Shown in pieces: positions 1-53,653 of a DNA stretch of 53,653 nucleotides. The notes under the pieces are model-generated. The model was given only the letters and a program-made list of their open reading frames with translations, ran no database searches and was not told the DNA's origin. The stretch spans positions 1 to 53,653 of IMG/VR virus record IMGVR_UViG_3300037160_000193; one strand, 5' to 3'. The translations under genes were made by a program, and so were the position numbers. Source of the stretch: a virus (lineage: Duplodnaviria > Caudoviricetes). The number at the start of each line of letters is the position of its first letter. Position 1 is the first letter of the stretch.

Positions 1-564
1 CGCCACGTGGTTGCTGGCGTTCAGGGCCATCCCGAGGTCGCCCGAGTTGTCGGCCTTGCGCCATTTCACCGCACCGACGTTGGGCAGGCGCACCAGGCCC
101 GTGGCGGCTTTGTTTCCCGTCCCGAACTCCGCGCCGTCCTGGAACGTCTTCAGGCCGGTGATGGTGACGGCGCCGTTCTTCAGGACGTAGTTGCGCGCCG
201 CCGCCGTGCCGAGCTCGTTCTCGATGGCCAGCACCGCCGACTGGAGGGCGGTGATGAAGCCGGAAACCATGTTGGCCTTCACCGGGACGCCGGTGAGATG
301 GCTGGCGGCAACCGTCCCGAACGCCCCGCGCTGGCAACCGGTGAACTGCGTGCCGGTCTTGGCCGTGTAAACGATCAACTCGTCGTCGATGGAAAGGATG
401 CCGAACGTGGCGGCAAACCCTCCCATGGTCGAAGGGACGTTGATGGTGGAGTCGCCCGCGCCGATGGCTCCGTTGGCGGTTGTTTCGAGGGGCTTGGTCG
501 AGAACGCGTCGACGGGCGAATACAGCGTGGGTGCCGCGTCAATGGCGGTCGGAAAGTTAGACAT
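1..564 (-). CDS. Phage tail/tail-fibre-associated protein, partial (runs off left edge)
   Basis: Read manually (not in the ORF track): ATG at 564 overlaps the end of the upstream tail gene and gives MSNFPTAIDAAPTLYSPVDAFSTKPLETTANGAIGAGDSTINV...CQRGAFGTVAASH, open to base 1. The RG-x-x-GT-x-AA-x-H motif also occurs in the neighbouring tail protein. Confidence 0.75.
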   Translation of the reverse strand, partial: MSNFPTAIDAAPTLYSPVDAFSTKPLETTANGAIGAGDSTINVPSTMGGFAATFGILSIDDELIVYTAKTGTQFTGCQRGAFGTVAASHLTGVPVKANMVSGFITALQSAVLAIENELGTAAARNYVLKNGAVTITGLKTFQDGAEFGTGNKAATGLVRLPNVGAVKWRKADNSGDLGMALNASNHVA

Positions 565-3500
565 TCAGTTTTCTCCGGTTCGCTTCAAAGCGATTTAGCG
601 CGCCGCCCGCCACGATCCCGACTGGCTCCGCAATCACCGATTCGACAGCGCGCGTGGCGTTGGGCTTGAAGTACTGCGCGCCGATCACCTGCATCTGGCC
701 GGCGATTTCCAGGGGAACCGGGCGGGAGTTCAGGCAAAACTGATCGAAGGCCCAGTAGCAGAAGGAGTAGAGCTTCAGCGGGAGCCACATCCCGTATGCC
801 TGCGCCATGGGCGGGTCCGGTGGGCCGTATAGCCCGGCCAGGAACATGCATTCCGAAGCGGGCCTGCCGAGCGCGGTGCTCGCGAACGTGATGGCCTGCT
901 TCATCAGGCCGGACTTCTTCTGCCAGACGTCGTAGTCGAAGCCCTCGCACCGGAAATACTTGATCCCGTAGGAGGAGTTCTTCCATTGGTTTGGCAGGTT
1001 CACATAGAAGTTGAGCGCGCGGAACTTCGCGCTGGGCTTGGGCGCACCCTGGTTCGCATCGAGGGGCCACAGGCATTCGAACACGGCGGTCGGATGGTAC
1101 CCCCGGACATAGGTGATCACGTCCTGGCAGTAGGCCCAGATGCGGTCGCGCAGAAAGTCGGCGGTTTCGTTCTGGTGAGCCGGGTCGCCAGCCGGATCAT
1201 CGGTGTTCGCCCGGAACGGCCAGATCTGGCGGCCCTTGGCCGCGGCGAAGTCGCTGATGGTGTCCTGGTCGTAGTAGGGCATCCCGCCGTGCGCGTCCTG
1301 CTGCTGATTATCGAAGTACCACCACTGCGTCTCCCCGAACTGGAGCACCACCGGCAGACCCGCCGCTTCGATCTGGTCGGCACACTCCTTGTACATCTGG
1401 CGTAGGTACGTCCGGACCCGGGTGCCGAAGTGCATCTGGTGGGACGGGACGCCGAGGTCCACGTCTGTGCCTGGCGCTACCACGCCACCGGCGTACGACA
1501 GGTACTTGGCGCGCATCGCGGCCGGAGGTAGATAACACTCCATCGAGAACGCGAACGAAGCCTTGATGCCCGCCGCCTGGAACTGGCCGGCGAGGTCGCG
1601 AATCCACTTCCGCGCGCCCTCGGTCATCACTGGCGAAACAGCGTCGATCATTTCCCAATCGCCGTCGGCGCCAACCGTGCCGAGGTGGTCCGTGAGCGTG
1701 AGCGTCACGGAGTTCGGCGCGCTCACCGCGACCCCGGTGTACGTCCATGAAGGCGCTTTCGATTGGATGCGGAGCGTGGTGCTCGATCCGAAGTTATCGT
1801 CGGCCCACACACCGGAGAACAGCCCGTTGATGATTGCGCGCATGTCGGAGACGATCCCCTGCAACGTCTCGCCGTAACCGATGGCGTGGCTCACAGTGTT
1901 GCCGCCAATCGAGAACGAGACCACGTCGCCAGCGGCGGGCGTGCCGGAGAAGACTACCGTGGCGTACGGGTAGGTGGCGTTGATGCGCCGCCGCTTGTTG
2001 TTCCAGAAGACGCCCATGTACACGTCGGCGTGGCCCTTGAAGCCGAGCTTCTGGAGTTGCCAGAGATGCCATGCCGGAGGCTTCTTGTAGCCGTGGTCGG
2101 TGTCGAAGTCCATCGCGAGGGACACGTCAGAATAGACCTTTGGCGCGTCCGGTACGTCCTGGGCTTCGAGAGGCCAGAAGTAATCGAAATAGAAGTAGTA
2201 CCCGCTGCTCGCCGCGTTCCTGGTGAACGTGGCGGTGATTTCCACCGTGTGGGTTCCGGCTCCGACCGCGCCGCGCACCTTCAAATTGGCCGTCGTCCCT
2301 CCGTATTCGCTCAGGTACAGATCATGCGTGGTTGCCACGCCATCGACGGAGACTGTGACCTTGCCGCAATCGGTGTTGAGGAAGGTCCCAAGGTAAAGAT
2401 CGTGCTGGCGCGGGTAGGAGTACCGGAGCGTGACCTTCCGAACGTCCTGCGCGTTCGACGGCGCGGTGCGCTTGGCGTGCCCTTTGCTCCACCACTGCGA
2501 CGGAAAGGCACCGCCATAGGAGTAGTTCTCCCAAAAACCCGTGTAGTTGCATCGCGCGTCCGCTTCCTCAATCCGATCCGACCCGCCACCCACCTTCAGG
2601 CTTCCATTGCCGGTGATCGCGATGTTGGAGATCGTGCATCCCCACTCGACGTTGCCGGGGAAGCCGGAGACGGGCGATAGCTTCTGGAGGCGCGCGCCCG
2701 CCGGCCACGCGCCGGGAGTCGATGCTTCGAAACCGCGCGCCACCGTGATCTGCGTTGCCGAAACCACTGACAGCAGTTGGATGCGCTCCTCCAGATTTGG
2801 AGTGCCGATGAAGTACCGGCCACCGGTGAGCTTCGAGGTGTCGTCCACCGTCCAGGTGGCATCGGAGGCCCCCACACCGGCAGCGAGGAAACACCCGTCC
2901 TGGAGGTCCTGCTCGACGTTCTCGAAACGTGGTGCGAAGACCATGTACATCTTCCGGCAGTCGCTCATCGGAACCACCGCGCCGTTCTTGTCCAGCAAGG
3001 TCTGCGTAAAGTCGAGCGTGATGTGGTATTTCGTGGTGTTGTCGCCGTTGGCGAACAGGATCGTGGCCCCGCTGCCCGCCGTCCACTGGAGTCCCTGCCC
3101 GCTGCTAACCGGCACGCCGGCCAGCGTGCGGCCGTGAGCGACAAAGACACGGTTCAGATTCCCGAGTTTCCCGTACCGCGGCGTCGCCCCGGTGCCCAGC
3201 ACAAAGGTCATAGTGATGCCGCCGGTGCTGGGGCCGCTGGCCCACGCCTGCGCGTGAATCACGCCGCTCTGGTCCGGACCAAATCGGCCAGCAACGGAGG
3301 CGCCAGCAGTGTTGATGATGTCCGACAGCTTCTGCGCCACGTGCCAGGCCTTCGTCTTGCGGGTCACGTAGGAGCCGCTTGGGTGGTCCATCGATGCACG
3401 CGCGTGGAGCGCTCCCGTGCCGACTCCGATTATGGTGGTCTGCTCCTCGTTTGTGCCGGATCGTTCGATCCAGATGCAGTCCGCGGTGGCGAAGCCCGCC

Positions 3501-4108
3501 GTGCTGCCGACCGGTAGGCTCACATCGCCCGCCTTCACCGTTGCGGTCAATTGAGTTTCAACCCGGCAGTCCGTGCTGGTCACCGTGTACCGCGTATCGC
3601 GAAAGTAGAGGTGGAGCCAGTCGATTCCGCCGTCCATGTTCTCGTCGCCGCCGATATCGATGAGGACCGTGGCGGCGGTCTCGCTGCCGGATGCCACGGT
3701 CGCGTGATCGAGCAGGCGCACGTCGTGGCTGTCGCCTGCGCCGGTGACGAACGTCATGGCGTCCCAGGAGACGGATGGGTACTTGGCCGCGTCGAGGCGG
3801 ATCGCGCCGTCGAGGGTCTGGTCATACTCGATGTCGAACTCCAGCTTCAGGCCAGAGAGATCGGTCTTCGGCAAGTGTTTCAGGCGAAGGTGGTTGAAGT
3901 AGTCGTAAGCGTTCCACCAACCAAGGACTGCGAAGTCCTCTGCGGCCTGAAAGATGCCGGAGATGGAGACACCCGTCTCGGTGGCGTCGTGGATCGTGGT
4001 GGTCGCGGCGCGTCCGGCGAAGCCCTGCAACTGGAAGTTGCGCCGTGGGTCGAAGATGTGTAGCGGTTCCGAAGACAAGATATTGCCGCCTTGGGTGGAA
4101 GACACCAC
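557..4108 (-). CDS. Large tail-associated protein with beta-rich domains and a probable C-terminal glycoside-hydrolase-like TIM barrel
   Basis: 1183-aa ORF in the tail operon. C-terminal part is aromatic-rich with LQFGETQWWYF. True start may be TTG at 4078 (LSSEPLHIF). Confidence 0.7.
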   Translation of the reverse strand: MVSSTQGGNILSSEPLHIFDPRRNFQLQGFAGRAATTTIHDATETGVSISGIFQAAEDFAVLGWWNAYDYFNHLRLKHLPKTDLSGLKLEFDIEYDQTLDGAIRLDAAKYPSVSWDAMTFVTGAGDSHDVRLLDHATVASGSETAATVLIDIGGDENMDGGIDWLHLYFRDTRYTVTSTDCRVETQLTATVKAGDVSLPVGSTAGFATADCIWIERSGTNEEQTTIIGVGTGALHARASMDHPSGSYVTRKTKAWHVAQKLSDIINTAGASVAGRFGPDQSGVIHAQAWASGPSTGGITMTFVLGTGATPRYGKLGNLNRVFVAHGRTLAGVPVSSGQGLQWTAGSGATILFANGDNTTKYHITLDFTQTLLDKNGAVVPMSDCRKMYMVFAPRFENVEQDLQDGCFLAAGVGASDATWTVDDTSKLTGGRYFIGTPNLEERIQLLSVVSATQITVARGFEASTPGAWPAGARLQKLSPVSGFPGNVEWGCTISNIAITGNGSLKVGGGSDRIEEADARCNYTGFWENYSYGGAFPSQWWSKGHAKRTAPSNAQDVRKVTLRYSYPRQHDLYLGTFLNTDCGKVTVSVDGVATTHDLYLSEYGGTTANLKVRGAVGAGTHTVEITATFTRNAASSGYYFYFDYFWPLEAQDVPDAPKVYSDVSLAMDFDTDHGYKKPPAWHLWQLQKLGFKGHADVYMGVFWNNKRRRINATYPYATVVFSGTPAAGDVVSFSIGGNTVSHAIGYGETLQGIVSDMRAIINGLFSGVWADDNFGSSTTLRIQSKAPSWTYTGVAVSAPNSVTLTLTDHLGTVGADGDWEMIDAVSPVMTEGARKWIRDLAGQFQAAGIKASFAFSMECYLPPAAMRAKYLSYAGGVVAPGTDVDLGVPSHQMHFGTRVRTYLRQMYKECADQIEAAGLPVVLQFGETQWWYFDNQQQDAHGGMPYYDQDTISDFAAAKGRQIWPFRANTDDPAGDPAHQNETADFLRDRIWAYCQDVITYVRGYHPTAVFECLWPLDANQGAPKPSAKFRALNFYVNLPNQWKNSSYGIKYFRCEGFDYDVWQKKSGLMKQAITFASTALGRPASECMFLAGLYGPPDPPMAQAYGMWLPLKLYSFCYWAFDQFCLNSRPVPLEIAGQMQVIGAQYFKPNATRAVESVIAEPVGIVAGGALNRFEANRRKLNV

Positions 4109-4110
4109 CC

Positions 4111-4140
4111 TTGACTGGGATGTTGGAACTGAGTTGTAAT
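4111..4140 (+). promoter_or_regulatory. Putative sigma70 promoter for the antisense HNH moron
   Basis: TTGACT (4111-4116), 18-nt spacer, TGTAAT (4135-4140), about 110 bp upstream of ATG 4253. Confidence 0.35.
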
Positions 4141-4252
4141 CGAGTTCGCCGTTGACGGGTATGAGAGCTTAAGATCCCTTCGCGGTCGCTTGAACGCGCG
4201 CCTTCGGCGAGCCGGAAGGGGTCAAGCGGTTCTTTGGTCCGGAGAGTGATGA

Positions 4253-5743
4253 ATGGCTTCCCTTAAAAGGCAGATTACAGATCCCGAGAAGCAGCAGGTC
4301 CTGGCACAACAGCGCCGAAATGGAGTGCTTTATTGCTTTGTCGATGACCACCCAATTGAGAACGAAGGAGACGTCGAGTTTCATCACATCAAGCCATTTT
4401 CCGACGACGGTCCGAGTGAGCCCGGTAACATTGGGGCTGTCTGCAAGGAACACCATCGCCGCATCCGAACCCTGTCGCTATCAGAGTTTCGTGATCAGCT
4501 TGCAATGGCTCGGTTTTTTGAGCACGCCGACCCGCGCCGGCTCGATGACCTGCTCGAATTTAAGCTGTCGTCCAGTGGCTTTGGTCGGAAGGTAACGTGT
4601 GACGGTGACCTCCACTCCCAGCTCACTCTGCACTTCACAGATCCTGAACAATCCCCTCAGATCTGCTCAGTGTTTTCCTGCCCCGCAACGGGTATGCGTT
4701 ACTTCTATTCTGTACTTCCGATCGCATACATCTGCAACGACACCGACCTTCAGCCTCGGCCGCTGGAACAGAAACGCGTCTGGGAACTGTACCGACACCT
4801 GACGGCGCATACTCAGCTTGCCCCGGCGGTTTGCCGACTCGTCGCAGGAAAAATCATGCTGTTCGACGGCCAGCACAAGTCTGCTGCGCAGATATGGGCG
4901 GGCCGAAGATCGCTCGATTGCAAGGTGTACATCGATCCCGATGTCCGACTGCTGAAGGACACCAACCTTATCGCCCACGACAAGCTGCGGCAGATGCCCT
5001 TTTTTACCAGTACGCTAATTGCCAAGTACAGCGACATCTTCAAGCAGGAGTGGGAAGAGTACTTAGAACGGCCTGGCCCCAAGAACGAAGGCGACTTCGC
5101 TGCGTTCTTGCGGGTGCGCGGCAAGACAACAGTCGAGGCCAAAAAAATGCTCCAAATGGCCATCGAGCAGGACGTAATCGAGGCCCCCGAGAATCACCTT
5201 TCAGAGTTCATCGCCGAGCGGAACCGCACCCGCAAGAACCCTCTCTCGATTAGCATTCTGGAAAAGACCTTCTTCCGGGAGTTCATCTTCTCGCCACCAA
5301 CGACGGTCGAATTTGAAGGGCCTGACGATTTCCGGGGTGAGGAGCAGAAAAACTTAGTCCGGTTGATGTCAGTGATAGCCGAGAAGCAGCTCGTGGGGCG
5401 CTGGAATCCCGAGGCTAACAATGCTGCCCACCAGAGGGCGGAACGAATCTTCGGTGCGGGGGCCATGAGGGCTTGGGTCCCCATGCTCCGCGACGTGATT
5501 GCTCAGGTGCTACAACTCTACGACGCCTCCGATCGAGAAAAGGTGCTCTTCCGTGCTATCAATGACACGCAGTGGACCCTGATCGAGGGCCGGGCCGAGA
5601 GGCTGTTCGCCCACAAGATCTGGGATGACCCCAACCCGGATGTCGTTTCTCAACTAAAGATCAACGCGGTCGAGCAGGTCCGTAATTATCTCTCAAGCCG
5701 AGGCCTGACAGTCAACTGGGTCCTGGGCGGAATTGGGGCCTGA
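4253..5743 (+). CDS. HNH endonuclease fused to a ParB/DndB-like (DGQH) domain; moron
   Basis: N-terminal C...EFHHIKPFSDDGPSEPGNIGAVCKEHH is an HNH motif. Central LQPRPL...LFDGQHKSAA resembles the QR/DGQHR motifs of the ParB-DndB-DUF262 superfamily. Opposite strand to the flanking tail genes. Confidence 0.8.
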   Translation: MASLKRQITDPEKQQVLAQQRRNGVLYCFVDDHPIENEGDVEFHHIKPFSDDGPSEPGNIGAVCKEHHRRIRTLSLSEFRDQLAMARFFEHADPRRLDDLLEFKLSSSGFGRKVTCDGDLHSQLTLHFTDPEQSPQICSVFSCPATGMRYFYSVLPIAYICNDTDLQPRPLEQKRVWELYRHLTAHTQLAPAVCRLVAGKIMLFDGQHKSAAQIWAGRRSLDCKVYIDPDVRLLKDTNLIAHDKLRQMPFFTSTLIAKYSDIFKQEWEEYLERPGPKNEGDFAAFLRVRGKTTVEAKKMLQMAIEQDVIEAPENHLSEFIAERNRTRKNPLSISILEKTFFREFIFSPPTTVEFEGPDDFRGEEQKNLVRLMSVIAEKQLVGRWNPEANNAAHQRAERIFGAGAMRAWVPMLRDVIAQVLQLYDASDREKVLFRAINDTQWTLIEGRAERLFAHKIWDDPNPDVVSQLKINAVEQVRNYLSSRGLTVNWVLGGIGA

Positions 5744-5817
5744 CACACGGCGGGAGTGGGGTTTTTGCTCCTCGGTTGCGTCCGTCCACATATCGGTGAA
5801 CCGACACTTGCAGCTTT

Positions 5818-8800
5818 TCACGTCTGGACCACCACCGTCAGATCGGAACCAGCGTTGGGCGACGCCACCGCCTTGATATCGAACGCGAGGTCGTTCCCTT
5901 CGAGGAGGACGGCGGTCGGCCAGATCGAGGGCCGTATGCTCGATCCGGCCGGATGACTCATGGTCACGATGGCGGTGAAGGTCTGGTTTACCGTCTCCAC
6001 CGAAATCACGTTTACGTGCTCCTCGTTGGCTAGACCGAACTCCAGGAAGACGAAGTCGCCTGGCACCAGGCCGCTTGTGGATGCGTCATAGGAAGTCGTG
6101 GCTACCGGGTGCGCGGTGCCGCTGCCGGTGATGTCCGCCGTGGTCACTAGCCCGTAGTCGTCGTATGGCAGTCGGCGGGTCTCCGGCTTACCGTAGCCCT
6201 GGGAGACAAGGAAGTCCCAGGTGTTCTTGAACGGCGTCCCGATGTTCTGCGCGATTCCCATCTTCTCCAGGACGTTCCACGTCGCGCCGCCATCGGTGGA
6301 GTACTTCACGACGTAGGCCGACTGGCCATCGCTGGTCCCCTGCTGGAGGTACGCATAGACGCACCGGATTGAAGCGGCGTTCTGCACCTTCAAGGGGATC
6401 GCGACGTTGTCCTGCGCCGCGAGCGAGCCGGGGATTTGGAACGTGTAGGCGCCGCCGGAGCAGGTGCGGTCGCCGGGCATGAACGGCTCGTTGTGGTGGC
6501 TCTGCGGAAAGACCGTGAAGGGCCCATACCCAAAGTGGTTCGCCACGCCGACTAGTGCCGCCACGACGCACACCGAGGGGATCGTTGCATCGACGCGCGG
6601 CGGCAGGCTGGGCGTGCGGAAGAAGCCTTTCTTGACCGCGTAGGTGAACGTCTTCATGTCGAGCTTGTAGAACTTAGTCCTGGCGAGGTGGGAGCAGATA
6701 AGCGTTCCGAAAGTCGCAAACCCCGGATCGACGCCCGGGTACGCGCGCTGCAACTGAAACGATCCGGTCGGGACCACATCGCCGGAAATGCCGGGGCCGA
6801 CAATCTGTGCGCACTCATAAGACCGGCGGCCGGCATGGTTGGCGTCCGTCGCCTCGTCGTTGAACACGATGAAATCGCCCACCTTGAATGTGCGCGAAGT
6901 GTCCGGATTGACGGTGCCGTTTACCGTGGCCGGATCGGTTGCTGCGTCCATCGCCGAGTCGATACTGGCCCACAGGTCGGTCGCCAGTTCATCGACGTAG
7001 TAGAGCCCCAGCGCGATCTCGGTCGCGCCCACCACGTTTGTGTTGCCGGAGTCGTCGGGCAGGATAACGATGTTGTTCACCGCGTACGTGCCGTAATCGG
7101 TGAGCGTGGGGACGCCGGTGACGATGCCAGGAACTCCCGTGTCTTGCAGGTTCTCGTCCGGAACTGGTGTGGCCACCACATCGGCGGGCTTCGGCCCGGC
7201 GACCAGATCGTACATGGAGTCCGTGGTCGTGCGGCCCTGAAGGTCGATGGAGTAGTCCTTGTTGAGCTTCCAGGACGACACGCGGAACTCGCCCGACCCG
7301 CCCGGCATGTCCGGATGCGTCATCGAGCAGACCATTCCCGGTTCCGTATTTAGCGCCAGGACCGTGGTGCGGAAGACCAACTGGCGTGCTGCCTTCCACT
7401 CCGCGATGCTGGTGCCGCCCAGTTCCTCGCGCAGGCGGATGCTGATGATCCGCGCCGCCTGCGACTTGGTGCAGGTGCCGGAGAGGTTGACGTTGGACTT
7501 CAGGAACAGCGGACCGGCCGCGCCGCCCAGCAGCGTGGCGCGGTCCATGTCGTAGACGGTGACCGAGTTGTTGACGAACTTGTAGTCCTGGTCCGCGAAG
7601 TTGGCGGTAAGGTGGTCGAACGAAGGCTTGAGCGGGGCCAACTGGAGCGAATTGAAAACGATGTTCCCGATGGTGAAGGCTTCGACCGTCGAGGAGTTCA
7701 CGCGAACGCCAATCTTGAGCTTGCCGAACGAGAACGTGTAATACCCCAGGCAGTTCATCAACACTTCCTGGATCCAGTCGCGTAGGGGCTTCTCCTCCTG
7801 CAACGTACCTCGGAATTTGAACTGCGTCTCGCTGCCGACGCCGACGAGCGCGGTCACCTGCTGGTCGCAGATCGCCGCCGCGTCGATGGCGGCTTGCACG
7901 TCGAAGAACGTCTCCGCGAGATTCAACTGCGCGGTGGTGGCGTTCGAGCCCAGCCGAAGCCCGCGGGCCCGCAGCAGCATGTTGATGGCGATCCAGACCG
8001 GGTTCACCAGGGGCGGACCGAAGACCGCGCTGCCGCCGGGCGAGGTCCACACCCACCCGCTCATGCCCATCTGGACGTAGGCCACCATGGCGTGATCGCC
8101 GGGCTTGGTGAGTTGCAGACCCTTGGTGTCACTGCGCCGGATAACCAAGAACGCGGTTCCGGCCGCGTAATTATCCTTGTACGTCGAGTTGCCGGAGAAC
8201 ACCTTGCGCCAGTCGCCGCCGATGGTGTTCCCGGATTGGTCCAGCGAGAACCAGTCGCCGTCGGCCGCAGGATCCGCGCCCAGAACCTGGCGGATACCGT
8301 AAGTAGGTTGGTTGGGCCACCCGTGCTGCGCCTGGCCATCGAGCGTGCTGCCGACGAAGACTGCGCCGGTGCTTCCCATAGCGACCGGATTCCCGTTCAG
8401 GTCTTCGTAGTGCGCGGCGGTGTAGGAGATGAGGGGCCCCTCGCCCACGATCCCTAGTGCCTCGTAAAAGTCGCTCTCGTCCCGGCCCGCCGCCACTTTG
8501 CAGTTCACCGGCATTTCGTTGTCGGTGTAAATCTCCGGGATGACCTGGTCGTAAATGGAATCTGAGACCAGCGACACGCTGGTGATGCTCGACCGTCCGA
8601 AGCCGAAGACGCCGGTGGAGTTGTCCTTGATGGTCACTCCCTGCGGCTCAGCGACCACCGCGCCGTAGTATCGCTTCATGCCGTGCGCCAGGCAGCCGTT
8701 GGGCGTGTCGTACCCCTTGTCGCACTTGGTCGAATCGCCGGAGGGGAAGTGCACCAAGTCCATCGCGCCCGCCGTCGAGTAGGGGCACGCGCCGATGTTG

Positions 8801-9696
8801 AACGCCTTCCAGCAGGACCGCGACACCTTCCGCGTCGGGTAGGGCAGGTTGAGCTCGTACAGGCCGTCGGCGGCGGTTACCTTGAACTCCACGCCGGAGT
8901 CGAACTGCCAGTTGACGATGTCGCCCTTCCACAGGTCGAGCTTGATCTGCTGCCCGACGTGGTAGAGCGAGAACTCGATGGTCGCGCGGAACAGGTCCAC
9001 GTCGTTCGCCAAGTCGCGCATTACGCGGTCGGCGTTGCCGAAGGTGAACGTGGCGTCATCGGCCTCGTTCCCCATACCCTGCGAGATGCCATCGAAGTCC
9101 ACCAGTCGCGGCAAGTACAACTGTGGCCCGATGGTGCAGCGCCGGTCGGAGAGATAGATGGCGGGGTAGCCACTTTGGAGAGGCTGGATCTTGATGAGCG
9201 GGATCATCTGCTGCACCTGCGACAGCAGAGCGTCCTGTAGTGCCTGTGGCGGGAAGCGGGTTACGGTCGAGGAGAGCGGGTAAGTGGGGTTCGAAGCCGG
9301 GATCTCGACCAGCGTCACGCCGAGGCTGCAGGCGTGGTCCGCGAGCATCTCCCAGGACAGAGGATCGTTGGCGAACCGGCAGGTGTACGCGGTGGTGCCG
9401 TTGCCGTCGTCATTGGGTGCGTTGTAGGTGAATGCGCCGTAGGGACCGTACTTCGACTCCCAGAAGTCGCGCAGCGCGCGCCGGTCAGCGTCACGGAGGA
9501 AGGCGCGCCGTACGGTGAAGCGTTTCGCGCCCGCGCCGAGGAGGAAGCGTTGCTCGATCTTGGCGTTGCCGCTCCCGAACTGATGGATCGCCACGTCCGG
9601 ATGGCTGGAACGCCCGAACGGGTAGTCTGCAACGATGGGGAACGTGCCGGAGACGGCGACCTCCGGGACCGTAATGTTGCCGAGAGTGTCAGGCAT
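5818..9696 (-). CDS. Phage tail tip/hub megaprotein (N-terminal DUF2460-like domain, Cys-rich gpL-like region, gpJ-like region)
   Basis: 1292 aa. Cys cluster SRSCWK...GACPY...KCDK...NGC resembles lambda gpL/GTA hub proteins. Located downstream of the tape measure and distal tail genes. Confidence 0.75.
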   Translation of the reverse strand: MPDTLGNITVPEVAVSGTFPIVADYPFGRSSHPDVAIHQFGSGNAKIEQRFLLGAGAKRFTVRRAFLRDADRRALRDFWESKYGPYGAFTYNAPNDDGNGTTAYTCRFANDPLSWEMLADHACSLGVTLVEIPASNPTYPLSSTVTRFPPQALQDALLSQVQQMIPLIKIQPLQSGYPAIYLSDRRCTIGPQLYLPRLVDFDGISQGMGNEADDATFTFGNADRVMRDLANDVDLFRATIEFSLYHVGQQIKLDLWKGDIVNWQFDSGVEFKVTAADGLYELNLPYPTRKVSRSCWKAFNIGACPYSTAGAMDLVHFPSGDSTKCDKGYDTPNGCLAHGMKRYYGAVVAEPQGVTIKDNSTGVFGFGRSSITSVSLVSDSIYDQVIPEIYTDNEMPVNCKVAAGRDESDFYEALGIVGEGPLISYTAAHYEDLNGNPVAMGSTGAVFVGSTLDGQAQHGWPNQPTYGIRQVLGADPAADGDWFSLDQSGNTIGGDWRKVFSGNSTYKDNYAAGTAFLVIRRSDTKGLQLTKPGDHAMVAYVQMGMSGWVWTSPGGSAVFGPPLVNPVWIAINMLLRARGLRLGSNATTAQLNLAETFFDVQAAIDAAAICDQQVTALVGVGSETQFKFRGTLQEEKPLRDWIQEVLMNCLGYYTFSFGKLKIGVRVNSSTVEAFTIGNIVFNSLQLAPLKPSFDHLTANFADQDYKFVNNSVTVYDMDRATLLGGAAGPLFLKSNVNLSGTCTKSQAARIISIRLREELGGTSIAEWKAARQLVFRTTVLALNTEPGMVCSMTHPDMPGGSGEFRVSSWKLNKDYSIDLQGRTTTDSMYDLVAGPKPADVVATPVPDENLQDTGVPGIVTGVPTLTDYGTYAVNNIVILPDDSGNTNVVGATEIALGLYYVDELATDLWASIDSAMDAATDPATVNGTVNPDTSRTFKVGDFIVFNDEATDANHAGRRSYECAQIVGPGISGDVVPTGSFQLQRAYPGVDPGFATFGTLICSHLARTKFYKLDMKTFTYAVKKGFFRTPSLPPRVDATIPSVCVVAALVGVANHFGYGPFTVFPQSHHNEPFMPGDRTCSGGAYTFQIPGSLAAQDNVAIPLKVQNAASIRCVYAYLQQGTSDGQSAYVVKYSTDGGATWNVLEKMGIAQNIGTPFKNTWDFLVSQGYGKPETRRLPYDDYGLVTTADITGSGTAHPVATTSYDASTSGLVPGDFVFLEFGLANEEHVNVISVETVNQTFTAIVTMSHPAGSSIRPSIWPTAVLLEGNDLAFDIKAVASPNAGSDLTVVVQT

Positions 9697-9714
9697 TGGG
9701 AAACGTCCTCGCGC

Positions 9715-11844
9715 TTAGAAGTAGTTGTGAAACGCGATCATCGGCAACGCCAGCGTCGCTGTGGGTGCCCAGCCGGCTGCAGATACATCAGCCGTGGGCG
9801 CCAAACTCGCCCCACTCCCAGTGCTGCTTGCCATCCCGCTGATTACAGCCACGGCGTGGACGCCCCCACCAATGCTTCCGTCGATCACCCCTTGCACGTT
9901 GCCGGTGGTGTAAACGTTCGAGATTGCCAGCGTGGTGGAGTCAGAGTCGAAACAAAGCCAGTACGATCCGGCTGGCAGCGTGGCGACCCCACCTGAGACC
10001 GCACTGCCGCTGCTTACCGCGAATCCAATCCCCACGGTGCTCGCATTGATGTTAGGCGTGCCCCCGCTCACCAGCACGGCGGTCTGAACCACGATTGACG
10101 TGAGGTTGTTGCTCCTGATCGTGATGACAGCGCCGCACGTACCACTGCATGTTCCCGACGCGGCAGTGATATACGCGCCGATGGAGCGAAACTCCAGCGT
10201 GGCGAGGACAGTGAGCGGAATCCTAACCCCATGGTTCGCGCCGCCCACACCGAAATAGGCCGACCCGGCAGAACTGTAGCCGATCCCGTACGGGTAATAC
10301 GATCCCTTTTGGCCGGCATTGACCGCTGCTGTGTTGACCGGCCCAATCAGCGAGCTACACGTCCCCGGCCATTCACCCGAAGCCTTCGGCCCCCAGAGGC
10401 AATGGGTATCAGTCCGTAGGAAGAAGTCTCCGTCCACTCCCTGTCCCGAACTAGGCCCAGAGGTCCCGCTCAGCACTGTGTTGCCATTGCCGCCGCTACT
10501 GCCATTCGTCCCGGCAGCCCCCGCCGCACCTGTCGCGCCCGCGGCCCCTGTCGGCCCAATCAGCGAAGTACAGGTTCCGGGCCACGCACCCGAGGCTTTC
10601 GGTCCGTACAGGCAGGTGCTCGTGTTGTTCAAGTAGAAGTCGCCGTCGCCTCCCGTCCCAGACCCCGGAGCACCCGCCCCGTTCAAGATGGTCTTCCCAT
10701 CCGCACCCGACGCGCCCTGTGGCCCCGTGGCTCCGACGCTTCCTTGCGGCCCTTGCGAGCCGGTAGCTCCTGTGGCCCCAGGATTCCCCTGGGCGCCTGT
10801 GGCTCCGACATTTCCCTGCGGCCCGGTTGCACCTTGCGGTCCCTGCGGGCCAGTGGCCCCAACGTTTCCCTGAGGCCCAGTGGCACCGACGATCCCCTGC
10901 GCACCTGTGGCACCCACTGGCCCGACCAGCGAAGTACACGATCCGGGCCAAGCACTTGCAGCCTTCGGACCGTACAGGCAGCTTGTCGCCGTGTTCAGGT
11001 AGAAGTCCCCGTTCGCTCCGGTACCAGCCGATGGTGACACGGCTCCATTGAGAACCGCGCGGCCGTCAGCACCACCCAAGCCTTGAATGCCCTGTGAGCC
11101 TTGAATCCCTGGGATACCCTGCGGACCGGTGCTACCCGCCGGGCCAACGGTCCCGGTATCGCCCTTGATACCCTGCAAGCCGATCAACGAGGCGCAGGAA
11201 CCCCAGGCGCCAGCAGCCTTCGGCCCATACAGGCAACTTGTGTCCGTGCGCAGAAAGAAATCTCCGTCCACTCCCTGCGCCGAATTAGGCCCAGATGTCC
11301 CGCTGAGCACCGTGTTGCCGTTGGTGCCGTTCGCGCCTGCTGGCCCTGTCGCGCCCACCGACCCTACCGCTCCACAGTCCACTGGTTGCCACGAGGTCCC
11401 TGTCCAGCCCAGGCACTTGCCTGGCATCGCACCGCCGCCCAGGATCTGCTGAGGCTGAATCATGATCGTCGGCGCCGGAACGTTCAAGATGTGAATCTGG
11501 TTGAGCTTTAATGGCGACGGGCTCGTCGGTACGACCCAACGCTCCGACCATGCCCCCGATGCGCCGCCGCGCGATGGTGTGAAACGGACCAGATAACTGG
11601 TTCCGGAAGGAACGGCGGTGTCGTTCGGCTCCAGATCGAATGAGATAGAACCGTTGGCGATTGTGAATTCCTGTTGCCACCGGAGAACCGTACGGCCATC
11701 GGCGGTCGTCATGTCCGGCGCGGAAATCACTACCTTGCCGCTGAACTGGATTCCCGAAACCCCGGTATAGGCGGTGTCGCGGATCTGGGTCTGCGAGAAC
11801 AGAGTCGCCGCCCACATGAATACCAATAGGAAAATACGATTCAT
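9715..11844 (-). CDS. Collagen-like fibre protein with repeated GDF(F/Y)L..CL(Y/W)GPK..W modules
   Basis: Long (G-X-Y)n tracts interrupted by four copies of a ~45-aa module. Hydrophobic N-terminus resembles a signal peptide. Confidence 0.8.
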   Translation of the reverse strand: MNRIFLLVFMWAATLFSQTQIRDTAYTGVSGIQFSGKVVISAPDMTTADGRTVLRWQQEFTIANGSISFDLEPNDTAVPSGTSYLVRFTPSRGGASGAWSERWVVPTSPSPLKLNQIHILNVPAPTIMIQPQQILGGGAMPGKCLGWTGTSWQPVDCGAVGSVGATGPAGANGTNGNTVLSGTSGPNSAQGVDGDFFLRTDTSCLYGPKAAGAWGSCASLIGLQGIKGDTGTVGPAGSTGPQGIPGIQGSQGIQGLGGADGRAVLNGAVSPSAGTGANGDFYLNTATSCLYGPKAASAWPGSCTSLVGPVGATGAQGIVGATGPQGNVGATGPQGPQGATGPQGNVGATGAQGNPGATGATGSQGPQGSVGATGPQGASGADGKTILNGAGAPGSGTGGDGDFYLNNTSTCLYGPKASGAWPGTCTSLIGPTGAAGATGAAGAAGTNGSSGGNGNTVLSGTSGPSSGQGVDGDFFLRTDTHCLWGPKASGEWPGTCSSLIGPVNTAAVNAGQKGSYYPYGIGYSSAGSAYFGVGGANHGVRIPLTVLATLEFRSIGAYITAASGTCSGTCGAVITIRSNNLTSIVVQTAVLVSGGTPNINASTVGIGFAVSSGSAVSGGVATLPAGSYWLCFDSDSTTLAISNVYTTGNVQGVIDGSIGGGVHAVAVISGMASSTGSGASLAPTADVSAAGWAPTATLALPMIAFHNYF

Positions 11845-11857
11845 AAGGAATCCACCT

Positions 11858-12259
11858 TCATGCCAGTTCGAGCAGTTCTATCTGAACGTCCGACCTGCCG
11901 GGCCCGGACGACTGCTGCCAATCGCCGTTGAAGCGGACTGTGTAGCGGCCAACAGTTGCGATGCCCGTTGGATCGTATGAGAACTTCGGGCTGGTGTCGT
12001 AGGGGTCGTAAAAGTAGAACGGTTCGGTCGAGCCGTCCCGCGCGTCGAAGAAGTTTCTGAGTGTCTGAAGCACAACTGGTGGCAGCCGCTTCGTCAAGCG
12101 CCACCGCTTCCGGCTGGTCGCTGCCAACACCGAACGTTGCGACTCGCCGTTCTTGTATTCGTTCTCGATCAGCGGGTACGCCCGCTCATGGACGAACGAC
12201 TTGCACAGCGATAACGGGAGCACCGTGGCCGGAGCAGCGTTTAGAACAGAACCGGGCAT
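11858..12259 (-). CDS. Distal tail protein-like (DUF2460 / lambda gpM-like)
   Basis: Immediately after the tape measure gene. LRNFFDARDGSTEPFYFYDP...YTVRF motif. ATG at 12259. Confidence 0.75.
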   Translation of the reverse strand: MPGSVLNAAPATVLPLSLCKSFVHERAYPLIENEYKNGESQRSVLAATSRKRWRLTKRLPPVVLQTLRNFFDARDGSTEPFYFYDPYDTSPKFSYDPTGIATVGRYTVRFNGDWQQSSGPGRSDVQIELLELA

Positions 12260-12260
12260 C

Positions 12261-15200
12261 TTAGCTGACAATCGTTCCGGGGCTCAACTGAAGGCTGGTG
12301 AGTTCGCGCCGGTTCGCGTTCGATTTCGTCGCGGCCATCGACGCGTTTTGTACTAGGCGCGGATTGTTGGTGATGGCCTGCACCGCCTGACCCTGGAGTA
12401 GCGCCGTCGTGGCGGGCCCGTCGAGTTGAATCACCAGCCCGCCACCGGACGGAGTGCCGGCGCCGATCTGGTCGAGTCCCGGCAGGCCTCCCAGGGCGGG
12501 AAGCGGGGTGCCGTTGTTGTACTGCGGCGACTGGAATAACGATCCGCCCGTCTCTACCAGTGAGAGGGGCGTCACTGTACCGGGCATGCCGGTCGTCTTC
12601 TGGCCGGTGGTCATGGCGTACAACTGGATCAGGTCGCGGATCTGGGGCGAGCGGATCGCCATGTCGAGGTTGCCGCCGAACCCGGATTTGGCCATGTCTA
12701 CGATCTGTTGCAACACCCCCTTATCGGCGATATCGACCCCGTAGAGTGCCTTGATCTTCTCCTTCGCCTTATCCGCAGCGCCCTTCACGAACAACCGGAC
12801 AATGCCTGCGACCGCTCCGGCGACGCCACCGATGGCCGCGCCAAGAGGACCGCCGAACTTGTACCCGATCAACGCGCCGCCCGCAGTGGTCTCCGCGACG
12901 CCGATTTTGCCGCCACGCCGAAGACCATCCATCGCCAGGAGCGCCCCACCCATGAGGGCGGCGTCCGACTTGCCAAGAGCCTGGAGCTTGTCGCCAAACG
13001 ATCCGTACTGGCTGATCCAGCCGCCCGTGGCCATGCGGCCACCGCCCATATCGACCCACTTGTTGTCGCCAAACCCGAAGAACGACTTGAGGCCGGGCAG
13101 TATGCCAGCCAAGCCCGCTTTCGAGAAGATCCCTCCAGCTGCTGGCGCGGCACCGATGCCGGCACCGCCTCCCGACGAGGACGGCACGAACGGCGGCGTC
13201 CCGCCTACCGCTGAGCCGGGGAAACGGACGATACCGCCCGATCCGAAGATAGGAGGCAGGATGGACCCAAGCCCACCACCACTGCCAGCGCCGGGGCCGG
13301 CACTGCCAGATGGCAGGAACGGGGGCGTTCCGCCAGGCGCGCCACCAGCGAACACCGGGACCGCACCGATCCCGAGGATGCCGCCCAGCCCGCCGAACAG
13401 CCCACCGCCACCCTTGCCGCTGCCGATACCGCCCTGCTGCATCTGCATGTTGGCGCCGGGGACAAACATGTTCATCAGCATCATCGCCACGCGCGAGGTC
13501 ACGACATCTTTGATAGCGGTGAGAAGCGCGGTCTTCAGCGAGTTCCCAATCGCCGACCACACCGACTGCGATTTGGTCGCGAGGGCGTCGAAAACGCCGC
13601 CAGCCTGCTGTTTGAGCGATTGGAAGATGCTCTGGTACTGGTCCGTGACGAGTTTGCGCGTGGACGTCGCGCCCTTGATCTGCGCGACGTCGATCTCAGT
13701 GGTGGTGGCCTTCTGGAGAGCGTCCTTTTCGTGCTGGCCCAGTTCGCGGATCTTGTTGCCGATCTGGTCGAGATAGGGCTCGTAGAAGATGCCCTGCGCC
13801 ATCGCCGCCTTGCGCGCCTCGTCCACCTGGCGTTCCGTCCGAGCGTCGATCTCCTCCAGTTCGATCTTGGTCCGGTCCTTCATGGCCTGGACCTCGATGG
13901 CGGTCTTGGCGTTCTCCAACGCCACTTTGTCCTGAAGCGTGCGCGCATCCACCGACTCCAGTTGGGCCAGTTGCAGATTCTTCCGCTGGTCAACCGCCGA
14001 AATCGCCGCCGAACGGCCCTGGTCGTCGATCTTGTCCTGCCAATGCGATTCCTGCTCCCATACGTAGAGGTTCTGCTTCATCGGTTCGAGATACAGAAGC
14101 TCGAACATCTTCTGGGAGCGCGCGGCCGACGCCTTCCACATCTGCTCCAGGCGGCGCGATTCCTCCTCGTTGAACTTCATGTCGAACGCCGCGAGCCTTT
14201 CCGCGGTCGCCTTGTGGATTGTTTCGAGGGTGGAAGCATTGAGCTTGAAATGTCGAACGGCGCCACTTTTCTCGTCCGTGTACGTGGACCGCTGCTCGAT
14301 CTCGCGCTTCTCCTCCTCCTTGATCTTCTCGACGCCAGCCTGACGCTCCTGCATCGACAGCAGCACGACGTTCAGCGATTCCCTCGCGGCTTGGGTTTCG
14401 GAGTGCGTGGACTCGATGATCTTCATGGAGTCCTCAATGCGGGCGCGCGCCTGGTCGTGCTCCGCGCTCTTGCGCTCCTCGACGGCGCGCATGTAGAGTT
14501 CCTGGGCCGACTTCTCGGCTTCGCCCCGCTTCTTTCGCTCCGTCGCGATCCGGTTCACCTCGTCGTCCGTGAGTTCGCCCTTGCCCAGGATCTTGAGTTT
14601 CGGAAAGCCCACGCCGCTGAAGTCGTCCCAGGAATCGCCAGGCAACATCCGCCGACCACCGATGATCTCTTTGACCTGGTCGTCGGTGTAGCCCATTTTC
14701 TTCACGTCATCGGGCTTGAGTTTCCCGCTAAAGAGATCCGTTTGGAGTCCCTTGCGGCGCATGTCGTCGAAGGTACGATCCATGCCCTCGTGCATCTTGT
14801 TGTATTCGTAGTAGATGATTGCGCCGGCGGCGACAACGCCGGTCAGCAGCAACCCGATGGGATTCGCAGTGAGCGCCAGGGCCAGCCCTTGCACGGCGCT
14901 GGCAATGCCCGCGATCTTCGTGATGATGCCGTACGTGACAATCGCGCCGGCCACGAAGATCGCCGCTTCTCCGAACTTCACCAGCCAGTCGGAGTTGTCC
15001 TTCAGAAAGCCCACAAGATCGCGCAGGTGGCCGACCCACGACCGCAAATACCCCTGGAACTGCTCGCCCACTGCTTCCTTCAGTTCGTTCACTTCGCGAG
15101 CAAGAGCAGCAGACTGCGCCTCCGCGCTTCCGGCCGCAGCGCCAGCCGCGCCCTGGATCTTCGCCGCCTCGCGCATCACCGCGTTGTAGCGGAGTTGCCG

Positions 15201-15830
15201 AACCTCGTTTTCGTCAAGCGTCCTGCCGGTCAGCTTCTCCTGGCGGTCCACCTCTTTGTTGAGATCGACGAAGATCCCCATGGTCCGGAGGCCGCGCGAC
15301 GCGCCCGACTCGATGGCCATGAGCAGCTTCTCCAGCGCCTCGCCGGGCGTGATGTTCTCGATGGCGGCGGCATCCTTGGCAACCTTCGCCAGCCCCTCGG
15401 CTTTAGATAGGTTCATGTCCGCGACCATCAGGCGGTCGACGGCATGGATGGCGTCCTGCGTTCCGAAGCCGACCTTCTTGACCGCTTCGACGGCACGGTT
15501 CGACGCCTCCGCACTCATTCCATGGGCCCTCGCGAGGGCAGCCATCGACATGCTCATCTTGTCGGTGTGGGCGGCGTGCTGCGCCGCACCGAGCGTCCAC
15601 TCCTTGGCCCAGTCCAGCGCCTTCCTGATCGAGTCCGCGAGGAGGTTGCCCGTCGCCGAGCCCTTGACCATGCTGACCGTCAAACCATCGATACCGGCGG
15701 ATGCGCCGCGCGCGGCCTTCCCCGCCGCCTGCTCCATGCTGGACAGACCTGTGTTGATGCTCTTGATCGAGGCGTTCGCCCTGTTGACGTCCACCTCGAC
15801 GACGAGTTCGAGCTTATTGTTGTCGGCCAT
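12261..15830 (-). CDS. Tail tape measure protein
   Basis: 1189 aa, Ala/Gly-rich and coiled-coil, with hydrophobic segments. N-terminus MADNNKLELVVEVDV. Lies between the chaperones and the distal tail gene. Confidence 0.9.
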   Translation of the reverse strand: MADNNKLELVVEVDVNRANASIKSINTGLSSMEQAAGKAARGASAGIDGLTVSMVKGSATGNLLADSIRKALDWAKEWTLGAAQHAAHTDKMSMSMAALARAHGMSAEASNRAVEAVKKVGFGTQDAIHAVDRLMVADMNLSKAEGLAKVAKDAAAIENITPGEALEKLLMAIESGASRGLRTMGIFVDLNKEVDRQEKLTGRTLDENEVRQLRYNAVMREAAKIQGAAGAAAGSAEAQSAALAREVNELKEAVGEQFQGYLRSWVGHLRDLVGFLKDNSDWLVKFGEAAIFVAGAIVTYGIITKIAGIASAVQGLALALTANPIGLLLTGVVAAGAIIYYEYNKMHEGMDRTFDDMRRKGLQTDLFSGKLKPDDVKKMGYTDDQVKEIIGGRRMLPGDSWDDFSGVGFPKLKILGKGELTDDEVNRIATERKKRGEAEKSAQELYMRAVEERKSAEHDQARARIEDSMKIIESTHSETQAARESLNVVLLSMQERQAGVEKIKEEEKREIEQRSTYTDEKSGAVRHFKLNASTLETIHKATAERLAAFDMKFNEEESRRLEQMWKASAARSQKMFELLYLEPMKQNLYVWEQESHWQDKIDDQGRSAAISAVDQRKNLQLAQLESVDARTLQDKVALENAKTAIEVQAMKDRTKIELEEIDARTERQVDEARKAAMAQGIFYEPYLDQIGNKIRELGQHEKDALQKATTTEIDVAQIKGATSTRKLVTDQYQSIFQSLKQQAGGVFDALATKSQSVWSAIGNSLKTALLTAIKDVVTSRVAMMLMNMFVPGANMQMQQGGIGSGKGGGGLFGGLGGILGIGAVPVFAGGAPGGTPPFLPSGSAGPGAGSGGGLGSILPPIFGSGGIVRFPGSAVGGTPPFVPSSSGGGAGIGAAPAAGGIFSKAGLAGILPGLKSFFGFGDNKWVDMGGGRMATGGWISQYGSFGDKLQALGKSDAALMGGALLAMDGLRRGGKIGVAETTAGGALIGYKFGGPLGAAIGGVAGAVAGIVRLFVKGAADKAKEKIKALYGVDIADKGVLQQIVDMAKSGFGGNLDMAIRSPQIRDLIQLYAMTTGQKTTGMPGTVTPLSLVETGGSLFQSPQYNNGTPLPALGGLPGLDQIGAGTPSGGGLVIQLDGPATTALLQGQAVQAITNNPRLVQNASMAATKSNANRRELTSLQLSPGTIVS

Positions 15831-16084
15831 GGAACGTGACAGCGGGTCAGTATCTGCGAAGCGGAGAGGTTCAGTCGGAAAGAGCTTGGTCAGTGTCTCG
15901 CGGACTCGTCACCGGTGCGTGCCAGATGTCAGCAATGCGCGTGATACGGCCAAGTGCTCGCTGAATTCCCACGCGGCAGCCGCTGATCTTGCCCGGCGAA
16001 ACGACTCGATTTCAGTATCTTCCGTAACGGTCGGGAGCGAGCCGATCCGTCCTGGTGTCTGCACGATTCCGCGAGGCTAAGGGC

Positions 16085-19000
16085 TTAGACGGGCGCCGAA
16101 ACCGAGTCAGGAGGCAATTTCGGCCCGTGACGGAGGCCGATCTTACCGACAAGTATTCGTAGATCGGGATGTAGGTCCTCGGCCTTCGTGGTCATCAGCC
16201 ATTTGAGATTTTCTTCGAAAACCCTGAGGGATACGGGATCGTTCATTCGTTCGAGAAGCTCGAAAGTGTCCCAAGCGGTCAGAGTCGTCAGCAAATGGTG
16301 AGCCTCAAGCTTACGTTTTCGAAGATCGAGTGCCTTGCTAAGCAACCTTAGGGCGTCATCGAACCGCCCCATTGCTGCATAGGTCCTCCCAAGGGCTCGA
16401 TACGTGAAGGCCATTTGCGTATGATCGGGGCCCAAGGCACCGAGACGCAATTCGAGCGTGTTCTCAAGCAGTTCCTGCGCCCCTTCCAGGTCCTTCAACT
16501 GGCACAGTGCGTCTCCAAGCGCGCTCGCTGTTCTCAACGTCTCCTCGTCCTTCTCACCTAGGATCCGGCGGCGCGCAACGAATACATCCTGGAAACGAAA
16601 AGCCGCGGCGTGATAGTCCCTCAGATCGTACAGCGCCCAAGCAAGGCGATGGCTAGCATAAAGCGTACGCGGGTTGTCCTTTCCCTGAAACTCTTCACGG
16701 AGTCGGACCGCCTCTCCCAGCGCTTGCTTCGCGGACTCGTAATCTCCGGCTGCATAGTAGGTCTGACCTAGAAACTCAATAGCATTTAATGTCCTCGGGT
16801 GATCATTCCCATGTATTTGCCGACGAAGAGAGATCTCTTCTTGGAAGAGCTTCGCTGCGACCTCATAACTGCCGACGCCTTTGTACGCGTGCGCGAGCCG
16901 GGCTATCTCGTTTACTGTCATCGGATGTCTGTCTCCGAGCGATCCGGCCTTTCGATATAAGTCAACGGCCTGAGTGTGCAGCTGAATTGAGCGAGGGGCA
17001 TCGGCTTCCATCGAGGCCAACCAACCTAAAGTACGTAGGGTATCTGGATGCAGATCGCCCCTGGCGCTCCTATAAAGATCCAATACCCGACGCATCAGCG
17101 ATGTCCCCGCGTCAACGTCTCCGCATTTCCATTGGACGATGGCGAGATTGTGCATCGCGGTAATGGTCTCCCGATCATCTTCGCCTAAATTCTGCCGATC
17201 AAAAGCCACTACCTTTTCTAGTACACGTCGAGCTTCCTTGAAATCGTTCTGACAAGATAGAGTGACAGAGAGATTGTTCAGAGCATTGATAGTTCCCTGG
17301 TGATGTTCACCCAGACTGGTTAGACAGATCCCAACGGCTTCTTCCTCCAGTCGGCGTGCGGCAGAGTACGCGGTCCCGGTCGGATCATCCCACCATATTC
17401 GTTCTCTCTCCCGGATCACGTCTGCCACCGACAACATCGGCGTCACAAGATCCACACCATTTCGATAGATCCGCCTGGAGAAGTCAAGAAGAGCTTGAGC
17501 ATACCGTTCGGCATCATCGTACAGCGCCTGCTCATAACGAAAATTCCGACCGCAAAATCCGACTCCAATGATCTGTTCCGCGAGGCCCTCACGGCGTAGT
17601 AGTTGGCGAGCAGCTCTCGTAAATAGGGCTGATAGGGAAGCGTTAGCGGAATCGAGCACGCCCTCCTGCCGAATAGCTCGGAAGAAAACCCCCTCAGCGT
17701 GTCCGATGCATGCGTTCATCAAAGGCCAGTGTGTTGGGTCCGCACACCTCTCTTTGGTCATAACCTTGCCTAGGGCTCGGCACACTCGCTGCAGTTCGGC
17801 GCGGGGCGTCTTAATACGGCTCCGGATGTAGTCGGCGGTAACACGATGCATAGTTCCCAGGACGTCCACACCTTGGTCATGGCCTCCCCGAGCGCTCAGA
17901 AACGACCTCGCCGTCAGTGCTGTGCGAATGTTTGAAGTATCCACGTCCGTGCCCAGTGCATGGAACAATTCGACTGGAATCGGCTCAGCAGCGAACCAGG
18001 CGATCATTCGGCTTGCAGATCGTACTTCGGGCGCGAGGGCCTCATAGGAAAGCGCCAAGGCTTCTGTAACGCCGCGTAGTGATCCGGGCGGGACCTGCCC
18101 GCGCAAGGCTTCCATCTGGCGGTCAACCTGCTCGGAGGGGCTCTCAAACTTGCATTTGGCCCAAAGTTCATGCGGTGTAATGGCCTTGAAGTGCAAAGCG
18201 CTGTTGAGCACTTCCAAAGCGAGGGGCAGATCACCAACCCAAGCTGCGATTTCGCTCCATTGCGCGTCGGAGAGGCATCTGCGTAACTCGGGCCCTTCAG
18301 TCAAGAGATCAATTGCCGCAGGGCGATTAAGGACATCGAGATCTAGCGACTTCACATATCCTTCCGCCACACGAACTCTACTCGTCACGAGTACAGTCAC
18401 CATTCCAACCGCTGGACAGTAGTCCGTAATGGGCCTGGGAGGCAGGCTGCTGTCGTGTGGCAGATTGTCTACGATGAAGAGCACTGGCTCTCCCGAGCCG
18501 GCGTCGGCCAGCGCGTTTCCAAGTTCCTTGCGGGCATCCCTGCCGGCTTGTAGGAACAAGTGAAGTTCGGGCGTGGCCGATTTCAGCTCGCGCAGCATGC
18601 CGTGAAACTGTCGTTGCAGTCCAGACTCGGTCTGATCGGCTGTCAGCCAAAAAATCCCACCCGGAAAGAACGTTGGGCCGAACCTCCAGGCGTATTCTAG
18701 AGCCACTCGGGTCTTTCCAAATCCACCACCACCGCCCACAGCCCCAGTGAGGGCCGCGGTCCTCGCGGGCTCACCGCGAAGCGTTGTGAGGGAGAAGTGA
18801 ATTCGAAAAAGGTCGTCTGCCCGACCCACAAAGCGCGAGTTGAGCGACGGGGGCAAAGTTATCGGAAAGTGTGGCCGAGGCATGCGCTGCGGCGGAGGCA
18901 ACGCCGTTTCGACGAGCAAGAGCTCTGCGATGGCCCGGGCGTCAAGCTGATCCAATTGCTGTCCAAGGGTCTTGGACGATTCCTGGAGCCTCTCTCGGGT

Positions 19001-19483
19001 CAACCGAACCAGATCCTCGGTTGCCGTAGCCTTTGGCCAGTTGGTCGCTCGAAGAAACGGCGGTAATCCATTCAGCAGTTCGCCCACCCCTCCCTGCGGA
19101 AGGGCAATGATGATGTGCCGGAGAGATGCTTCGAGGCGGTCAGCCTCTTGCTCTGCCCTCCTTAGCAAGCTATTGAATGGCGCAAGGGCGGTTTGAAGTT
19201 CGCGCAGGCACACCCACCGGCGAAAATAGGCCTCATCAATGAATGCGACGAAAACGCGTGCCCCTAGGATCGCTTTCGCTAGCTTCTTAGGAAAATGCTC
19301 GCCTTCGGCTATGCCTTCGGTATCAAGAAAGCCGGGACCATCGGCTCCCCCGAGCGCACGGTAAAGGGACTCGGCCGCAGAGAAACTGGTACTTCGGGCA
19401 TAGGAGATAAAGACGCTGCTTGGCGCGGACAAAGGTTCGTTTTCGACAATGGCAACCATCGCTGCTACACCTGCAACTGACAA
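16085..19483 (-). CDS. TIR-NB-ARC(STAND)-TPR NLR-like protein; moron
   Basis: TIR: VFISYA...FLD...WVCLRELQ. Walker A GGGGFGKT, Walker B VLFIVDNL, GDLPLAL, MHRV. About nine kinesin-light-chain-type TPRs (LGEHHQGT, RGDLHPDT, HGNDHPRT...). Start may be ATG 19459. Confidence 0.9.
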   Translation of the reverse strand: MSVAGVAAMVAIVENEPLSAPSSVFISYARSTSFSAAESLYRALGGADGPGFLDTEGIAEGEHFPKKLAKAILGARVFVAFIDEAYFRRWVCLRELQTALAPFNSLLRRAEQEADRLEASLRHIIIALPQGGVGELLNGLPPFLRATNWPKATATEDLVRLTRERLQESSKTLGQQLDQLDARAIAELLLVETALPPPQRMPRPHFPITLPPSLNSRFVGRADDLFRIHFSLTTLRGEPARTAALTGAVGGGGGFGKTRVALEYAWRFGPTFFPGGIFWLTADQTESGLQRQFHGMLRELKSATPELHLFLQAGRDARKELGNALADAGSGEPVLFIVDNLPHDSSLPPRPITDYCPAVGMVTVLVTSRVRVAEGYVKSLDLDVLNRPAAIDLLTEGPELRRCLSDAQWSEIAAWVGDLPLALEVLNSALHFKAITPHELWAKCKFESPSEQVDRQMEALRGQVPPGSLRGVTEALALSYEALAPEVRSASRMIAWFAAEPIPVELFHALGTDVDTSNIRTALTARSFLSARGGHDQGVDVLGTMHRVTADYIRSRIKTPRAELQRVCRALGKVMTKERCADPTHWPLMNACIGHAEGVFFRAIRQEGVLDSANASLSALFTRAARQLLRREGLAEQIIGVGFCGRNFRYEQALYDDAERYAQALLDFSRRIYRNGVDLVTPMLSVADVIRERERIWWDDPTGTAYSAARRLEEEAVGICLTSLGEHHQGTINALNNLSVTLSCQNDFKEARRVLEKVVAFDRQNLGEDDRETITAMHNLAIVQWKCGDVDAGTSLMRRVLDLYRSARGDLHPDTLRTLGWLASMEADAPRSIQLHTQAVDLYRKAGSLGDRHPMTVNEIARLAHAYKGVGSYEVAAKLFQEEISLRRQIHGNDHPRTLNAIEFLGQTYYAAGDYESAKQALGEAVRLREEFQGKDNPRTLYASHRLAWALYDLRDYHAAAFRFQDVFVARRRILGEKDEETLRTASALGDALCQLKDLEGAQELLENTLELRLGALGPDHTQMAFTYRALGRTYAAMGRFDDALRLLSKALDLRKRKLEAHHLLTTLTAWDTFELLERMNDPVSLRVFEENLKWLMTTKAEDLHPDLRILVGKIGLRHGPKLPPDSVSAPV

Positions 19484-19590
19484 TAGTACCCCGTGTTTAG
19501 CCGCGACGCATTGATCTGGACGCGTAGTCGCCGACTCGCGGAAAGTGCGGGTGGCCGGTTAGGACGCAGGTGGGTTCCGCGTTTACCATC

Positions 19591-19935
19591 TCAGGTAGGC
19601 CCGCCTCCCCTCCATGCGGGCGACTTTTCCCTCTCCAGCAGATCCCGCTCCTCCGCGATGATCAGCATGGCGCAGAACTCGTCGGCGCGCATCTCGTCAA
19701 GGCCGATGTGAACCCCCAGTTTCAGCGCCCCCATCAGGTCCAGAGTACGCCGGATGAGCAGGCCCTTCTCCGCACACTGGGCGGTGTCCAGTCGGTCCAG
19801 CGGGCAGTGGTCGCACCGCTGATCATCGTCCTCCGGCGCGTCGGGGCACAGACCGGGATCGCACAGTTCCTCTCGGCGCAGGGCCCAATGCACCAGGAAC
19901 CGAAACGACGGATCATCCGGCCACTCCCCAGCTAA
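19591..19935 (-). CDS. Tail assembly chaperone, frameshifted (gpGT-like) C-terminal part
   Basis: The -1 frame is open from the slippery site at the end of the upstream gene (LAGEWPDDPSFRFLVHWALRREELC...) to the stop at 19591. Confidence 0.7.
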   Translation of the reverse strand, partial: LAGEWPDDPSFRFLVHWALRREELCDPGLCPDAPEDDDQRCDHCPLDRLDTAQCAEKGLLIRRTLDLMGALKLGVHIGLDEMRADEFCAMLIIAEERDLLEREKSPAWRGGGPT

Positions 19936-20543
19936 AAACTTGCTTCCCGGTCCTCTGCGAACGCGGTATCCATGGCATCGATGGCAGCTTTCACCGCGAC
20001 CGCCCGGTGGATGATGGGGACGTCGCCGACATACCCTTCGGTGGTGGTAGCGAGCTTCTTGTAGAGCGCCCCAGCGGAGCCGATGTTGATCGTTACTTCC
20101 TGCCGGCCAAAGGGCAAGTCGAGCAATCGCGCGAAGCCGCGTCGGTATTCGAACACGTCTTTTGCCGAGGGCATCTTCAGCAGGTGGACGGTAGTGGCGC
20201 CCAGGACGCGGAGAGTGACCTTGAAGGAGTCGCCATCCGGAACCACATCATCCACTTCCGCCATGCTCAACTGCTCGACCACTTTCATAGCCTCGAAGGC
20301 ATCGATCTCCGGGTCTTCGCCCTCCCGGAGTTTTGCCACCAGCGCGGCATCCACATCTTCGCCGTTGGCGACGGTGGTCTCTGAGATCCCGCGCCCCAAC
20401 TGCTTCACCAGCACCTTGCGGCGTCGCTGGCGTCCGATCCATTCGTCATCGGAGGGGAATCGCACGCGGACGGTTTTCACACCGCTCGGCGTCCGGAGGT
20501 TGATTGCGATAGGCCTGCTTGCGTCAAAAACTGGAGTTTCCAT
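19932..20543 (-). CDS. Tail assembly chaperone (gpG-like)
   Basis: Directly downstream of the tail tube gene. ATG 20543 preceded by AAAGGA. Ends AGT-TTT-TAG. Confidence 0.75.
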   Translation of the reverse strand: METPVFDASRPIAINLRTPSGVKTVRVRFPSDDEWIGRQRRRKVLVKQLGRGISETTVANGEDVDAALVAKLREGEDPEIDAFEAMKVVEQLSMAEVDDVVPDGDSFKVTLRVLGATTVHLLKMPSAKDVFEYRRGFARLLDLPFGRQEVTINIGSAGALYKKLATTTEGYVGDVPIIHRAVAVKAAIDAMDTAFAEDREASF

Positions 20544-20556
20544 GGTTTGATCCTTT

Positions 20557-21597
20557 CTACTGGCAGATGGCGTCCACATTGCACTTCGCAACCGCCGTGA
20601 TGAGACCGTTAGTCGAGTCGTAGATCGGCGTCGCCTCCACCGCGACCGTAACGATCTGGTCCGTCTCGCCCACTTCCGCCGTGGCGAACGCCACCTTCTG
20701 CCAGGTGATGTCGAGCGAATTGTTGGCGTCGAACTGGAGGTGGATCACCGCCGTGCCGGTGGTTTGCGCCTTGAGCAGTGCCAACTCCGTGGAGTTGTGA
20801 TCGAAGCGGGCCACGAACTTGAGCGCGCCGGCCCGATTGCCGAATTCCAGCCGGCCTCGAATCGCTCCAGTGGTAGCGTCACCCGACGTCTGGAAGCCGG
20901 AGCCCGGAAAGAACCCCGCATCCATGCGGATGTTGTTCTTCCACGACGTTTCGAGCGAGACGATGTTCTTGCTCGTCACGTAGTCTACGCCGTTGATCGT
21001 GAGCGTCAGGGATGCGGACGGCAGGAGTTTCTCCACCGTCGCGGCCGGCATGGTGATAGCGGAAGGCTCCGTGAGCTTCCCGCTGCCGTGGAACTCGACG
21101 GTGATTTTGCTGTTGGCGCGACCAGGGCCTGAGCCAATCGTGATGGTCCATCCCTCTACCGCGCAACCGGAGAGCAGGCGGTCAATGACGGAGCCGGCGC
21201 CCGGACGGATCTGCTCCACGAAGGAGAAGTACGGCAATTCGGTCGCGTCGCCGTTCGCCGGGATCAGGGGCGTGCAGGTGTAGATCCAGTTGCCCGCCGA
21301 GCCGCTCTTCACGACCTTGCCCAGCCCGAAGCACATGGCCCACGCAGCCATCTCCGCGCTCAGGTACTTTTCGAGGGTACCGCCGGTGTCCCAGGACGTC
21401 TTGAACGTGGTAGTCGCGAATTCGTGACCTTTGCCGTACTCCTCGGCGTCGTTCTCCGTGTTCAGTTTCGGGTTTGCGAGTTGGGCGTTGAGCTTCTTCA
21501 GGCGCCACATCGCCGCGACCAGATTGGCGGTCGCGATATCGGTCTGCTTGCCGAAGCCGAAGCAGATTTGTACTTCTTGCAGTCTAGTCGTTGACAT
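20557..21597 (-). CDS. Major tail tube protein
   Basis: 346 aa, beta-rich and Thr/Gly-rich. Canonical position between the tail-completion genes and the chaperones. GGAGG RBS. Confidence 0.8.
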   Translation of the reverse strand: MSTTRLQEVQICFGFGKQTDIATANLVAAMWRLKKLNAQLANPKLNTENDAEEYGKGHEFATTTFKTSWDTGGTLEKYLSAEMAAWAMCFGLGKVVKSGSAGNWIYTCTPLIPANGDATELPYFSFVEQIRPGAGSVIDRLLSGCAVEGWTITIGSGPGRANSKITVEFHGSGKLTEPSAITMPAATVEKLLPSASLTLTINGVDYVTSKNIVSLETSWKNNIRMDAGFFPGSGFQTSGDATTGAIRGRLEFGNRAGALKFVARFDHNSTELALLKAQTTGTAVIHLQFDANNSLDITWQKVAFATAEVGETDQIVTVAVEATPIYDSTNGLITAVAKCNVDAICQ

Positions 21598-21742
21598 GCG
21601 TCGTTACCTCCTGGGTGTTGGCGGGCGGCTCACACTGGCTCCAGCCGGCTACCATGAGCGGCCCGATCAGTTCCGGCTTCGCTTCGACCTTCTGAATTTC
21701 ACCCTCGCCCCATGGCGGGCGCATGTACACAAAGTCAGTCAT
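21584..21742 (-). CDS. Small hypothetical phage protein (52 aa)
   Basis: ATG 21742 overlaps the end of the upstream gene (ATGACTGA). MTDFVYMRPPWGEG... Confidence 0.6.
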   Translation of the reverse strand: MTDFVYMRPPWGEGEIQKVEAKPELIGPLMVAGWSQCEPPANTQEVTTHVND

Positions 21743-22208
21743 CGCCAATCTCCGTAAATGAAAGGGGAACTTCGAAGTAGTCCAGGCCCTCCGCATCGGT
21801 CTGCCGCTGAATCGCAGGCAGGTCCATCGGGTAGCAGGAGGTGTGCACCGTTGCGTTGAGCATCTCGACGCCGGCCGCAGTTGGGATGCCCTTGGTGATC
21901 AATCGGAACAGTCGGTAATACGCCGTGGGCGGATCGCCTCCGACCGTTTCCTTCGCGCGCAGGAACAGCGTGACCTGGTGCTTCCATACGTCCATGCCGC
22001 CGAACGACCCTGGCTGCGTCCCCTGCCAGACCGCCATGATCGAGGGTGCGGGCATCGCGTGGATCGCGTGGACCAGACTTACGTTCTTCGGGTACTGGTC
22101 GTGGTAGGCGTAGATCCGTTCCGCATCGTCGCCCACTTCGGCGACCAGATCGGGCACGTCGCGTAGCATTGCGACAAGGTTCGTGATGATCTCGGAGGGA
22201 TCGATCAT
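21735..22208 (-). CDS. Tail terminator/completion protein
   Basis: ATGA overlap with the upstream gene at 22205-22208. Size and position before the tail tube fit this role. Confidence 0.65.
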   Translation of the reverse strand: MIDPSEIITNLVAMLRDVPDLVAEVGDDAERIYAYHDQYPKNVSLVHAIHAMPAPSIMAVWQGTQPGSFGGMDVWKHQVTLFLRAKETVGGDPPTAYYRLFRLITKGIPTAAGVEMLNATVHTSCYPMDLPAIQRQTDAEGLDYFEVPLSFTEIGDD

Positions 22209-22660
22209 TGTTGTCTGCCGCCGAGGGCCTTCTCGACTAAGAGTCGGGATTTGTTCTCGATCAGGATGCGGTTTGTGGCGTCGAGCACGGCGGTCCTGTT
22301 CTTCGGCGAGAACGAAATCCACGGCTCAATCTTGTTGTTGATCCACGCCTTCAGTCGGTCCTTGCGAGTGGAGTTGCTGGCCTTTGCTTTGTTCTCGCTG
22401 ACCGTCCGGACCAGGAAATTCCGGAGCATGTCGCCGGTGAAGCTCAGGTCGCGCCGGTTGCCCTTGCCGAGTTTCGTCTTCTGGATTGCGTAACGTTTGG
22501 TGAGTGGCTTCGCGGAAGAGTCAGTCGGACCCTGCGCTGCTGCTAGGCGGTTCTTCACCGCAGCCACGCCAACGTTCCCGATCTTGAACATCTGCGCCTG
22601 GCGGAAGTTCAGTCGGTCCAACCGGATCTGCTTTTTTTGATAGATGCGTACCGATGCCAT
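22205..22660 (-). CDS. Basic neck/tail-completion (virion morphogenesis) protein
   Basis: Lys/Arg-rich, with KPLTKRYAIQK...RDLSFTGDML motif. Coupled to its neighbours by overlaps. Confidence 0.65.
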   Translation of the reverse strand: MASVRIYQKKQIRLDRLNFRQAQMFKIGNVGVAAVKNRLAAAQGPTDSSAKPLTKRYAIQKTKLGKGNRRDLSFTGDMLRNFLVRTVSENKAKASNSTRKDRLKAWINNKIEPWISFSPKNRTAVLDATNRILIENKSRLLVEKALGGRQQ

Positions 22661-22965
22661 CAGATCTTCTCTCGAATGGAAAGCCAGCAACCGCCGGCGG
22701 AATCATTCTGTACTTCGAAAACGGTGTAAGGTGAGCCGTCAAGCGTAACCTCATCACCGTGATCGGGCGGCACCGAGAAACCTGACAGGACCACGAATAG
22801 CCGCGCGTACACAGTGTCGGGGTGACGCTGCTCGTCGGTCCTCTTGTCCAGGATGCCGGTGACGGTGAACGGATCACCTGCGCCCTGCTGGTAAGAAACC
22901 GGCTGGCCGAACGCGGCCAGGATAGCCGCGTTCGCCAAACCAGATTGTTGAGTCCACGCCGCCAT
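22660..22965 (-). CDS. Head-tail joining protein (lambda gpFII-like)
   Basis: 101 aa, beta-rich (FGQPVSY...GDEVTLDGSPYTV). Located after the capsid genes. Confidence 0.7.
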   Translation of the reverse strand: MAAWTQQSGLANAAILAAFGQPVSYQQGAGDPFTVTGILDKRTDEQRHPDTVYARLFVVLSGFSVPPDHGDEVTLDGSPYTVFEVQNDSAGGCWLSIREKI

Positions 22966-22969
22966 GGGG

Positions 22970-23683
22970 TTACGCCGCGGCGGTGGCGTAGAGCGCCCAG
23001 ACCTCGATGAGACCCGCCGTCAGCGGACCGGTTGCGACCGTGACGTTGATCTTGCCGGCTGCGGTCATCTTGAACGGCGTGGCAACGGCAGTGGGCACCA
23101 CCACCGCATTCGTCCCGAGCGAGGCCTTGCCAGTAGCCGCCAAGATGCTCGCGGCCCCGGAACCGGCAACGGTTCCAATTGAGACAGTGGCCGCGCCGGC
23201 TGCCGCGACAGCGGTAGTCGAGACCACACCGCCGCCGTACACGACAGCGTTGATCGGGATGGTGTCGCTGACTGCCGGCGTACAGGACGCGCCTCCATCC
23301 ACGCTGAAGTCGTATTTGGCATACGCCACCTTGAGGCCGTGCGCCTGCCCGGAAAAGCCGGGCACGCCAAACAGGTTGACCCGCACAACGGCGGCGCCGG
23401 TCGCAGCCGCCACCTCGACCGCTCCGATTAGCAAGTTGCTGCCGACCGTGGACGTCACCTTCTTCGCCGTATCGTCCCAGTAGGCCAAATCGCCCTGTGC
23501 AAAGGTGCTGGCGTCCTTGGCGAGGTCGTAGACACCCTCGACGTCGCACTCGACATCGGCGCCCGAGAGCGTGTCGTTGGCGGCCACACCGAAGACGTTG
23601 CCAACCTTGAAACCGCCCCCGGACAGCACGTCGTAGGGCGCAGTGAGGGTAAGATTGTCACCGCTTTTCACGAAGTTGTTCAT
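22970..23683 (-). CDS. DUF2190-family capsid cement/decoration protein with C-terminal extension
   Basis: MNNFVKSGDNLTLTAPYDVLSG...GVYDLAK...GDLAYWDDTAKKVT is the typical DUF2190 pattern. AAGGAG RBS. Confidence 0.8.
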   Translation of the reverse strand: MNNFVKSGDNLTLTAPYDVLSGGGFKVGNVFGVAANDTLSGADVECDVEGVYDLAKDASTFAQGDLAYWDDTAKKVTSTVGSNLLIGAVEVAAATGAAVVRVNLFGVPGFSGQAHGLKVAYAKYDFSVDGGASCTPAVSDTIPINAVVYGGGVVSTTAVAAAGAATVSIGTVAGSGAASILAATGKASLGTNAVVVPTAVATPFKMTAAGKINVTVATGPLTAGLIEVWALYATAAA

Positions 23684-23752
23684 GATTCTCGTTTCTCCTT
23701 TTTTGTGATTTGAAAGGGCCGCGTTGTCGCCGCCCCGCCTGTGATCGCCGCC

Positions 23753-25840
23753 CTACGCGGTGTTCTTGCAAAGGCCGCGGTAGTCAATCGCGCCGGCCGC
23801 GAAGTCCAACCGAGCCTTGATTTCAACGCCGTCCACTTCGAAGCCCTGACGGGTCTCGATGTAAACGCCCTGCTGCCCTTCGAGGTAGCAGTACTCGATG
23901 GTGTCAATCTGCGAGGGATCGACCGCCATGAACCAGTTCGTCACACCAACCGACGCAACCGCATCGAGGCGGCCTTCGACGATCTTCGTGAGGGACTGGA
24001 TCCAGGTCGGCACCACGCCAGTAACTGCGGTGGCGGCAAGGTTGATCGGGTAGATCAACTGATCGGCGGGCTGTTCGAGCGCGGCGGGGACAATCAGGTA
24101 CCGAGGCTGCAGGTTCAGGATGGTGCCCTTCGGCGCCTTCTGGATTCGGAACGCGGCGCGGGCCACTCCCAGTGCCGGACCAGCCAGTGCATTGGTGGCG
24201 TTGAGATTATGATGATTCGCGTGGAAGAGCGCGGTGCCGTCCGCCATGTTCGGATTGCCCGTGACGACCGCCCATACAGTGTCGCTCTCTAGTTGGGCCG
24301 CCGCCTGACCGAGGCCCGCCGGCACGCGGGTCAGCGCCTGCAGGTCGTCGTTGACGATGACCTTGCGGGTGATTGCCACGATTTCGCCGAAGGTAGCAAG
24401 CGAGTAAGTCTCCTTCGAGTCAGAAAGCGCCGTACGATGGAACTCGCCCTTTTCATTCACCTTGGGCAACGTCGGAACGTCGCTCAACTGCACCCGGTTA
24501 ATGGGCTTGAAGTCTGCGGCCGACACCTGGCGGCAGAAAGGTACGAAGGTGCGCGGTGCAGCCTCATACGCCTCGCGCAGGGTCTTATTGGCGACGTTCG
24601 CCAGGATATTGGGGAAGTCGCTGGTGGTCATCATGCCGCCCTCGAAATACTCGGCGGCGCCGAACCGGCCCTGCAAAGCCACGCGGGCGATGTCGTTGCG
24701 GGACATGCCCCGCGTCTTCACGCCGGCAGCATCCAGACACTCGCGGGCGATGTCCACCAGCGTCAGGCCAGCGTACTCCCGCCCGGCCTCGCGCAAGACC
24801 GCGTCGCCGGGATTGCCCCGGAACAGGATGCCGGCCTCCATGCCCTTGCGCCGCTTGTCGGTCGCGTCCGCACCCATCGTAACGTTCGAGTTGGTCGGAT
24901 CGGTCGGATGGTCGGTGAACTGAGCGGCGAGCTTCGCCATGATGCGTTCGCGGGCGATCTCAACGGACAAGCCTTCGTCGAGCATGGCGGTGACGAACGT
25001 CTCTTGCATTTTGAAGGGGGTCGCCATCGTGCGAATCGTGGTCGCACGCAACCGCTCCGCCTTCACGGCCTCGTCGCGCGCCGCGGCGAGTACTGTTTCG
25101 TTCTGACGGGCCTCGTCGCCCGCAGCCTGCGTGATAGGTTCCACAGGTTTCTCCTTTTGGGCAGATGCCCGTTGCGTTTCAGCTTCAGTCGGTGCCGGCG
25201 GCTGTGTTCCTGCCGCCGACATAAAGGTCGTCATCGCGTCGCCGGGCACCGGGACCAGGGAAATCTCAAACGGCTCCCAATCTACGGCCGTGAATTCCTT
25301 CCGCTCCTGATTCTTGGGAGTGGTATCGACCTTTTTGTAAATCCACATCCCTGGGCTGAGGTTCTGAACGATCCCGGTCCGAACGTCGTTCCAGAGGGGG
25401 GTCACCGAATCCCGCTTGCTGAACTGGAGCGTCGCCTTGCCGGTCGTCTTCTCGGCCCATGCGCGCCGGACAACGCCCATCTGGCTCTCGACGCCGTAAG
25501 CCATGTGCGAGTCGAGCAAGGGCCCGCCGTTGTTGAGGCGCTCCAGTCGGCAGCCCTTCATCGACAGGATGAGGTCGTACTCCTCTCCAGTACGCCAATC
25601 GAACCGGGGAACCTTGGCGCCGGTGTACCAGACTGCATCAATCGTCCGGTTGTCGTCGTTAGCCGAGGACGGAGCGAAGGCCACCGCGACCGAAAAGCGT
25701 TCCACTTCCACCCCCGGATCGACGGGGTTGCTGCCCACGACACTCAAGCCCTCCGCGACAGCATCCGGCCCAGAGCTGGCGTTGGCGGCCATCACCTCCG
25801 ACGCAGCAGCCTCCTGCTGTACGGCAATTTCGTCTGGCAT
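23753..25840 (-). CDS. Prohead protease-major capsid protein fusion
   Basis: N-terminal HK97/U35-type protease (PLLDSH, LSPG, WEPFEISLVPVP). C-terminal capsid domain (TTSDFPNIL...IEYCYLEG...KARLDFAAGAIDYRG). Confidence 0.9.
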   Translation of the reverse strand: MPDEIAVQQEAAASEVMAANASSGPDAVAEGLSVVGSNPVDPGVEVERFSVAVAFAPSSANDDNRTIDAVWYTGAKVPRFDWRTGEEYDLILSMKGCRLERLNNGGPLLDSHMAYGVESQMGVVRRAWAEKTTGKATLQFSKRDSVTPLWNDVRTGIVQNLSPGMWIYKKVDTTPKNQERKEFTAVDWEPFEISLVPVPGDAMTTFMSAAGTQPPAPTEAETQRASAQKEKPVEPITQAAGDEARQNETVLAAARDEAVKAERLRATTIRTMATPFKMQETFVTAMLDEGLSVEIARERIMAKLAAQFTDHPTDPTNSNVTMGADATDKRRKGMEAGILFRGNPGDAVLREAGREYAGLTLVDIARECLDAAGVKTRGMSRNDIARVALQGRFGAAEYFEGGMMTTSDFPNILANVANKTLREAYEAAPRTFVPFCRQVSAADFKPINRVQLSDVPTLPKVNEKGEFHRTALSDSKETYSLATFGEIVAITRKVIVNDDLQALTRVPAGLGQAAAQLESDTVWAVVTGNPNMADGTALFHANHHNLNATNALAGPALGVARAAFRIQKAPKGTILNLQPRYLIVPAALEQPADQLIYPINLAATAVTGVVPTWIQSLTKIVEGRLDAVASVGVTNWFMAVDPSQIDTIEYCYLEGQQGVYIETRQGFEVDGVEIKARLDFAAGAIDYRGLCKNTA

Positions 25841-25864
25841 GAAAGACTCCTTGGGTTGTCGCGT

Positions 25865-27424
25865 TTACGACCGGTAGGTTCTCGTGGTCCGCGCCGAGAA
25901 CTCGGCGGACGCCTTCACTGGCGGTTTCGGCTTAGCATCCCCAGGTGTCGCCTCTCCGCTGCTGGTGGGCTGTTCGACGCCCTTGTCGTTGACGTTGCGG
26001 GGGTCGCAGTCGAGAATGATCTCGTACTCATCGAGCAGCGCATTGACCCGCTGGATTTCGAGCAACTGCTTTTCGGGATCGTAACCGTTCTGCGCGATGG
26101 CCTCGGGCAGAGTCAACGTCCCGGTGCGGATTTTCTTCAGTTCCGCCATCGCGTCCTTTAACGGATCGACGGATTCGAATTTCGGTGCTGTCCACTGGAC
26201 GCTGTAGTTCGGCTCTGGCAACTTCCCAATCAGCACCAGGGTGTCGATAAACCTGCGCCAGGTCGGACGGCAATACATCGGGATCAGCGTCAACCACCGG
26301 AACGCTTCGATTGCGTTGCGGAAGCCCAGCATCCCCGCCCGATAGGATGAGTAGTTGACGTTGGAAAGATCCCCGGAGAGCAGTTCGTACGGGACGTCCA
26401 CGCCCGCGCCGATGCCCTGCAGCTCTGTCATCAGGTACTCGCGGTAGCCGCCGGCCGCCGCGGGCGCGTTGAACTTGATATCCTCTCCCGGCTTCAAATA
26501 CTCGATCATGCCGGGGTACATCCGCTCCAACGTATTGCCGGTTTTCGGGTCGGTGGACTTGGCGCCTATGGGAAGGCCGCCCGAACCTTCCGGTCGCGTC
26601 ACGATCCCCGCCAGACACGCCTCCGTCTTCTTCCGCATGCGCTCCGCGTCGCGGTAGTCATCGAGGTCGCGAAGTGCCAGCATCACCGGCGCCAGCCATG
26701 GAACGCCGCGGACCTGGCCCGGTCGCAGGATGCAGTACGTGTGCATGACCTGGTCGGCTGGCACGGGCTGGCTGAGAATCCCGCCACGCGGGTTCAGCAT
26801 GTAGACGCCGCCTGGGTGGTAGTTGTATAACCAGTAAGCCTCGCGTTGGCCGAACAGATTGAACTGAACGCCCTGAACGACACTCCCGGTCGCGATTCCC
26901 ATCGTGCGGGAAATGTCCAGGTAGTCGCCCTCCAGCACCTGCAATTGCAGGGGCACCCGGAAATTGTCCTGAGCCAGCCTTTGACGGAATCGAACGATGC
27001 CGTCTCCGCTCTCCGCCGTCGTCCGAACGATGAGCGCCTGCATGCCGTAGAAATCCAACTGGCCGCCCGGATCGCAGTTCTCCGCGAAGTACGGCCACTC
27101 CCGGTCGATGATGGTGTCGAGCGTCGGGTTCCCGGTCTTGGCCTGTGGCACGATCCCCGTGCCGACCGTGTTACCAACCAGTTCCGCAATCGCCTTACTG
27201 GCATACGGATTGTTGCGCAGCAGGTCCCGTGAGCGGTTGCGAAGTGCCGCGAGGCCAGCGCCGACCTCGGTGTTGGCGTCGCCGCCAGCGGCAATCCAGC
27301 CGTCCGTGCGACGCCCCGACTTCGCGCCGTCATATGCGAAGACTTGCGTCGCAGCGCGATACTGCGCGCGACGATAGCCTCGCTCCGGCGAAAAGTAGCC
27401 GATCATCCTGTCGATGGCGTTCAT
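25865..27424 (-). CDS. Portal protein, lambda family
   Basis: RSRDLLRNNPYA, RPGQVRGVPW, GDLSNVNYSSYRAG and VDPLKD motifs. Confidence 0.95.
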   Translation of the reverse strand: MNAIDRMIGYFSPERGYRRAQYRAATQVFAYDGAKSGRRTDGWIAAGGDANTEVGAGLAALRNRSRDLLRNNPYASKAIAELVGNTVGTGIVPQAKTGNPTLDTIIDREWPYFAENCDPGGQLDFYGMQALIVRTTAESGDGIVRFRQRLAQDNFRVPLQLQVLEGDYLDISRTMGIATGSVVQGVQFNLFGQREAYWLYNYHPGGVYMLNPRGGILSQPVPADQVMHTYCILRPGQVRGVPWLAPVMLALRDLDDYRDAERMRKKTEACLAGIVTRPEGSGGLPIGAKSTDPKTGNTLERMYPGMIEYLKPGEDIKFNAPAAAGGYREYLMTELQGIGAGVDVPYELLSGDLSNVNYSSYRAGMLGFRNAIEAFRWLTLIPMYCRPTWRRFIDTLVLIGKLPEPNYSVQWTAPKFESVDPLKDAMAELKKIRTGTLTLPEAIAQNGYDPEKQLLEIQRVNALLDEYEIILDCDPRNVNDKGVEQPTSSGEATPGDAKPKPPVKASAEFSARTTRTYRS

Positions 27425-27637
27425 CTATTCTCGGCTGTGCACTGCCAGGCTGAATGAAGACGGCACCGGACCCGAAGCCTTGGTGATCTCGGCGTTGACG
27501 TCGGCGAGCGCCTTCCGCATATCGTCGATGCTGTTGTACTCGACCGCGCGGTCCGTGAACTGCACCCGTCGAGTCCCGCTGAAGATTGCGCGCTGGAGCG
27601 TGTCGCGCATCGATTGCAGTTCTGTCAGTTGGATCAC
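27425..27637 (-). CDS. Head completion protein (gpW-like)
   Basis: GTG overlapping the terL stop. GTRRVQFTDRAVEYNSIDDM motif. Lies between terL and portal. Confidence 0.85.
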   Translation of the reverse strand: MIQLTELQSMRDTLQRAIFSGTRRVQFTDRAVEYNSIDDMRKALADVNAEITKASGPVPSSFSLAVHSRE

Positions 27638-29574
27638 TTGAACCAATCCCTACGGTCGCCGCCGCGCGTGCCCCACCGGTCATCACGCTCGCCCCAGTAG
27701 CCATCGGCGCTGGACAGGCGCGGCGCCGCGGCCCGAAGTGTCCCCTCCAGTTCTGCCCAGTCATCATCCGAGAACGAGTCGATACCACAGACTGCCGCAG
27801 CCGCCCGGCAGAGCACCGCGAGGTCGAGCGGTTCGTTCCTGATCGACTTGTCTGGTACCCACTCCACCCTGCCGCTCGACCGGATGATCCGCGACTCGGA
27901 GCAGAGCCCGCGATAGAAGTCCTGATCCTTGTAGGCGTAGTGCTGGTATCCGGGTGGGTAGGTGCCATCGTCTGGCAACACGATCCGCAACCAGTCGTAG
28001 AACTCCTGCTTCGCCCAGTGCGTGCCGATGTGCCAGATCCGCACGTTTTGCCGCTTGCGCGCAGCGTCCGTAGGCGACACCCGCGCGATCAATTTCAGAA
28101 AGTCCGGCGTGCCCTTGGTCGCCACCACGGTGCGCGGCGCCGAGATCCTGTCGCCAGCCGGGCCGTGAGCCGGTTGCGGATGGCGCGCAGCGAAGTCGTA
28201 GACCATCTGCGGCCGGAAGCCCGTGTCAATCGTCATGGCCATGATCGGCATGGTCCCGCCCGACTCACACGACCAGTCCGCCGCGAGCAATGCCTCCAAC
28301 TCCTGCCATACTTCCGGCGAAGACGTTTTGAGCGCGTGCCCGGCCTGATCAGGCACCTGGATCACCCGGTAGTCAACCGACCAGGACTCCTTACCTCGCC
28401 CATATGCTTTGATCTCCACCTCGAGCCGGTCGTCCTGCACATCGACGCCAGCCACAAGAATCAATCCCTTCGCCGGCACGATCCCGAGGTCGTAGTCCTC
28501 GCGCCGCAGGTAAACCTTTTCCCAATCGGGCGCCGACCCACGTTCCGTCCAGAGTTCCGCCAGCACGGTGTTCAGGAACGCCTTGAGCGTCTCTGTCGAG
28601 AGCTTGGCGACCAGGAACTCCGCGGCTATCGTCCCCCAGGACCGCTTCGGAGAGATCATCTGCGAAACGCGGAACCCAGGAATCGGCGACCCAGGATTCT
28701 GCGGACGATACTCCCCGCGTTCCACCATCGACGACTTCTGGTTGTGCGGGATGAGTTCCCGGCACTTCTCGCAGCAGTAGGCTGCCTTCTCCGGCTCGCC
28801 TTCCGGCCACACCAGCCCGCCCTCGGTGCCGTCGCTGAACACCAGGATCTGAAAGTGATTGCATAGCGGGCACGGTACGAAGTACTCGCGCTGGTCGCTC
28901 GCGTTCCACGCAGCTTGGATTCTGCTCTCCCCGTCGACGGTCGGCGTCGAGCACATGATTACTTTCTTGTTGTGCTCGAACTCTCCGGTGCGCTGGACTG
29001 CCAGCGCTACGGGATCGCCCTCCGATCCTGCGCTCAGCGGATACCGGTCCACCTCGTCCAGCAACAGATACCGAATCGGGCGCATAGCCAGCCCGGACGG
29101 CGAGATGGCGCCGGTGAAGGTGATGTGGCCAGAACCGTTGGCGAAGACCTTGTGCATCGCGGTGTTGTTCGAATCGCGCGACTTCACCGCAGCGAGTTTC
29201 CCCCGGAGTGCCGGCGAGTGCCGAAACAACGGCGCGACGCGATCCTTCGAGAGCGCCTTGGCGTCTTCGGATCGCGGTTCCACCGCCAGCGTCGGGCCCG
29301 GATCTACGTCCGCGATGTAGCCCAGGAAATTGACCATCACACTGGTTTTCAACATCTGTGCAGCGGACATCAACACCACCTGCTTGCACAGATGGCTCGG
29401 ACTGAGGACGTCCATCGGTTCCCGCTGGTATGGTCTCGTGTGCCATTGGCCGCGTTCCGCCGATCCGGAACCTGTGAGCACTACGTTCTCGTCGGCCCAC
29501 TGCGAGACGGAAATATCCCGTGGTGGCAGTAACGCCTCCGCACCAACCTGGTACATCGAGAATGGGGTGGTCAT
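27634..29574 (-). CDS. Terminase large subunit, GpA family
   Basis: RPYQREPM, SAAQMLKT, LLLDEVDRY, STPT, CPLC...CEKC and AGVDVQDDR nuclease motifs. Confidence 0.95.
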   Translation of the reverse strand: MTTPFSMYQVGAEALLPPRDISVSQWADENVVLTGSGSAERGQWHTRPYQREPMDVLSPSHLCKQVVLMSAAQMLKTSVMVNFLGYIADVDPGPTLAVEPRSEDAKALSKDRVAPLFRHSPALRGKLAAVKSRDSNNTAMHKVFANGSGHITFTGAISPSGLAMRPIRYLLLDEVDRYPLSAGSEGDPVALAVQRTGEFEHNKKVIMCSTPTVDGESRIQAAWNASDQREYFVPCPLCNHFQILVFSDGTEGGLVWPEGEPEKAAYCCEKCRELIPHNQKSSMVERGEYRPQNPGSPIPGFRVSQMISPKRSWGTIAAEFLVAKLSTETLKAFLNTVLAELWTERGSAPDWEKVYLRREDYDLGIVPAKGLILVAGVDVQDDRLEVEIKAYGRGKESWSVDYRVIQVPDQAGHALKTSSPEVWQELEALLAADWSCESGGTMPIMAMTIDTGFRPQMVYDFAARHPQPAHGPAGDRISAPRTVVATKGTPDFLKLIARVSPTDAARKRQNVRIWHIGTHWAKQEFYDWLRIVLPDDGTYPPGYQHYAYKDQDFYRGLCSESRIIRSSGRVEWVPDKSIRNEPLDLAVLCRAAAAVCGIDSFSDDDWAELEGTLRAAAPRLSSADGYWGERDDRWGTRGGDRRDWFK

Positions 29575-30128
29575 CAGTAACCGGCGTCCGAGATGGCCTT
29601 CGCCATCTTGCGGCGCAGTGCGTTCGTTTCGCCCGCGAGTATCCGGTGAATCTCCGCTTCCGTTTTCGCGGCGGCTACCAGCGGTGCCACGCGATCCGGA
29701 TATGCAGACAGCGCGTCACCGACGATGGCCGACCAATGCGCCGCATACTCACCGGCCTTGGTAGCCTGGATCAGTTTGCCGGCGCGCTCCTCGTACTCCA
29801 ACTGCGCCGTCTTCGCCTTGAAAGTCTCGCTCACGGCGCGGGCCCGTAGATATGCCGAAACAGGATCGCTCGATACTTCGGGCTGACTGGGAATGCCAGA
29901 ACCGCCACGCGGAGGTGCGGGAGGCGCACTGAGTGGAACCACGGGCGGTCTAGTCGCCTGGTGCAGGGTCTTGCCCGCGAACGTGTTCCGATCCCACTCC
30001 TGGTTCGCCCGCTCCGGGTCGATGGTCCCGTCCGAGTTGGGAGTGATTCGCTTGGCCGTAATGGCCTTCCGGACAGCACCTTCGGTACACCCTCGCGACC
30101 GTGCGTATGCTCGAATCGAGACTCCCAT
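29574..30128 (-). CDS. Terminase small subunit (Nu1-like)
   Basis: N-terminal HTH (SIRAYARSRGCTEGAVRKAI), then coiled coil AQLEYEERAGKLI. Overlaps the terL start. Confidence 0.85.
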   Translation of the reverse strand: MGVSIRAYARSRGCTEGAVRKAITAKRITPNSDGTIDPERANQEWDRNTFAGKTLHQATRPPVVPLSAPPAPPRGGSGIPSQPEVSSDPVSAYLRARAVSETFKAKTAQLEYEERAGKLIQATKAGEYAAHWSAIVGDALSAYPDRVAPLVAAAKTEAEIHRILAGETNALRRKMAKAISDAGY

Positions 30129-30143
30129 TAGCTTGCCAACGCC

Positions 30144-30278
30144 GGTACGCACCACTTGGTGTTTGGATTCATTCGATTACAGTCCTGCGTACCTGACCTG
30201 CGTACCTAGAAAAGCGGCTGTGACTAGAGAGAATGTGCCACCAATCCACCCGCCGCCGAAAGTGGCCAGGGAGGACCC
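30144..30278 (-). other. Putative cos packaging site
   Basis: Minus-strand GGGTCCT (30272-30278) equals the lambda cosQ heptamer and is followed by CGGCGGCGGG. Direct repeats CCTGCGTACCT at 30184-30194 and 30197-30207. Immediately upstream of terS. Confidence 0.55.
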
Positions 30279-30515
30279 CAAATTTGCCCAGCGCCCACGT
30301 CTGACGCGACGTTTGGCCAGCGTTCGCGCCGTGGTACGCCCTGTTGCGTCGCGCGGCGGTGGTCAGTGCGCCAGGGCCACCCACGACGTCGGGCGCGCCC
30401 TGTGGCGAGCATCGAAACTTTCTTCCGAAAAGTTGAACTTCAGCCTTGCCTTCCGGGGCCACCGGAGTGATGAATCGTCATGCGCGGATCAACCGCCGAA
30501 AGGATAACCACCACG

Positions 30516-30944
30516 ATGAAGAACGCAGAAGCTACCAACACCACCGAAACCGCCGCCGTTGCGGAACAGGGCGCGCCCGTCGCGCCGGAGAAGGCCCCTT
30601 CGAAGAAGGCTGCCAGCCAGAAGAAGAGCGCGCCCAAGGCCAAGCAGGGCGCCAAGAAAGCCGGCCCCAAAGCCAAGGCAGCCAAGAAGGAAGCCAAGCC
30701 TGCCGCCAAGAAGGCCGCGAAGACGACGGAAAGCGCCGGGCCGCGCGAGGGCACCAAGACTGCCCAGGTGATCGCCATGCTCCAGCGGAAGGGCGGTGCC
30801 ACGCTTGCGGAGATCATGGAGAAGATGGGCTGGCAAAAACACACCGTTCGCGGCTTCATGGCTGGTGCGATGAAGAAGGCCGGCTACACCGTCGAGTCCT
30901 TCAAAAACGTCACGGACGAGCGCACATATCGGATTGCCAAGTAG
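30516..30944 (+). CDS. DUF3489-domain protein with Lys/Ala-rich histone-like N-terminus
   Basis: REGTKTAQVIAMLQRKGGATLAEIMEKMGWQKHTVRGF is the DUF3489 pattern. AAAGGA RBS before ATG 30516. Confidence 0.9.
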   Translation: MKNAEATNTTETAAVAEQGAPVAPEKAPSKKAASQKKSAPKAKQGAKKAGPKAKAAKKEAKPAAKKAAKTTESAGPREGTKTAQVIAMLQRKGGATLAEIMEKMGWQKHTVRGFMAGAMKKAGYTVESFKNVTDERTYRIAK

Positions 30945-30963
30945 CATCACCCCCTCCTTCCTG

Positions 30964-31002
30964 GCCCGCCCGGCTCCGGCCGCGGCGGGCTTCGCTGCTT
31001 CT
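30964..31002 (+). terminator. Probable intrinsic terminator after DUF3489
   Basis: GCCCGCC...GGCGGGC stem followed by a T-rich tail, between convergent genes. Confidence 0.5.
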
Positions 31003-31240
31003 GGCTTCGATTCCCGCCCGCTGCCCTACGTCACGTCAGGGTTGGCCGACACGCCAACCGGTCGCCGCCGGAGCGAACGTGGGCCAACCGTGGCGCTACA
31101 GGGGCCAACCCTTGGCCTGCTCGAAGCAGCCGCAACTCTCCAGACCAGTCGGCCAGTACCAGGCACAAGCCCCTAATGTCCGGGTGCCCAGCCAGAAGCT
31201 GGGCTTCGATGGCCGCGATCTCCCGGCGGCAGCGAGCGAT

Positions 31241-32227
31241 TCACACCGCCGCCTTCTGGCGTGCCTCGGCGATCTCCTCGAAGGTCCGCCCGTCGCCATC
31301 CAGAGTGGCCTTCCTGCCAGCAAGCGTTTGCCAGCGCTGGATCACTACGTCAACGTATTTGGGATCGAGCTCGATGCCGCAGCAGACCCGTTCGGTGACT
31401 TCGGCGGCGGCCAGAGTCGTACCCGATCCGAGGAAGGGTTCATAAACCAACTCGCCGCGTTTGGTGTGATTCAAGATCGGGCGACGCATCAGATCGACGG
31501 GCTTCTGCGTTGGGTGATCGTACTTCTCCTCATCCGATCCGCCCATGATGAACTTCGGCGACGGCGAGTCCCAGATCGTGGAGTTCTCGCCAGCCTTCCC
31601 GAACCAGGCCGCGTTCTTCTTCCTGACGTACCAGCAGGGCTCGTGCTGATACCAGTAGTGCGTACGTGTGAGGACGGTCCTGCCTTTGTTCCAGATAATC
31701 TGCTGGGGGTATAAGAAACCGATACGGAGCAGGCCGTTCAACACTTCCCGGGTGAAGATAGAGGCGTGCCAGACGTAGGCGATTTGCAGGCTGGGCACCA
31801 GTTCGAAGGCTTCCGACCAGTCGGCCCGCGTGTCCCCTGAGATCGTCGTCTCGGTGTGACCTTCGGTGCGCTTCTTCATGTAGCTGGCCTCGGCAGGCCC
31901 GCATCCATTCAGGCCGGCGCGGTCACGCCACTCGGTGTCGAGCTCGATGCCGTACGGCGGGTCGGTCACCAGGAGCTTTGGTTTGCGTTCTCCCAGCAGC
32001 CGTCCCACGGCTTCCGCGCTGGTGGCATCGGAACACAATACGCGGTGTTGACTCCGAACATCGCCACAGAGCCACAGGTCGTCCGGGCGGCACACCGGGT
32101 TCTCCGGAACCGGCGGCACGGCATTCGCTTGATCGTCGTCGGCGACCAACAAGAGATCGTCGATTTCTTTCGGGTCGAAACCGGTGAGGCTGAGATCAAA
32201 GTCCAACTCGCTGATGCCCAGGGACAT
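31241..32227 (-). CDS. DNA amino-methyltransferase (beta class), probably missing its N-terminal ParB domain
   Basis: VTDPPYG motif IV precedes HPTQKP and EPFLGSGTT motif I. Begins at the DFDLSLTGFD linker that normally follows a ParB domain in phage ParB-MTases. Confidence 0.85.
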   Translation of the reverse strand: MSLGISELDFDLSLTGFDPKEIDDLLLVADDDQANAVPPVPENPVCRPDDLWLCGDVRSQHRVLCSDATSAEAVGRLLGERKPKLLVTDPPYGIELDTEWRDRAGLNGCGPAEASYMKKRTEGHTETTISGDTRADWSEAFELVPSLQIAYVWHASIFTREVLNGLLRIGFLYPQQIIWNKGRTVLTRTHYWYQHEPCWYVRKKNAAWFGKAGENSTIWDSPSPKFIMGGSDEEKYDHPTQKPVDLMRRPILNHTKRGELVYEPFLGSGTTLAAAEVTERVCCGIELDPKYVDVVIQRWQTLAGRKATLDGDGRTFEEIAEARQKAAV

Positions 32228-33756
32228 CAGACGGGCTCGTATCGTAGACCGGTGATGGCTTTGAATACCGAGGTGCTGGTGAGGTCGGTGCCGGGAAGAT
32301 CCGGGCAGATGTTCGCCAGCCTGCCGATGAGACGCGAGGCAGAGAACCGATCGTTCTCCAGTTTGTGAAGGCTGACGGCGGCGGTGTTGTGCTTACCGAT
32401 GAATGCCAGCACGGCGCGCAAGTACGTGGATTTCCCGTTGGCGCCGTCTCCCATCAGAAGGATCGCCTTCTGAATCGAGGTGTCTGGGGTCATGAGCCAA
32501 GCCGGGATCTCCCAGGCTATGGTCTCCGAATCGCTGGGGAAAACTTCACCGATGAACTTGTCCCACATTGGACACCGCGCCGCGGCGTCGAATTTCACCG
32601 GAAGTTGAATAGGCGACAGGAAATCGGCTGAGTGCGGCGAAAGCGTCCGCGTGTTGACGGCCAACAAGCCATTCAGAAGGTTCACCTGATCCCCTGGCGG
32701 TCTCTCCCAAAGCATCGGCGCGTCAACGGTGAGGTACTTCACCACCTCCTCTGACTTGTGGCTCGTCCACTTCGATGCCAGCTTCATACGTACCAGTAGC
32801 CTCTTGACCTGCTGAGCGACAAATGATGCTCCGTCGGGATGGTAGCAGCCGTTTCGGTAGGCATACAGCCTTCCGCCGGCATCGCGAGCGAAGCAGTGTC
32901 TGGCCGTGATCGCCTCGGCAATCAGGTGAACGCTGATGCTGTCATCGGCATCTTCCTTTTCGAAGTCGATGCCCTCCAGCAACTCCAAGACTTTCTCCGG
33001 GCCCACGTTGGCCAGCAAATCGTCGATTCCCTTGCCCTGCGCGACGTCCCACGTAACCGACGCAACTTCTGCACCGCGCATTCGCAACTCGCGAGCCAAG
33101 AGGTTTCTGGCTATGCCTACCTGGTCGTTTGTGTCCGCATCAGCGTCAAAGGCGATGATGACGCGGCGGCCTTCGAAAACAACGACGTCGAGGTCCGGGA
33201 TTACGCCCTTGACGTCGCGCCGGCCGCCGTTTGGTCCTGTGGTCTTGCCAACCGTGCCACGCCAGTTCCAAACGCCCGGCAATCCGAGTGGCAAGAACCG
33301 AGGAGATAGCACACCGTGGTTGGCGAGGCGCCAGAGCGCCAGCGTTTTGAACTCGCCCTCAGTTATGATCACCGGTGTGGCCACGTTCTTCAGCAGTTCC
33401 GGTGAAAGGCCCGGAGCGAAATAAATCATGTTGCTTCGGCCAGGCGGCGACAAGTACTTCCCGCGCTCCCTCGGTTTGCCGTCCTTGTACTCTATGTCGG
33501 GGTGATCGCGACGAAGGCGCCATTCGCGAACGCGGGACTCACCGGGCAGGAAGTATGGGATCGCAAGGCCCTCGTAAGGAGCGTGATCGCGGCGGCCCAT
33601 TAAAGACCGTCCGGTGTTGGAATCGACGCGCCGAATTCGGGCGGCTTCGGCGAGTTGCTTGTCAATCCATCGCCGCTCCAGGCTCGCGCAATCCGCATCG
33701 GTGAGCGCGTTGCCGGTTCCCTCATTCACGGGCAGTCCGTTCGCTGTCGCATGCAT
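32227..33756 (-). pseudogene. DUF3854/TOPRIM primase - D5/P4-type SF3 helicase, C-terminally truncated
   Basis: TOPRIM motifs IITEGEFK, IAFDAD, KGIDD. Walker A GDGANGKST. Ends six residues after FKAITG and lacks the rest of the SF3 domain. Confidence 0.75.
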
Positions 33757-33758
33757 AC

Positions 33759-34259
33759 TCACGCTCCCACCGGCGATAAGCCAGCCTCTGTGAACGCCGT
33801 CCGGAGCCGTCCGATGGCTCGATAAACGGTCGCGCGGGAAACACCGAGGCACTGGGTCGTCTCTATGGCCGAGTGTCCGATCAAGCACAGCGCCACCCTC
33901 CGCTCGAACAGGGATACGTCGGCGAGCACGCTTCTGACGTCCGCGCGAAGCTCCAGCTCAAGAAACCCGCCCTCACCGGCGACGTCCTGGTCTTCCAGGT
34001 GTTCGAACTCCGGACCGCGTGGGTGCGAGCGGAGTAGGGACGTGAGGTGGGTGCGGACAACCAGTTCGATGAAAGTGCGAAGCCCTGCCCTGGCCGAATC
34101 ATATCTGGCGAGAGCCTGCCAGACACCGGCAAGGGCCTCCTGTTCCAGGTCCTCGCGATCAGCCACCATGACCGCACCGCTCGCTACCGCGGCGGCCGAT
34201 CGAACCTGGGCAGCGCGAAGTGCCAGCGGCAAGGCCTGCCGGAACATTGTGTCAGGCAT
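33759..34259 (-). CDS. Sigma70/ECF-like sigma factor or sigma-related regulator
   Basis: DREDLEQEAL..VWQALARYD (region 2-like) and a C-terminal HTH, ETTQCLGVSRATVYRAIGRLR. Confidence 0.75.
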   Translation of the reverse strand: MPDTMFRQALPLALRAAQVRSAAAVASGAVMVADREDLEQEALAGVWQALARYDSARAGLRTFIELVVRTHLTSLLRSHPRGPEFEHLEDQDVAGEGGFLELELRADVRSVLADVSLFERRVALCLIGHSAIETTQCLGVSRATVYRAIGRLRTAFTEAGLSPVGA

Positions 34260-34605
34260 GACCCTGCGCTCCGGTACTCGTGTCCCTGTGTTCGATTTCC
34301 AGGGAAAAACAAAGGCCGTTTTTGCATTCTATAGCCAGGATCGTGCCCTCGCCCAAATCGGCAATTGCTTGGAGCATTTCGATCGTCTGGTGTTTGAGAA
34401 GGAAATCCTGTAGCGCTGACTCCGGGCGGGGGCCGTTTTCGCCCCCCATCTTCAGCTTCTGGATAATGCGAGGGGCGGGATCAAAGACTGGTTCGCCGTT
34501 TCGGACGTGTAACTCCTCGACGCGGCCATAGTTGAGTCTTTGGAGTATTTCGACGAGCCGGGATTGCGACTTCGACAGAACAGACTTGGGAATTGGATGG
34601 TTCAC
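34252..34605 (-). CDS. Hypothetical phage protein
   Basis: GAGGAG RBS, GTG start, overlap with the sigma-like gene, protein-like composition. Confidence 0.75.
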   Translation of the reverse strand: MNHPIPKSVLSKSQSRLVEILQRLNYGRVEELHVRNGEPVFDPAPRIIQKLKMGGENGPRPESALQDFLLKHQTIEMLQAIADLGEGTILAIECKNGLCFSLEIEHRDTSTGAQGHA

Positions 34606-34635
34606 GCAGGCACTCCTCTTCTGAAAATCAAGGAA

Positions 34636-34766
34636 TTGCCCAACGCACTGAAGGGTGGGAACTGCTACGACTTGCCGTTCCCTGCGCTTTCAATCGTGCG
34701 CTGGGGCAACGCCTTCACAAAAGAGGCGTTACTTCTGGTGTGACACCTGTCACACGGCGTGTGACA
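34636..34766 (-). promoter_or_regulatory. Operator-like palindromes plus a structured leader upstream of the sigma/primase operon
   Basis: GTGTGACA-CC-TGTCACAC-GGC-GTGTGACA (34738-34766). Hairpin AACGCCT..AGGCGTT (34708-34730). Long nested inverted repeat at 34636-34709. Confidence 0.55.
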
Positions 34767-34781
34767 CCAAGGCTGCTGAAA

Positions 34782-35987
34782 CTAGAACTGCCAGTCCGGA
34801 ACTTCGGCCGGTGCGTAGACCAATGAATTGCCTGTCTGGATCGATTCCTTGAGGTGGTGGCCAAGGGCAGGATGATGTTCGGAGATGTAATCCCTCGCGC
34901 GATTGACTGCAGTGGTTACAGCCGTTCTTGAGCGCTCGGCACTGCCTCCCGCTTCACGCGGCTGGCCAAGGCGGTCTTGGACACCACCGAGGTACTTCTT
35001 GAACTTATCAATCTCCTCCTGCAAAGATCCCCTTCTCGCCCAATCATTCGCGGCGAGGTGCGCCAGTTCGGATTCTCTCTCCTGAAGCATCGCCTTCGCT
35101 TGTCCAATGCTCTCCGGATCAGCCAAGGGGATTCCCCGATCCACCAGTTGCATCTCGACAGCCGGCGCCCCCGTCAATCTCATAGCCTCGATTGGCGTGT
35201 GTGGTCGGCGCAACAGCTCTACTATATAGCTCATCCCACTTCGGTCCGGTAAGTGAACAGTCTGGCCAGCTAACGAAAGTTCCCAGACCAATTCGTTCTC
35301 CTTGCGGAAGATGCTGGCACCCCCGGCGGCCGGAATCGAGGCGGAAGTGGCTGCCCAGTCGACCGCAAGACTACCCGTGCCTGCGGCTTCCCAGAGACTG
35401 AAGGCATGCACGTTGGAGTCGCGAAGAATCCGGCGCGCTTCAGACGAGAATGCAATACCTTGCGGCAATAACAGAGATGTCTCCTGCTGGGCGCCAAGGA
35501 CGTGCAATCGGGCACAACGCGCAAGGACAGCTTGTTCGCTTCCGTTGGGCAGTGAAAGGTACACCCAGCTCGGGTTGTGTGCTTCCACAGTCTTGGTACC
35601 CAATGGGATGAGACCTCTGTTGTTGTCGAACCCCGAACCCTCGATGCCATTGTCGCTTCGAATTCCGTCCACCAAGTGGGGAAGCGAGATCGGATATTCC
35701 CAAGTATCCTCATCCGTCAACGGAATCGGCTCGTAGTGGAAGTCCTCGCTCTCGGTGACGCCCAACGGTCCGGTCGGACCATCGTGGACATCGACGTCAG
35801 GGCCGGGCCCGAACCGCTTGGGCCTGGGCACACGGTCGGCTTTCAACGGCGACAGCAGCACATCTCTAGCGCGGAGAGCCGCCAGCTCACCGGCTGGGTA
35901 TGCCGCGGCTTCCGAGTGTTGGAGCACGGGTGACTCAATCGTGTCCAGCAGCGTCAGCACTCTCTGAAGCAGGTTTCCCTTCAACAA
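34782..35987 (-). CDS. Hypothetical protein, possible DNA-binding regulator
   Basis: 401-aa ORF. The C-terminus (GMSYIVELLRRP...AERSRTAVT.AV.RA...HHPALGHHL..SIQTG...Y.P) resembles a domain I associate with transcriptional regulators. Confidence 0.65.
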   Translation of the reverse strand: MLKGNLLQRVLTLLDTIESPVLQHSEAAAYPAGELAALRARDVLLSPLKADRVPRPKRFGPGPDVDVHDGPTGPLGVTESEDFHYEPIPLTDEDTWEYPISLPHLVDGIRSDNGIEGSGFDNNRGLIPLGTKTVEAHNPSWVYLSLPNGSEQAVLARCARLHVLGAQQETSLLLPQGIAFSSEARRILRDSNVHAFSLWEAAGTGSLAVDWAATSASIPAAGGASIFRKENELVWELSLAGQTVHLPDRSGMSYIVELLRRPHTPIEAMRLTGAPAVEMQLVDRGIPLADPESIGQAKAMLQERESELAHLAANDWARRGSLQEEIDKFKKYLGGVQDRLGQPREAGGSAERSRTAVTTAVNRARDYISEHHPALGHHLKESIQTGNSLVYAPAEVPDWQF

Positions 35988-37091
35988 GGACCTTCCATGT
36001 CCGCAACGATTCGAACACTTCTTCCGCGTGCGTTGCGCGTTTAAAGGAGATTGTGTTATCGCCCGACAGTGTGACTCGCTTACCCCGCTTGTCGTCGCTG
36101 AACGTAAATTTGAAGACTGCCCTATTAATCTGATCTGCCTGCAGCTTGGCCTTTAGCTCATTATTCCAAGCGTTTCTACGACATTCCGCGATTTCACAAT
36201 GAACGACGGCCCCTGCATCTGGGGCAACTTAAAATCCAGTTCGACTAAGGCCGCGTTACCCAACCCACCGACGCCGAAAGAGGGGCCGGCGATCACCCCC
36301 AAATTGAGGCACTTCGATGCTCCCGGCCATTCGAAGAAACTGGCGTCTCCGAGGCAGCAATCGGCGAATCGCTTTCGGAGAATCTCCTCATCCTTCTCGA
36401 ACTGGGTTTCGATCTCCAGTTGGCCCGTCGTACGGTTGTAACTGATGAAATCCTGCTGCGCTGGCCGCAAGACTGTCGGAGTCACACGCATTTTCTTTCG
36501 AGCGCGTTTGAGCGTTAGCAGGGCCTGCGTCCGCTTCTCGTGGTACACGATGAAGTTCACGTAAACGTCTTCCTCGTACGGAAGAACAAGCACGCTGTCG
36601 CTGTTCTTGCGGCCTTTGAAGTCGGTCGCGAGCCGCTTGAAGAGCCGGTCGGCTGCTGCCTTGATGTCCTCTATCGGCCGTCCCTCTTTGCCCTGGTAGA
36701 TTGAGAACCGTTCTGCCTTCTGAAGGCTGCAATCCGCATAGGCGCGATTGAATGCATCCTCATGTTTCGCAAGGACGCTCAAGCTCAAAAGTTCGACTGC
36801 CAACTTCTCCTTCGGATCTGGAGGCTTTGGCAGCATCGCACAGGCCCGCCGCAGTGCTTCGAGGCCATCGGGTGTGCAGAGGTCGTAAGCGCGGTAGAGC
36901 CCTTCCATAAATGGATCTTTGTCGGGCCACTCCTCGCCAAGAGTCAAGTCCCTGAATCCATCCACATCGAGAGACGAGATGTCTACGGTTAGTCCGTTCT
37001 TCCAGCGCCGGACGTAGCCGCGCAGGATCTCTTCGTGGTCCTCGAATTTGGCCAGGAAGCGGTCGACGTTGAATTTCCGATGCTTAGCCAT
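35935..37091 (-). pseudogene. Hypothetical protein with a frameshift near 36165
   Basis: ORF 36153..37091 stops at ...ETLGIMS. A shifted frame continues NNELKAKLQADQINRAVFKFTF...LRTWKVLVEG to TGA at 35935, overlapping the next gene and filling the gap. Confidence 0.6.
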
Positions 37092-37557
37092 TGCCGCGAG
37101 CCCTCGTTCGTGCTGAAATCAGCGACTGACCTCGCCAGCCACCTTGGCAGGTGGGGCCTTGATAGTCCCGACAGCAAGCAGGACGATGAACTGCGCAATT
37201 TGTGATTCTGGATTCGCTTGAAAGCGCCAAACACCGGCACAACAGTCTGGACGACAGATGCTGCGCCACAAGCGTTGGGCCCTGATGATCCGGCATACGA
37301 AGCCCGCCTCCTCGCAAGAGAAGCTGCCGCGGATTCAGTACGCCCGATCTGGCCCGAGCCTCCCCAATCCACGGGTACCCCGGCCTCTCTTGATTCATGC
37401 TACCAAACTACAGGACCTTGCGGAATTGTTTTGCGCGGGCGGCAATCCGGCTTTGTCGCACCTGAAGAAGCTCTGATTTTGCAGGCCCAACTCCAACGTT
37501 TTATGCGTGGTTCAGCTCGAACAAGAGATGACCGGGCGTAGATAGGCGGAGGAGCCT

Positions 37558-38835
37558 TTACGAACGACGGCTGGTTTTTAGGATCACGACACTCTCTCGT
37601 AAGTGTAGAGAACGGCTGACTTCATCGCCGAGCTTGTTTAGATGCTGTCCAGAACTGCGTAGATGCCTGATGACGCCAACCTCACTCAAGTACCATCCGG
37701 AGCGTTCTGCAATTTCGGCGATGATGAAATCGACCGGAACTTCAACGCCGGCATAGGCAGAGGTTGCAACTACTATCCAGACGGCCGCTCCAGGGAGCGC
37801 CAGGCGCCTCAATCGAAGAAGTATCCGCTCCATATCCTCGAAGTAGGCCTGAATCATGGCGGGTATCCTGTGGTCCCAAAGAATCTCTGAGCGGGAACGC
37901 ACTTCCGTCATGACATTAGTGAATAGTTGGCCGAAAGACGCCCGCTCCGGCGGCTCCCAGTTTGCCTGCACATGAGACCTTATGGTGGATTTTCGAATCG
38001 TCGCCAGTTCCCTGTTCGAGCCAACGAATCTTCCAAGGAAGAGTTCAGGTCGGTATACGTCTGAATAGTCGAATGAATTCAAATATGGTGGTGAAGTCAC
38101 GCTAAGCTTGAATCTCTGCCCATCCGTCGCCAACACCTTCCGAGCATCACCCAAAATAACTTTATGGTCGCCGCTCGGGGTATCCGACAGCCTCACGTCA
38201 GAGCAGACATCTTCAACTCGATGCTCGAACGAATCAAGAAAACTCGGCCTTCCGAACCCTATGCTCTTCCAATCTTTCCGGTATCGAAGGCACTTGCCGT
38301 CCGCCGTCGCATTGCAGTTGTCCATCGCAGCACCAAGGAGGCAGAGTCTCAGAAGATCGCCCGCCGGGCCCGGACAATCAGTCAATGATGTCCACCCCCC
38401 TTCGAAAGAACGAAGCACGGATCGATTGAATAGCCACTTCACCGAATCCTTATTCTCCGAGAATGTAGAGTACGACTCAAGTGAGGACCTCGCGCCGTGC
38501 CGCACGCCACGCGTAGCGGTGGAGAGGTGCTTCCGGAGTGTTGACGAGCGGCATGTAAGAAGCTTGGTCCGAGAAACGAACGCGAGAAATGGATTGACCT
38601 CAACACCGAATGCTGCGCGGCCCTGCAAGCTAGCGCTCAGAGGCACAGTCCCGCTGCCACAAAACGGATCGAGGACCGCGTCGTCCTTGGCGAATGTGAC
38701 AGTCTCCGCTGCTGATTTGAACAGCGTCGGAGAAAACCCCTCTTTGATGACGTACCAGCGGTGTCTCGGCGAGGTCGAGCAGTCATCCGCCGTCGAGCAT
38801 CCGGTCCCGCGTAATTTGAAGGATTCATTTAACAT
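37558..38835 (-). CDS. DNA methyltransferase (alpha order, SPPY; likely N4-cytosine)
   Basis: HRWY..KEGFS, then VLDPFCGSGT (motif I), then VTSPPYLNSFDY (motif IV). Confidence 0.9.
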   Translation of the reverse strand: MLNESFKLRGTGCSTADDCSTSPRHRWYVIKEGFSPTLFKSAAETVTFAKDDAVLDPFCGSGTVPLSASLQGRAAFGVEVNPFLAFVSRTKLLTCRSSTLRKHLSTATRGVRHGARSSLESYSTFSENKDSVKWLFNRSVLRSFEGGWTSLTDCPGPAGDLLRLCLLGAAMDNCNATADGKCLRYRKDWKSIGFGRPSFLDSFEHRVEDVCSDVRLSDTPSGDHKVILGDARKVLATDGQRFKLSVTSPPYLNSFDYSDVYRPELFLGRFVGSNRELATIRKSTIRSHVQANWEPPERASFGQLFTNVMTEVRSRSEILWDHRIPAMIQAYFEDMERILLRLRRLALPGAAVWIVVATSAYAGVEVPVDFIIAEIAERSGWYLSEVGVIRHLRSSGQHLNKLGDEVSRSLHLRESVVILKTSRRS

Positions 38836-38845
38836 TCGTTTAGCA

Positions 38846-39892
38846 CTACGGCGTGCAGACCGGCTCGACGAACATGCGGATCGGATGCTCGAAGTCTTTT
38901 CTGACCTGGTGGTACTTCGGTTGATAGGTGATCTCCGCTGCCGAGTACTTCATGCCATCCTCTTTTGAAATCTCGGTGCGCTGAAGAGAGAGCTTCGCTC
39001 TCCGGGCATCCACAACGACAAGGTAAGCGCGAGTCTCATGGACGGGAGCCTGTATCCTGTTGGCGTCCATGTAATCAGCCAACTGCTTCGCGCCTTTGTT
39101 GGCGCGCGAATCCGCATAGGTCGCGGAGACCTTCGTGGTGCTCCGGGACTTTCCCAACCATTTGATTTCAATAAGCGCCAGACGATTTGTCATGAACCAC
39201 GTCACCTTGATGTCCACGGGATGGGATTCATCGACGATTTGCTCAGGACGCACCTCCACGCCTCCTGAAAAGGTGATTTTCAGAAACCGCGTTAGAGAGC
39301 GCCGGATAATCGCCTCGGGTCCCGCTTTGAAATAGAGGCGACTAGGCTCATACCAGGCCGTATTCAGAATTTCGCAGGACGACGTGCGGACCATCGTATC
39401 CCGGTACGCTGCGAGAGCTTCTTTCAGGTTGCTGAACGTCGGCAACGCGAAGTTACTCGACCTTCCTGGTATCACCTTGGGAAGGATTTTGGTTTCTCTA
39501 TTCGCATGGAAGCGCTCAGTGCCCCTGTAAAACGAGTAAACGACGGCGAACTGGGAGAGATGCTCTGGATCGGCAGTGAACTGAGGCCAGATGATAAAAA
39601 CGCCACTCGGAGTAACCTGAATCGCGCATGGTCCCGCCACAGTGTTAACAAGCTCATGCAACGAGGCGCATTCAAGTCCCGCATCGGTTATCGGGCGAGC
39701 AGCATCGTCTAGTGTTTGAAAAATGATGATCGTCTCGTCCTGGGCTTCGGCGGCTACGTGTTCATAAAAGCCCTTTATGAAGGTCAGAATTGATCTGACT
39801 GTCGGGCCTGCCTTGGCGCCATGATGCTCAATCACAAACGGCACGAACGCATCTGCGAATACGCTCGCCATAGCGGTTTCGTCGATGTTCAT
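38846..39892 (-). CDS. Putative PD-(D/E)xK nuclease
   Basis: PE...PVDIKV...LIEIKW...KQLADY matches the E-D-ExK-QxxxY pattern. ATG 39892 with GGAG RBS, 2 nt after the upstream stop. Confidence 0.7.
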   Translation of the reverse strand: MNIDETAMASVFADAFVPFVIEHHGAKAGPTVRSILTFIKGFYEHVAAEAQDETIIIFQTLDDAARPITDAGLECASLHELVNTVAGPCAIQVTPSGVFIIWPQFTADPEHLSQFAVVYSFYRGTERFHANRETKILPKVIPGRSSNFALPTFSNLKEALAAYRDTMVRTSSCEILNTAWYEPSRLYFKAGPEAIIRRSLTRFLKITFSGGVEVRPEQIVDESHPVDIKVTWFMTNRLALIEIKWLGKSRSTTKVSATYADSRANKGAKQLADYMDANRIQAPVHETRAYLVVVDARRAKLSLQRTEISKEDGMKYSAAEITYQPKYHQVRKDFEHPIRMFVEPVCTP

Positions 39893-39894
39893 GC

Positions 39895-40518
39895 CTATGT
39901 GGTATCTCCTGAACCCGCGGCAATTAGATCGTCTTGCATTTCCGAAGCGCGCCACAGATAACCAAGCCAGACTGTCGCCGGAATCAGCAGATCCTTGTGT
40001 TCGACGCCGACGGTGTGTCCTAGCGCCGCGAACTGGTCATAGAGCCGCGGCAGATACGGACCGTCGAGGAGGGGGCGCGTTGTCGCCAGACGGCTTGTAG
40101 GCTTTAGCGTGGGTTCCTGAGTGAGCGCGTGCCGGATCACGCCAACTGGCATAGTCAAGCTGCTTGAGCAAGCAGGCTCAAGGTACGTAGCGCGTTCGCG
40201 ATTTTGGAACAGTTCCTGGAATGTCGACAGTTCTGCCCGCCCGCTGTCCGTGATGCCGATGTCTCCTTCCGAAACGTGAAGATACCCGGTCGATGCCATC
40301 GCGCGCACGGCCCCCTCGATTTCCGGGCTGAATGGCGACCCGTCTCGTGTGCCTGCGAAGCCGTATCCCCAATCGGACACCGGCTGGCCGCGATAGAGCG
40401 ACAGGAGACATGCCAGATAGGCGAACGCGTGAATTTCGGCTACGACTGGGCGACGGATGTTCGTGCCCAGCGCGGCAGAAATGTACAAGCTGTCGAACGC
40501 AGCGTAAGGGTTAACCAT
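39895..40518 (-). CDS. Small hypothetical protein, winged-helix-like (possible ABC-3C middle component)
   Basis: GSPFSPEIEGAVRAMASTGYL...ITDSGR looks like a wHTH. Start overlaps the ATPase stop by 8 nt. Confidence 0.6.
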   Translation of the reverse strand: MVNPYAAFDSLYISAALGTNIRRPVVAEIHAFAYLACLLSLYRGQPVSDWGYGFAGTRDGSPFSPEIEGAVRAMASTGYLHVSEGDIGITDSGRAELSTFQELFQNRERATYLEPACSSSLTMPVGVIRHALTQEPTLKPTSRLATTRPLLDGPYLPRLYDQFAALGHTVGVEHKDLLIPATVWLGYLWRASEMQDDLIAAGSGDTT

Positions 40519-42532
40519 TCTTCTTGCGGGGTCCTGGCCGCTTTGCCTTCGCCAAGGCTTTCTCTATCTGTTGGAAGGCTTCATCGAAAAGATCCTCTTC
40601 TTCCATCTGCACGTCCGACAAATCGGTCCACGTAGTCATTCTGCAGAGGTTCATCATCTGATTGCCGCACTGCTCGGCGAGAGAGAGGAGGAGACGCGAG
40701 GTATTAATGTTCGCCGTCATGATGATGCCGAATCCATCATGGACAAATCGTGCGAACATGTCGCCGGCCCTGCTCTCGTAGGCGATATCGAGCGAGCCTT
40801 CAGGCGTGTCAACGAAGAAACTCCCTTTGCTTGCCGGGTCAGACATGTACTTAATGAGGGCCATTCTCAGCGCCATGTCGATGAAAAAGCGTTGACTTTC
40901 CGAAAGTTGATGAAACTGGCGTCGGGCCGTGCTCTTCACTTCAAGCAAAATCGTCACTCCGATCGTCTGGCGGCTCTCAAGACGAATATCAAGATCGAGG
41001 CCCAGAAACCGGTGGGCCAAATCGGTGAAGCTGGGAACGAACTCCGCTTCGGCCTGGTCGTATCGATCCACGAGACCTTTCTGGAGGACGGCGAGTTCCT
41101 TCCGGCTCTCGTTACGCTTCTCGTATTGAGCACGCTTTTTATCGAGTAGCTCCTCGATCTGGATTCGGTATCGCTTGATGGCGGAATCGACATTTTCAGT
41201 TTGTTTGGATCGTACGAACGCCTCAAGCGCCTGCGAGTTCTCCGCTTCAAACGCGATAAGCGCGGTCCGAGCCGCACCCAATTTCACCGAGGCGTCAGCG
41301 GCATCCTTTTGAAGGCGATCCCTCTGTTTCACCGCGTCCGACAGGGCAGATCGTATGGTCGAGATCTGCTGGTCGAGGGCTTGGATGGCTTTAACATCCT
41401 TGGTCTGGGCCGGCGCTATGGCCTGCTCGCACATGGGACATTGGTGTTTACTCAGCTTGCGTTGAATGGACGCTCTGACGGCCGCACCTTCCGAGCCACA
41501 AACCTCGCACTTGCTGCCGGCTAGTGACATCGCGACCACGGGACTCTGCTCTACCGCTGATTGTGTTTGGAATCTCCTCGAAAACTCAATTTCGTAATCG
41601 GTTCGCAGTGATGCTTGCCGAGCACTTAGGTCAGAGATCTTTAGGAGCACGTCCTTAACGGCATTCTCTGCCATCTGCGCCTTGAGCTCGAGTCCGTCGG
41701 TGCGTTCTACGAGCTTTACATGCGTTCTGCGAAGGTCTTCTGAATCGGCGCCTGAACTCTTACCACCCAAAGCCTTCTGGAGGTCGTCGAGCTTCTTTCT
41801 CAGCTCCGTTGCTTGCCAGTTGGCGTTGCGGGCAAGCGAATCCGCCTTGTCAGCCTCGCGCCTTACTTCATCGGCACGCTCTGCGTCTTGCTGATCGACA
41901 CCGAACGCGATGTACAGCACTCGTTCCAGAATTTTCTCATCCCAGAAGAGCAGGTGGCGGCGTTCATCGAACGTAAATACGAAATGCTGAAGAAAGACAT
42001 ACTGTTCAAAGGAATGCAGCCCGATATCAGTGGCCAGGTTGGTGGTGTAGATATCGTGCAAATCCCGAGCCTTAATGTTCTTCGTTCTTACGAGCGATGT
42101 TCCGTCTTCGCCGATGATTTCCAGGCCTCTTAATTCTTCCGCTTCGAACATTCCGCGGGTGATGCGGTAGATGTGTTTGCCCACTGTCATTTCTAGGGTG
42201 GCTTCCGCGGAGTCCCGATCATGCTCCTCGATGCGGCCATCGAAGAAATCAGCGGAGAATGGCTCTGTGTGACGGTAGTACTCACCGATCGACAGAAAAG
42301 TGCGATTTGGGTCTGATACGCGGCCTGTAAGAGCAAAATTGAGGGCGGCGAGGAATGTTGACTTTCCGAGACCGTTAGCGCCGGCCAAACAAAACACTCC
42401 ACGGTCGAACGTGACATCGACGAGTGGCTGCGTAGAGTAGAGAGTGAAGTTTCTCAGCTGCAGTGTGCGAACCCGTGGAAGATTTAATCGCGGACGCGCT
42501 GGCGGTCCAACCTTCTTTGCAAGATTAGGCAA
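40511..42532 (-). CDS. SMC/Rad50-like ABC ATPase with coiled coil and two CxxC motifs
   Basis: LRNF, Walker A GANGLGKS, coiled coils around CEVC and CPMC, signature LSESQR, Walker B/D-loop FFVDTPEGSLD. Confidence 0.9.
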   Translation of the reverse strand: MPNLAKKVGPPARPRLNLPRVRTLQLRNFTLYSTQPLVDVTFDRGVFCLAGANGLGKSTFLAALNFALTGRVSDPNRTFLSIGEYYRHTEPFSADFFDGRIEEHDRDSAEATLEMTVGKHIYRITRGMFEAEELRGLEIIGEDGTSLVRTKNIKARDLHDIYTTNLATDIGLHSFEQYVFLQHFVFTFDERRHLLFWDEKILERVLYIAFGVDQQDAERADEVRREADKADSLARNANWQATELRKKLDDLQKALGGKSSGADSEDLRRTHVKLVERTDGLELKAQMAENAVKDVLLKISDLSARQASLRTDYEIEFSRRFQTQSAVEQSPVVAMSLAGSKCEVCGSEGAAVRASIQRKLSKHQCPMCEQAIAPAQTKDVKAIQALDQQISTIRSALSDAVKQRDRLQKDAADASVKLGAARTALIAFEAENSQALEAFVRSKQTENVDSAIKRYRIQIEELLDKKRAQYEKRNESRKELAVLQKGLVDRYDQAEAEFVPSFTDLAHRFLGLDLDIRLESRQTIGVTILLEVKSTARRQFHQLSESQRFFIDMALRMALIKYMSDPASKGSFFVDTPEGSLDIAYESRAGDMFARFVHDGFGIIMTANINTSRLLLSLAEQCGNQMMNLCRMTTWTDLSDVQMEEEDLFDEAFQQIEKALAKAKRPGPRKKNG

Positions 42533-42987
42533 CGATAGCCTCTTCCGGCTGCGCGAGGCCGTTAGCGAGATCGAAAGGCGTGCGCATTTGGCGGCTTCTT
42601 GTGAGTTGTGTCGCCATGTGGTTCGGCATTAGATTTAATCACTTGGACCGCTCAACCGTTCGTGACACGGCGAAAATCATTGCAGCGCAGATATGTTCCG
42701 GGAAAGACCACAGAGCGCTAACGCTTCATACTATCAGATATCTGCCGGCGGGGCCGGCGATGCAATGCCTACTTTTGAAACGACTTCCATCGCTGAATGC
42801 TCGCTTTCGCATTCGGCGCGCCCGTAAACGTGAGGCGTGTTCGTCGTCCACTCCACACCATCCTGAAAGTGCTGTTTCCTGGACCGGTTGGGGATGCTAA
42901 CGGGCGGCCAGCCAAGCTGGAGTCGGTGTCGGTCCTGGACATCGGGTCGGGCAAACCACAACAGCCCGAACAACCTTGTGTCGGCGC

Positions 42988-43437
42988 TCACCTCCCCCGC
43001 CGAGCCGCAATGCCTTCCGAACCCATGGTGGTCGAGGGGTTGCCGAGCAGCTCGGTCCAGAGCCTTCGCTGTTCGCTCCAGCCGACGACCGCTGTTACCT
43101 GGCGGAGGCAGCGCTCGGGTACGTTGGCCTGGGCAACGAGAGCCGACGCGGTCAGAAGCACCTCTTGAAGATCCGGTGCGAGGTTGAGCATGTTCATGAT
43201 TTGGGTGATTCGCGCCCGCGTGACGAAGCCGAGCCGGGCGAGGTCGGCGTAGTCGCGCACCTCGCCACGGTCGACCATGTCTTGAAACTTGACTGCGAGC
43301 GCCATCAGGCGCGCGAATCGCGGAACGCGCGGCGGTTCAGGCAACTTGGGACCGGTGTTCCGACGTTGACCGCCTTTGCGGCTTGTCGCCGGGGCGATGC
43401 TGACTTCGATCTGCAGCGTCCCATTGAGGCCGCTCAT
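42988..43437 (-). CDS. Recombinase-associated HTH protein
   Basis: DYADLARLGFVTRARITQIMNMLNLAPDLQE (ParB/KorB-like HTH). ATGA overlap with the recombinase. Confidence 0.75.
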   Translation of the reverse strand: MSGLNGTLQIEVSIAPATSRKGGQRRNTGPKLPEPPRVPRFARLMALAVKFQDMVDRGEVRDYADLARLGFVTRARITQIMNMLNLAPDLQEVLLTASALVAQANVPERCLRQVTAVVGWSEQRRLWTELLGNPSTTMGSEGIAARRGR

Positions 43438-44972
43438 CGTACTGCCTCCTTCTGAACCAGTTCCTTCACCTCAGCCGATTTGAAACTGACCGTGACCTTG
43501 CCGGTCCGCCCGTCGTAACCGACCTTCTCAACCAGTTGGCGCAGCAGGGTTCGCTGCTCTTCCAAGCTCATGGTCTTCCATACCTCCTCGAAGGAATCCA
43601 TTGCTCGCCGCAATTCCTTTTCATCGATCCGCTGCTTTTCCCGGCGCAGAATCTCCTTGCGAAGCCCCTCTGCGCGCGCTTCCCCTGCTGCGAGTTGCTC
43701 CCGGATCTCGGCCAACCGAGCAGCCTCCGGGTTTCGGAGCCGGGCGACCTGAGACTTCAGATTCTTAACGCGACCGTTTGTGGTGTTCAATTCCCCGCGC
43801 AGGCCTGTGACGATCTCCGCGAGCCGCTGACGCGCCGCGACCGCTGTCTCGGCGAGCACGTCAGGGTGGACGCCCACGCGCCGGATGCTCTCGACGACCG
43901 CATCCTCGACCAAGGGTGCGGATACCGACCGTGACGTGCAGTAGCCCTCGATCTTTTGCTGCGACCGGTAGCACACGTAGTAGCGGTAGCGGCGCTCCTT
44001 GTTGGCTGAGTACGTGGAGTACATGCCCGAGCCGCAGCATGAGCAGTAGATCATCCCGCGCAGCAGCACGTCCATCTTTATGCGGTGCGGGTTGCCGGAC
44101 TTCCACGTGTTGTCCTTGAGCTTCACCTGGGCGAGTTCGAAGGTCGGCTGGTCGATGATGGCCTCGTGTTCTCCAGGGAAGACTTCGTCGCCGACCTTTA
44201 CCTGGCCGGTATAGAGGACGTTGCCGAGCAGTTCATAGATGTGGCACCGCCGTAGGGGGCTGCCTCCATAGAGCTTGCCGTCCTGCGTGGTCCATTGTTT
44301 GTTTCGCCAGCCCCGTTTGTCGAACCGCTGGACAATCTCTATGACTGGCGTGCCTTCCAAATAGAGGCGGAACATCTCCCGGATTCTCTCGGCCTCCTCG
44401 GCGTTGACGGCCAATTTCCCGGCGCGCGAGTCCAAATCGTAGCCGAGCAGAATGTGCCCACCGGTCCACTTGCCCCTCTTCCGCGCGGCGACCTGCTTGT
44501 CGCGGGTGCGTTCCGAGATGATCTCGCGTTCGAACTGCGCAAAGGACAGCAGGATGTTCAGCGTCAGCCGGCCCAACGACGACTTCGTGTTGAACTGTTG
44601 CGTGACGGAGACGAAGCAGACGCCGCGCTTCTCGAACAGCTCCATCATTCTCGCGAAGTCGATCAACGAACGGCTGAGGCGGTCGACCTTGTAGACAACC
44701 ACGCAGTCGATCTTGCCGGCCTCGATGTCACCGAGCAGTTGCCGCACGCCGGGCCGCTCGATGTTGGCGCCGGTGTACCCGCCGTCGCTGTATTGGGTCG
44801 GCACCAGGGTCCAGCCGTCGTGCTTCTGGCTGACGATGTAAGCCTCGCCTGCCTCTCGCTGGGCGTCTAGCGAGTTGAATTCCTGGTTAAGGCCTTCTTC
44901 CGTCGATTTGCGCGTGTAGATCGCGCACCGGACGGGTTTTGGCGCGGGCGTTCCGTTACTGGTGGCTGCCAT
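43434..44972 (-). CDS. Large serine recombinase (resolvase + recombinase + Zn ribbon)
   Basis: CAIYTRKS catalytic Ser motif, VYKVDRLSRS, FAQFERE, CSCCG...YYVC zinc ribbon. Confidence 0.95.
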   Translation of the reverse strand: MAATSNGTPAPKPVRCAIYTRKSTEEGLNQEFNSLDAQREAGEAYIVSQKHDGWTLVPTQYSDGGYTGANIERPGVRQLLGDIEAGKIDCVVVYKVDRLSRSLIDFARMMELFEKRGVCFVSVTQQFNTKSSLGRLTLNILLSFAQFEREIISERTRDKQVAARKRGKWTGGHILLGYDLDSRAGKLAVNAEEAERIREMFRLYLEGTPVIEIVQRFDKRGWRNKQWTTQDGKLYGGSPLRRCHIYELLGNVLYTGQVKVGDEVFPGEHEAIIDQPTFELAQVKLKDNTWKSGNPHRIKMDVLLRGMIYCSCCGSGMYSTYSANKERRYRYYVCYRSQQKIEGYCTSRSVSAPLVEDAVVESIRRVGVHPDVLAETAVAARQRLAEIVTGLRGELNTTNGRVKNLKSQVARLRNPEAARLAEIREQLAAGEARAEGLRKEILRREKQRIDEKELRRAMDSFEEVWKTMSLEEQRTLLRQLVEKVGYDGRTGKVTVSFKSAEVKELVQKEAVR

Positions 44973-45489
44973 GTTTCCTCCCCGGCTTGCCGCCGAGCCC
45001 GAAGAACGCGAACCCGTTCCAGGGCGTACCCGTCGCCTCGCGCACAGCGGAACTCAAGGAACGGTGGATGTTCCCGCCATACTCGAAGCCGTCTTCCCGG
45101 ACGCGAACGACGATGTCCTTGCCTCGATAGCGGCGCACCAGCATGGTGCCGGGAATCGGCAGCCGCGGGTCCTCGGTTGGCGCGACACGCGTCTCGATTG
45201 TTCGGCTCTCGTCCAGTTCCACTTTCAGGAAATTCCTCGGCGCACGAATCCGGAGGTCTGCGTCATCGGCGATCTCCAGTGCGCGGCGGCGCGCGCGTTC
45301 CGAGAGGCCGCCCCACGCGTTCGCTTGCATCCGCCAGGCGATGCGGCGGAAGAGGAACTGTTTATGGTTCGAGCGGCTCGCTTCACCGAAGACTTCGCCG
45401 TACTTCTGCTTCAGTTGCCCGACCGTCATGTGGCGCAAGGCCTCAATTCCCTCGCGCATGGCGGTCGAGCTAACTATCTCTTTCCTCAT
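44956..45489 (-). CDS. DUF2924-domain protein
   Basis: FLFRRIAWRMQ..AWGGLS, PGTMLVRRYRG and SLSSAVREATGTPWNGFAFFGL motifs. Adjacent to the serine recombinase. Confidence 0.9.
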   Translation of the reverse strand: MRKEIVSSTAMREGIEALRHMTVGQLKQKYGEVFGEASRSNHKQFLFRRIAWRMQANAWGGLSERARRRALEIADDADLRIRAPRNFLKVELDESRTIETRVAPTEDPRLPIPGTMLVRRYRGKDIVVRVREDGFEYGGNIHRSLSSAVREATGTPWNGFAFFGLGGKPGRKHGSHQ

Positions 45490-45644
45490 ATAGTTAACCC
45501 TCCGTCACATGACTCACTCTTCGTCTCGGAACAGTCAACTACTGGTGGTAGCGGCTCCGGGAACCGAAGCCGCAGGTAGGCGATGGCGAGGACGGCGGCG
45601 ATTTCGCGGATTGGTCCGGTGCGATCAGGGTCGCGGTCGTTCAT
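45486..45644 (-). CDS. Small hypothetical protein (52 aa) coupled to DUF2924
   Basis: Read manually: AAGGAG RBS, MNDRDPDRTGPIREIAAVLAIAYLRLRF..., and a stop that overlaps the DUF2924 ATG (ATGA). Confidence 0.55.
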   Translation of the reverse strand: MNDRDPDRTGPIREIAAVLAIAYLRLRFPEPLPPVVDCSETKSESCDGGLTI

Positions 45645-45840
45645 GAGCGGTCTCCTTAGAGGCCACCCACGACGATGTCCGCTGTGCGGTCGAGCGCCGT
45701 CTGGTGGGATAATCGACGCGGGTCGTTTCCGCGTCCGTTAACTATATACGCAGTGATTGTGGAAAGTGTCTCACTTGGCGGGCCGATTTCCATGGACTAC
45801 GGTCGATCCGCTACAATCGCTAGCGATTCTTCCGGCGGCG

Positions 45841-46572
45841 ATGGCAAAGGAATCCAAACTCGTTCGAGCAAGCAACACAACGCGAACGTGGCTGCGGAGG
45901 CTCCACGAACGGATTCCAACGCTGGACTACACCGAAGCGAAGTATTGGGCGACGTTCAAGGCAGGCTCAGCCGGGGCCGTTGCTCAACTGAATCCATCGC
46001 ACGTGGGTATTCGAGCCTTCCTGACACTGGATTCCGGCGCCGGACCAGATCTCAAGCCGAGTCCATCAACACGGAGTTGGGCCGCGCGGTTCCCGTCGGT
46101 CTTCCAGATCGCGGGAGAAGAGGACCTGACAAGAGCCGGCCAACTGATCCTCATGTCGGCTGACACTGCGCGTGCACGAGCCAAGAACCCCTACACCCGG
46201 CGCTCCGATCAGCTTTCGGCTGACGAAGTCGAAGGCGGAACTGCATACCAGGAGGGGGCAGTACGCCAGGTTACCGTGAACGCCTATGAGCGCAATCAGG
46301 AAGCTCGCGAGGAGTGTTTACGGCACCACGGGCGGAGTTGCATCATTTGTGGGTTCAACTTCATGGAAGCGTACGGAGCCGAAGCCGCCGATTACATTCA
46401 GGTCCACCATATCAAGCCGATAGCACGCGCGGGTGGCTCCTACGTTTTAGATCCGATCAAGGACTTGCGCCCGGTCTGTCCGAATTGCCATGCCGTGATT
46501 CACCGCAGAGATCCACCCTTTGAAATCGCGGAGGTCAAGAGAATGCTGCGCCGGACCGCGGCCGGACGCTAA
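45841..46572 (+). CDS. McrA-like HNH endonuclease
   Basis: EG......NAYERNQEARE.C...HG..C..CGFNF...YG......IQVHH..P......DL.PVCPNCH..IH. Start uncertain (45757 GTG or 45841 ATG). Confidence 0.85.
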   Translation: MAKESKLVRASNTTRTWLRRLHERIPTLDYTEAKYWATFKAGSAGAVAQLNPSHVGIRAFLTLDSGAGPDLKPSPSTRSWAARFPSVFQIAGEEDLTRAGQLILMSADTARARAKNPYTRRSDQLSADEVEGGTAYQEGAVRQVTVNAYERNQEAREECLRHHGRSCIICGFNFMEAYGAEAADYIQVHHIKPIARAGGSYVLDPIKDLRPVCPNCHAVIHRRDPPFEIAEVKRMLRRTAAGR

Positions 46573-46865
46573 GGCCGTGGCGGACGTTCGGACCTGCCCA
46601 ACAGGCTACCATCGCCTTCGGCGTGGAAGATGTCTCATTCGGGGTCGGCGACCGCGCGCGTGCGTTAACAAACGCCGGAAGAGGGAACCAGAGACGCAGA
46701 GAACGGGACCCGGGCAGAGTGGAACCAGGAGGGAATTGGGGGGCCAGCCGTGGCGGGCTCAAACGGAGAGACGACCGGAGACGCGAAGTTCTACGAAAGA
46801 CTACGCGGACGCGCAGGACGATGCCGTCAACAAACGGGCACGCAAATCAATGGAGGGAAAGGAAT

Positions 46866-46912
46866 TGGCTCCCCAAACAGAATTCGGACAGGCAACCTTT
46901 CGGTTAACAGGC
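46866..46912 (-). other. Degenerate tRNA-Asn(GTT) 3' fragment (att scar)
   Basis: Reverse complement reads CTGTTAACCG...CCGAAT...GGGGAGCCA: anticodon loop, decayed T arm, acceptor 3' strand plus CCA. No 5' half. Confidence 0.65.
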
Positions 46913-46937
46913 TAGTCTATTTCGTCGTCGGATCATT

Positions 46938-46983
46938 TGGTGGCAAACGGGATTCGAATCAACACCCGTTCGGTTAACACCCG
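46938..46983 (-). other. Second degenerate tRNA-Asn-like 3' fragment
   Basis: Reverse complement reads CGGGTGTTAACCGAAC...GATTCGAATCCC...GCCACCA. Confidence 0.5.
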
Positions 46984-47261
46984 ATCTGATGCAGTCCGGA
47001 ACACTTCGCCGCTAAGAAAAACTGCCGGAGAAAGCCTTCGCTGGCGTACTCAAGGGCAAGAAGCCGCCGCAGCCAGAGCCGGGCTTCGAATGGAGAGTGC
47101 CTATCACCAGTCGTTCTCCACCAGAGGCACTATGCGGGCTCACCGACCTCAAGCCGCTGCGGCCTCTGAAAATCTGTTGCATGTGACAAATCGACTGTAC
47201 AAAGAAGCCATTTTTGTCCGAACCCCGTGGGCGCGTTGCAATAAAACCAATAACTTCCAAT

Positions 47262-47305
47262 GCTGTCAATACCGTACTCTGATCCGAGTCATACCTGAGG
47301 AGCCA
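47262..47305 (+). other. Degenerate tRNA-Asn-like 3' fragment next to the integrase remnant (att scar)
   Basis: GCTGTCAATACCG...GATCCGAGTCATACCTGAGGAGCCA, followed by AATAAATCAATAGCTTA. Confidence 0.55.
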
Positions 47306-47361
47306 AATAAATCAATAGCTTACAGAAGCTACCGTCAATTAAAGGCTTTCACTTTAGCGGA

Positions 47362-47601
47362 TTATTTAGCAGCCCCAAATGAGTTTTGACCCGTTTCCGT
47401 TTGCGTCCCCTCTCCAGTCGCTGGCTTCGTCGCTAATGCATTTACAGCACGCCGCTTGGCTTCCATGCGGATGTGGGAGTAGTGCTTGAGCATCTGCTTG
47501 GACACGTGGCCGGCGATGTCCCGGATGGTTTCGTCGCTGGCCTCACCGCTCTCGGCCAGGTCCGTGATAAACGTGTGGCGGTTGTCGTGCCAACGGCCCG
47601 T
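47362..47601 (-). pseudogene. Tyrosine integrase C-terminal remnant
   Basis: Manual translation: GRWHDNRHTFITDLAESGEASDETIRDIAGHVSKQMLKHYSHIRMEAKRRAV (HxxR, GH, catalytic Y). 5' part absent. Confidence 0.85.
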
Positions 47602-48178
47602 TCTTCGGCGCTCTCCAAAACTGACCCAGCCATACTCTCCAAAAATGACCCAGGCATTCTGAGCTGACCCTCCGCAGAGTTTGCGTGTCTGGGCTGCCCG
47701 CCTCGGAAGCTTTGCTCGGGTCGAGCTCCGTCACGAAGCCGTTCTCATTGAAAACGCCCCGATGAGGCGTTCCGCCACCGGCCTGCTCGCCGGGATAGTT
47801 GAAGAATTCCGCTTCCCAGGCGGTAAGGGCATGGCGGGCGCTGACCGCAAGGGAATTGGGCAGCACCCTGACAATCACCTTGGAGTCGATGGTGTCGCCG
47901 TCCCTGGCCACGCAGCGCCCCATGAAGAGCCCGCTATGGACCGCTACCCCCTTGGGATCCAGCCACCGCAGAACGAATGCCTCTTCCTGTGAGGCGTTTC
48001 GGGCGCGCGCATCGATGAACGTACCCGCATCGATCACATGGCCGCAGAGGTTCGCTCCCGGCTTCGCCGATCCTTGGCCCGGTTGCGCGTTTGCATTCGG
48101 CTCAGCCGGTGTCTTAGTCTGTGCCCATATCGCTGAAGGCAGCAAAGCCGCCGACAGTAAAATCATCATCGTTCTCAT
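47543..48178 (-). CDS. Hypothetical exported protein; C-terminus runs into the IS-like end
   Basis: AAGGAG RBS and signal peptide MRTMMILLSAALLPSAIWA-Q. The last ~40 codons are read through the IS end and integrase remnant. Confidence 0.65.
   Translation of the reverse strand: MRTMMILLSAALLPSAIWAQTKTPAEPNANAQPGQGSAKPGANLCGHVIDAGTFIDARARNASQEEAFVLRWLDPKGVAVHSGLFMGRCVARDGDTIDSKVIVRVLPNSLAVSARHALTAWEAEFFNYPGEQAGGGTPHRGVFNENGFVTELDPSKASEAGSPDTQTLRRVSSECLGHFWRVWLGQFWRAPKNGPLARQPPHVYHGPGRER
47599..47653. mobile_element. IS21-family-like terminal remnant
   Basis: Tandem 19-bp repeats CTCTCCAAAA(C/A)TGACCCAG at 47611-47629 and 47635-47653, starting about 10 bp from the integrase breakpoint. AAAAxTGACCC repeats are typical of IS21 ends. 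No istA/istB present. Confidence 0.6.
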
Positions 48179-48194
48179 ACTTTCGTCTCCTTTG

Positions 48195-48668
48195 TCATGA
48201 ATTGAAGTACCTACCGAAAATCACGATGGCGCTGGGGAACGGAGCGGAATTCCTCGCTTGGCCGAATTTCAGGCGTCCGCGCAGAAACCACACCTGGCCG
48301 CGCCTTGCATAGTCCTGCCACCAGCGAGTGTCCGTTCGCGCAGGTAAAAGGCAGACTACTCGCGTCCCTTCACGCGATTCCTCGAAGGCTTTACGCACCC
48401 ACGCTCCGATGTTTCGGCCGTAGGGCGGATTGACGAAGACCTTCCCCTCCCAACGCTGGGCAAGTCCGTTTTCGCCCCTCGTGAAAAAGCGCGCGCACTT
48501 AGCGTTCGCCCTTGTTGCACACGGATCGAGAGTGAAGCCGCCAAAAATCCAGGCCAGCTCGTCAAAGAGCGCCTGAGGTGTTTCCCAGTCATCCGTCGCG
48601 CTCGAAAAGTGAACGCTCAGGCCCGCCATATTTTCCTTTTCTCCTGCGATCTCTGTGCTTGCCGCCAT
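48195..48668 (-). CDS. Phage-type DNA N6-adenine methyltransferase (Dam family)
   Basis: DDWETPQ, FTLDPCA, VFVNPPYG, LLPARTDT.WW and FLRGRLKF motifs. Confidence 0.9.
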   Translation of the reverse strand: MAASTEIAGEKENMAGLSVHFSSATDDWETPQALFDELAWIFGGFTLDPCATRANAKCARFFTRGENGLAQRWEGKVFVNPPYGRNIGAWVRKAFEESREGTRVVCLLPARTDTRWWQDYARRGQVWFLRGRLKFGQARNSAPFPSAIVIFGRYFNS

Positions 48669-48800
48669 CGCCTTCCTTCGTCTCCGGTGGCTTTAGATTG
48701 CGGCATTCCGAGGCGAGTGAAAATCCCGCAAACGTTTGGTTGAAGAGGGCTTATCAGCTTTGGTAAGCTTGCGTGAGGCTGCGTGGGCTAACGCAAGACT

Positions 48801-49986
48801 ATGGCGCAAGACGCTCAGGAACACATCGCGCTGGTTCAGAGAATCCTTGCCACCCCAGCGTTCACGAAAGCCCCTTTGCGCAAGGCGCTCCTCGCCTATC
48901 TCTTCGAGCATCGGGAGACCTCTGAATCTGGACAGAAAACATTGCGTTTCATCCCCGGCAAGGAGATCGCACACAAGGTTTTTAAAATCTCGGACAAGGA
49001 GTTTCTCTACGATGCGGCACGCGTGCCAAAGTTGCCTCGATTTGCGCGCGGAGCTGGACGACTACAACCGGAATAACGCCGAGCGCTGGCACTGCGGGCT
49101 GCCGGATGCGGTACGCGGGGAAGGCTATCAGCTCCGCTTTGTCAAAGCCCCTCAGCACTCACCGGCGACCAATTTGTTCTGGGAAGCGCATCGGTCCTCC
49201 GGTCGCGAAATAACTGCCGTATGCGATCCGCTGCTGTTCTTTCACGATTTCCCAAATGGCAAACTATTTCGGTTTGTCGATACGAATATCGAAGAACCAA
49301 GCCGGAGCAAAGCATTGGCAGAGCTGAAAAGCCTGCACCATGACGATTTCAGCAATGAACTTCATCCGGGACACTTTTATGTAGAGTTGGGCGCGATCCT
49401 GGCCGCGAAATCCATCCGGGAGTATTTCTGGCGGGAAGGCCGGTTGCGCGTGCCGATGGTGTTGAGCAAGGAAATGACAAGGCGGCAATTGCTTGACTCT
49501 TCGCCAGTGCTTATCGGTACCGTGCGGACCAATAATTTCATGCGGCAGATATTCTCTTCGCCGGCGGACACAGGCATGGTGGCCTATCGGCTGGACCCCG
49601 ACCATTTCGCGTGGGTGACGATTGATACACGAAAGGTGTCCGGGGTCGAATCCCTGGAAAAGCTTGGGATGACGACCGATGCTACCGGCAAGGGCGTTCT
49701 CATAACGCCCTCGGAGGGAATGACGCTTGGAATCGTCACCAGGATCGTCAATCCGGACGGGCATGGCGCCATCACTTTCATTTCCTCGGATGCTAGCTTG
49801 AATCTGAAGCAGATGGCTCAGGCGCTGACCGACGAAAAACAACTCCAGCGGATATTTATGCAAATGGGCCGCTCACTGGATGATCCCCTTCCCGCCTCGT
49901 TCGAGATGCTGTTTCTCGTCCGGCTTGCGCCAGGCAACCTTGATGACGAAGCGGGCCAGGCACAGTTGCTCAGCTGGCGCATGTAA
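48801..49986 (+). pseudogene. HTH-domain regulatory protein with a frameshift near 49025
   Basis: ATG 48801 frame (VQRILATPAFTKAPLRKALLAYLFE...EIAHKVF...AARV) joins the other frame (QSCLDLRAELDDY...GYQLRF) to form one continuous wHTH-like domain. Confidence 0.7.
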
Positions 49987-50364
49987 TTACCGATTTCTTG
50001 TTTTAGGCGCGATCAAAGTAACGGGCTTTGTATCCCCGTCTCTGCCGACGCCCATCACGTCGGAGATAAGATCGCCCAGCGCCTGTTCCGCGCGCGTATC
50101 ACCTGTGGCCGCCACATGCTTCATAGTCTCCTTCGCGATGAGTCCCATCTCGGTGAGTGCCGTGTGCACGGGAAAAGCCTTACCCGCGGCGAGATCCTGC
50201 AAATTCTCACGTATCTCTGAACTAAAGTGCGGGCTGTCGTGAACCATCGCCTCCAGCCGCGCGAAGCTTCTGGTCACGACCGGAGAGAATTGGATCGTCG
50301 CGTTGTCCGCGTCGATTTCAGTGCCTTTGCTCAGATGCTTCGACGCGCCGAGTCTTGCCGTCAT
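49987..50364 (-). CDS. Hypothetical protein
   Basis: ATG 50364 with AAAGGG upstream. Convergent with and abutting the previous gene; divergent from xis. Confidence 0.5.
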   Translation of the reverse strand: MTARLGASKHLSKGTEIDADNATIQFSPVVTRSFARLEAMVHDSPHFSSEIRENLQDLAAGKAFPVHTALTEMGLIAKETMKHVAATGDTRAEQALGDLISDVMGVGRDGDTKPVTLIAPKTRNR

Positions 50365-50522
50365 TGCGAGTCCCTTTCCAAAGTTGAGAAGCAAGCAGTA
50401 TAGGCCCGCAATTTCTTAAGACAAGTTAAGCTTTTGTGACACGTCTGCCTGACGACGTCAGCTAAGGCAGCCTCACGCACGGCCTATCGCGGCGCTCCCG
50501 TTTATCACCGGATACTGCGCTC

Positions 50523-50732
50523 ATGGGAGCCCAACCAAGTCAGGCGGGAATACTGACGGTGCCTGAAGTCGCGCAGGAACTTCGATGCTCCAAGGCGCAT
50601 GTGCACAATCTCATTCACGGCAAGGTGCTCGGTGTCACGCCCCTGCCCTCCCTGTGGCTGGGACGCCGCCGCCTCATTTTGCGCGCGAATTTCGAGGAAT
50701 GGCTCCGCGCATGCGAAAAATACCCCGGATAA
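50523..50732 (+). CDS. Excisionase-like HTH protein
   Basis: ILTVPEVAQELRCSKAHVHNLI...LGRRRLI...FEEWL. Directly upstream of the integrase. Confidence 0.85.
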   Translation: MGAQPSQAGILTVPEVAQELRCSKAHVHNLIHGKVLGVTPLPSLWLGRRRLILRANFEEWLRACEKYPG

Positions 50733-50787
50733 ATGCTATGATCCGATCGAACCGGATGACCGCCGCAGGCGCACGGAAAGGACAAAC

Positions 50788-51894
50788 GTGCACAGGCAAC
50801 GTCATCAGAAAGGCAGTTTGCAGGTAAGGCAGCACGGGGATCGCAAAATGTGGGTTTTGCTCTATCGCGACGGAGACACCCGGAAATACGCAACGCTGGG
50901 TCAATATTCCAAGATGAGCAAGAGCGAGGCGCAAGCCAAGCGGGACGAGCTGATAGCGGAAGCGAACGCCCGCAATGCTAAGGCTCCAGATCCTCAGATC
51001 ACTTTCGGGGAGTTCCTCAATGGAGTTGCTCTCCCGTTCCTGCGTTCAAAATGGAAGCGGTCTACCGCCGCGACCACGGAGAACCGCATTCAACATCACT
51101 TGGGACGCGAGTTCGGGGAAAGACGGCTAACCGATCTGGGTTTGAAGGAACTGCAGGCGTTCCTGAGAGTCAAGGCGGAGACGCTATCGCGCAGCGTCGT
51201 GGCGCATCTGCGCTGGGATCTGCGAAGTGTCTTCCGGCTGGCGCTTGCGGAAGGCTATACCGACCGCGACCCGACAGCGGCGCTATTCACGCCGAAGGAG
51301 GCAGCCCCCGCCCCCTCCCCCATCGATGAGCAAAGAGGAGGTGGAACATTACATCAATGCATTAGACCTACGCGAGCGCGTTATCGCTCTGCTTGCGATA
51401 TTCGTGGGTATGCGTCCCGGCGAGATTCTGGCTCTCAAGCGCCGCCATGTGAGCGGCGACTGCACGAAGGCCAGGATCGAACAGCGACTCTACCGCGGCG
51501 ATATCGATACACCGAAGACGACCAACTCCACCCGCACCGTCGCCATTCCGCCCAAGACGGCCAGCCGTTTGAAGGAATGGATGGAGCTGGTGCCCGAGAA
51601 CCCAGAGGCCTGGGTATTCGCTTCGGAGAACCCCGCACGCCGATGTGGCGGGACAATGTGTGGTACCGGCACATGAAGCCCTGGCTGGAAGCAGTCGGAC
51701 TTCAATGGGCCACGTTTCAGGTGCTGCGCAGAACCCATGCCAGTCTCGGACACGATGCGGGAATCGATCCCAAAGTCGCGGCCGACCAGCGCGGGCATGG
51801 TATCGGCGTGGCGATTGATGTTTATACCAAGGCGGCTCTGTCCAAGCGCGCCGAAGCGGCAGAACGGCTGGAAAATGCAGTTCTCACCGCTTAA
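50788..51894 (+). pseudogene. Tyrosine integrase with two compensating frameshifts
   Basis: GTG 50788 with AAAGGA RBS. GMRPGEI and TPKT lie in the 51227 frame, while LRRT, QRGH and DVYT lie in the 50599 frame. Shifts occur near the C runs at ~51305-51325 and ~51630-51640. Confidence 0.85.
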
Positions 51895-51950
51895 CTGAGT
51901 GAAATGGAGTGAAGGAAGTTGCTGGTTTCTCGTAAGTTATTGAAAAGAAA

Positions 51951-52000
51951 TGGAGCGGGAGACCGGATTCGAACCGGCGACGTCCAGCTTGGGAAGCTAG
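51951..52000 (-). other. tRNA-Gly(CCC) 3' half (att core)
   Basis: Reverse complement CTAGCTTCCCAAGCTGGACGTCGCCGGTTCGAATCCGGTCTCCCGCTCCA has an intact anticodon arm, T arm and CCA. The D arm and 5' acceptor strand are absent. Confidence 0.9.
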
Positions 52001-52156
52001 ACTGCGATTGATAATAGAGAACTTTGGCGTTCAACGCGGTGAATCCTGACCACATAAACCCACCGGAAAAACAGGTTTACTGTTCGCGACCGAGTAAAAG
52101 CAGTAAGCGCAGTAACAACCCGATTAGCGGATTTCGCCCTTTAAGAACCCCCCAGA

Positions 52157-52189
52157 CACGAAAGGCGCCGTCATAAGCGGCGCCTCGTG
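52157..52189. terminator. Strong hairpin, possible terminator
   Basis: CACG-AA-AGGCGCCG-TCATAAG-CGGCGCCT-CGTG. No clear U tract. Confidence 0.4.
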
Positions 52190-52454
52190 AACTATCCGAA
52201 AGGGCAACCGATGGCCAAGACGGTATCGGCTAGGGACAGTCTACCCCAACACGAAGACCAAAAACAACCAACTCAGGGCTCAAGAATGGATTCCCGGCAA
52301 CCATGAGCCCGACCGTTGAGTGCGGTGTCCGAACAACCCCAGAAACGCCCGGGGGCAGGCTGTGGTGCGATCCAAATGCAGGCAATGGGATTCGGCGTGC
52401 GGCTCTGCTAGAAAGGTGGTTCTCCTTTGTTCCAAAGAAAGGAAGAAGGAGAAC

Positions 52455-52595
52455 ATGTTAAGACGGCGACCCCAGGACTACTCCCTGGTCGGAAAAGTTG
52501 TTGAGCAACACTTTTCGGGTTGCAGCGAACTCACCGATAGGTTCGCTCATGGCCTCCCTCATCCGTCTTGTGGCGCTCGGAGTGCGTTGTTATGA
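52455..52595 (+). CDS. Putative leader peptide (46 aa) coupled to rep
   Basis: AAGGAG RBS at 52446, ATG 52455, and a stop that overlaps the rep ATG (ATGA at 52592-52595). Confidence 0.5.
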   Translation: MLRRRPQDYSLVGKVVEQHFSGCSELTDRFAHGLPHPSCGARSALL

Positions 52596-53653
52596 GTCCG
52601 GGGGCAGCCAGCGCCGGCGCTGCTCCAAAGGTCGGGCAGTCCTTTAATCCATTTCACCTTTTTGTGGGGAGTTTCATCCCGGAGGCCCTGTCCAGATACA
52701 GAGGTCTTTCGCCCGGCGCCAAACTCGTATACGGCCGCCTGGCACGCTTCGCGGGCAGGAACGGCATTGCATATCCAGCGATCCCCACGCTAGCGCGCGA
52801 GGTGGGCCTGGGACCCACCACAACTCGCGAGTACGCAAGAGAGTTGGAGACCAAGGGGTTCATTTCGATCGATCGAAAGGAACTCCACTACCGGAAGGAT
52901 GGCAGCGGCGGATCAAATGGATATCGATTTCTGTGGCATGAGGCATTTGCTGGCGAGGTTGGTAACTGCAGAAAGGTGCCTCCACGAGCGGCCCCCACCC
53001 ACCCCTCCGCAAAACCGGAGGGGTCTCCCCTCCCCAAAACCGGAGGGGTCCACCCTTCCGCAAAACCGGAGGGAAAGAGAGTCAACTCATCCTCAAGAGA
53101 GTCAGGGTTAAGAGAATCAGTGCCTGCGCCGGCGTCTCCGCCCGGTCCGACACCAAAAGTTTCACCCATTCCAAATGCTGATGATGAGCCCCCCCCATTG
53201 AGGCCCCCCCACCCCGACCCGGAAACCGAATTCCGCACCCGCATGCTGGAACGCCATGGATCCGCAGCGGACTTGAGCCTTCGCGTAGACCCGGACCGCC
53301 TTCTCCGCATTGTCCGAAAGGCCCTAAAGAACGAAACACTTGCCCGCTTCCTGGAGGTTGATTTTGTGGCTACGACGCCGTCCGCCATACAGAAGCCCAT
53401 GGCTTACTACACCTGGCTAGCGCGCGAAGTCGGGGGCCAAAAAGACGCTGAGACCATCGCCGGACTCGTAAAGACGACGGAGTCGGGAACCAAATTCATC
53501 GGACCACAAAAAGTCGCGCACATCCCCCAATGCACCATGTGCAAAGACGGTCTCCTGCCAGGGAACACCTACTGCACCTGCAAGACCGGCCAAACCAAAA
53601 AACAGCTCGATAGCTTTCGTGCCGCGAAGGCAACCGGCGGGGCTGGGGCCTGA
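52592..53653 (+). CDS. HTH-domain replication initiator-like protein
   Basis: LSPGAKLVYGRL...AYPAIPTLAREVGLG...ARELETKGFI...SNGY is an N-terminal wHTH of phage/plasmid initiators. Internal iterons. C-terminal CxxC...CxC. Confidence 0.75.
   Translation: MSPGAASAGAAPKVGQSFNPFHLFVGSFIPEALSRYRGLSPGAKLVYGRLARFAGRNGIAYPAIPTLAREVGLGPTTTREYARELETKGFISIDRKELHYRKDGSGGSNGYRFLWHEAFAGEVGNCRKVPPRAAPTHPSAKPEGSPLPKTGGVHPSAKPEGKRVNSSSRESGLRESVPAPASPPGPTPKVSPIPNADDEPPPLRPPHPDPETEFRTRMLERHGSAADLSLRVDPDRLLRIVRKALKNETLARFLEVDFVATTPSAIQKPMAYYTWLAREVGGQKDAETIAGLVKTTESGTKFIGPQKVAHIPQCTMCKDGLLPGNTYCTCKTGQTKKQLDSFRAAKATGGAGA
53002..53074 (+). repeat. Three 22-bp iteron-like repeats inside rep
   Basis: CCC(C/T)TCC(G/C)CAAAACCGGAGGG(G/A) at 53002, 53027 and 53053. 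Each copy is an imperfect palindrome. Confidence 0.85.

Follow-up and report, generated by a model that had tools for sequence, protein, structure and literature searches.

The window analysed here, a whole 53.6-kb stretch of viral DNA (53,653 nt), carries a cassette of four tightly packed, co-oriented open reading frames on the minus strand (Table 1). The sequence GAAGAGG lies 7 nt upstream of the TTG start of the ATPase gene. Read directly from the sequence, the ATPase and middle genes overlap by 8 nt at the ATPase stop (ATGGTTAA), the middle and nuclease genes are separated by 2 nt (TAG-gc-ATG), and the nuclease and methylase genes are joined as TAG, 10 nt and ATG. The longest nuclease reading frame, from a GTG at 39955, would give a 61-nt overlap with the second gene. 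GC content in 1-kb steps was 0.538-0.571 across the cassette region (37001-43000) and 0.592-0.642 across the terminase, portal and capsid region (20001-34000). A large serine recombinase gene (43434-44972) and a DUF2924 gene lie directly upstream of the minus-strand cassette. The preliminary description of this locus had reported the close packing, a higher AT content than in the structural genes and a cargo slot downstream of the recombinase, and each was borne out. Cargo of a temperate phage is the best reading of the cassette. Elsewhere in the window, the phage encodes two more anti-restriction-type methylases (31241-32227 and 48195-48668).

Table 1. Features of the cassette in the 53.6-kb window.
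Feature	Position	Strand	Remarks
Four-gene cassette	37558-42532	-	tightly packed, co-oriented ORFs
SMC/Rad50-like ABC ATPase, LmuB kind (by sequence)	40511-42532	-	673 aa; TTG start
Middle component, winged-helix (predicted)	39895-40518	-	207 aa
PD-(D/E)xK nuclease, two-domain (predicted)	38846-39892	-	348 aa counted from ATG
SPPY DNA methyltransferase	37558-38835	-	425 aa
Mobile cassette extent	37571-42484		sole stretch of the window alignable as DNA with the two nearest bacterial loci

The ATPase contains a Walker A motif (GANGLGKST, K57), a conserved TFDE at 187-190, a zinc-hook-like CxxC...CPxC pair at the coiled-coil apex and the signature motif LSESQ. Its Walker B motif (FFVDTPEGSLD) departs from the canonical form in having T rather than E after D575, while E578 is invariant. 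Motif inspection revealed no H-loop histidine, which together with the missing canonical glutamate argues against a fast translocating motor. The protein matched Pfam AAA_23 at 51.5 bits (cut-off 27) and the PADLOC LmuB model PDLC03859 at E 7.6e-19 over residues 25-582; all 27 of the 27 ATPase family members matched the LmuB model. The PADLOC mad3 model matched 26/27 (best E 1.2e-14), and the PbeC and DndD models reached no further than the P-loop region at the start of the ATPase (first ~60-90 residues). Against PDB sequences, the ATPase profile gave weak matches to SMC and Rad50 heads and reached a DUF3732 (LmuB-type) chain, 9hqu_A, at E 0.0017. Sequence comparison places the putative ATPase in the LmuB (Lamassu / ABC-3C) group.

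The middle protein was predicted to have a winged helix in its N-terminal half and a helical fold in its C-terminal half (pLDDT 95.7). It belongs to no Pfam or NCBIfam family and has no PADLOC model of its own; WH_III-A was its only PADLOC match (E 0.0019). Among 28 middle proteins, LmuC was matched by one (E 0.027) and JetB by one (E 0.035). The best VIA-align match of the predicted structure was 7yk3_D (Z 10.8, 145 aligned), followed by chains from Lamassu entries, 9hqx_d (Z 7.1, 115 aligned) and 9ny5_C (Z 7.1, 119 aligned), and then by ORC and PadR/MarR winged helices (Z 6-6.7); the LmuC matches lie within 1 Z of generic winged-helix proteins, a tie. The predicted fold thus ranks among those closest to the small chains in the solved Lamassu complexes.

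The nuclease model (pLDDT 81) comprises an alpha/beta domain folded like a diadenylate cyclase (residues 1-148) and a PD-(D/E)xK restriction-endonuclease domain (151-348). D227, E242-x-K244 and Q270...Y274 were invariant in 20/20 aligned relatives. The protein belongs to no family in Pfam, NCBIfam or PADLOC, and none of the 20 members matched any PADLOC model. Searched at E<=1e-3 in 1.84 billion representatives, its own family comprises 580 clusters. VIA-align placed the N-terminal domain near 2fb5 (Z 6.8), CdaM (6.1) and DisA (6.1). The C-terminal domain matched BamHI (Z 7.8), CdiA-CT (7.7), McrC (7.4), OkrAI (7.1) and then many type II enzymes; the best value is middling, and a Z below 8 can mean a mere common arrangement. 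As modelled, the nuclease domain appears nearest to type II restriction enzymes. The PD-(D/E)xK fold is also common to Hjc and other structure-specific nucleases.

In the methylase, motif I (DPFCGSGT, residues 56-63) precedes ~165 more variable residues and motif IV (SPPY, 248-251). G60, T63 and S248-P249-P250-Y251 were invariant in 28/28 sequences, in an alignment spanning all four gene arrangements described below. Invariant F136, G180, D213, D230 and R232 lie between the two motifs, so this region does not vary freely as a recognition domain might. The protein matched Pfam N6_N4_Mtase at 37.8 bits (cut-off 26.7) and, over its full length, PADLOC MTase_II PDLC03224 at E 2e-46. Among the methylase matches in a sample of 401 Acidobacteriota genomes, the top five had E<=1e-124 and the next 4e-80; these five were the four ATPase-bearing genomes and one remnant (G163). 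Within this sample, sequence comparison indicates a system-specific methylase subfamily. In correlations built on non-independent pairs, methylase distances tracked those of the nuclease catalytic domain (Spearman 0.56-0.59; 0.48 with ATPase distance removed) and did not track those of the nuclease N-terminal domain (0.07-0.12 after the same removal). The component identities first proposed, a Rad50/SMC-type ATPase, a winged-helix protein, a motif-bearing nuclease and an SPPY methylase, all held.

To assess recurrence, 74 genome loci were gathered through the nuclease, and the partners were sought by tblastn. The loci come from bacteria of at least 13 phyla (13 named). An ATPase gene turned up in 72 of them, a middle-protein gene in 73 and a methylase gene in 70. 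Wherever the core genes occurred, the order ATPase-middle-nuclease was identical, and neighbouring genes overlapped or were spaced by a few bases. A methylase not conserved beside this trio had been named beforehand as a possible refutation; a homologous methylase was directly adjacent in 69/74 loci. It occupied four positions: downstream on the same (48 loci) or opposite strand (4), and upstream on the same (9) or opposite strand (8). The check suggested beforehand, for a conserved four-gene order across taxa, came out positive for the core but not for the methylase, whose position changed at least 9 times on the concatenated-core tree (shuffled mean 17.2) while adjacency was kept.

By script call, 57 loci had a full-length core, and a homologous methylase lay within 500 bp in 55 of them. 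The exceptions were L018, in which the nuclease is followed by a different Pfam N6_N4 methylase ORF that may be broken, since the second half of the Pfam model is not matched, and L048, where the contig ends. The four-gene set was also found in 2 viral contigs and in 2 more divergent 'cousin' loci, which share the layout though their ATPases are only ~25% identical; in one of these (L087), the methylase is 49% identical to that of the window, and hhalign shows homology of the nuclease core (probability 95%). This recurrence is more than chance, and it supports the four genes as one conserved, self-contained unit.

The linkage bears on the possibility that the cassette is an ordinary Lamassu-type abortive infection system, in which sensing of phage DNA frees an indiscriminate killing nuclease and the methylase has a separate mobile-element job, such as shielding its DNA from other restriction systems or regulating expression. 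The LmuB-like ATPase, its Walker B motif, the Lamassu-like middle fold and the two further methylases of the window phage are consistent with such an arrangement. A passenger methylase, however, would not be expected to stay adjacent across 13 phyla and repeated changes of position, nor to form a subfamily found only with the trio in the Acidobacteriota sample. No PADLOC LmuA model matched the nuclease, a protein similar to type II restriction enzymes, and 'methyl' had 0 occurrences in the searched text of a Lamassu review and of a Lamassu preprint. We consider this explanation unlikely.

The cassette moves as a horizontally mobile unit. In blastn comparisons, the window aligned with the two nearest bacterial loci at 71% identity over 4955 columns (L001) and 67% over 4903 columns (L002); homology ended at the cassette borders, and nothing beyond the four genes aligned. 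Flanks differed between loci, and the only recurrent flank family was a tyrosine integrase (16/74). Distribution was sporadic, with 4/401 genomes positive in the Acidobacteriota sample. The largest adjacent ORFs, rather than random picks, were compared with PADLOC, and all 10 of these large neighbours (9 loci) matched models at E<=1e-5: HmaC and PsyrT (E 0), MzaB/MzaC, a DRT reverse transcriptase, DpdF, TnsB, TniQ, PDC-S33 and mad8. The neighbours are defence or mobile-element genes, which fits a defence role.

This mobility also suits a mainly selfish addiction module, in which, on the model of type II restriction-modification, a cell that loses the cassette or prophage becomes under-methylated and is killed by the leftover nuclease, with defence secondary or absent. 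Occurrence in phages, beside integrases and beside Tn7-like genes agrees with addiction, as does the finding that, among the 74 loci, no intact trio with sequenced flanks was seen without a methylase gene; under an addiction reading, this implies toxicity of the trio alone. A two-gene pair would suffice for addiction, leaving the constant SMC-like sensor and middle protein unexplained, and the neighbourhoods are rich in defence systems. Addiction as the main function is improbable, although it is compatible with our preferred explanation and not exclusive of it.

Decayed copies lose the ATPase or nuclease, or keep the methylase alone, an asymmetry like that of restriction-modification systems. 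A Mutator-family transposase splits the nuclease in G330, and the G163 remnant consists of the methylase and the last ~48 nuclease codons only; L022 has no methylase and an ATPase reduced to its last 234 residues. This pattern does not fit a modification-dependent system, in which the methylase would mark DNA, possibly invading or replicating, and the nuclease would cut the marked form: if methylation makes the target, the methylase is the dangerous gene and should go first. The host would be methylated too and extra control needed, yet the cassette has no regulator gene. The available text on the unrelated Ambrosia system (10.1101/2025.09.30.679545) proposes a methylase with a nuclease that may target its product, and McrC is among the structural matches of our nuclease; even so, we regard modification dependence as very improbable. 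Equally doubtful is a non-defence role in DNA repair, recombination or segregation of the mobile element, with a Rad50/SbcC-like ATPase and a structure-specific nuclease. The weak Rad50 and SMC matches, the shared nuclease fold and a proposed derivation of Lamassu itself from SbcCD, put forward in the accessible part of 10.1101/2025.04.02.646746, point in this direction. The sporadic distribution, the frequent decay through IS insertion and deletion and the defence-island context point away from it, and repair systems have no need of a dedicated methylase.

On balance, we lean towards the cassette being a Lamassu-related, methylation-gated restriction system, which looks like an undescribed kind of restriction-modification. 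Its core would be an LmuB-type SMC-like ATPase and an LmuC-like winged-helix protein, with a restriction-type PD-(D/E)xK endonuclease in place of the Lamassu effector and an ever-present dedicated DNA methyltransferase. Starting from the gene content, motifs, folds, conservation, methylase linkage, unit mobility and defence-island context observed above, we infer that the proteins form a complex, what signal they sense, that the nuclease is sensitive to methylation and which base is methylated. The methylase would mark resident DNA, chromosome and prophage alike, at target sites. An ATPase dimer and the middle protein would grip the nuclease through its N-terminal non-catalytic domain and, by analogy with Lamassu, may recognise a structure characteristic of foreign DNA that is entering or replicating, free ends for instance. 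The licensed nuclease would then cut unmarked DNA and spare the methylated host genome. Available text describes Lamassu as acting by abortive infection through an indiscriminate effector (PMC10586767; 10.1101/2025.04.02.646746), so methylation sensitivity is an added assumption. If the proposal is true, an abortive Lamassu-type response becomes self/non-self restriction, and on a temperate phage the lysogen would be shielded from other phages and prophage loss penalised.

The combination had been put forward as matching no named system. A model search of PADLOC-DB v2, Pfam and NCBIfam did not recognise it, and a full-text literature search found no description of it. Known systems are not all equally far from it, however: the LmuB-like ATPases and the middle fold make Lamassu (including DdmABC and the ABC-three-component systems) its closest relative, from which it departs in gene order, in its effector and in having a methylase as well. 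Both have an SMC/Rad50-like ATPase of ~650-670 aa with short coiled coils, a zinc-hook-like cysteine pair and a Walker B without the usual catalytic glutamate, as described for LmuB. Both also have a small HTH-type middle gene between the ATPase and effector genes, a nuclease effector with a separate non-catalytic domain and a sporadic distribution in defence islands and mobile elements. The cassette order is ATPase-middle-effector, whereas that of Lamassu is effector-middle-ATPase (LmuA-LmuC-LmuB); the catalytic domain is C-terminal in the cassette nuclease and N-terminal in the Lamassu effector. Apart from the single LmuC match, effector and middle proteins matched no LmuA or LmuC model.

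Similar to type II restriction-modification systems, the cassette pairs a separate SPPY N6/N4-family methylase with a PD-(D/E)xK endonuclease closest in fold, among solved structures, to BamHI, OkrAI, BglII and similar enzymes, leaves orphan methylases after decay and is mobile and possibly addictive. It differs in its SMC-like ATPase and winged-helix protein, both constant members and translationally coupled to the nuclease, and in the extra N-terminal nuclease domain of ~150 residues; PADLOC detects its methylase but no restriction enzyme. With Wadjet, types I, III and ISP and McrBC it would share a nucleotide-driven DNA-handling machine that licenses a nuclease against foreign DNA, and self DNA is marked by methylation in types I and III. 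The motors of types I, III and ISP are of the helicase kind and that of McrBC is a GTPase, while the cassette ATPase is of the ABC/SMC type. Wadjet (JetABCD) consists of SMC, kleisin, KITE and TOPRIM nuclease without a methylase, and JetB was touched by only the one middle protein. MADS (methylation-associated defence system), an eight-gene system against the four genes here, also joins a methylase, an ABC-type ATPase and a nuclease. Its mad3 model has 374 positions and no coiled-coil insert, and its mad2 match to the cassette was weak (E 1.8e-6 over 44 residues); available text describes MAD3-MAD4 as an OLD-family ATPase-nuclease module (PMC13662399).

The initial comparison with Lamassu, Wadjet and classical restriction-modification systems needs qualification: coupling of ABC ATPase systems to cytosine methylases has a precedent. 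The CxC-clade ABC ATPase/DndE systems (PbeABCD relatives), as portrayed in the accessible text of PMC10853773, combine a coiled-coil ABC ATPase, a small DNA-binding protein and nucleases, and in some neighbourhoods cytosine-5 or circularly permuted N4-cytosine methylases replace phosphorothioation. [quoted passage not shown] They provide the clearest published precedent found for base methylation being recruited by an ABC-ATPase scanning core.

The four cassette genes lie on the minus strand, between the recombinase and replication genes of the phage record. Junctions read in the sequence agreed exactly with the preliminary description (an 8-nt overlap, a 2-nt gap and a 10-nt gap), and its remark that the genes are richer in AT than the structural genes also held: GC was 0.54-0.57 in the cassette and 0.59-0.64 over the structural genes. 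A scan of 36900-43500 for promoters and terminators found fewer sites than in shuffled sequences, and none was usable.

Features of the virus record (window), with the two divergent loci, L086 and L087, that share the four-gene layout
Feature	Coordinates	Strand	Source
Capsid protein	23753-25840		window
Lambda-type portal	25865-27424		window
Large terminase	27634-29574		window
Primase-like DUF3854/D5_N protein	32227-33888		window
Methylase	37558-38835	-	ORF call
Nuclease	38846-39892	-	ORF call
Middle protein	39895-40518	-	ORF call
ATPase	40511-42532	-	ORF call
Large serine recombinase	43434-44972	-	window
DUF2924 partner of serine recombinase	44956-45489		window
Tyrosine integrase with arm-binding domain	50599-51894	+	window
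Four-gene locus, divergent clade	1799-6860		L086
Four-gene locus, divergent clade	4862-9931		L087

The phage carries two methylases outside the cassette, which are probably anti-restriction cargo: an N6_N4 methylase adjoining the primase gene (31241-32227, minus strand; PADLOC MTase_II, E 4e-56) and a Dam-family methylase (48195-48668, minus strand; PF05869, E 1.1e-27). Three minus-strand ORFs without a match in Pfam or PADLOC (36153-37091, 312 aa; 34782-35987, 401 aa; 34252-34605, 117 aa) sit between the cassette and a sigma-70-like gene, where GC is likewise lower (0.55-0.59), and may be further cargo. A 271-aa HNH protein (45757-46572, plus strand) adjoins the recombinase module and matches a model of a type IV methyl-directed restriction enzyme weakly (E 1.5e-4). 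The record of 53.6 kb holds two recombinases, the large serine recombinase and the tyrosine integrase, and may include a nested or adjacent second element.

Conservation of the cassette was assessed by scanning the nuclease alignment over one genome per species, which gave 74 loci with 10-kb flanks. These span 13 named phyla: Actinomycetota (16), Acidobacteriota (13), Bacteroidota (12), Pseudomonadota (12) and nine others, plus one unknown. When the four window proteins were compared with the loci by tblastn, 72 of the 74 had a match to the ATPase, 73 to the middle protein and 70 to the methylase; where the ATPase or middle protein went unmatched, either the contig ended or the locus was the most divergent one. 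The single system proposed from the sequence was upheld by gene order and by linkage: ATPase, middle protein and nuclease followed one another in the same order at every locus with the genes present, overlapping or nearly touching, and a homologous methylase was directly adjacent in 69 of the 74. Placement of the methylase varied, being downstream on the same strand in 48 loci, downstream on the opposite strand in 4, upstream on the same strand in 9 and upstream on the opposite strand in 8, and its position changed at least nine times on a tree of the concatenated core. Because the linkage survives repeated rearrangement, it is better evidence for a functional tie than a frozen operon would give.

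A scripted count found a full-length core (ATPase, middle protein and nuclease) in 57 loci and a homologous methylase within 500 bp in 55 of them, the exceptions being L018 and L048. Among the five loci without an adjacent homologous methylase, L048 and L070 are cut off by contig borders and L072 is a wreck. L018 alone among the intact cores lacks the usual methylase. In its stretch 11126-12287, an ORF for a different, beta-type N6_N4 methylase comes right after the nuclease and matches the Pfam model over its first half only; this ORF may be broken, with the second half perhaps in the next ORF (11778-12287) through a frameshift or an assembly error. L022 (8702-11041) has no methylase, retains only the C-terminal 234 residues of the ATPase, and adjoins a TIR-domain gene and an IS110 transposase. 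The nuclease stood without the ATPase and middle genes only where a contig ended or the copy had decayed.

A sample of 401 evenly drawn Acidobacteriota genomes was searched with ATPase and methylase profiles. The ATPase profile found two close copies (genomes G001 and G330) and two distant ones (G293 and G142); the distant pair have the same four-gene layout, with ATPases about 25% identical to that of the window. In G142 (locus L087) hhalign showed the nuclease core to be homologous (probability 95%), and the methylase was 49% identical to that of the window, which suggests, from sequence identity, that methylases have been exchanged between clades. Homology was not supported by hhalign between the middle-protein profile and the 212-aa protein of L087 (probability 8%), nor between the nuclease profile and the 354-aa protein of L086 (probability 38%). 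The methylase profile matched 34 genomes at E<=1e-20; the top five stood at E<=1e-124 and the next at 4e-80. These five were the four ATPase genomes and G163, a remnant, and the methylase subfamily therefore occurs only with the cassette in that sample. In G163 (L109, 8966-10437) the intact methylase is preceded by the last ~48 nuclease codons and the rest of the cassette is gone, while in G330 (L088, 10249-14649) a Mutator-family transposase splits the nuclease. Decay takes out either the ATPase or the nuclease, or spares the methylase alone, as would be expected of a trio that does harm when its methylase is missing.

The cassette moves independently of its surroundings in the sequences compared. 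At the DNA level the window matched its nearest relatives, L001 (a Bryobacteraceae MAG) and L002 (Paludibaculum fermentans), only over 37571-42484, a stretch confined to the four genes. Flanking genes were not conserved among the 74 loci, and the sole recurrent flank family was a tyrosine integrase (16 loci). All ten large neighbours taken from nine loci, which were chosen and not random, matched PADLOC models: HmaC and PsyrT (both E 0), MzaB, MzaC, DRT reverse transcriptase, DpdF, PDC-S33, mad8/HerA, Tn7-type TnsB and TniQ. IMG/VR yielded only two loci, and nuclease tblastn had no match in the GenBank phage set or PLSDB plasmids; because the cassette is rare in virus collections, the phage location is one of many homes.

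The first gene encodes an ABC ATPase with a coiled-coil insert. Pfam AAA_23 was above cut-off, and SMC_N matched at the P-loop end only. The best PADLOC model was LmuB, the SMC-like ATPase of Lamassu (PDLC03859, E 7.6e-19), nearly full length, with residues 25-582 aligned to model positions 4-553 of 611. The same model matched all 27 aligned members (best E 3.7e-23), with moderate scores. Among PDB sequences, the ATPase profile reached the LmuB-type chain 9hqu_A at only E 0.0017, and the single sequence matched only an SMC3 head (E 2.8e-4). The alignment contains Walker A, the signature LSESQ and an apical CxxC...CPxC pair, the last kept in at least 80% of the 27 ATPases and absent from L020. 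Walker B reads DTPEGSLD: the residue after the aspartate is T, not E or Q, so that threonine replaces the catalytic glutamate, and E578 is invariant. In the available text of PMC10586767, many LmuB members are likewise described as carrying a zinc hook, and LmuB as lacking the Walker B glutamate.

Pfam, NCBIfam and PADLOC contain no family for the middle protein. By sequence, the model of LmuC, the small middle component of Lamassu, matched one of 28 members (E 0.027), no Pfam MC family was matched, and the profile had no meaningful match among PDB sequences. Its predicted model (pLDDT 95.7) gave nothing at E<=0.001 in Foldseek. In VIA-align searches of 48,161 representative solved chains, the second and third matches were small Lamassu chains, 9hqx_d and 9ny5_C (Z 7.1, 115-119 aligned), which from their length are presumably LmuC; this score is within 1 Z of generic winged helices (ORC, PadR and MarR, Z 6-6.7). 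Position and size fit LmuC, which is a small HTH-type protein encoded between effector and ATPase. The best-matching chain came from 7yk3, an entry for the toxin-antitoxin pair DarTG (Z 10.8, 145 aligned), well above the Lamassu and winged-helix matches. ESM Atlas leads pointed toward SocA/Panacea antitoxin-type domains (0.87), so that the protein may have a link to neutralising domains like those of antitoxins.

The nuclease likewise has no Pfam, NCBIfam or PADLOC family, and none of 20 members matched any PADLOC model, including those for LmuA (the Lamassu effector) and restriction enzymes. All relatives are unnamed (414 in one search, 580 clusters in an exhaustive one), and D227, E242-x-K244 and Q270...Y274 are invariant in those aligned. 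The predicted model (pLDDT 81) has two domains, 1-148 and 151-348, which VIA-align resolved, unlike Foldseek. For 151-348, BamHI was nearest (Z 7.8), followed by a CdiA-CT nuclease, McrC, OkrAI and many type II enzymes. The N-terminal domain was nearest to diadenylate-cyclase (DisA_N/CdaA) folds: 2fb5 (Z 6.8), CdaM (6.1), DisA (6.1) and DacM (6.0). DGA and RHR are the motifs of diadenylate cyclases (DAC); neither was visible in the nuclease alignment, and the domain may bind a nucleotide or serve only for docking. Foldseek placed DisA/CdaA chains at the top, with probability up to 1.0 and TM of just 0.19-0.25, and restriction-fold proteins were weak. The nuclease profile gave no meaningful match to PDB sequences. 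No longer protein containing the nuclease was found at E<=0.001, which the tool rates as weak evidence. Across the ESM Atlas searches with cassette proteins the nearest clusters were unnamed; PDDEXK_9 (0.91), SocA_Panacea/PadR (0.87) and ABC-3C MC2 (0.85) are leads only, according to the tool.

The fourth gene encodes an N6/N4-family DNA methyltransferase (Pfam N6_N4_Mtase above cut-off; PADLOC MTase_II, E 2e-46). DPFxGSGT and SPPY, invariant in 28 of 28 methylases, are motifs I (FxGxG) and IV ((S/D/N)PP(Y/F)) of AdoMet-dependent methyltransferases, with motif I first and motif IV following after ~165 residues. Methylase distances tracked those of the nuclease catalytic domain (0.48 after removal of ATPase distance) and hardly those of the N-terminal domain (0.07-0.12), in pairs that are non-independent; this exploratory pattern is a hint that would fit nuclease-methylase pairing. 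A predicted nuclease-methylase complex scored 0.00 against a mark of 0.32, which, being without controls, is evidence neither way.

These parts point to a Lamassu core joined to a restriction-modification pair. In the available text of 10.1101/2025.04.02.646746, a LmuB dimer and LmuC hold a monomeric effector and bind DNA ends, and activation frees the nuclease. In the cassette the effector is of restriction type, with an extra N-terminal domain that could be its dock, and a dedicated methylase is obligatory. On the simplest account, methylation would protect resident DNA and the ATPase-middle complex would decide when or where the nuclease acts. Sensing and licensing are favoured over long-range translocation because the non-canonical Walker B argues against a fast motor. 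On this assembly of parts we lean, with some reserve, towards methylation-gated restriction. The remaining probability is divided among four other readings: a plain Lamassu that acts by abortive infection and carries a methylase as an accessory, a module whose main function is selfish addiction, a scheme that depends on modification, and a role outside defence.

A wider proposal, which we put forward tentatively and hold to be slightly doubtful, is that methylation-gated restriction of this kind forms a new restriction-modification class. Where types I, III and IV have a helicase or GTPase as their motor, this class would have a Lamassu-type SMC/Rad50-like sensor. Its nuclease would need both a foreign DNA structure and missing methylation, and an abortive Lamassu ancestor would have become a non-suicidal four-gene cassette that tells self from non-self and is now in at least 13 phyla and in phages. 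If true, this would link SMC-based sensing of foreign DNA (Lamassu, Wadjet) to the epigenetic self-marking of restriction-modification, two large prokaryotic immune branches treated as separate, and would offer a natural experiment in which addition of a methylase made an abortive system non-lethal. The cassette is compact (four genes, ~5 kb) and so directly clonable and testable. It contributes two protein families new to Pfam, NCBIfam and PADLOC, the nuclease (580 clusters at 50% identity) and its winged-helix partner. It is also of interest for phage biology, as a case in which a temperate phage bears such cargo adjoining its recombinase.

No cassette protein reached any curated NCBIfam cut-off. 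With PADLOC-DB v2 only a lone methylase would be reported, so that annotation of this type would miss the cassette and return a lone type II methylase. A full-text search of articles returned no description of a system with an LmuB-like ATPase and a methylase. In the ABC ATPase classification of Krishnan et al. (2020), some clades are said to act with restriction-modification systems; the cassette neighbourhood may already be listed there or in its supplements, and the Lamassu phylogeny preprint may, in its extended data, bear on novelty. Related work was compared on the available parts of PMC10853773, PMC10586767, PMC12839542, 10.1101/2025.09.30.679545, 10.1101/2025.01.08.631966, 10.64898/2026.03.21.713436 and 10.1101/2025.04.02.646746.

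MADS was considered on account of a mad3 match and rejected: the cassette has only four conserved genes against the mad1-mad8 set, with unconserved flanks. The mad3 match spans the ABC head only and that to mad2 is weak; MAD3-MAD4 is given as an OLD-type module in the available text of PMC13662399, whereas the cassette has no TOPRIM or OLD nuclease. DndD and PbeC (CxC) were also rejected, as their models align only to ATPase residues ~21-90, the P-loop region. The partner in the DndD/CxC clade is DndE, with two RHH domains, whereas that in the cassette is a winged helix. Of the published systems compared, the CxC-ABC/DndE family (PMC10853773) comes closest to an ABC ATPase core combined with base methylation.

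Likeness to type II restriction-modification lies in the methyltransferase with motifs I and IV. Type II systems comprise two genes, with an endonuclease acting alone, whereas the cassette nuclease is tied to the ATPase and middle genes; because it never stands without them, the cassette is not type II. Likeness to Lamassu/ABC-3C lies in the LmuB-type ATPase (~650 aa, short coiled coils). LmuA has an N-terminal effector domain and a C-terminal dock, whereas in the cassette nuclease the catalytic PD-(D/E)xK domain (151-348) is C-terminal and the domain without catalytic residues is N-terminal. Lamassu genes run effector-middle-ATPase, with LmuC before LmuB in the available text of 10.1101/2025.04.02.646746, whereas the cassette runs ATPase-middle-nuclease. 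The cassette departs from Lamassu in two defining features, effector architecture and gene order, and shares with it the ATPase.
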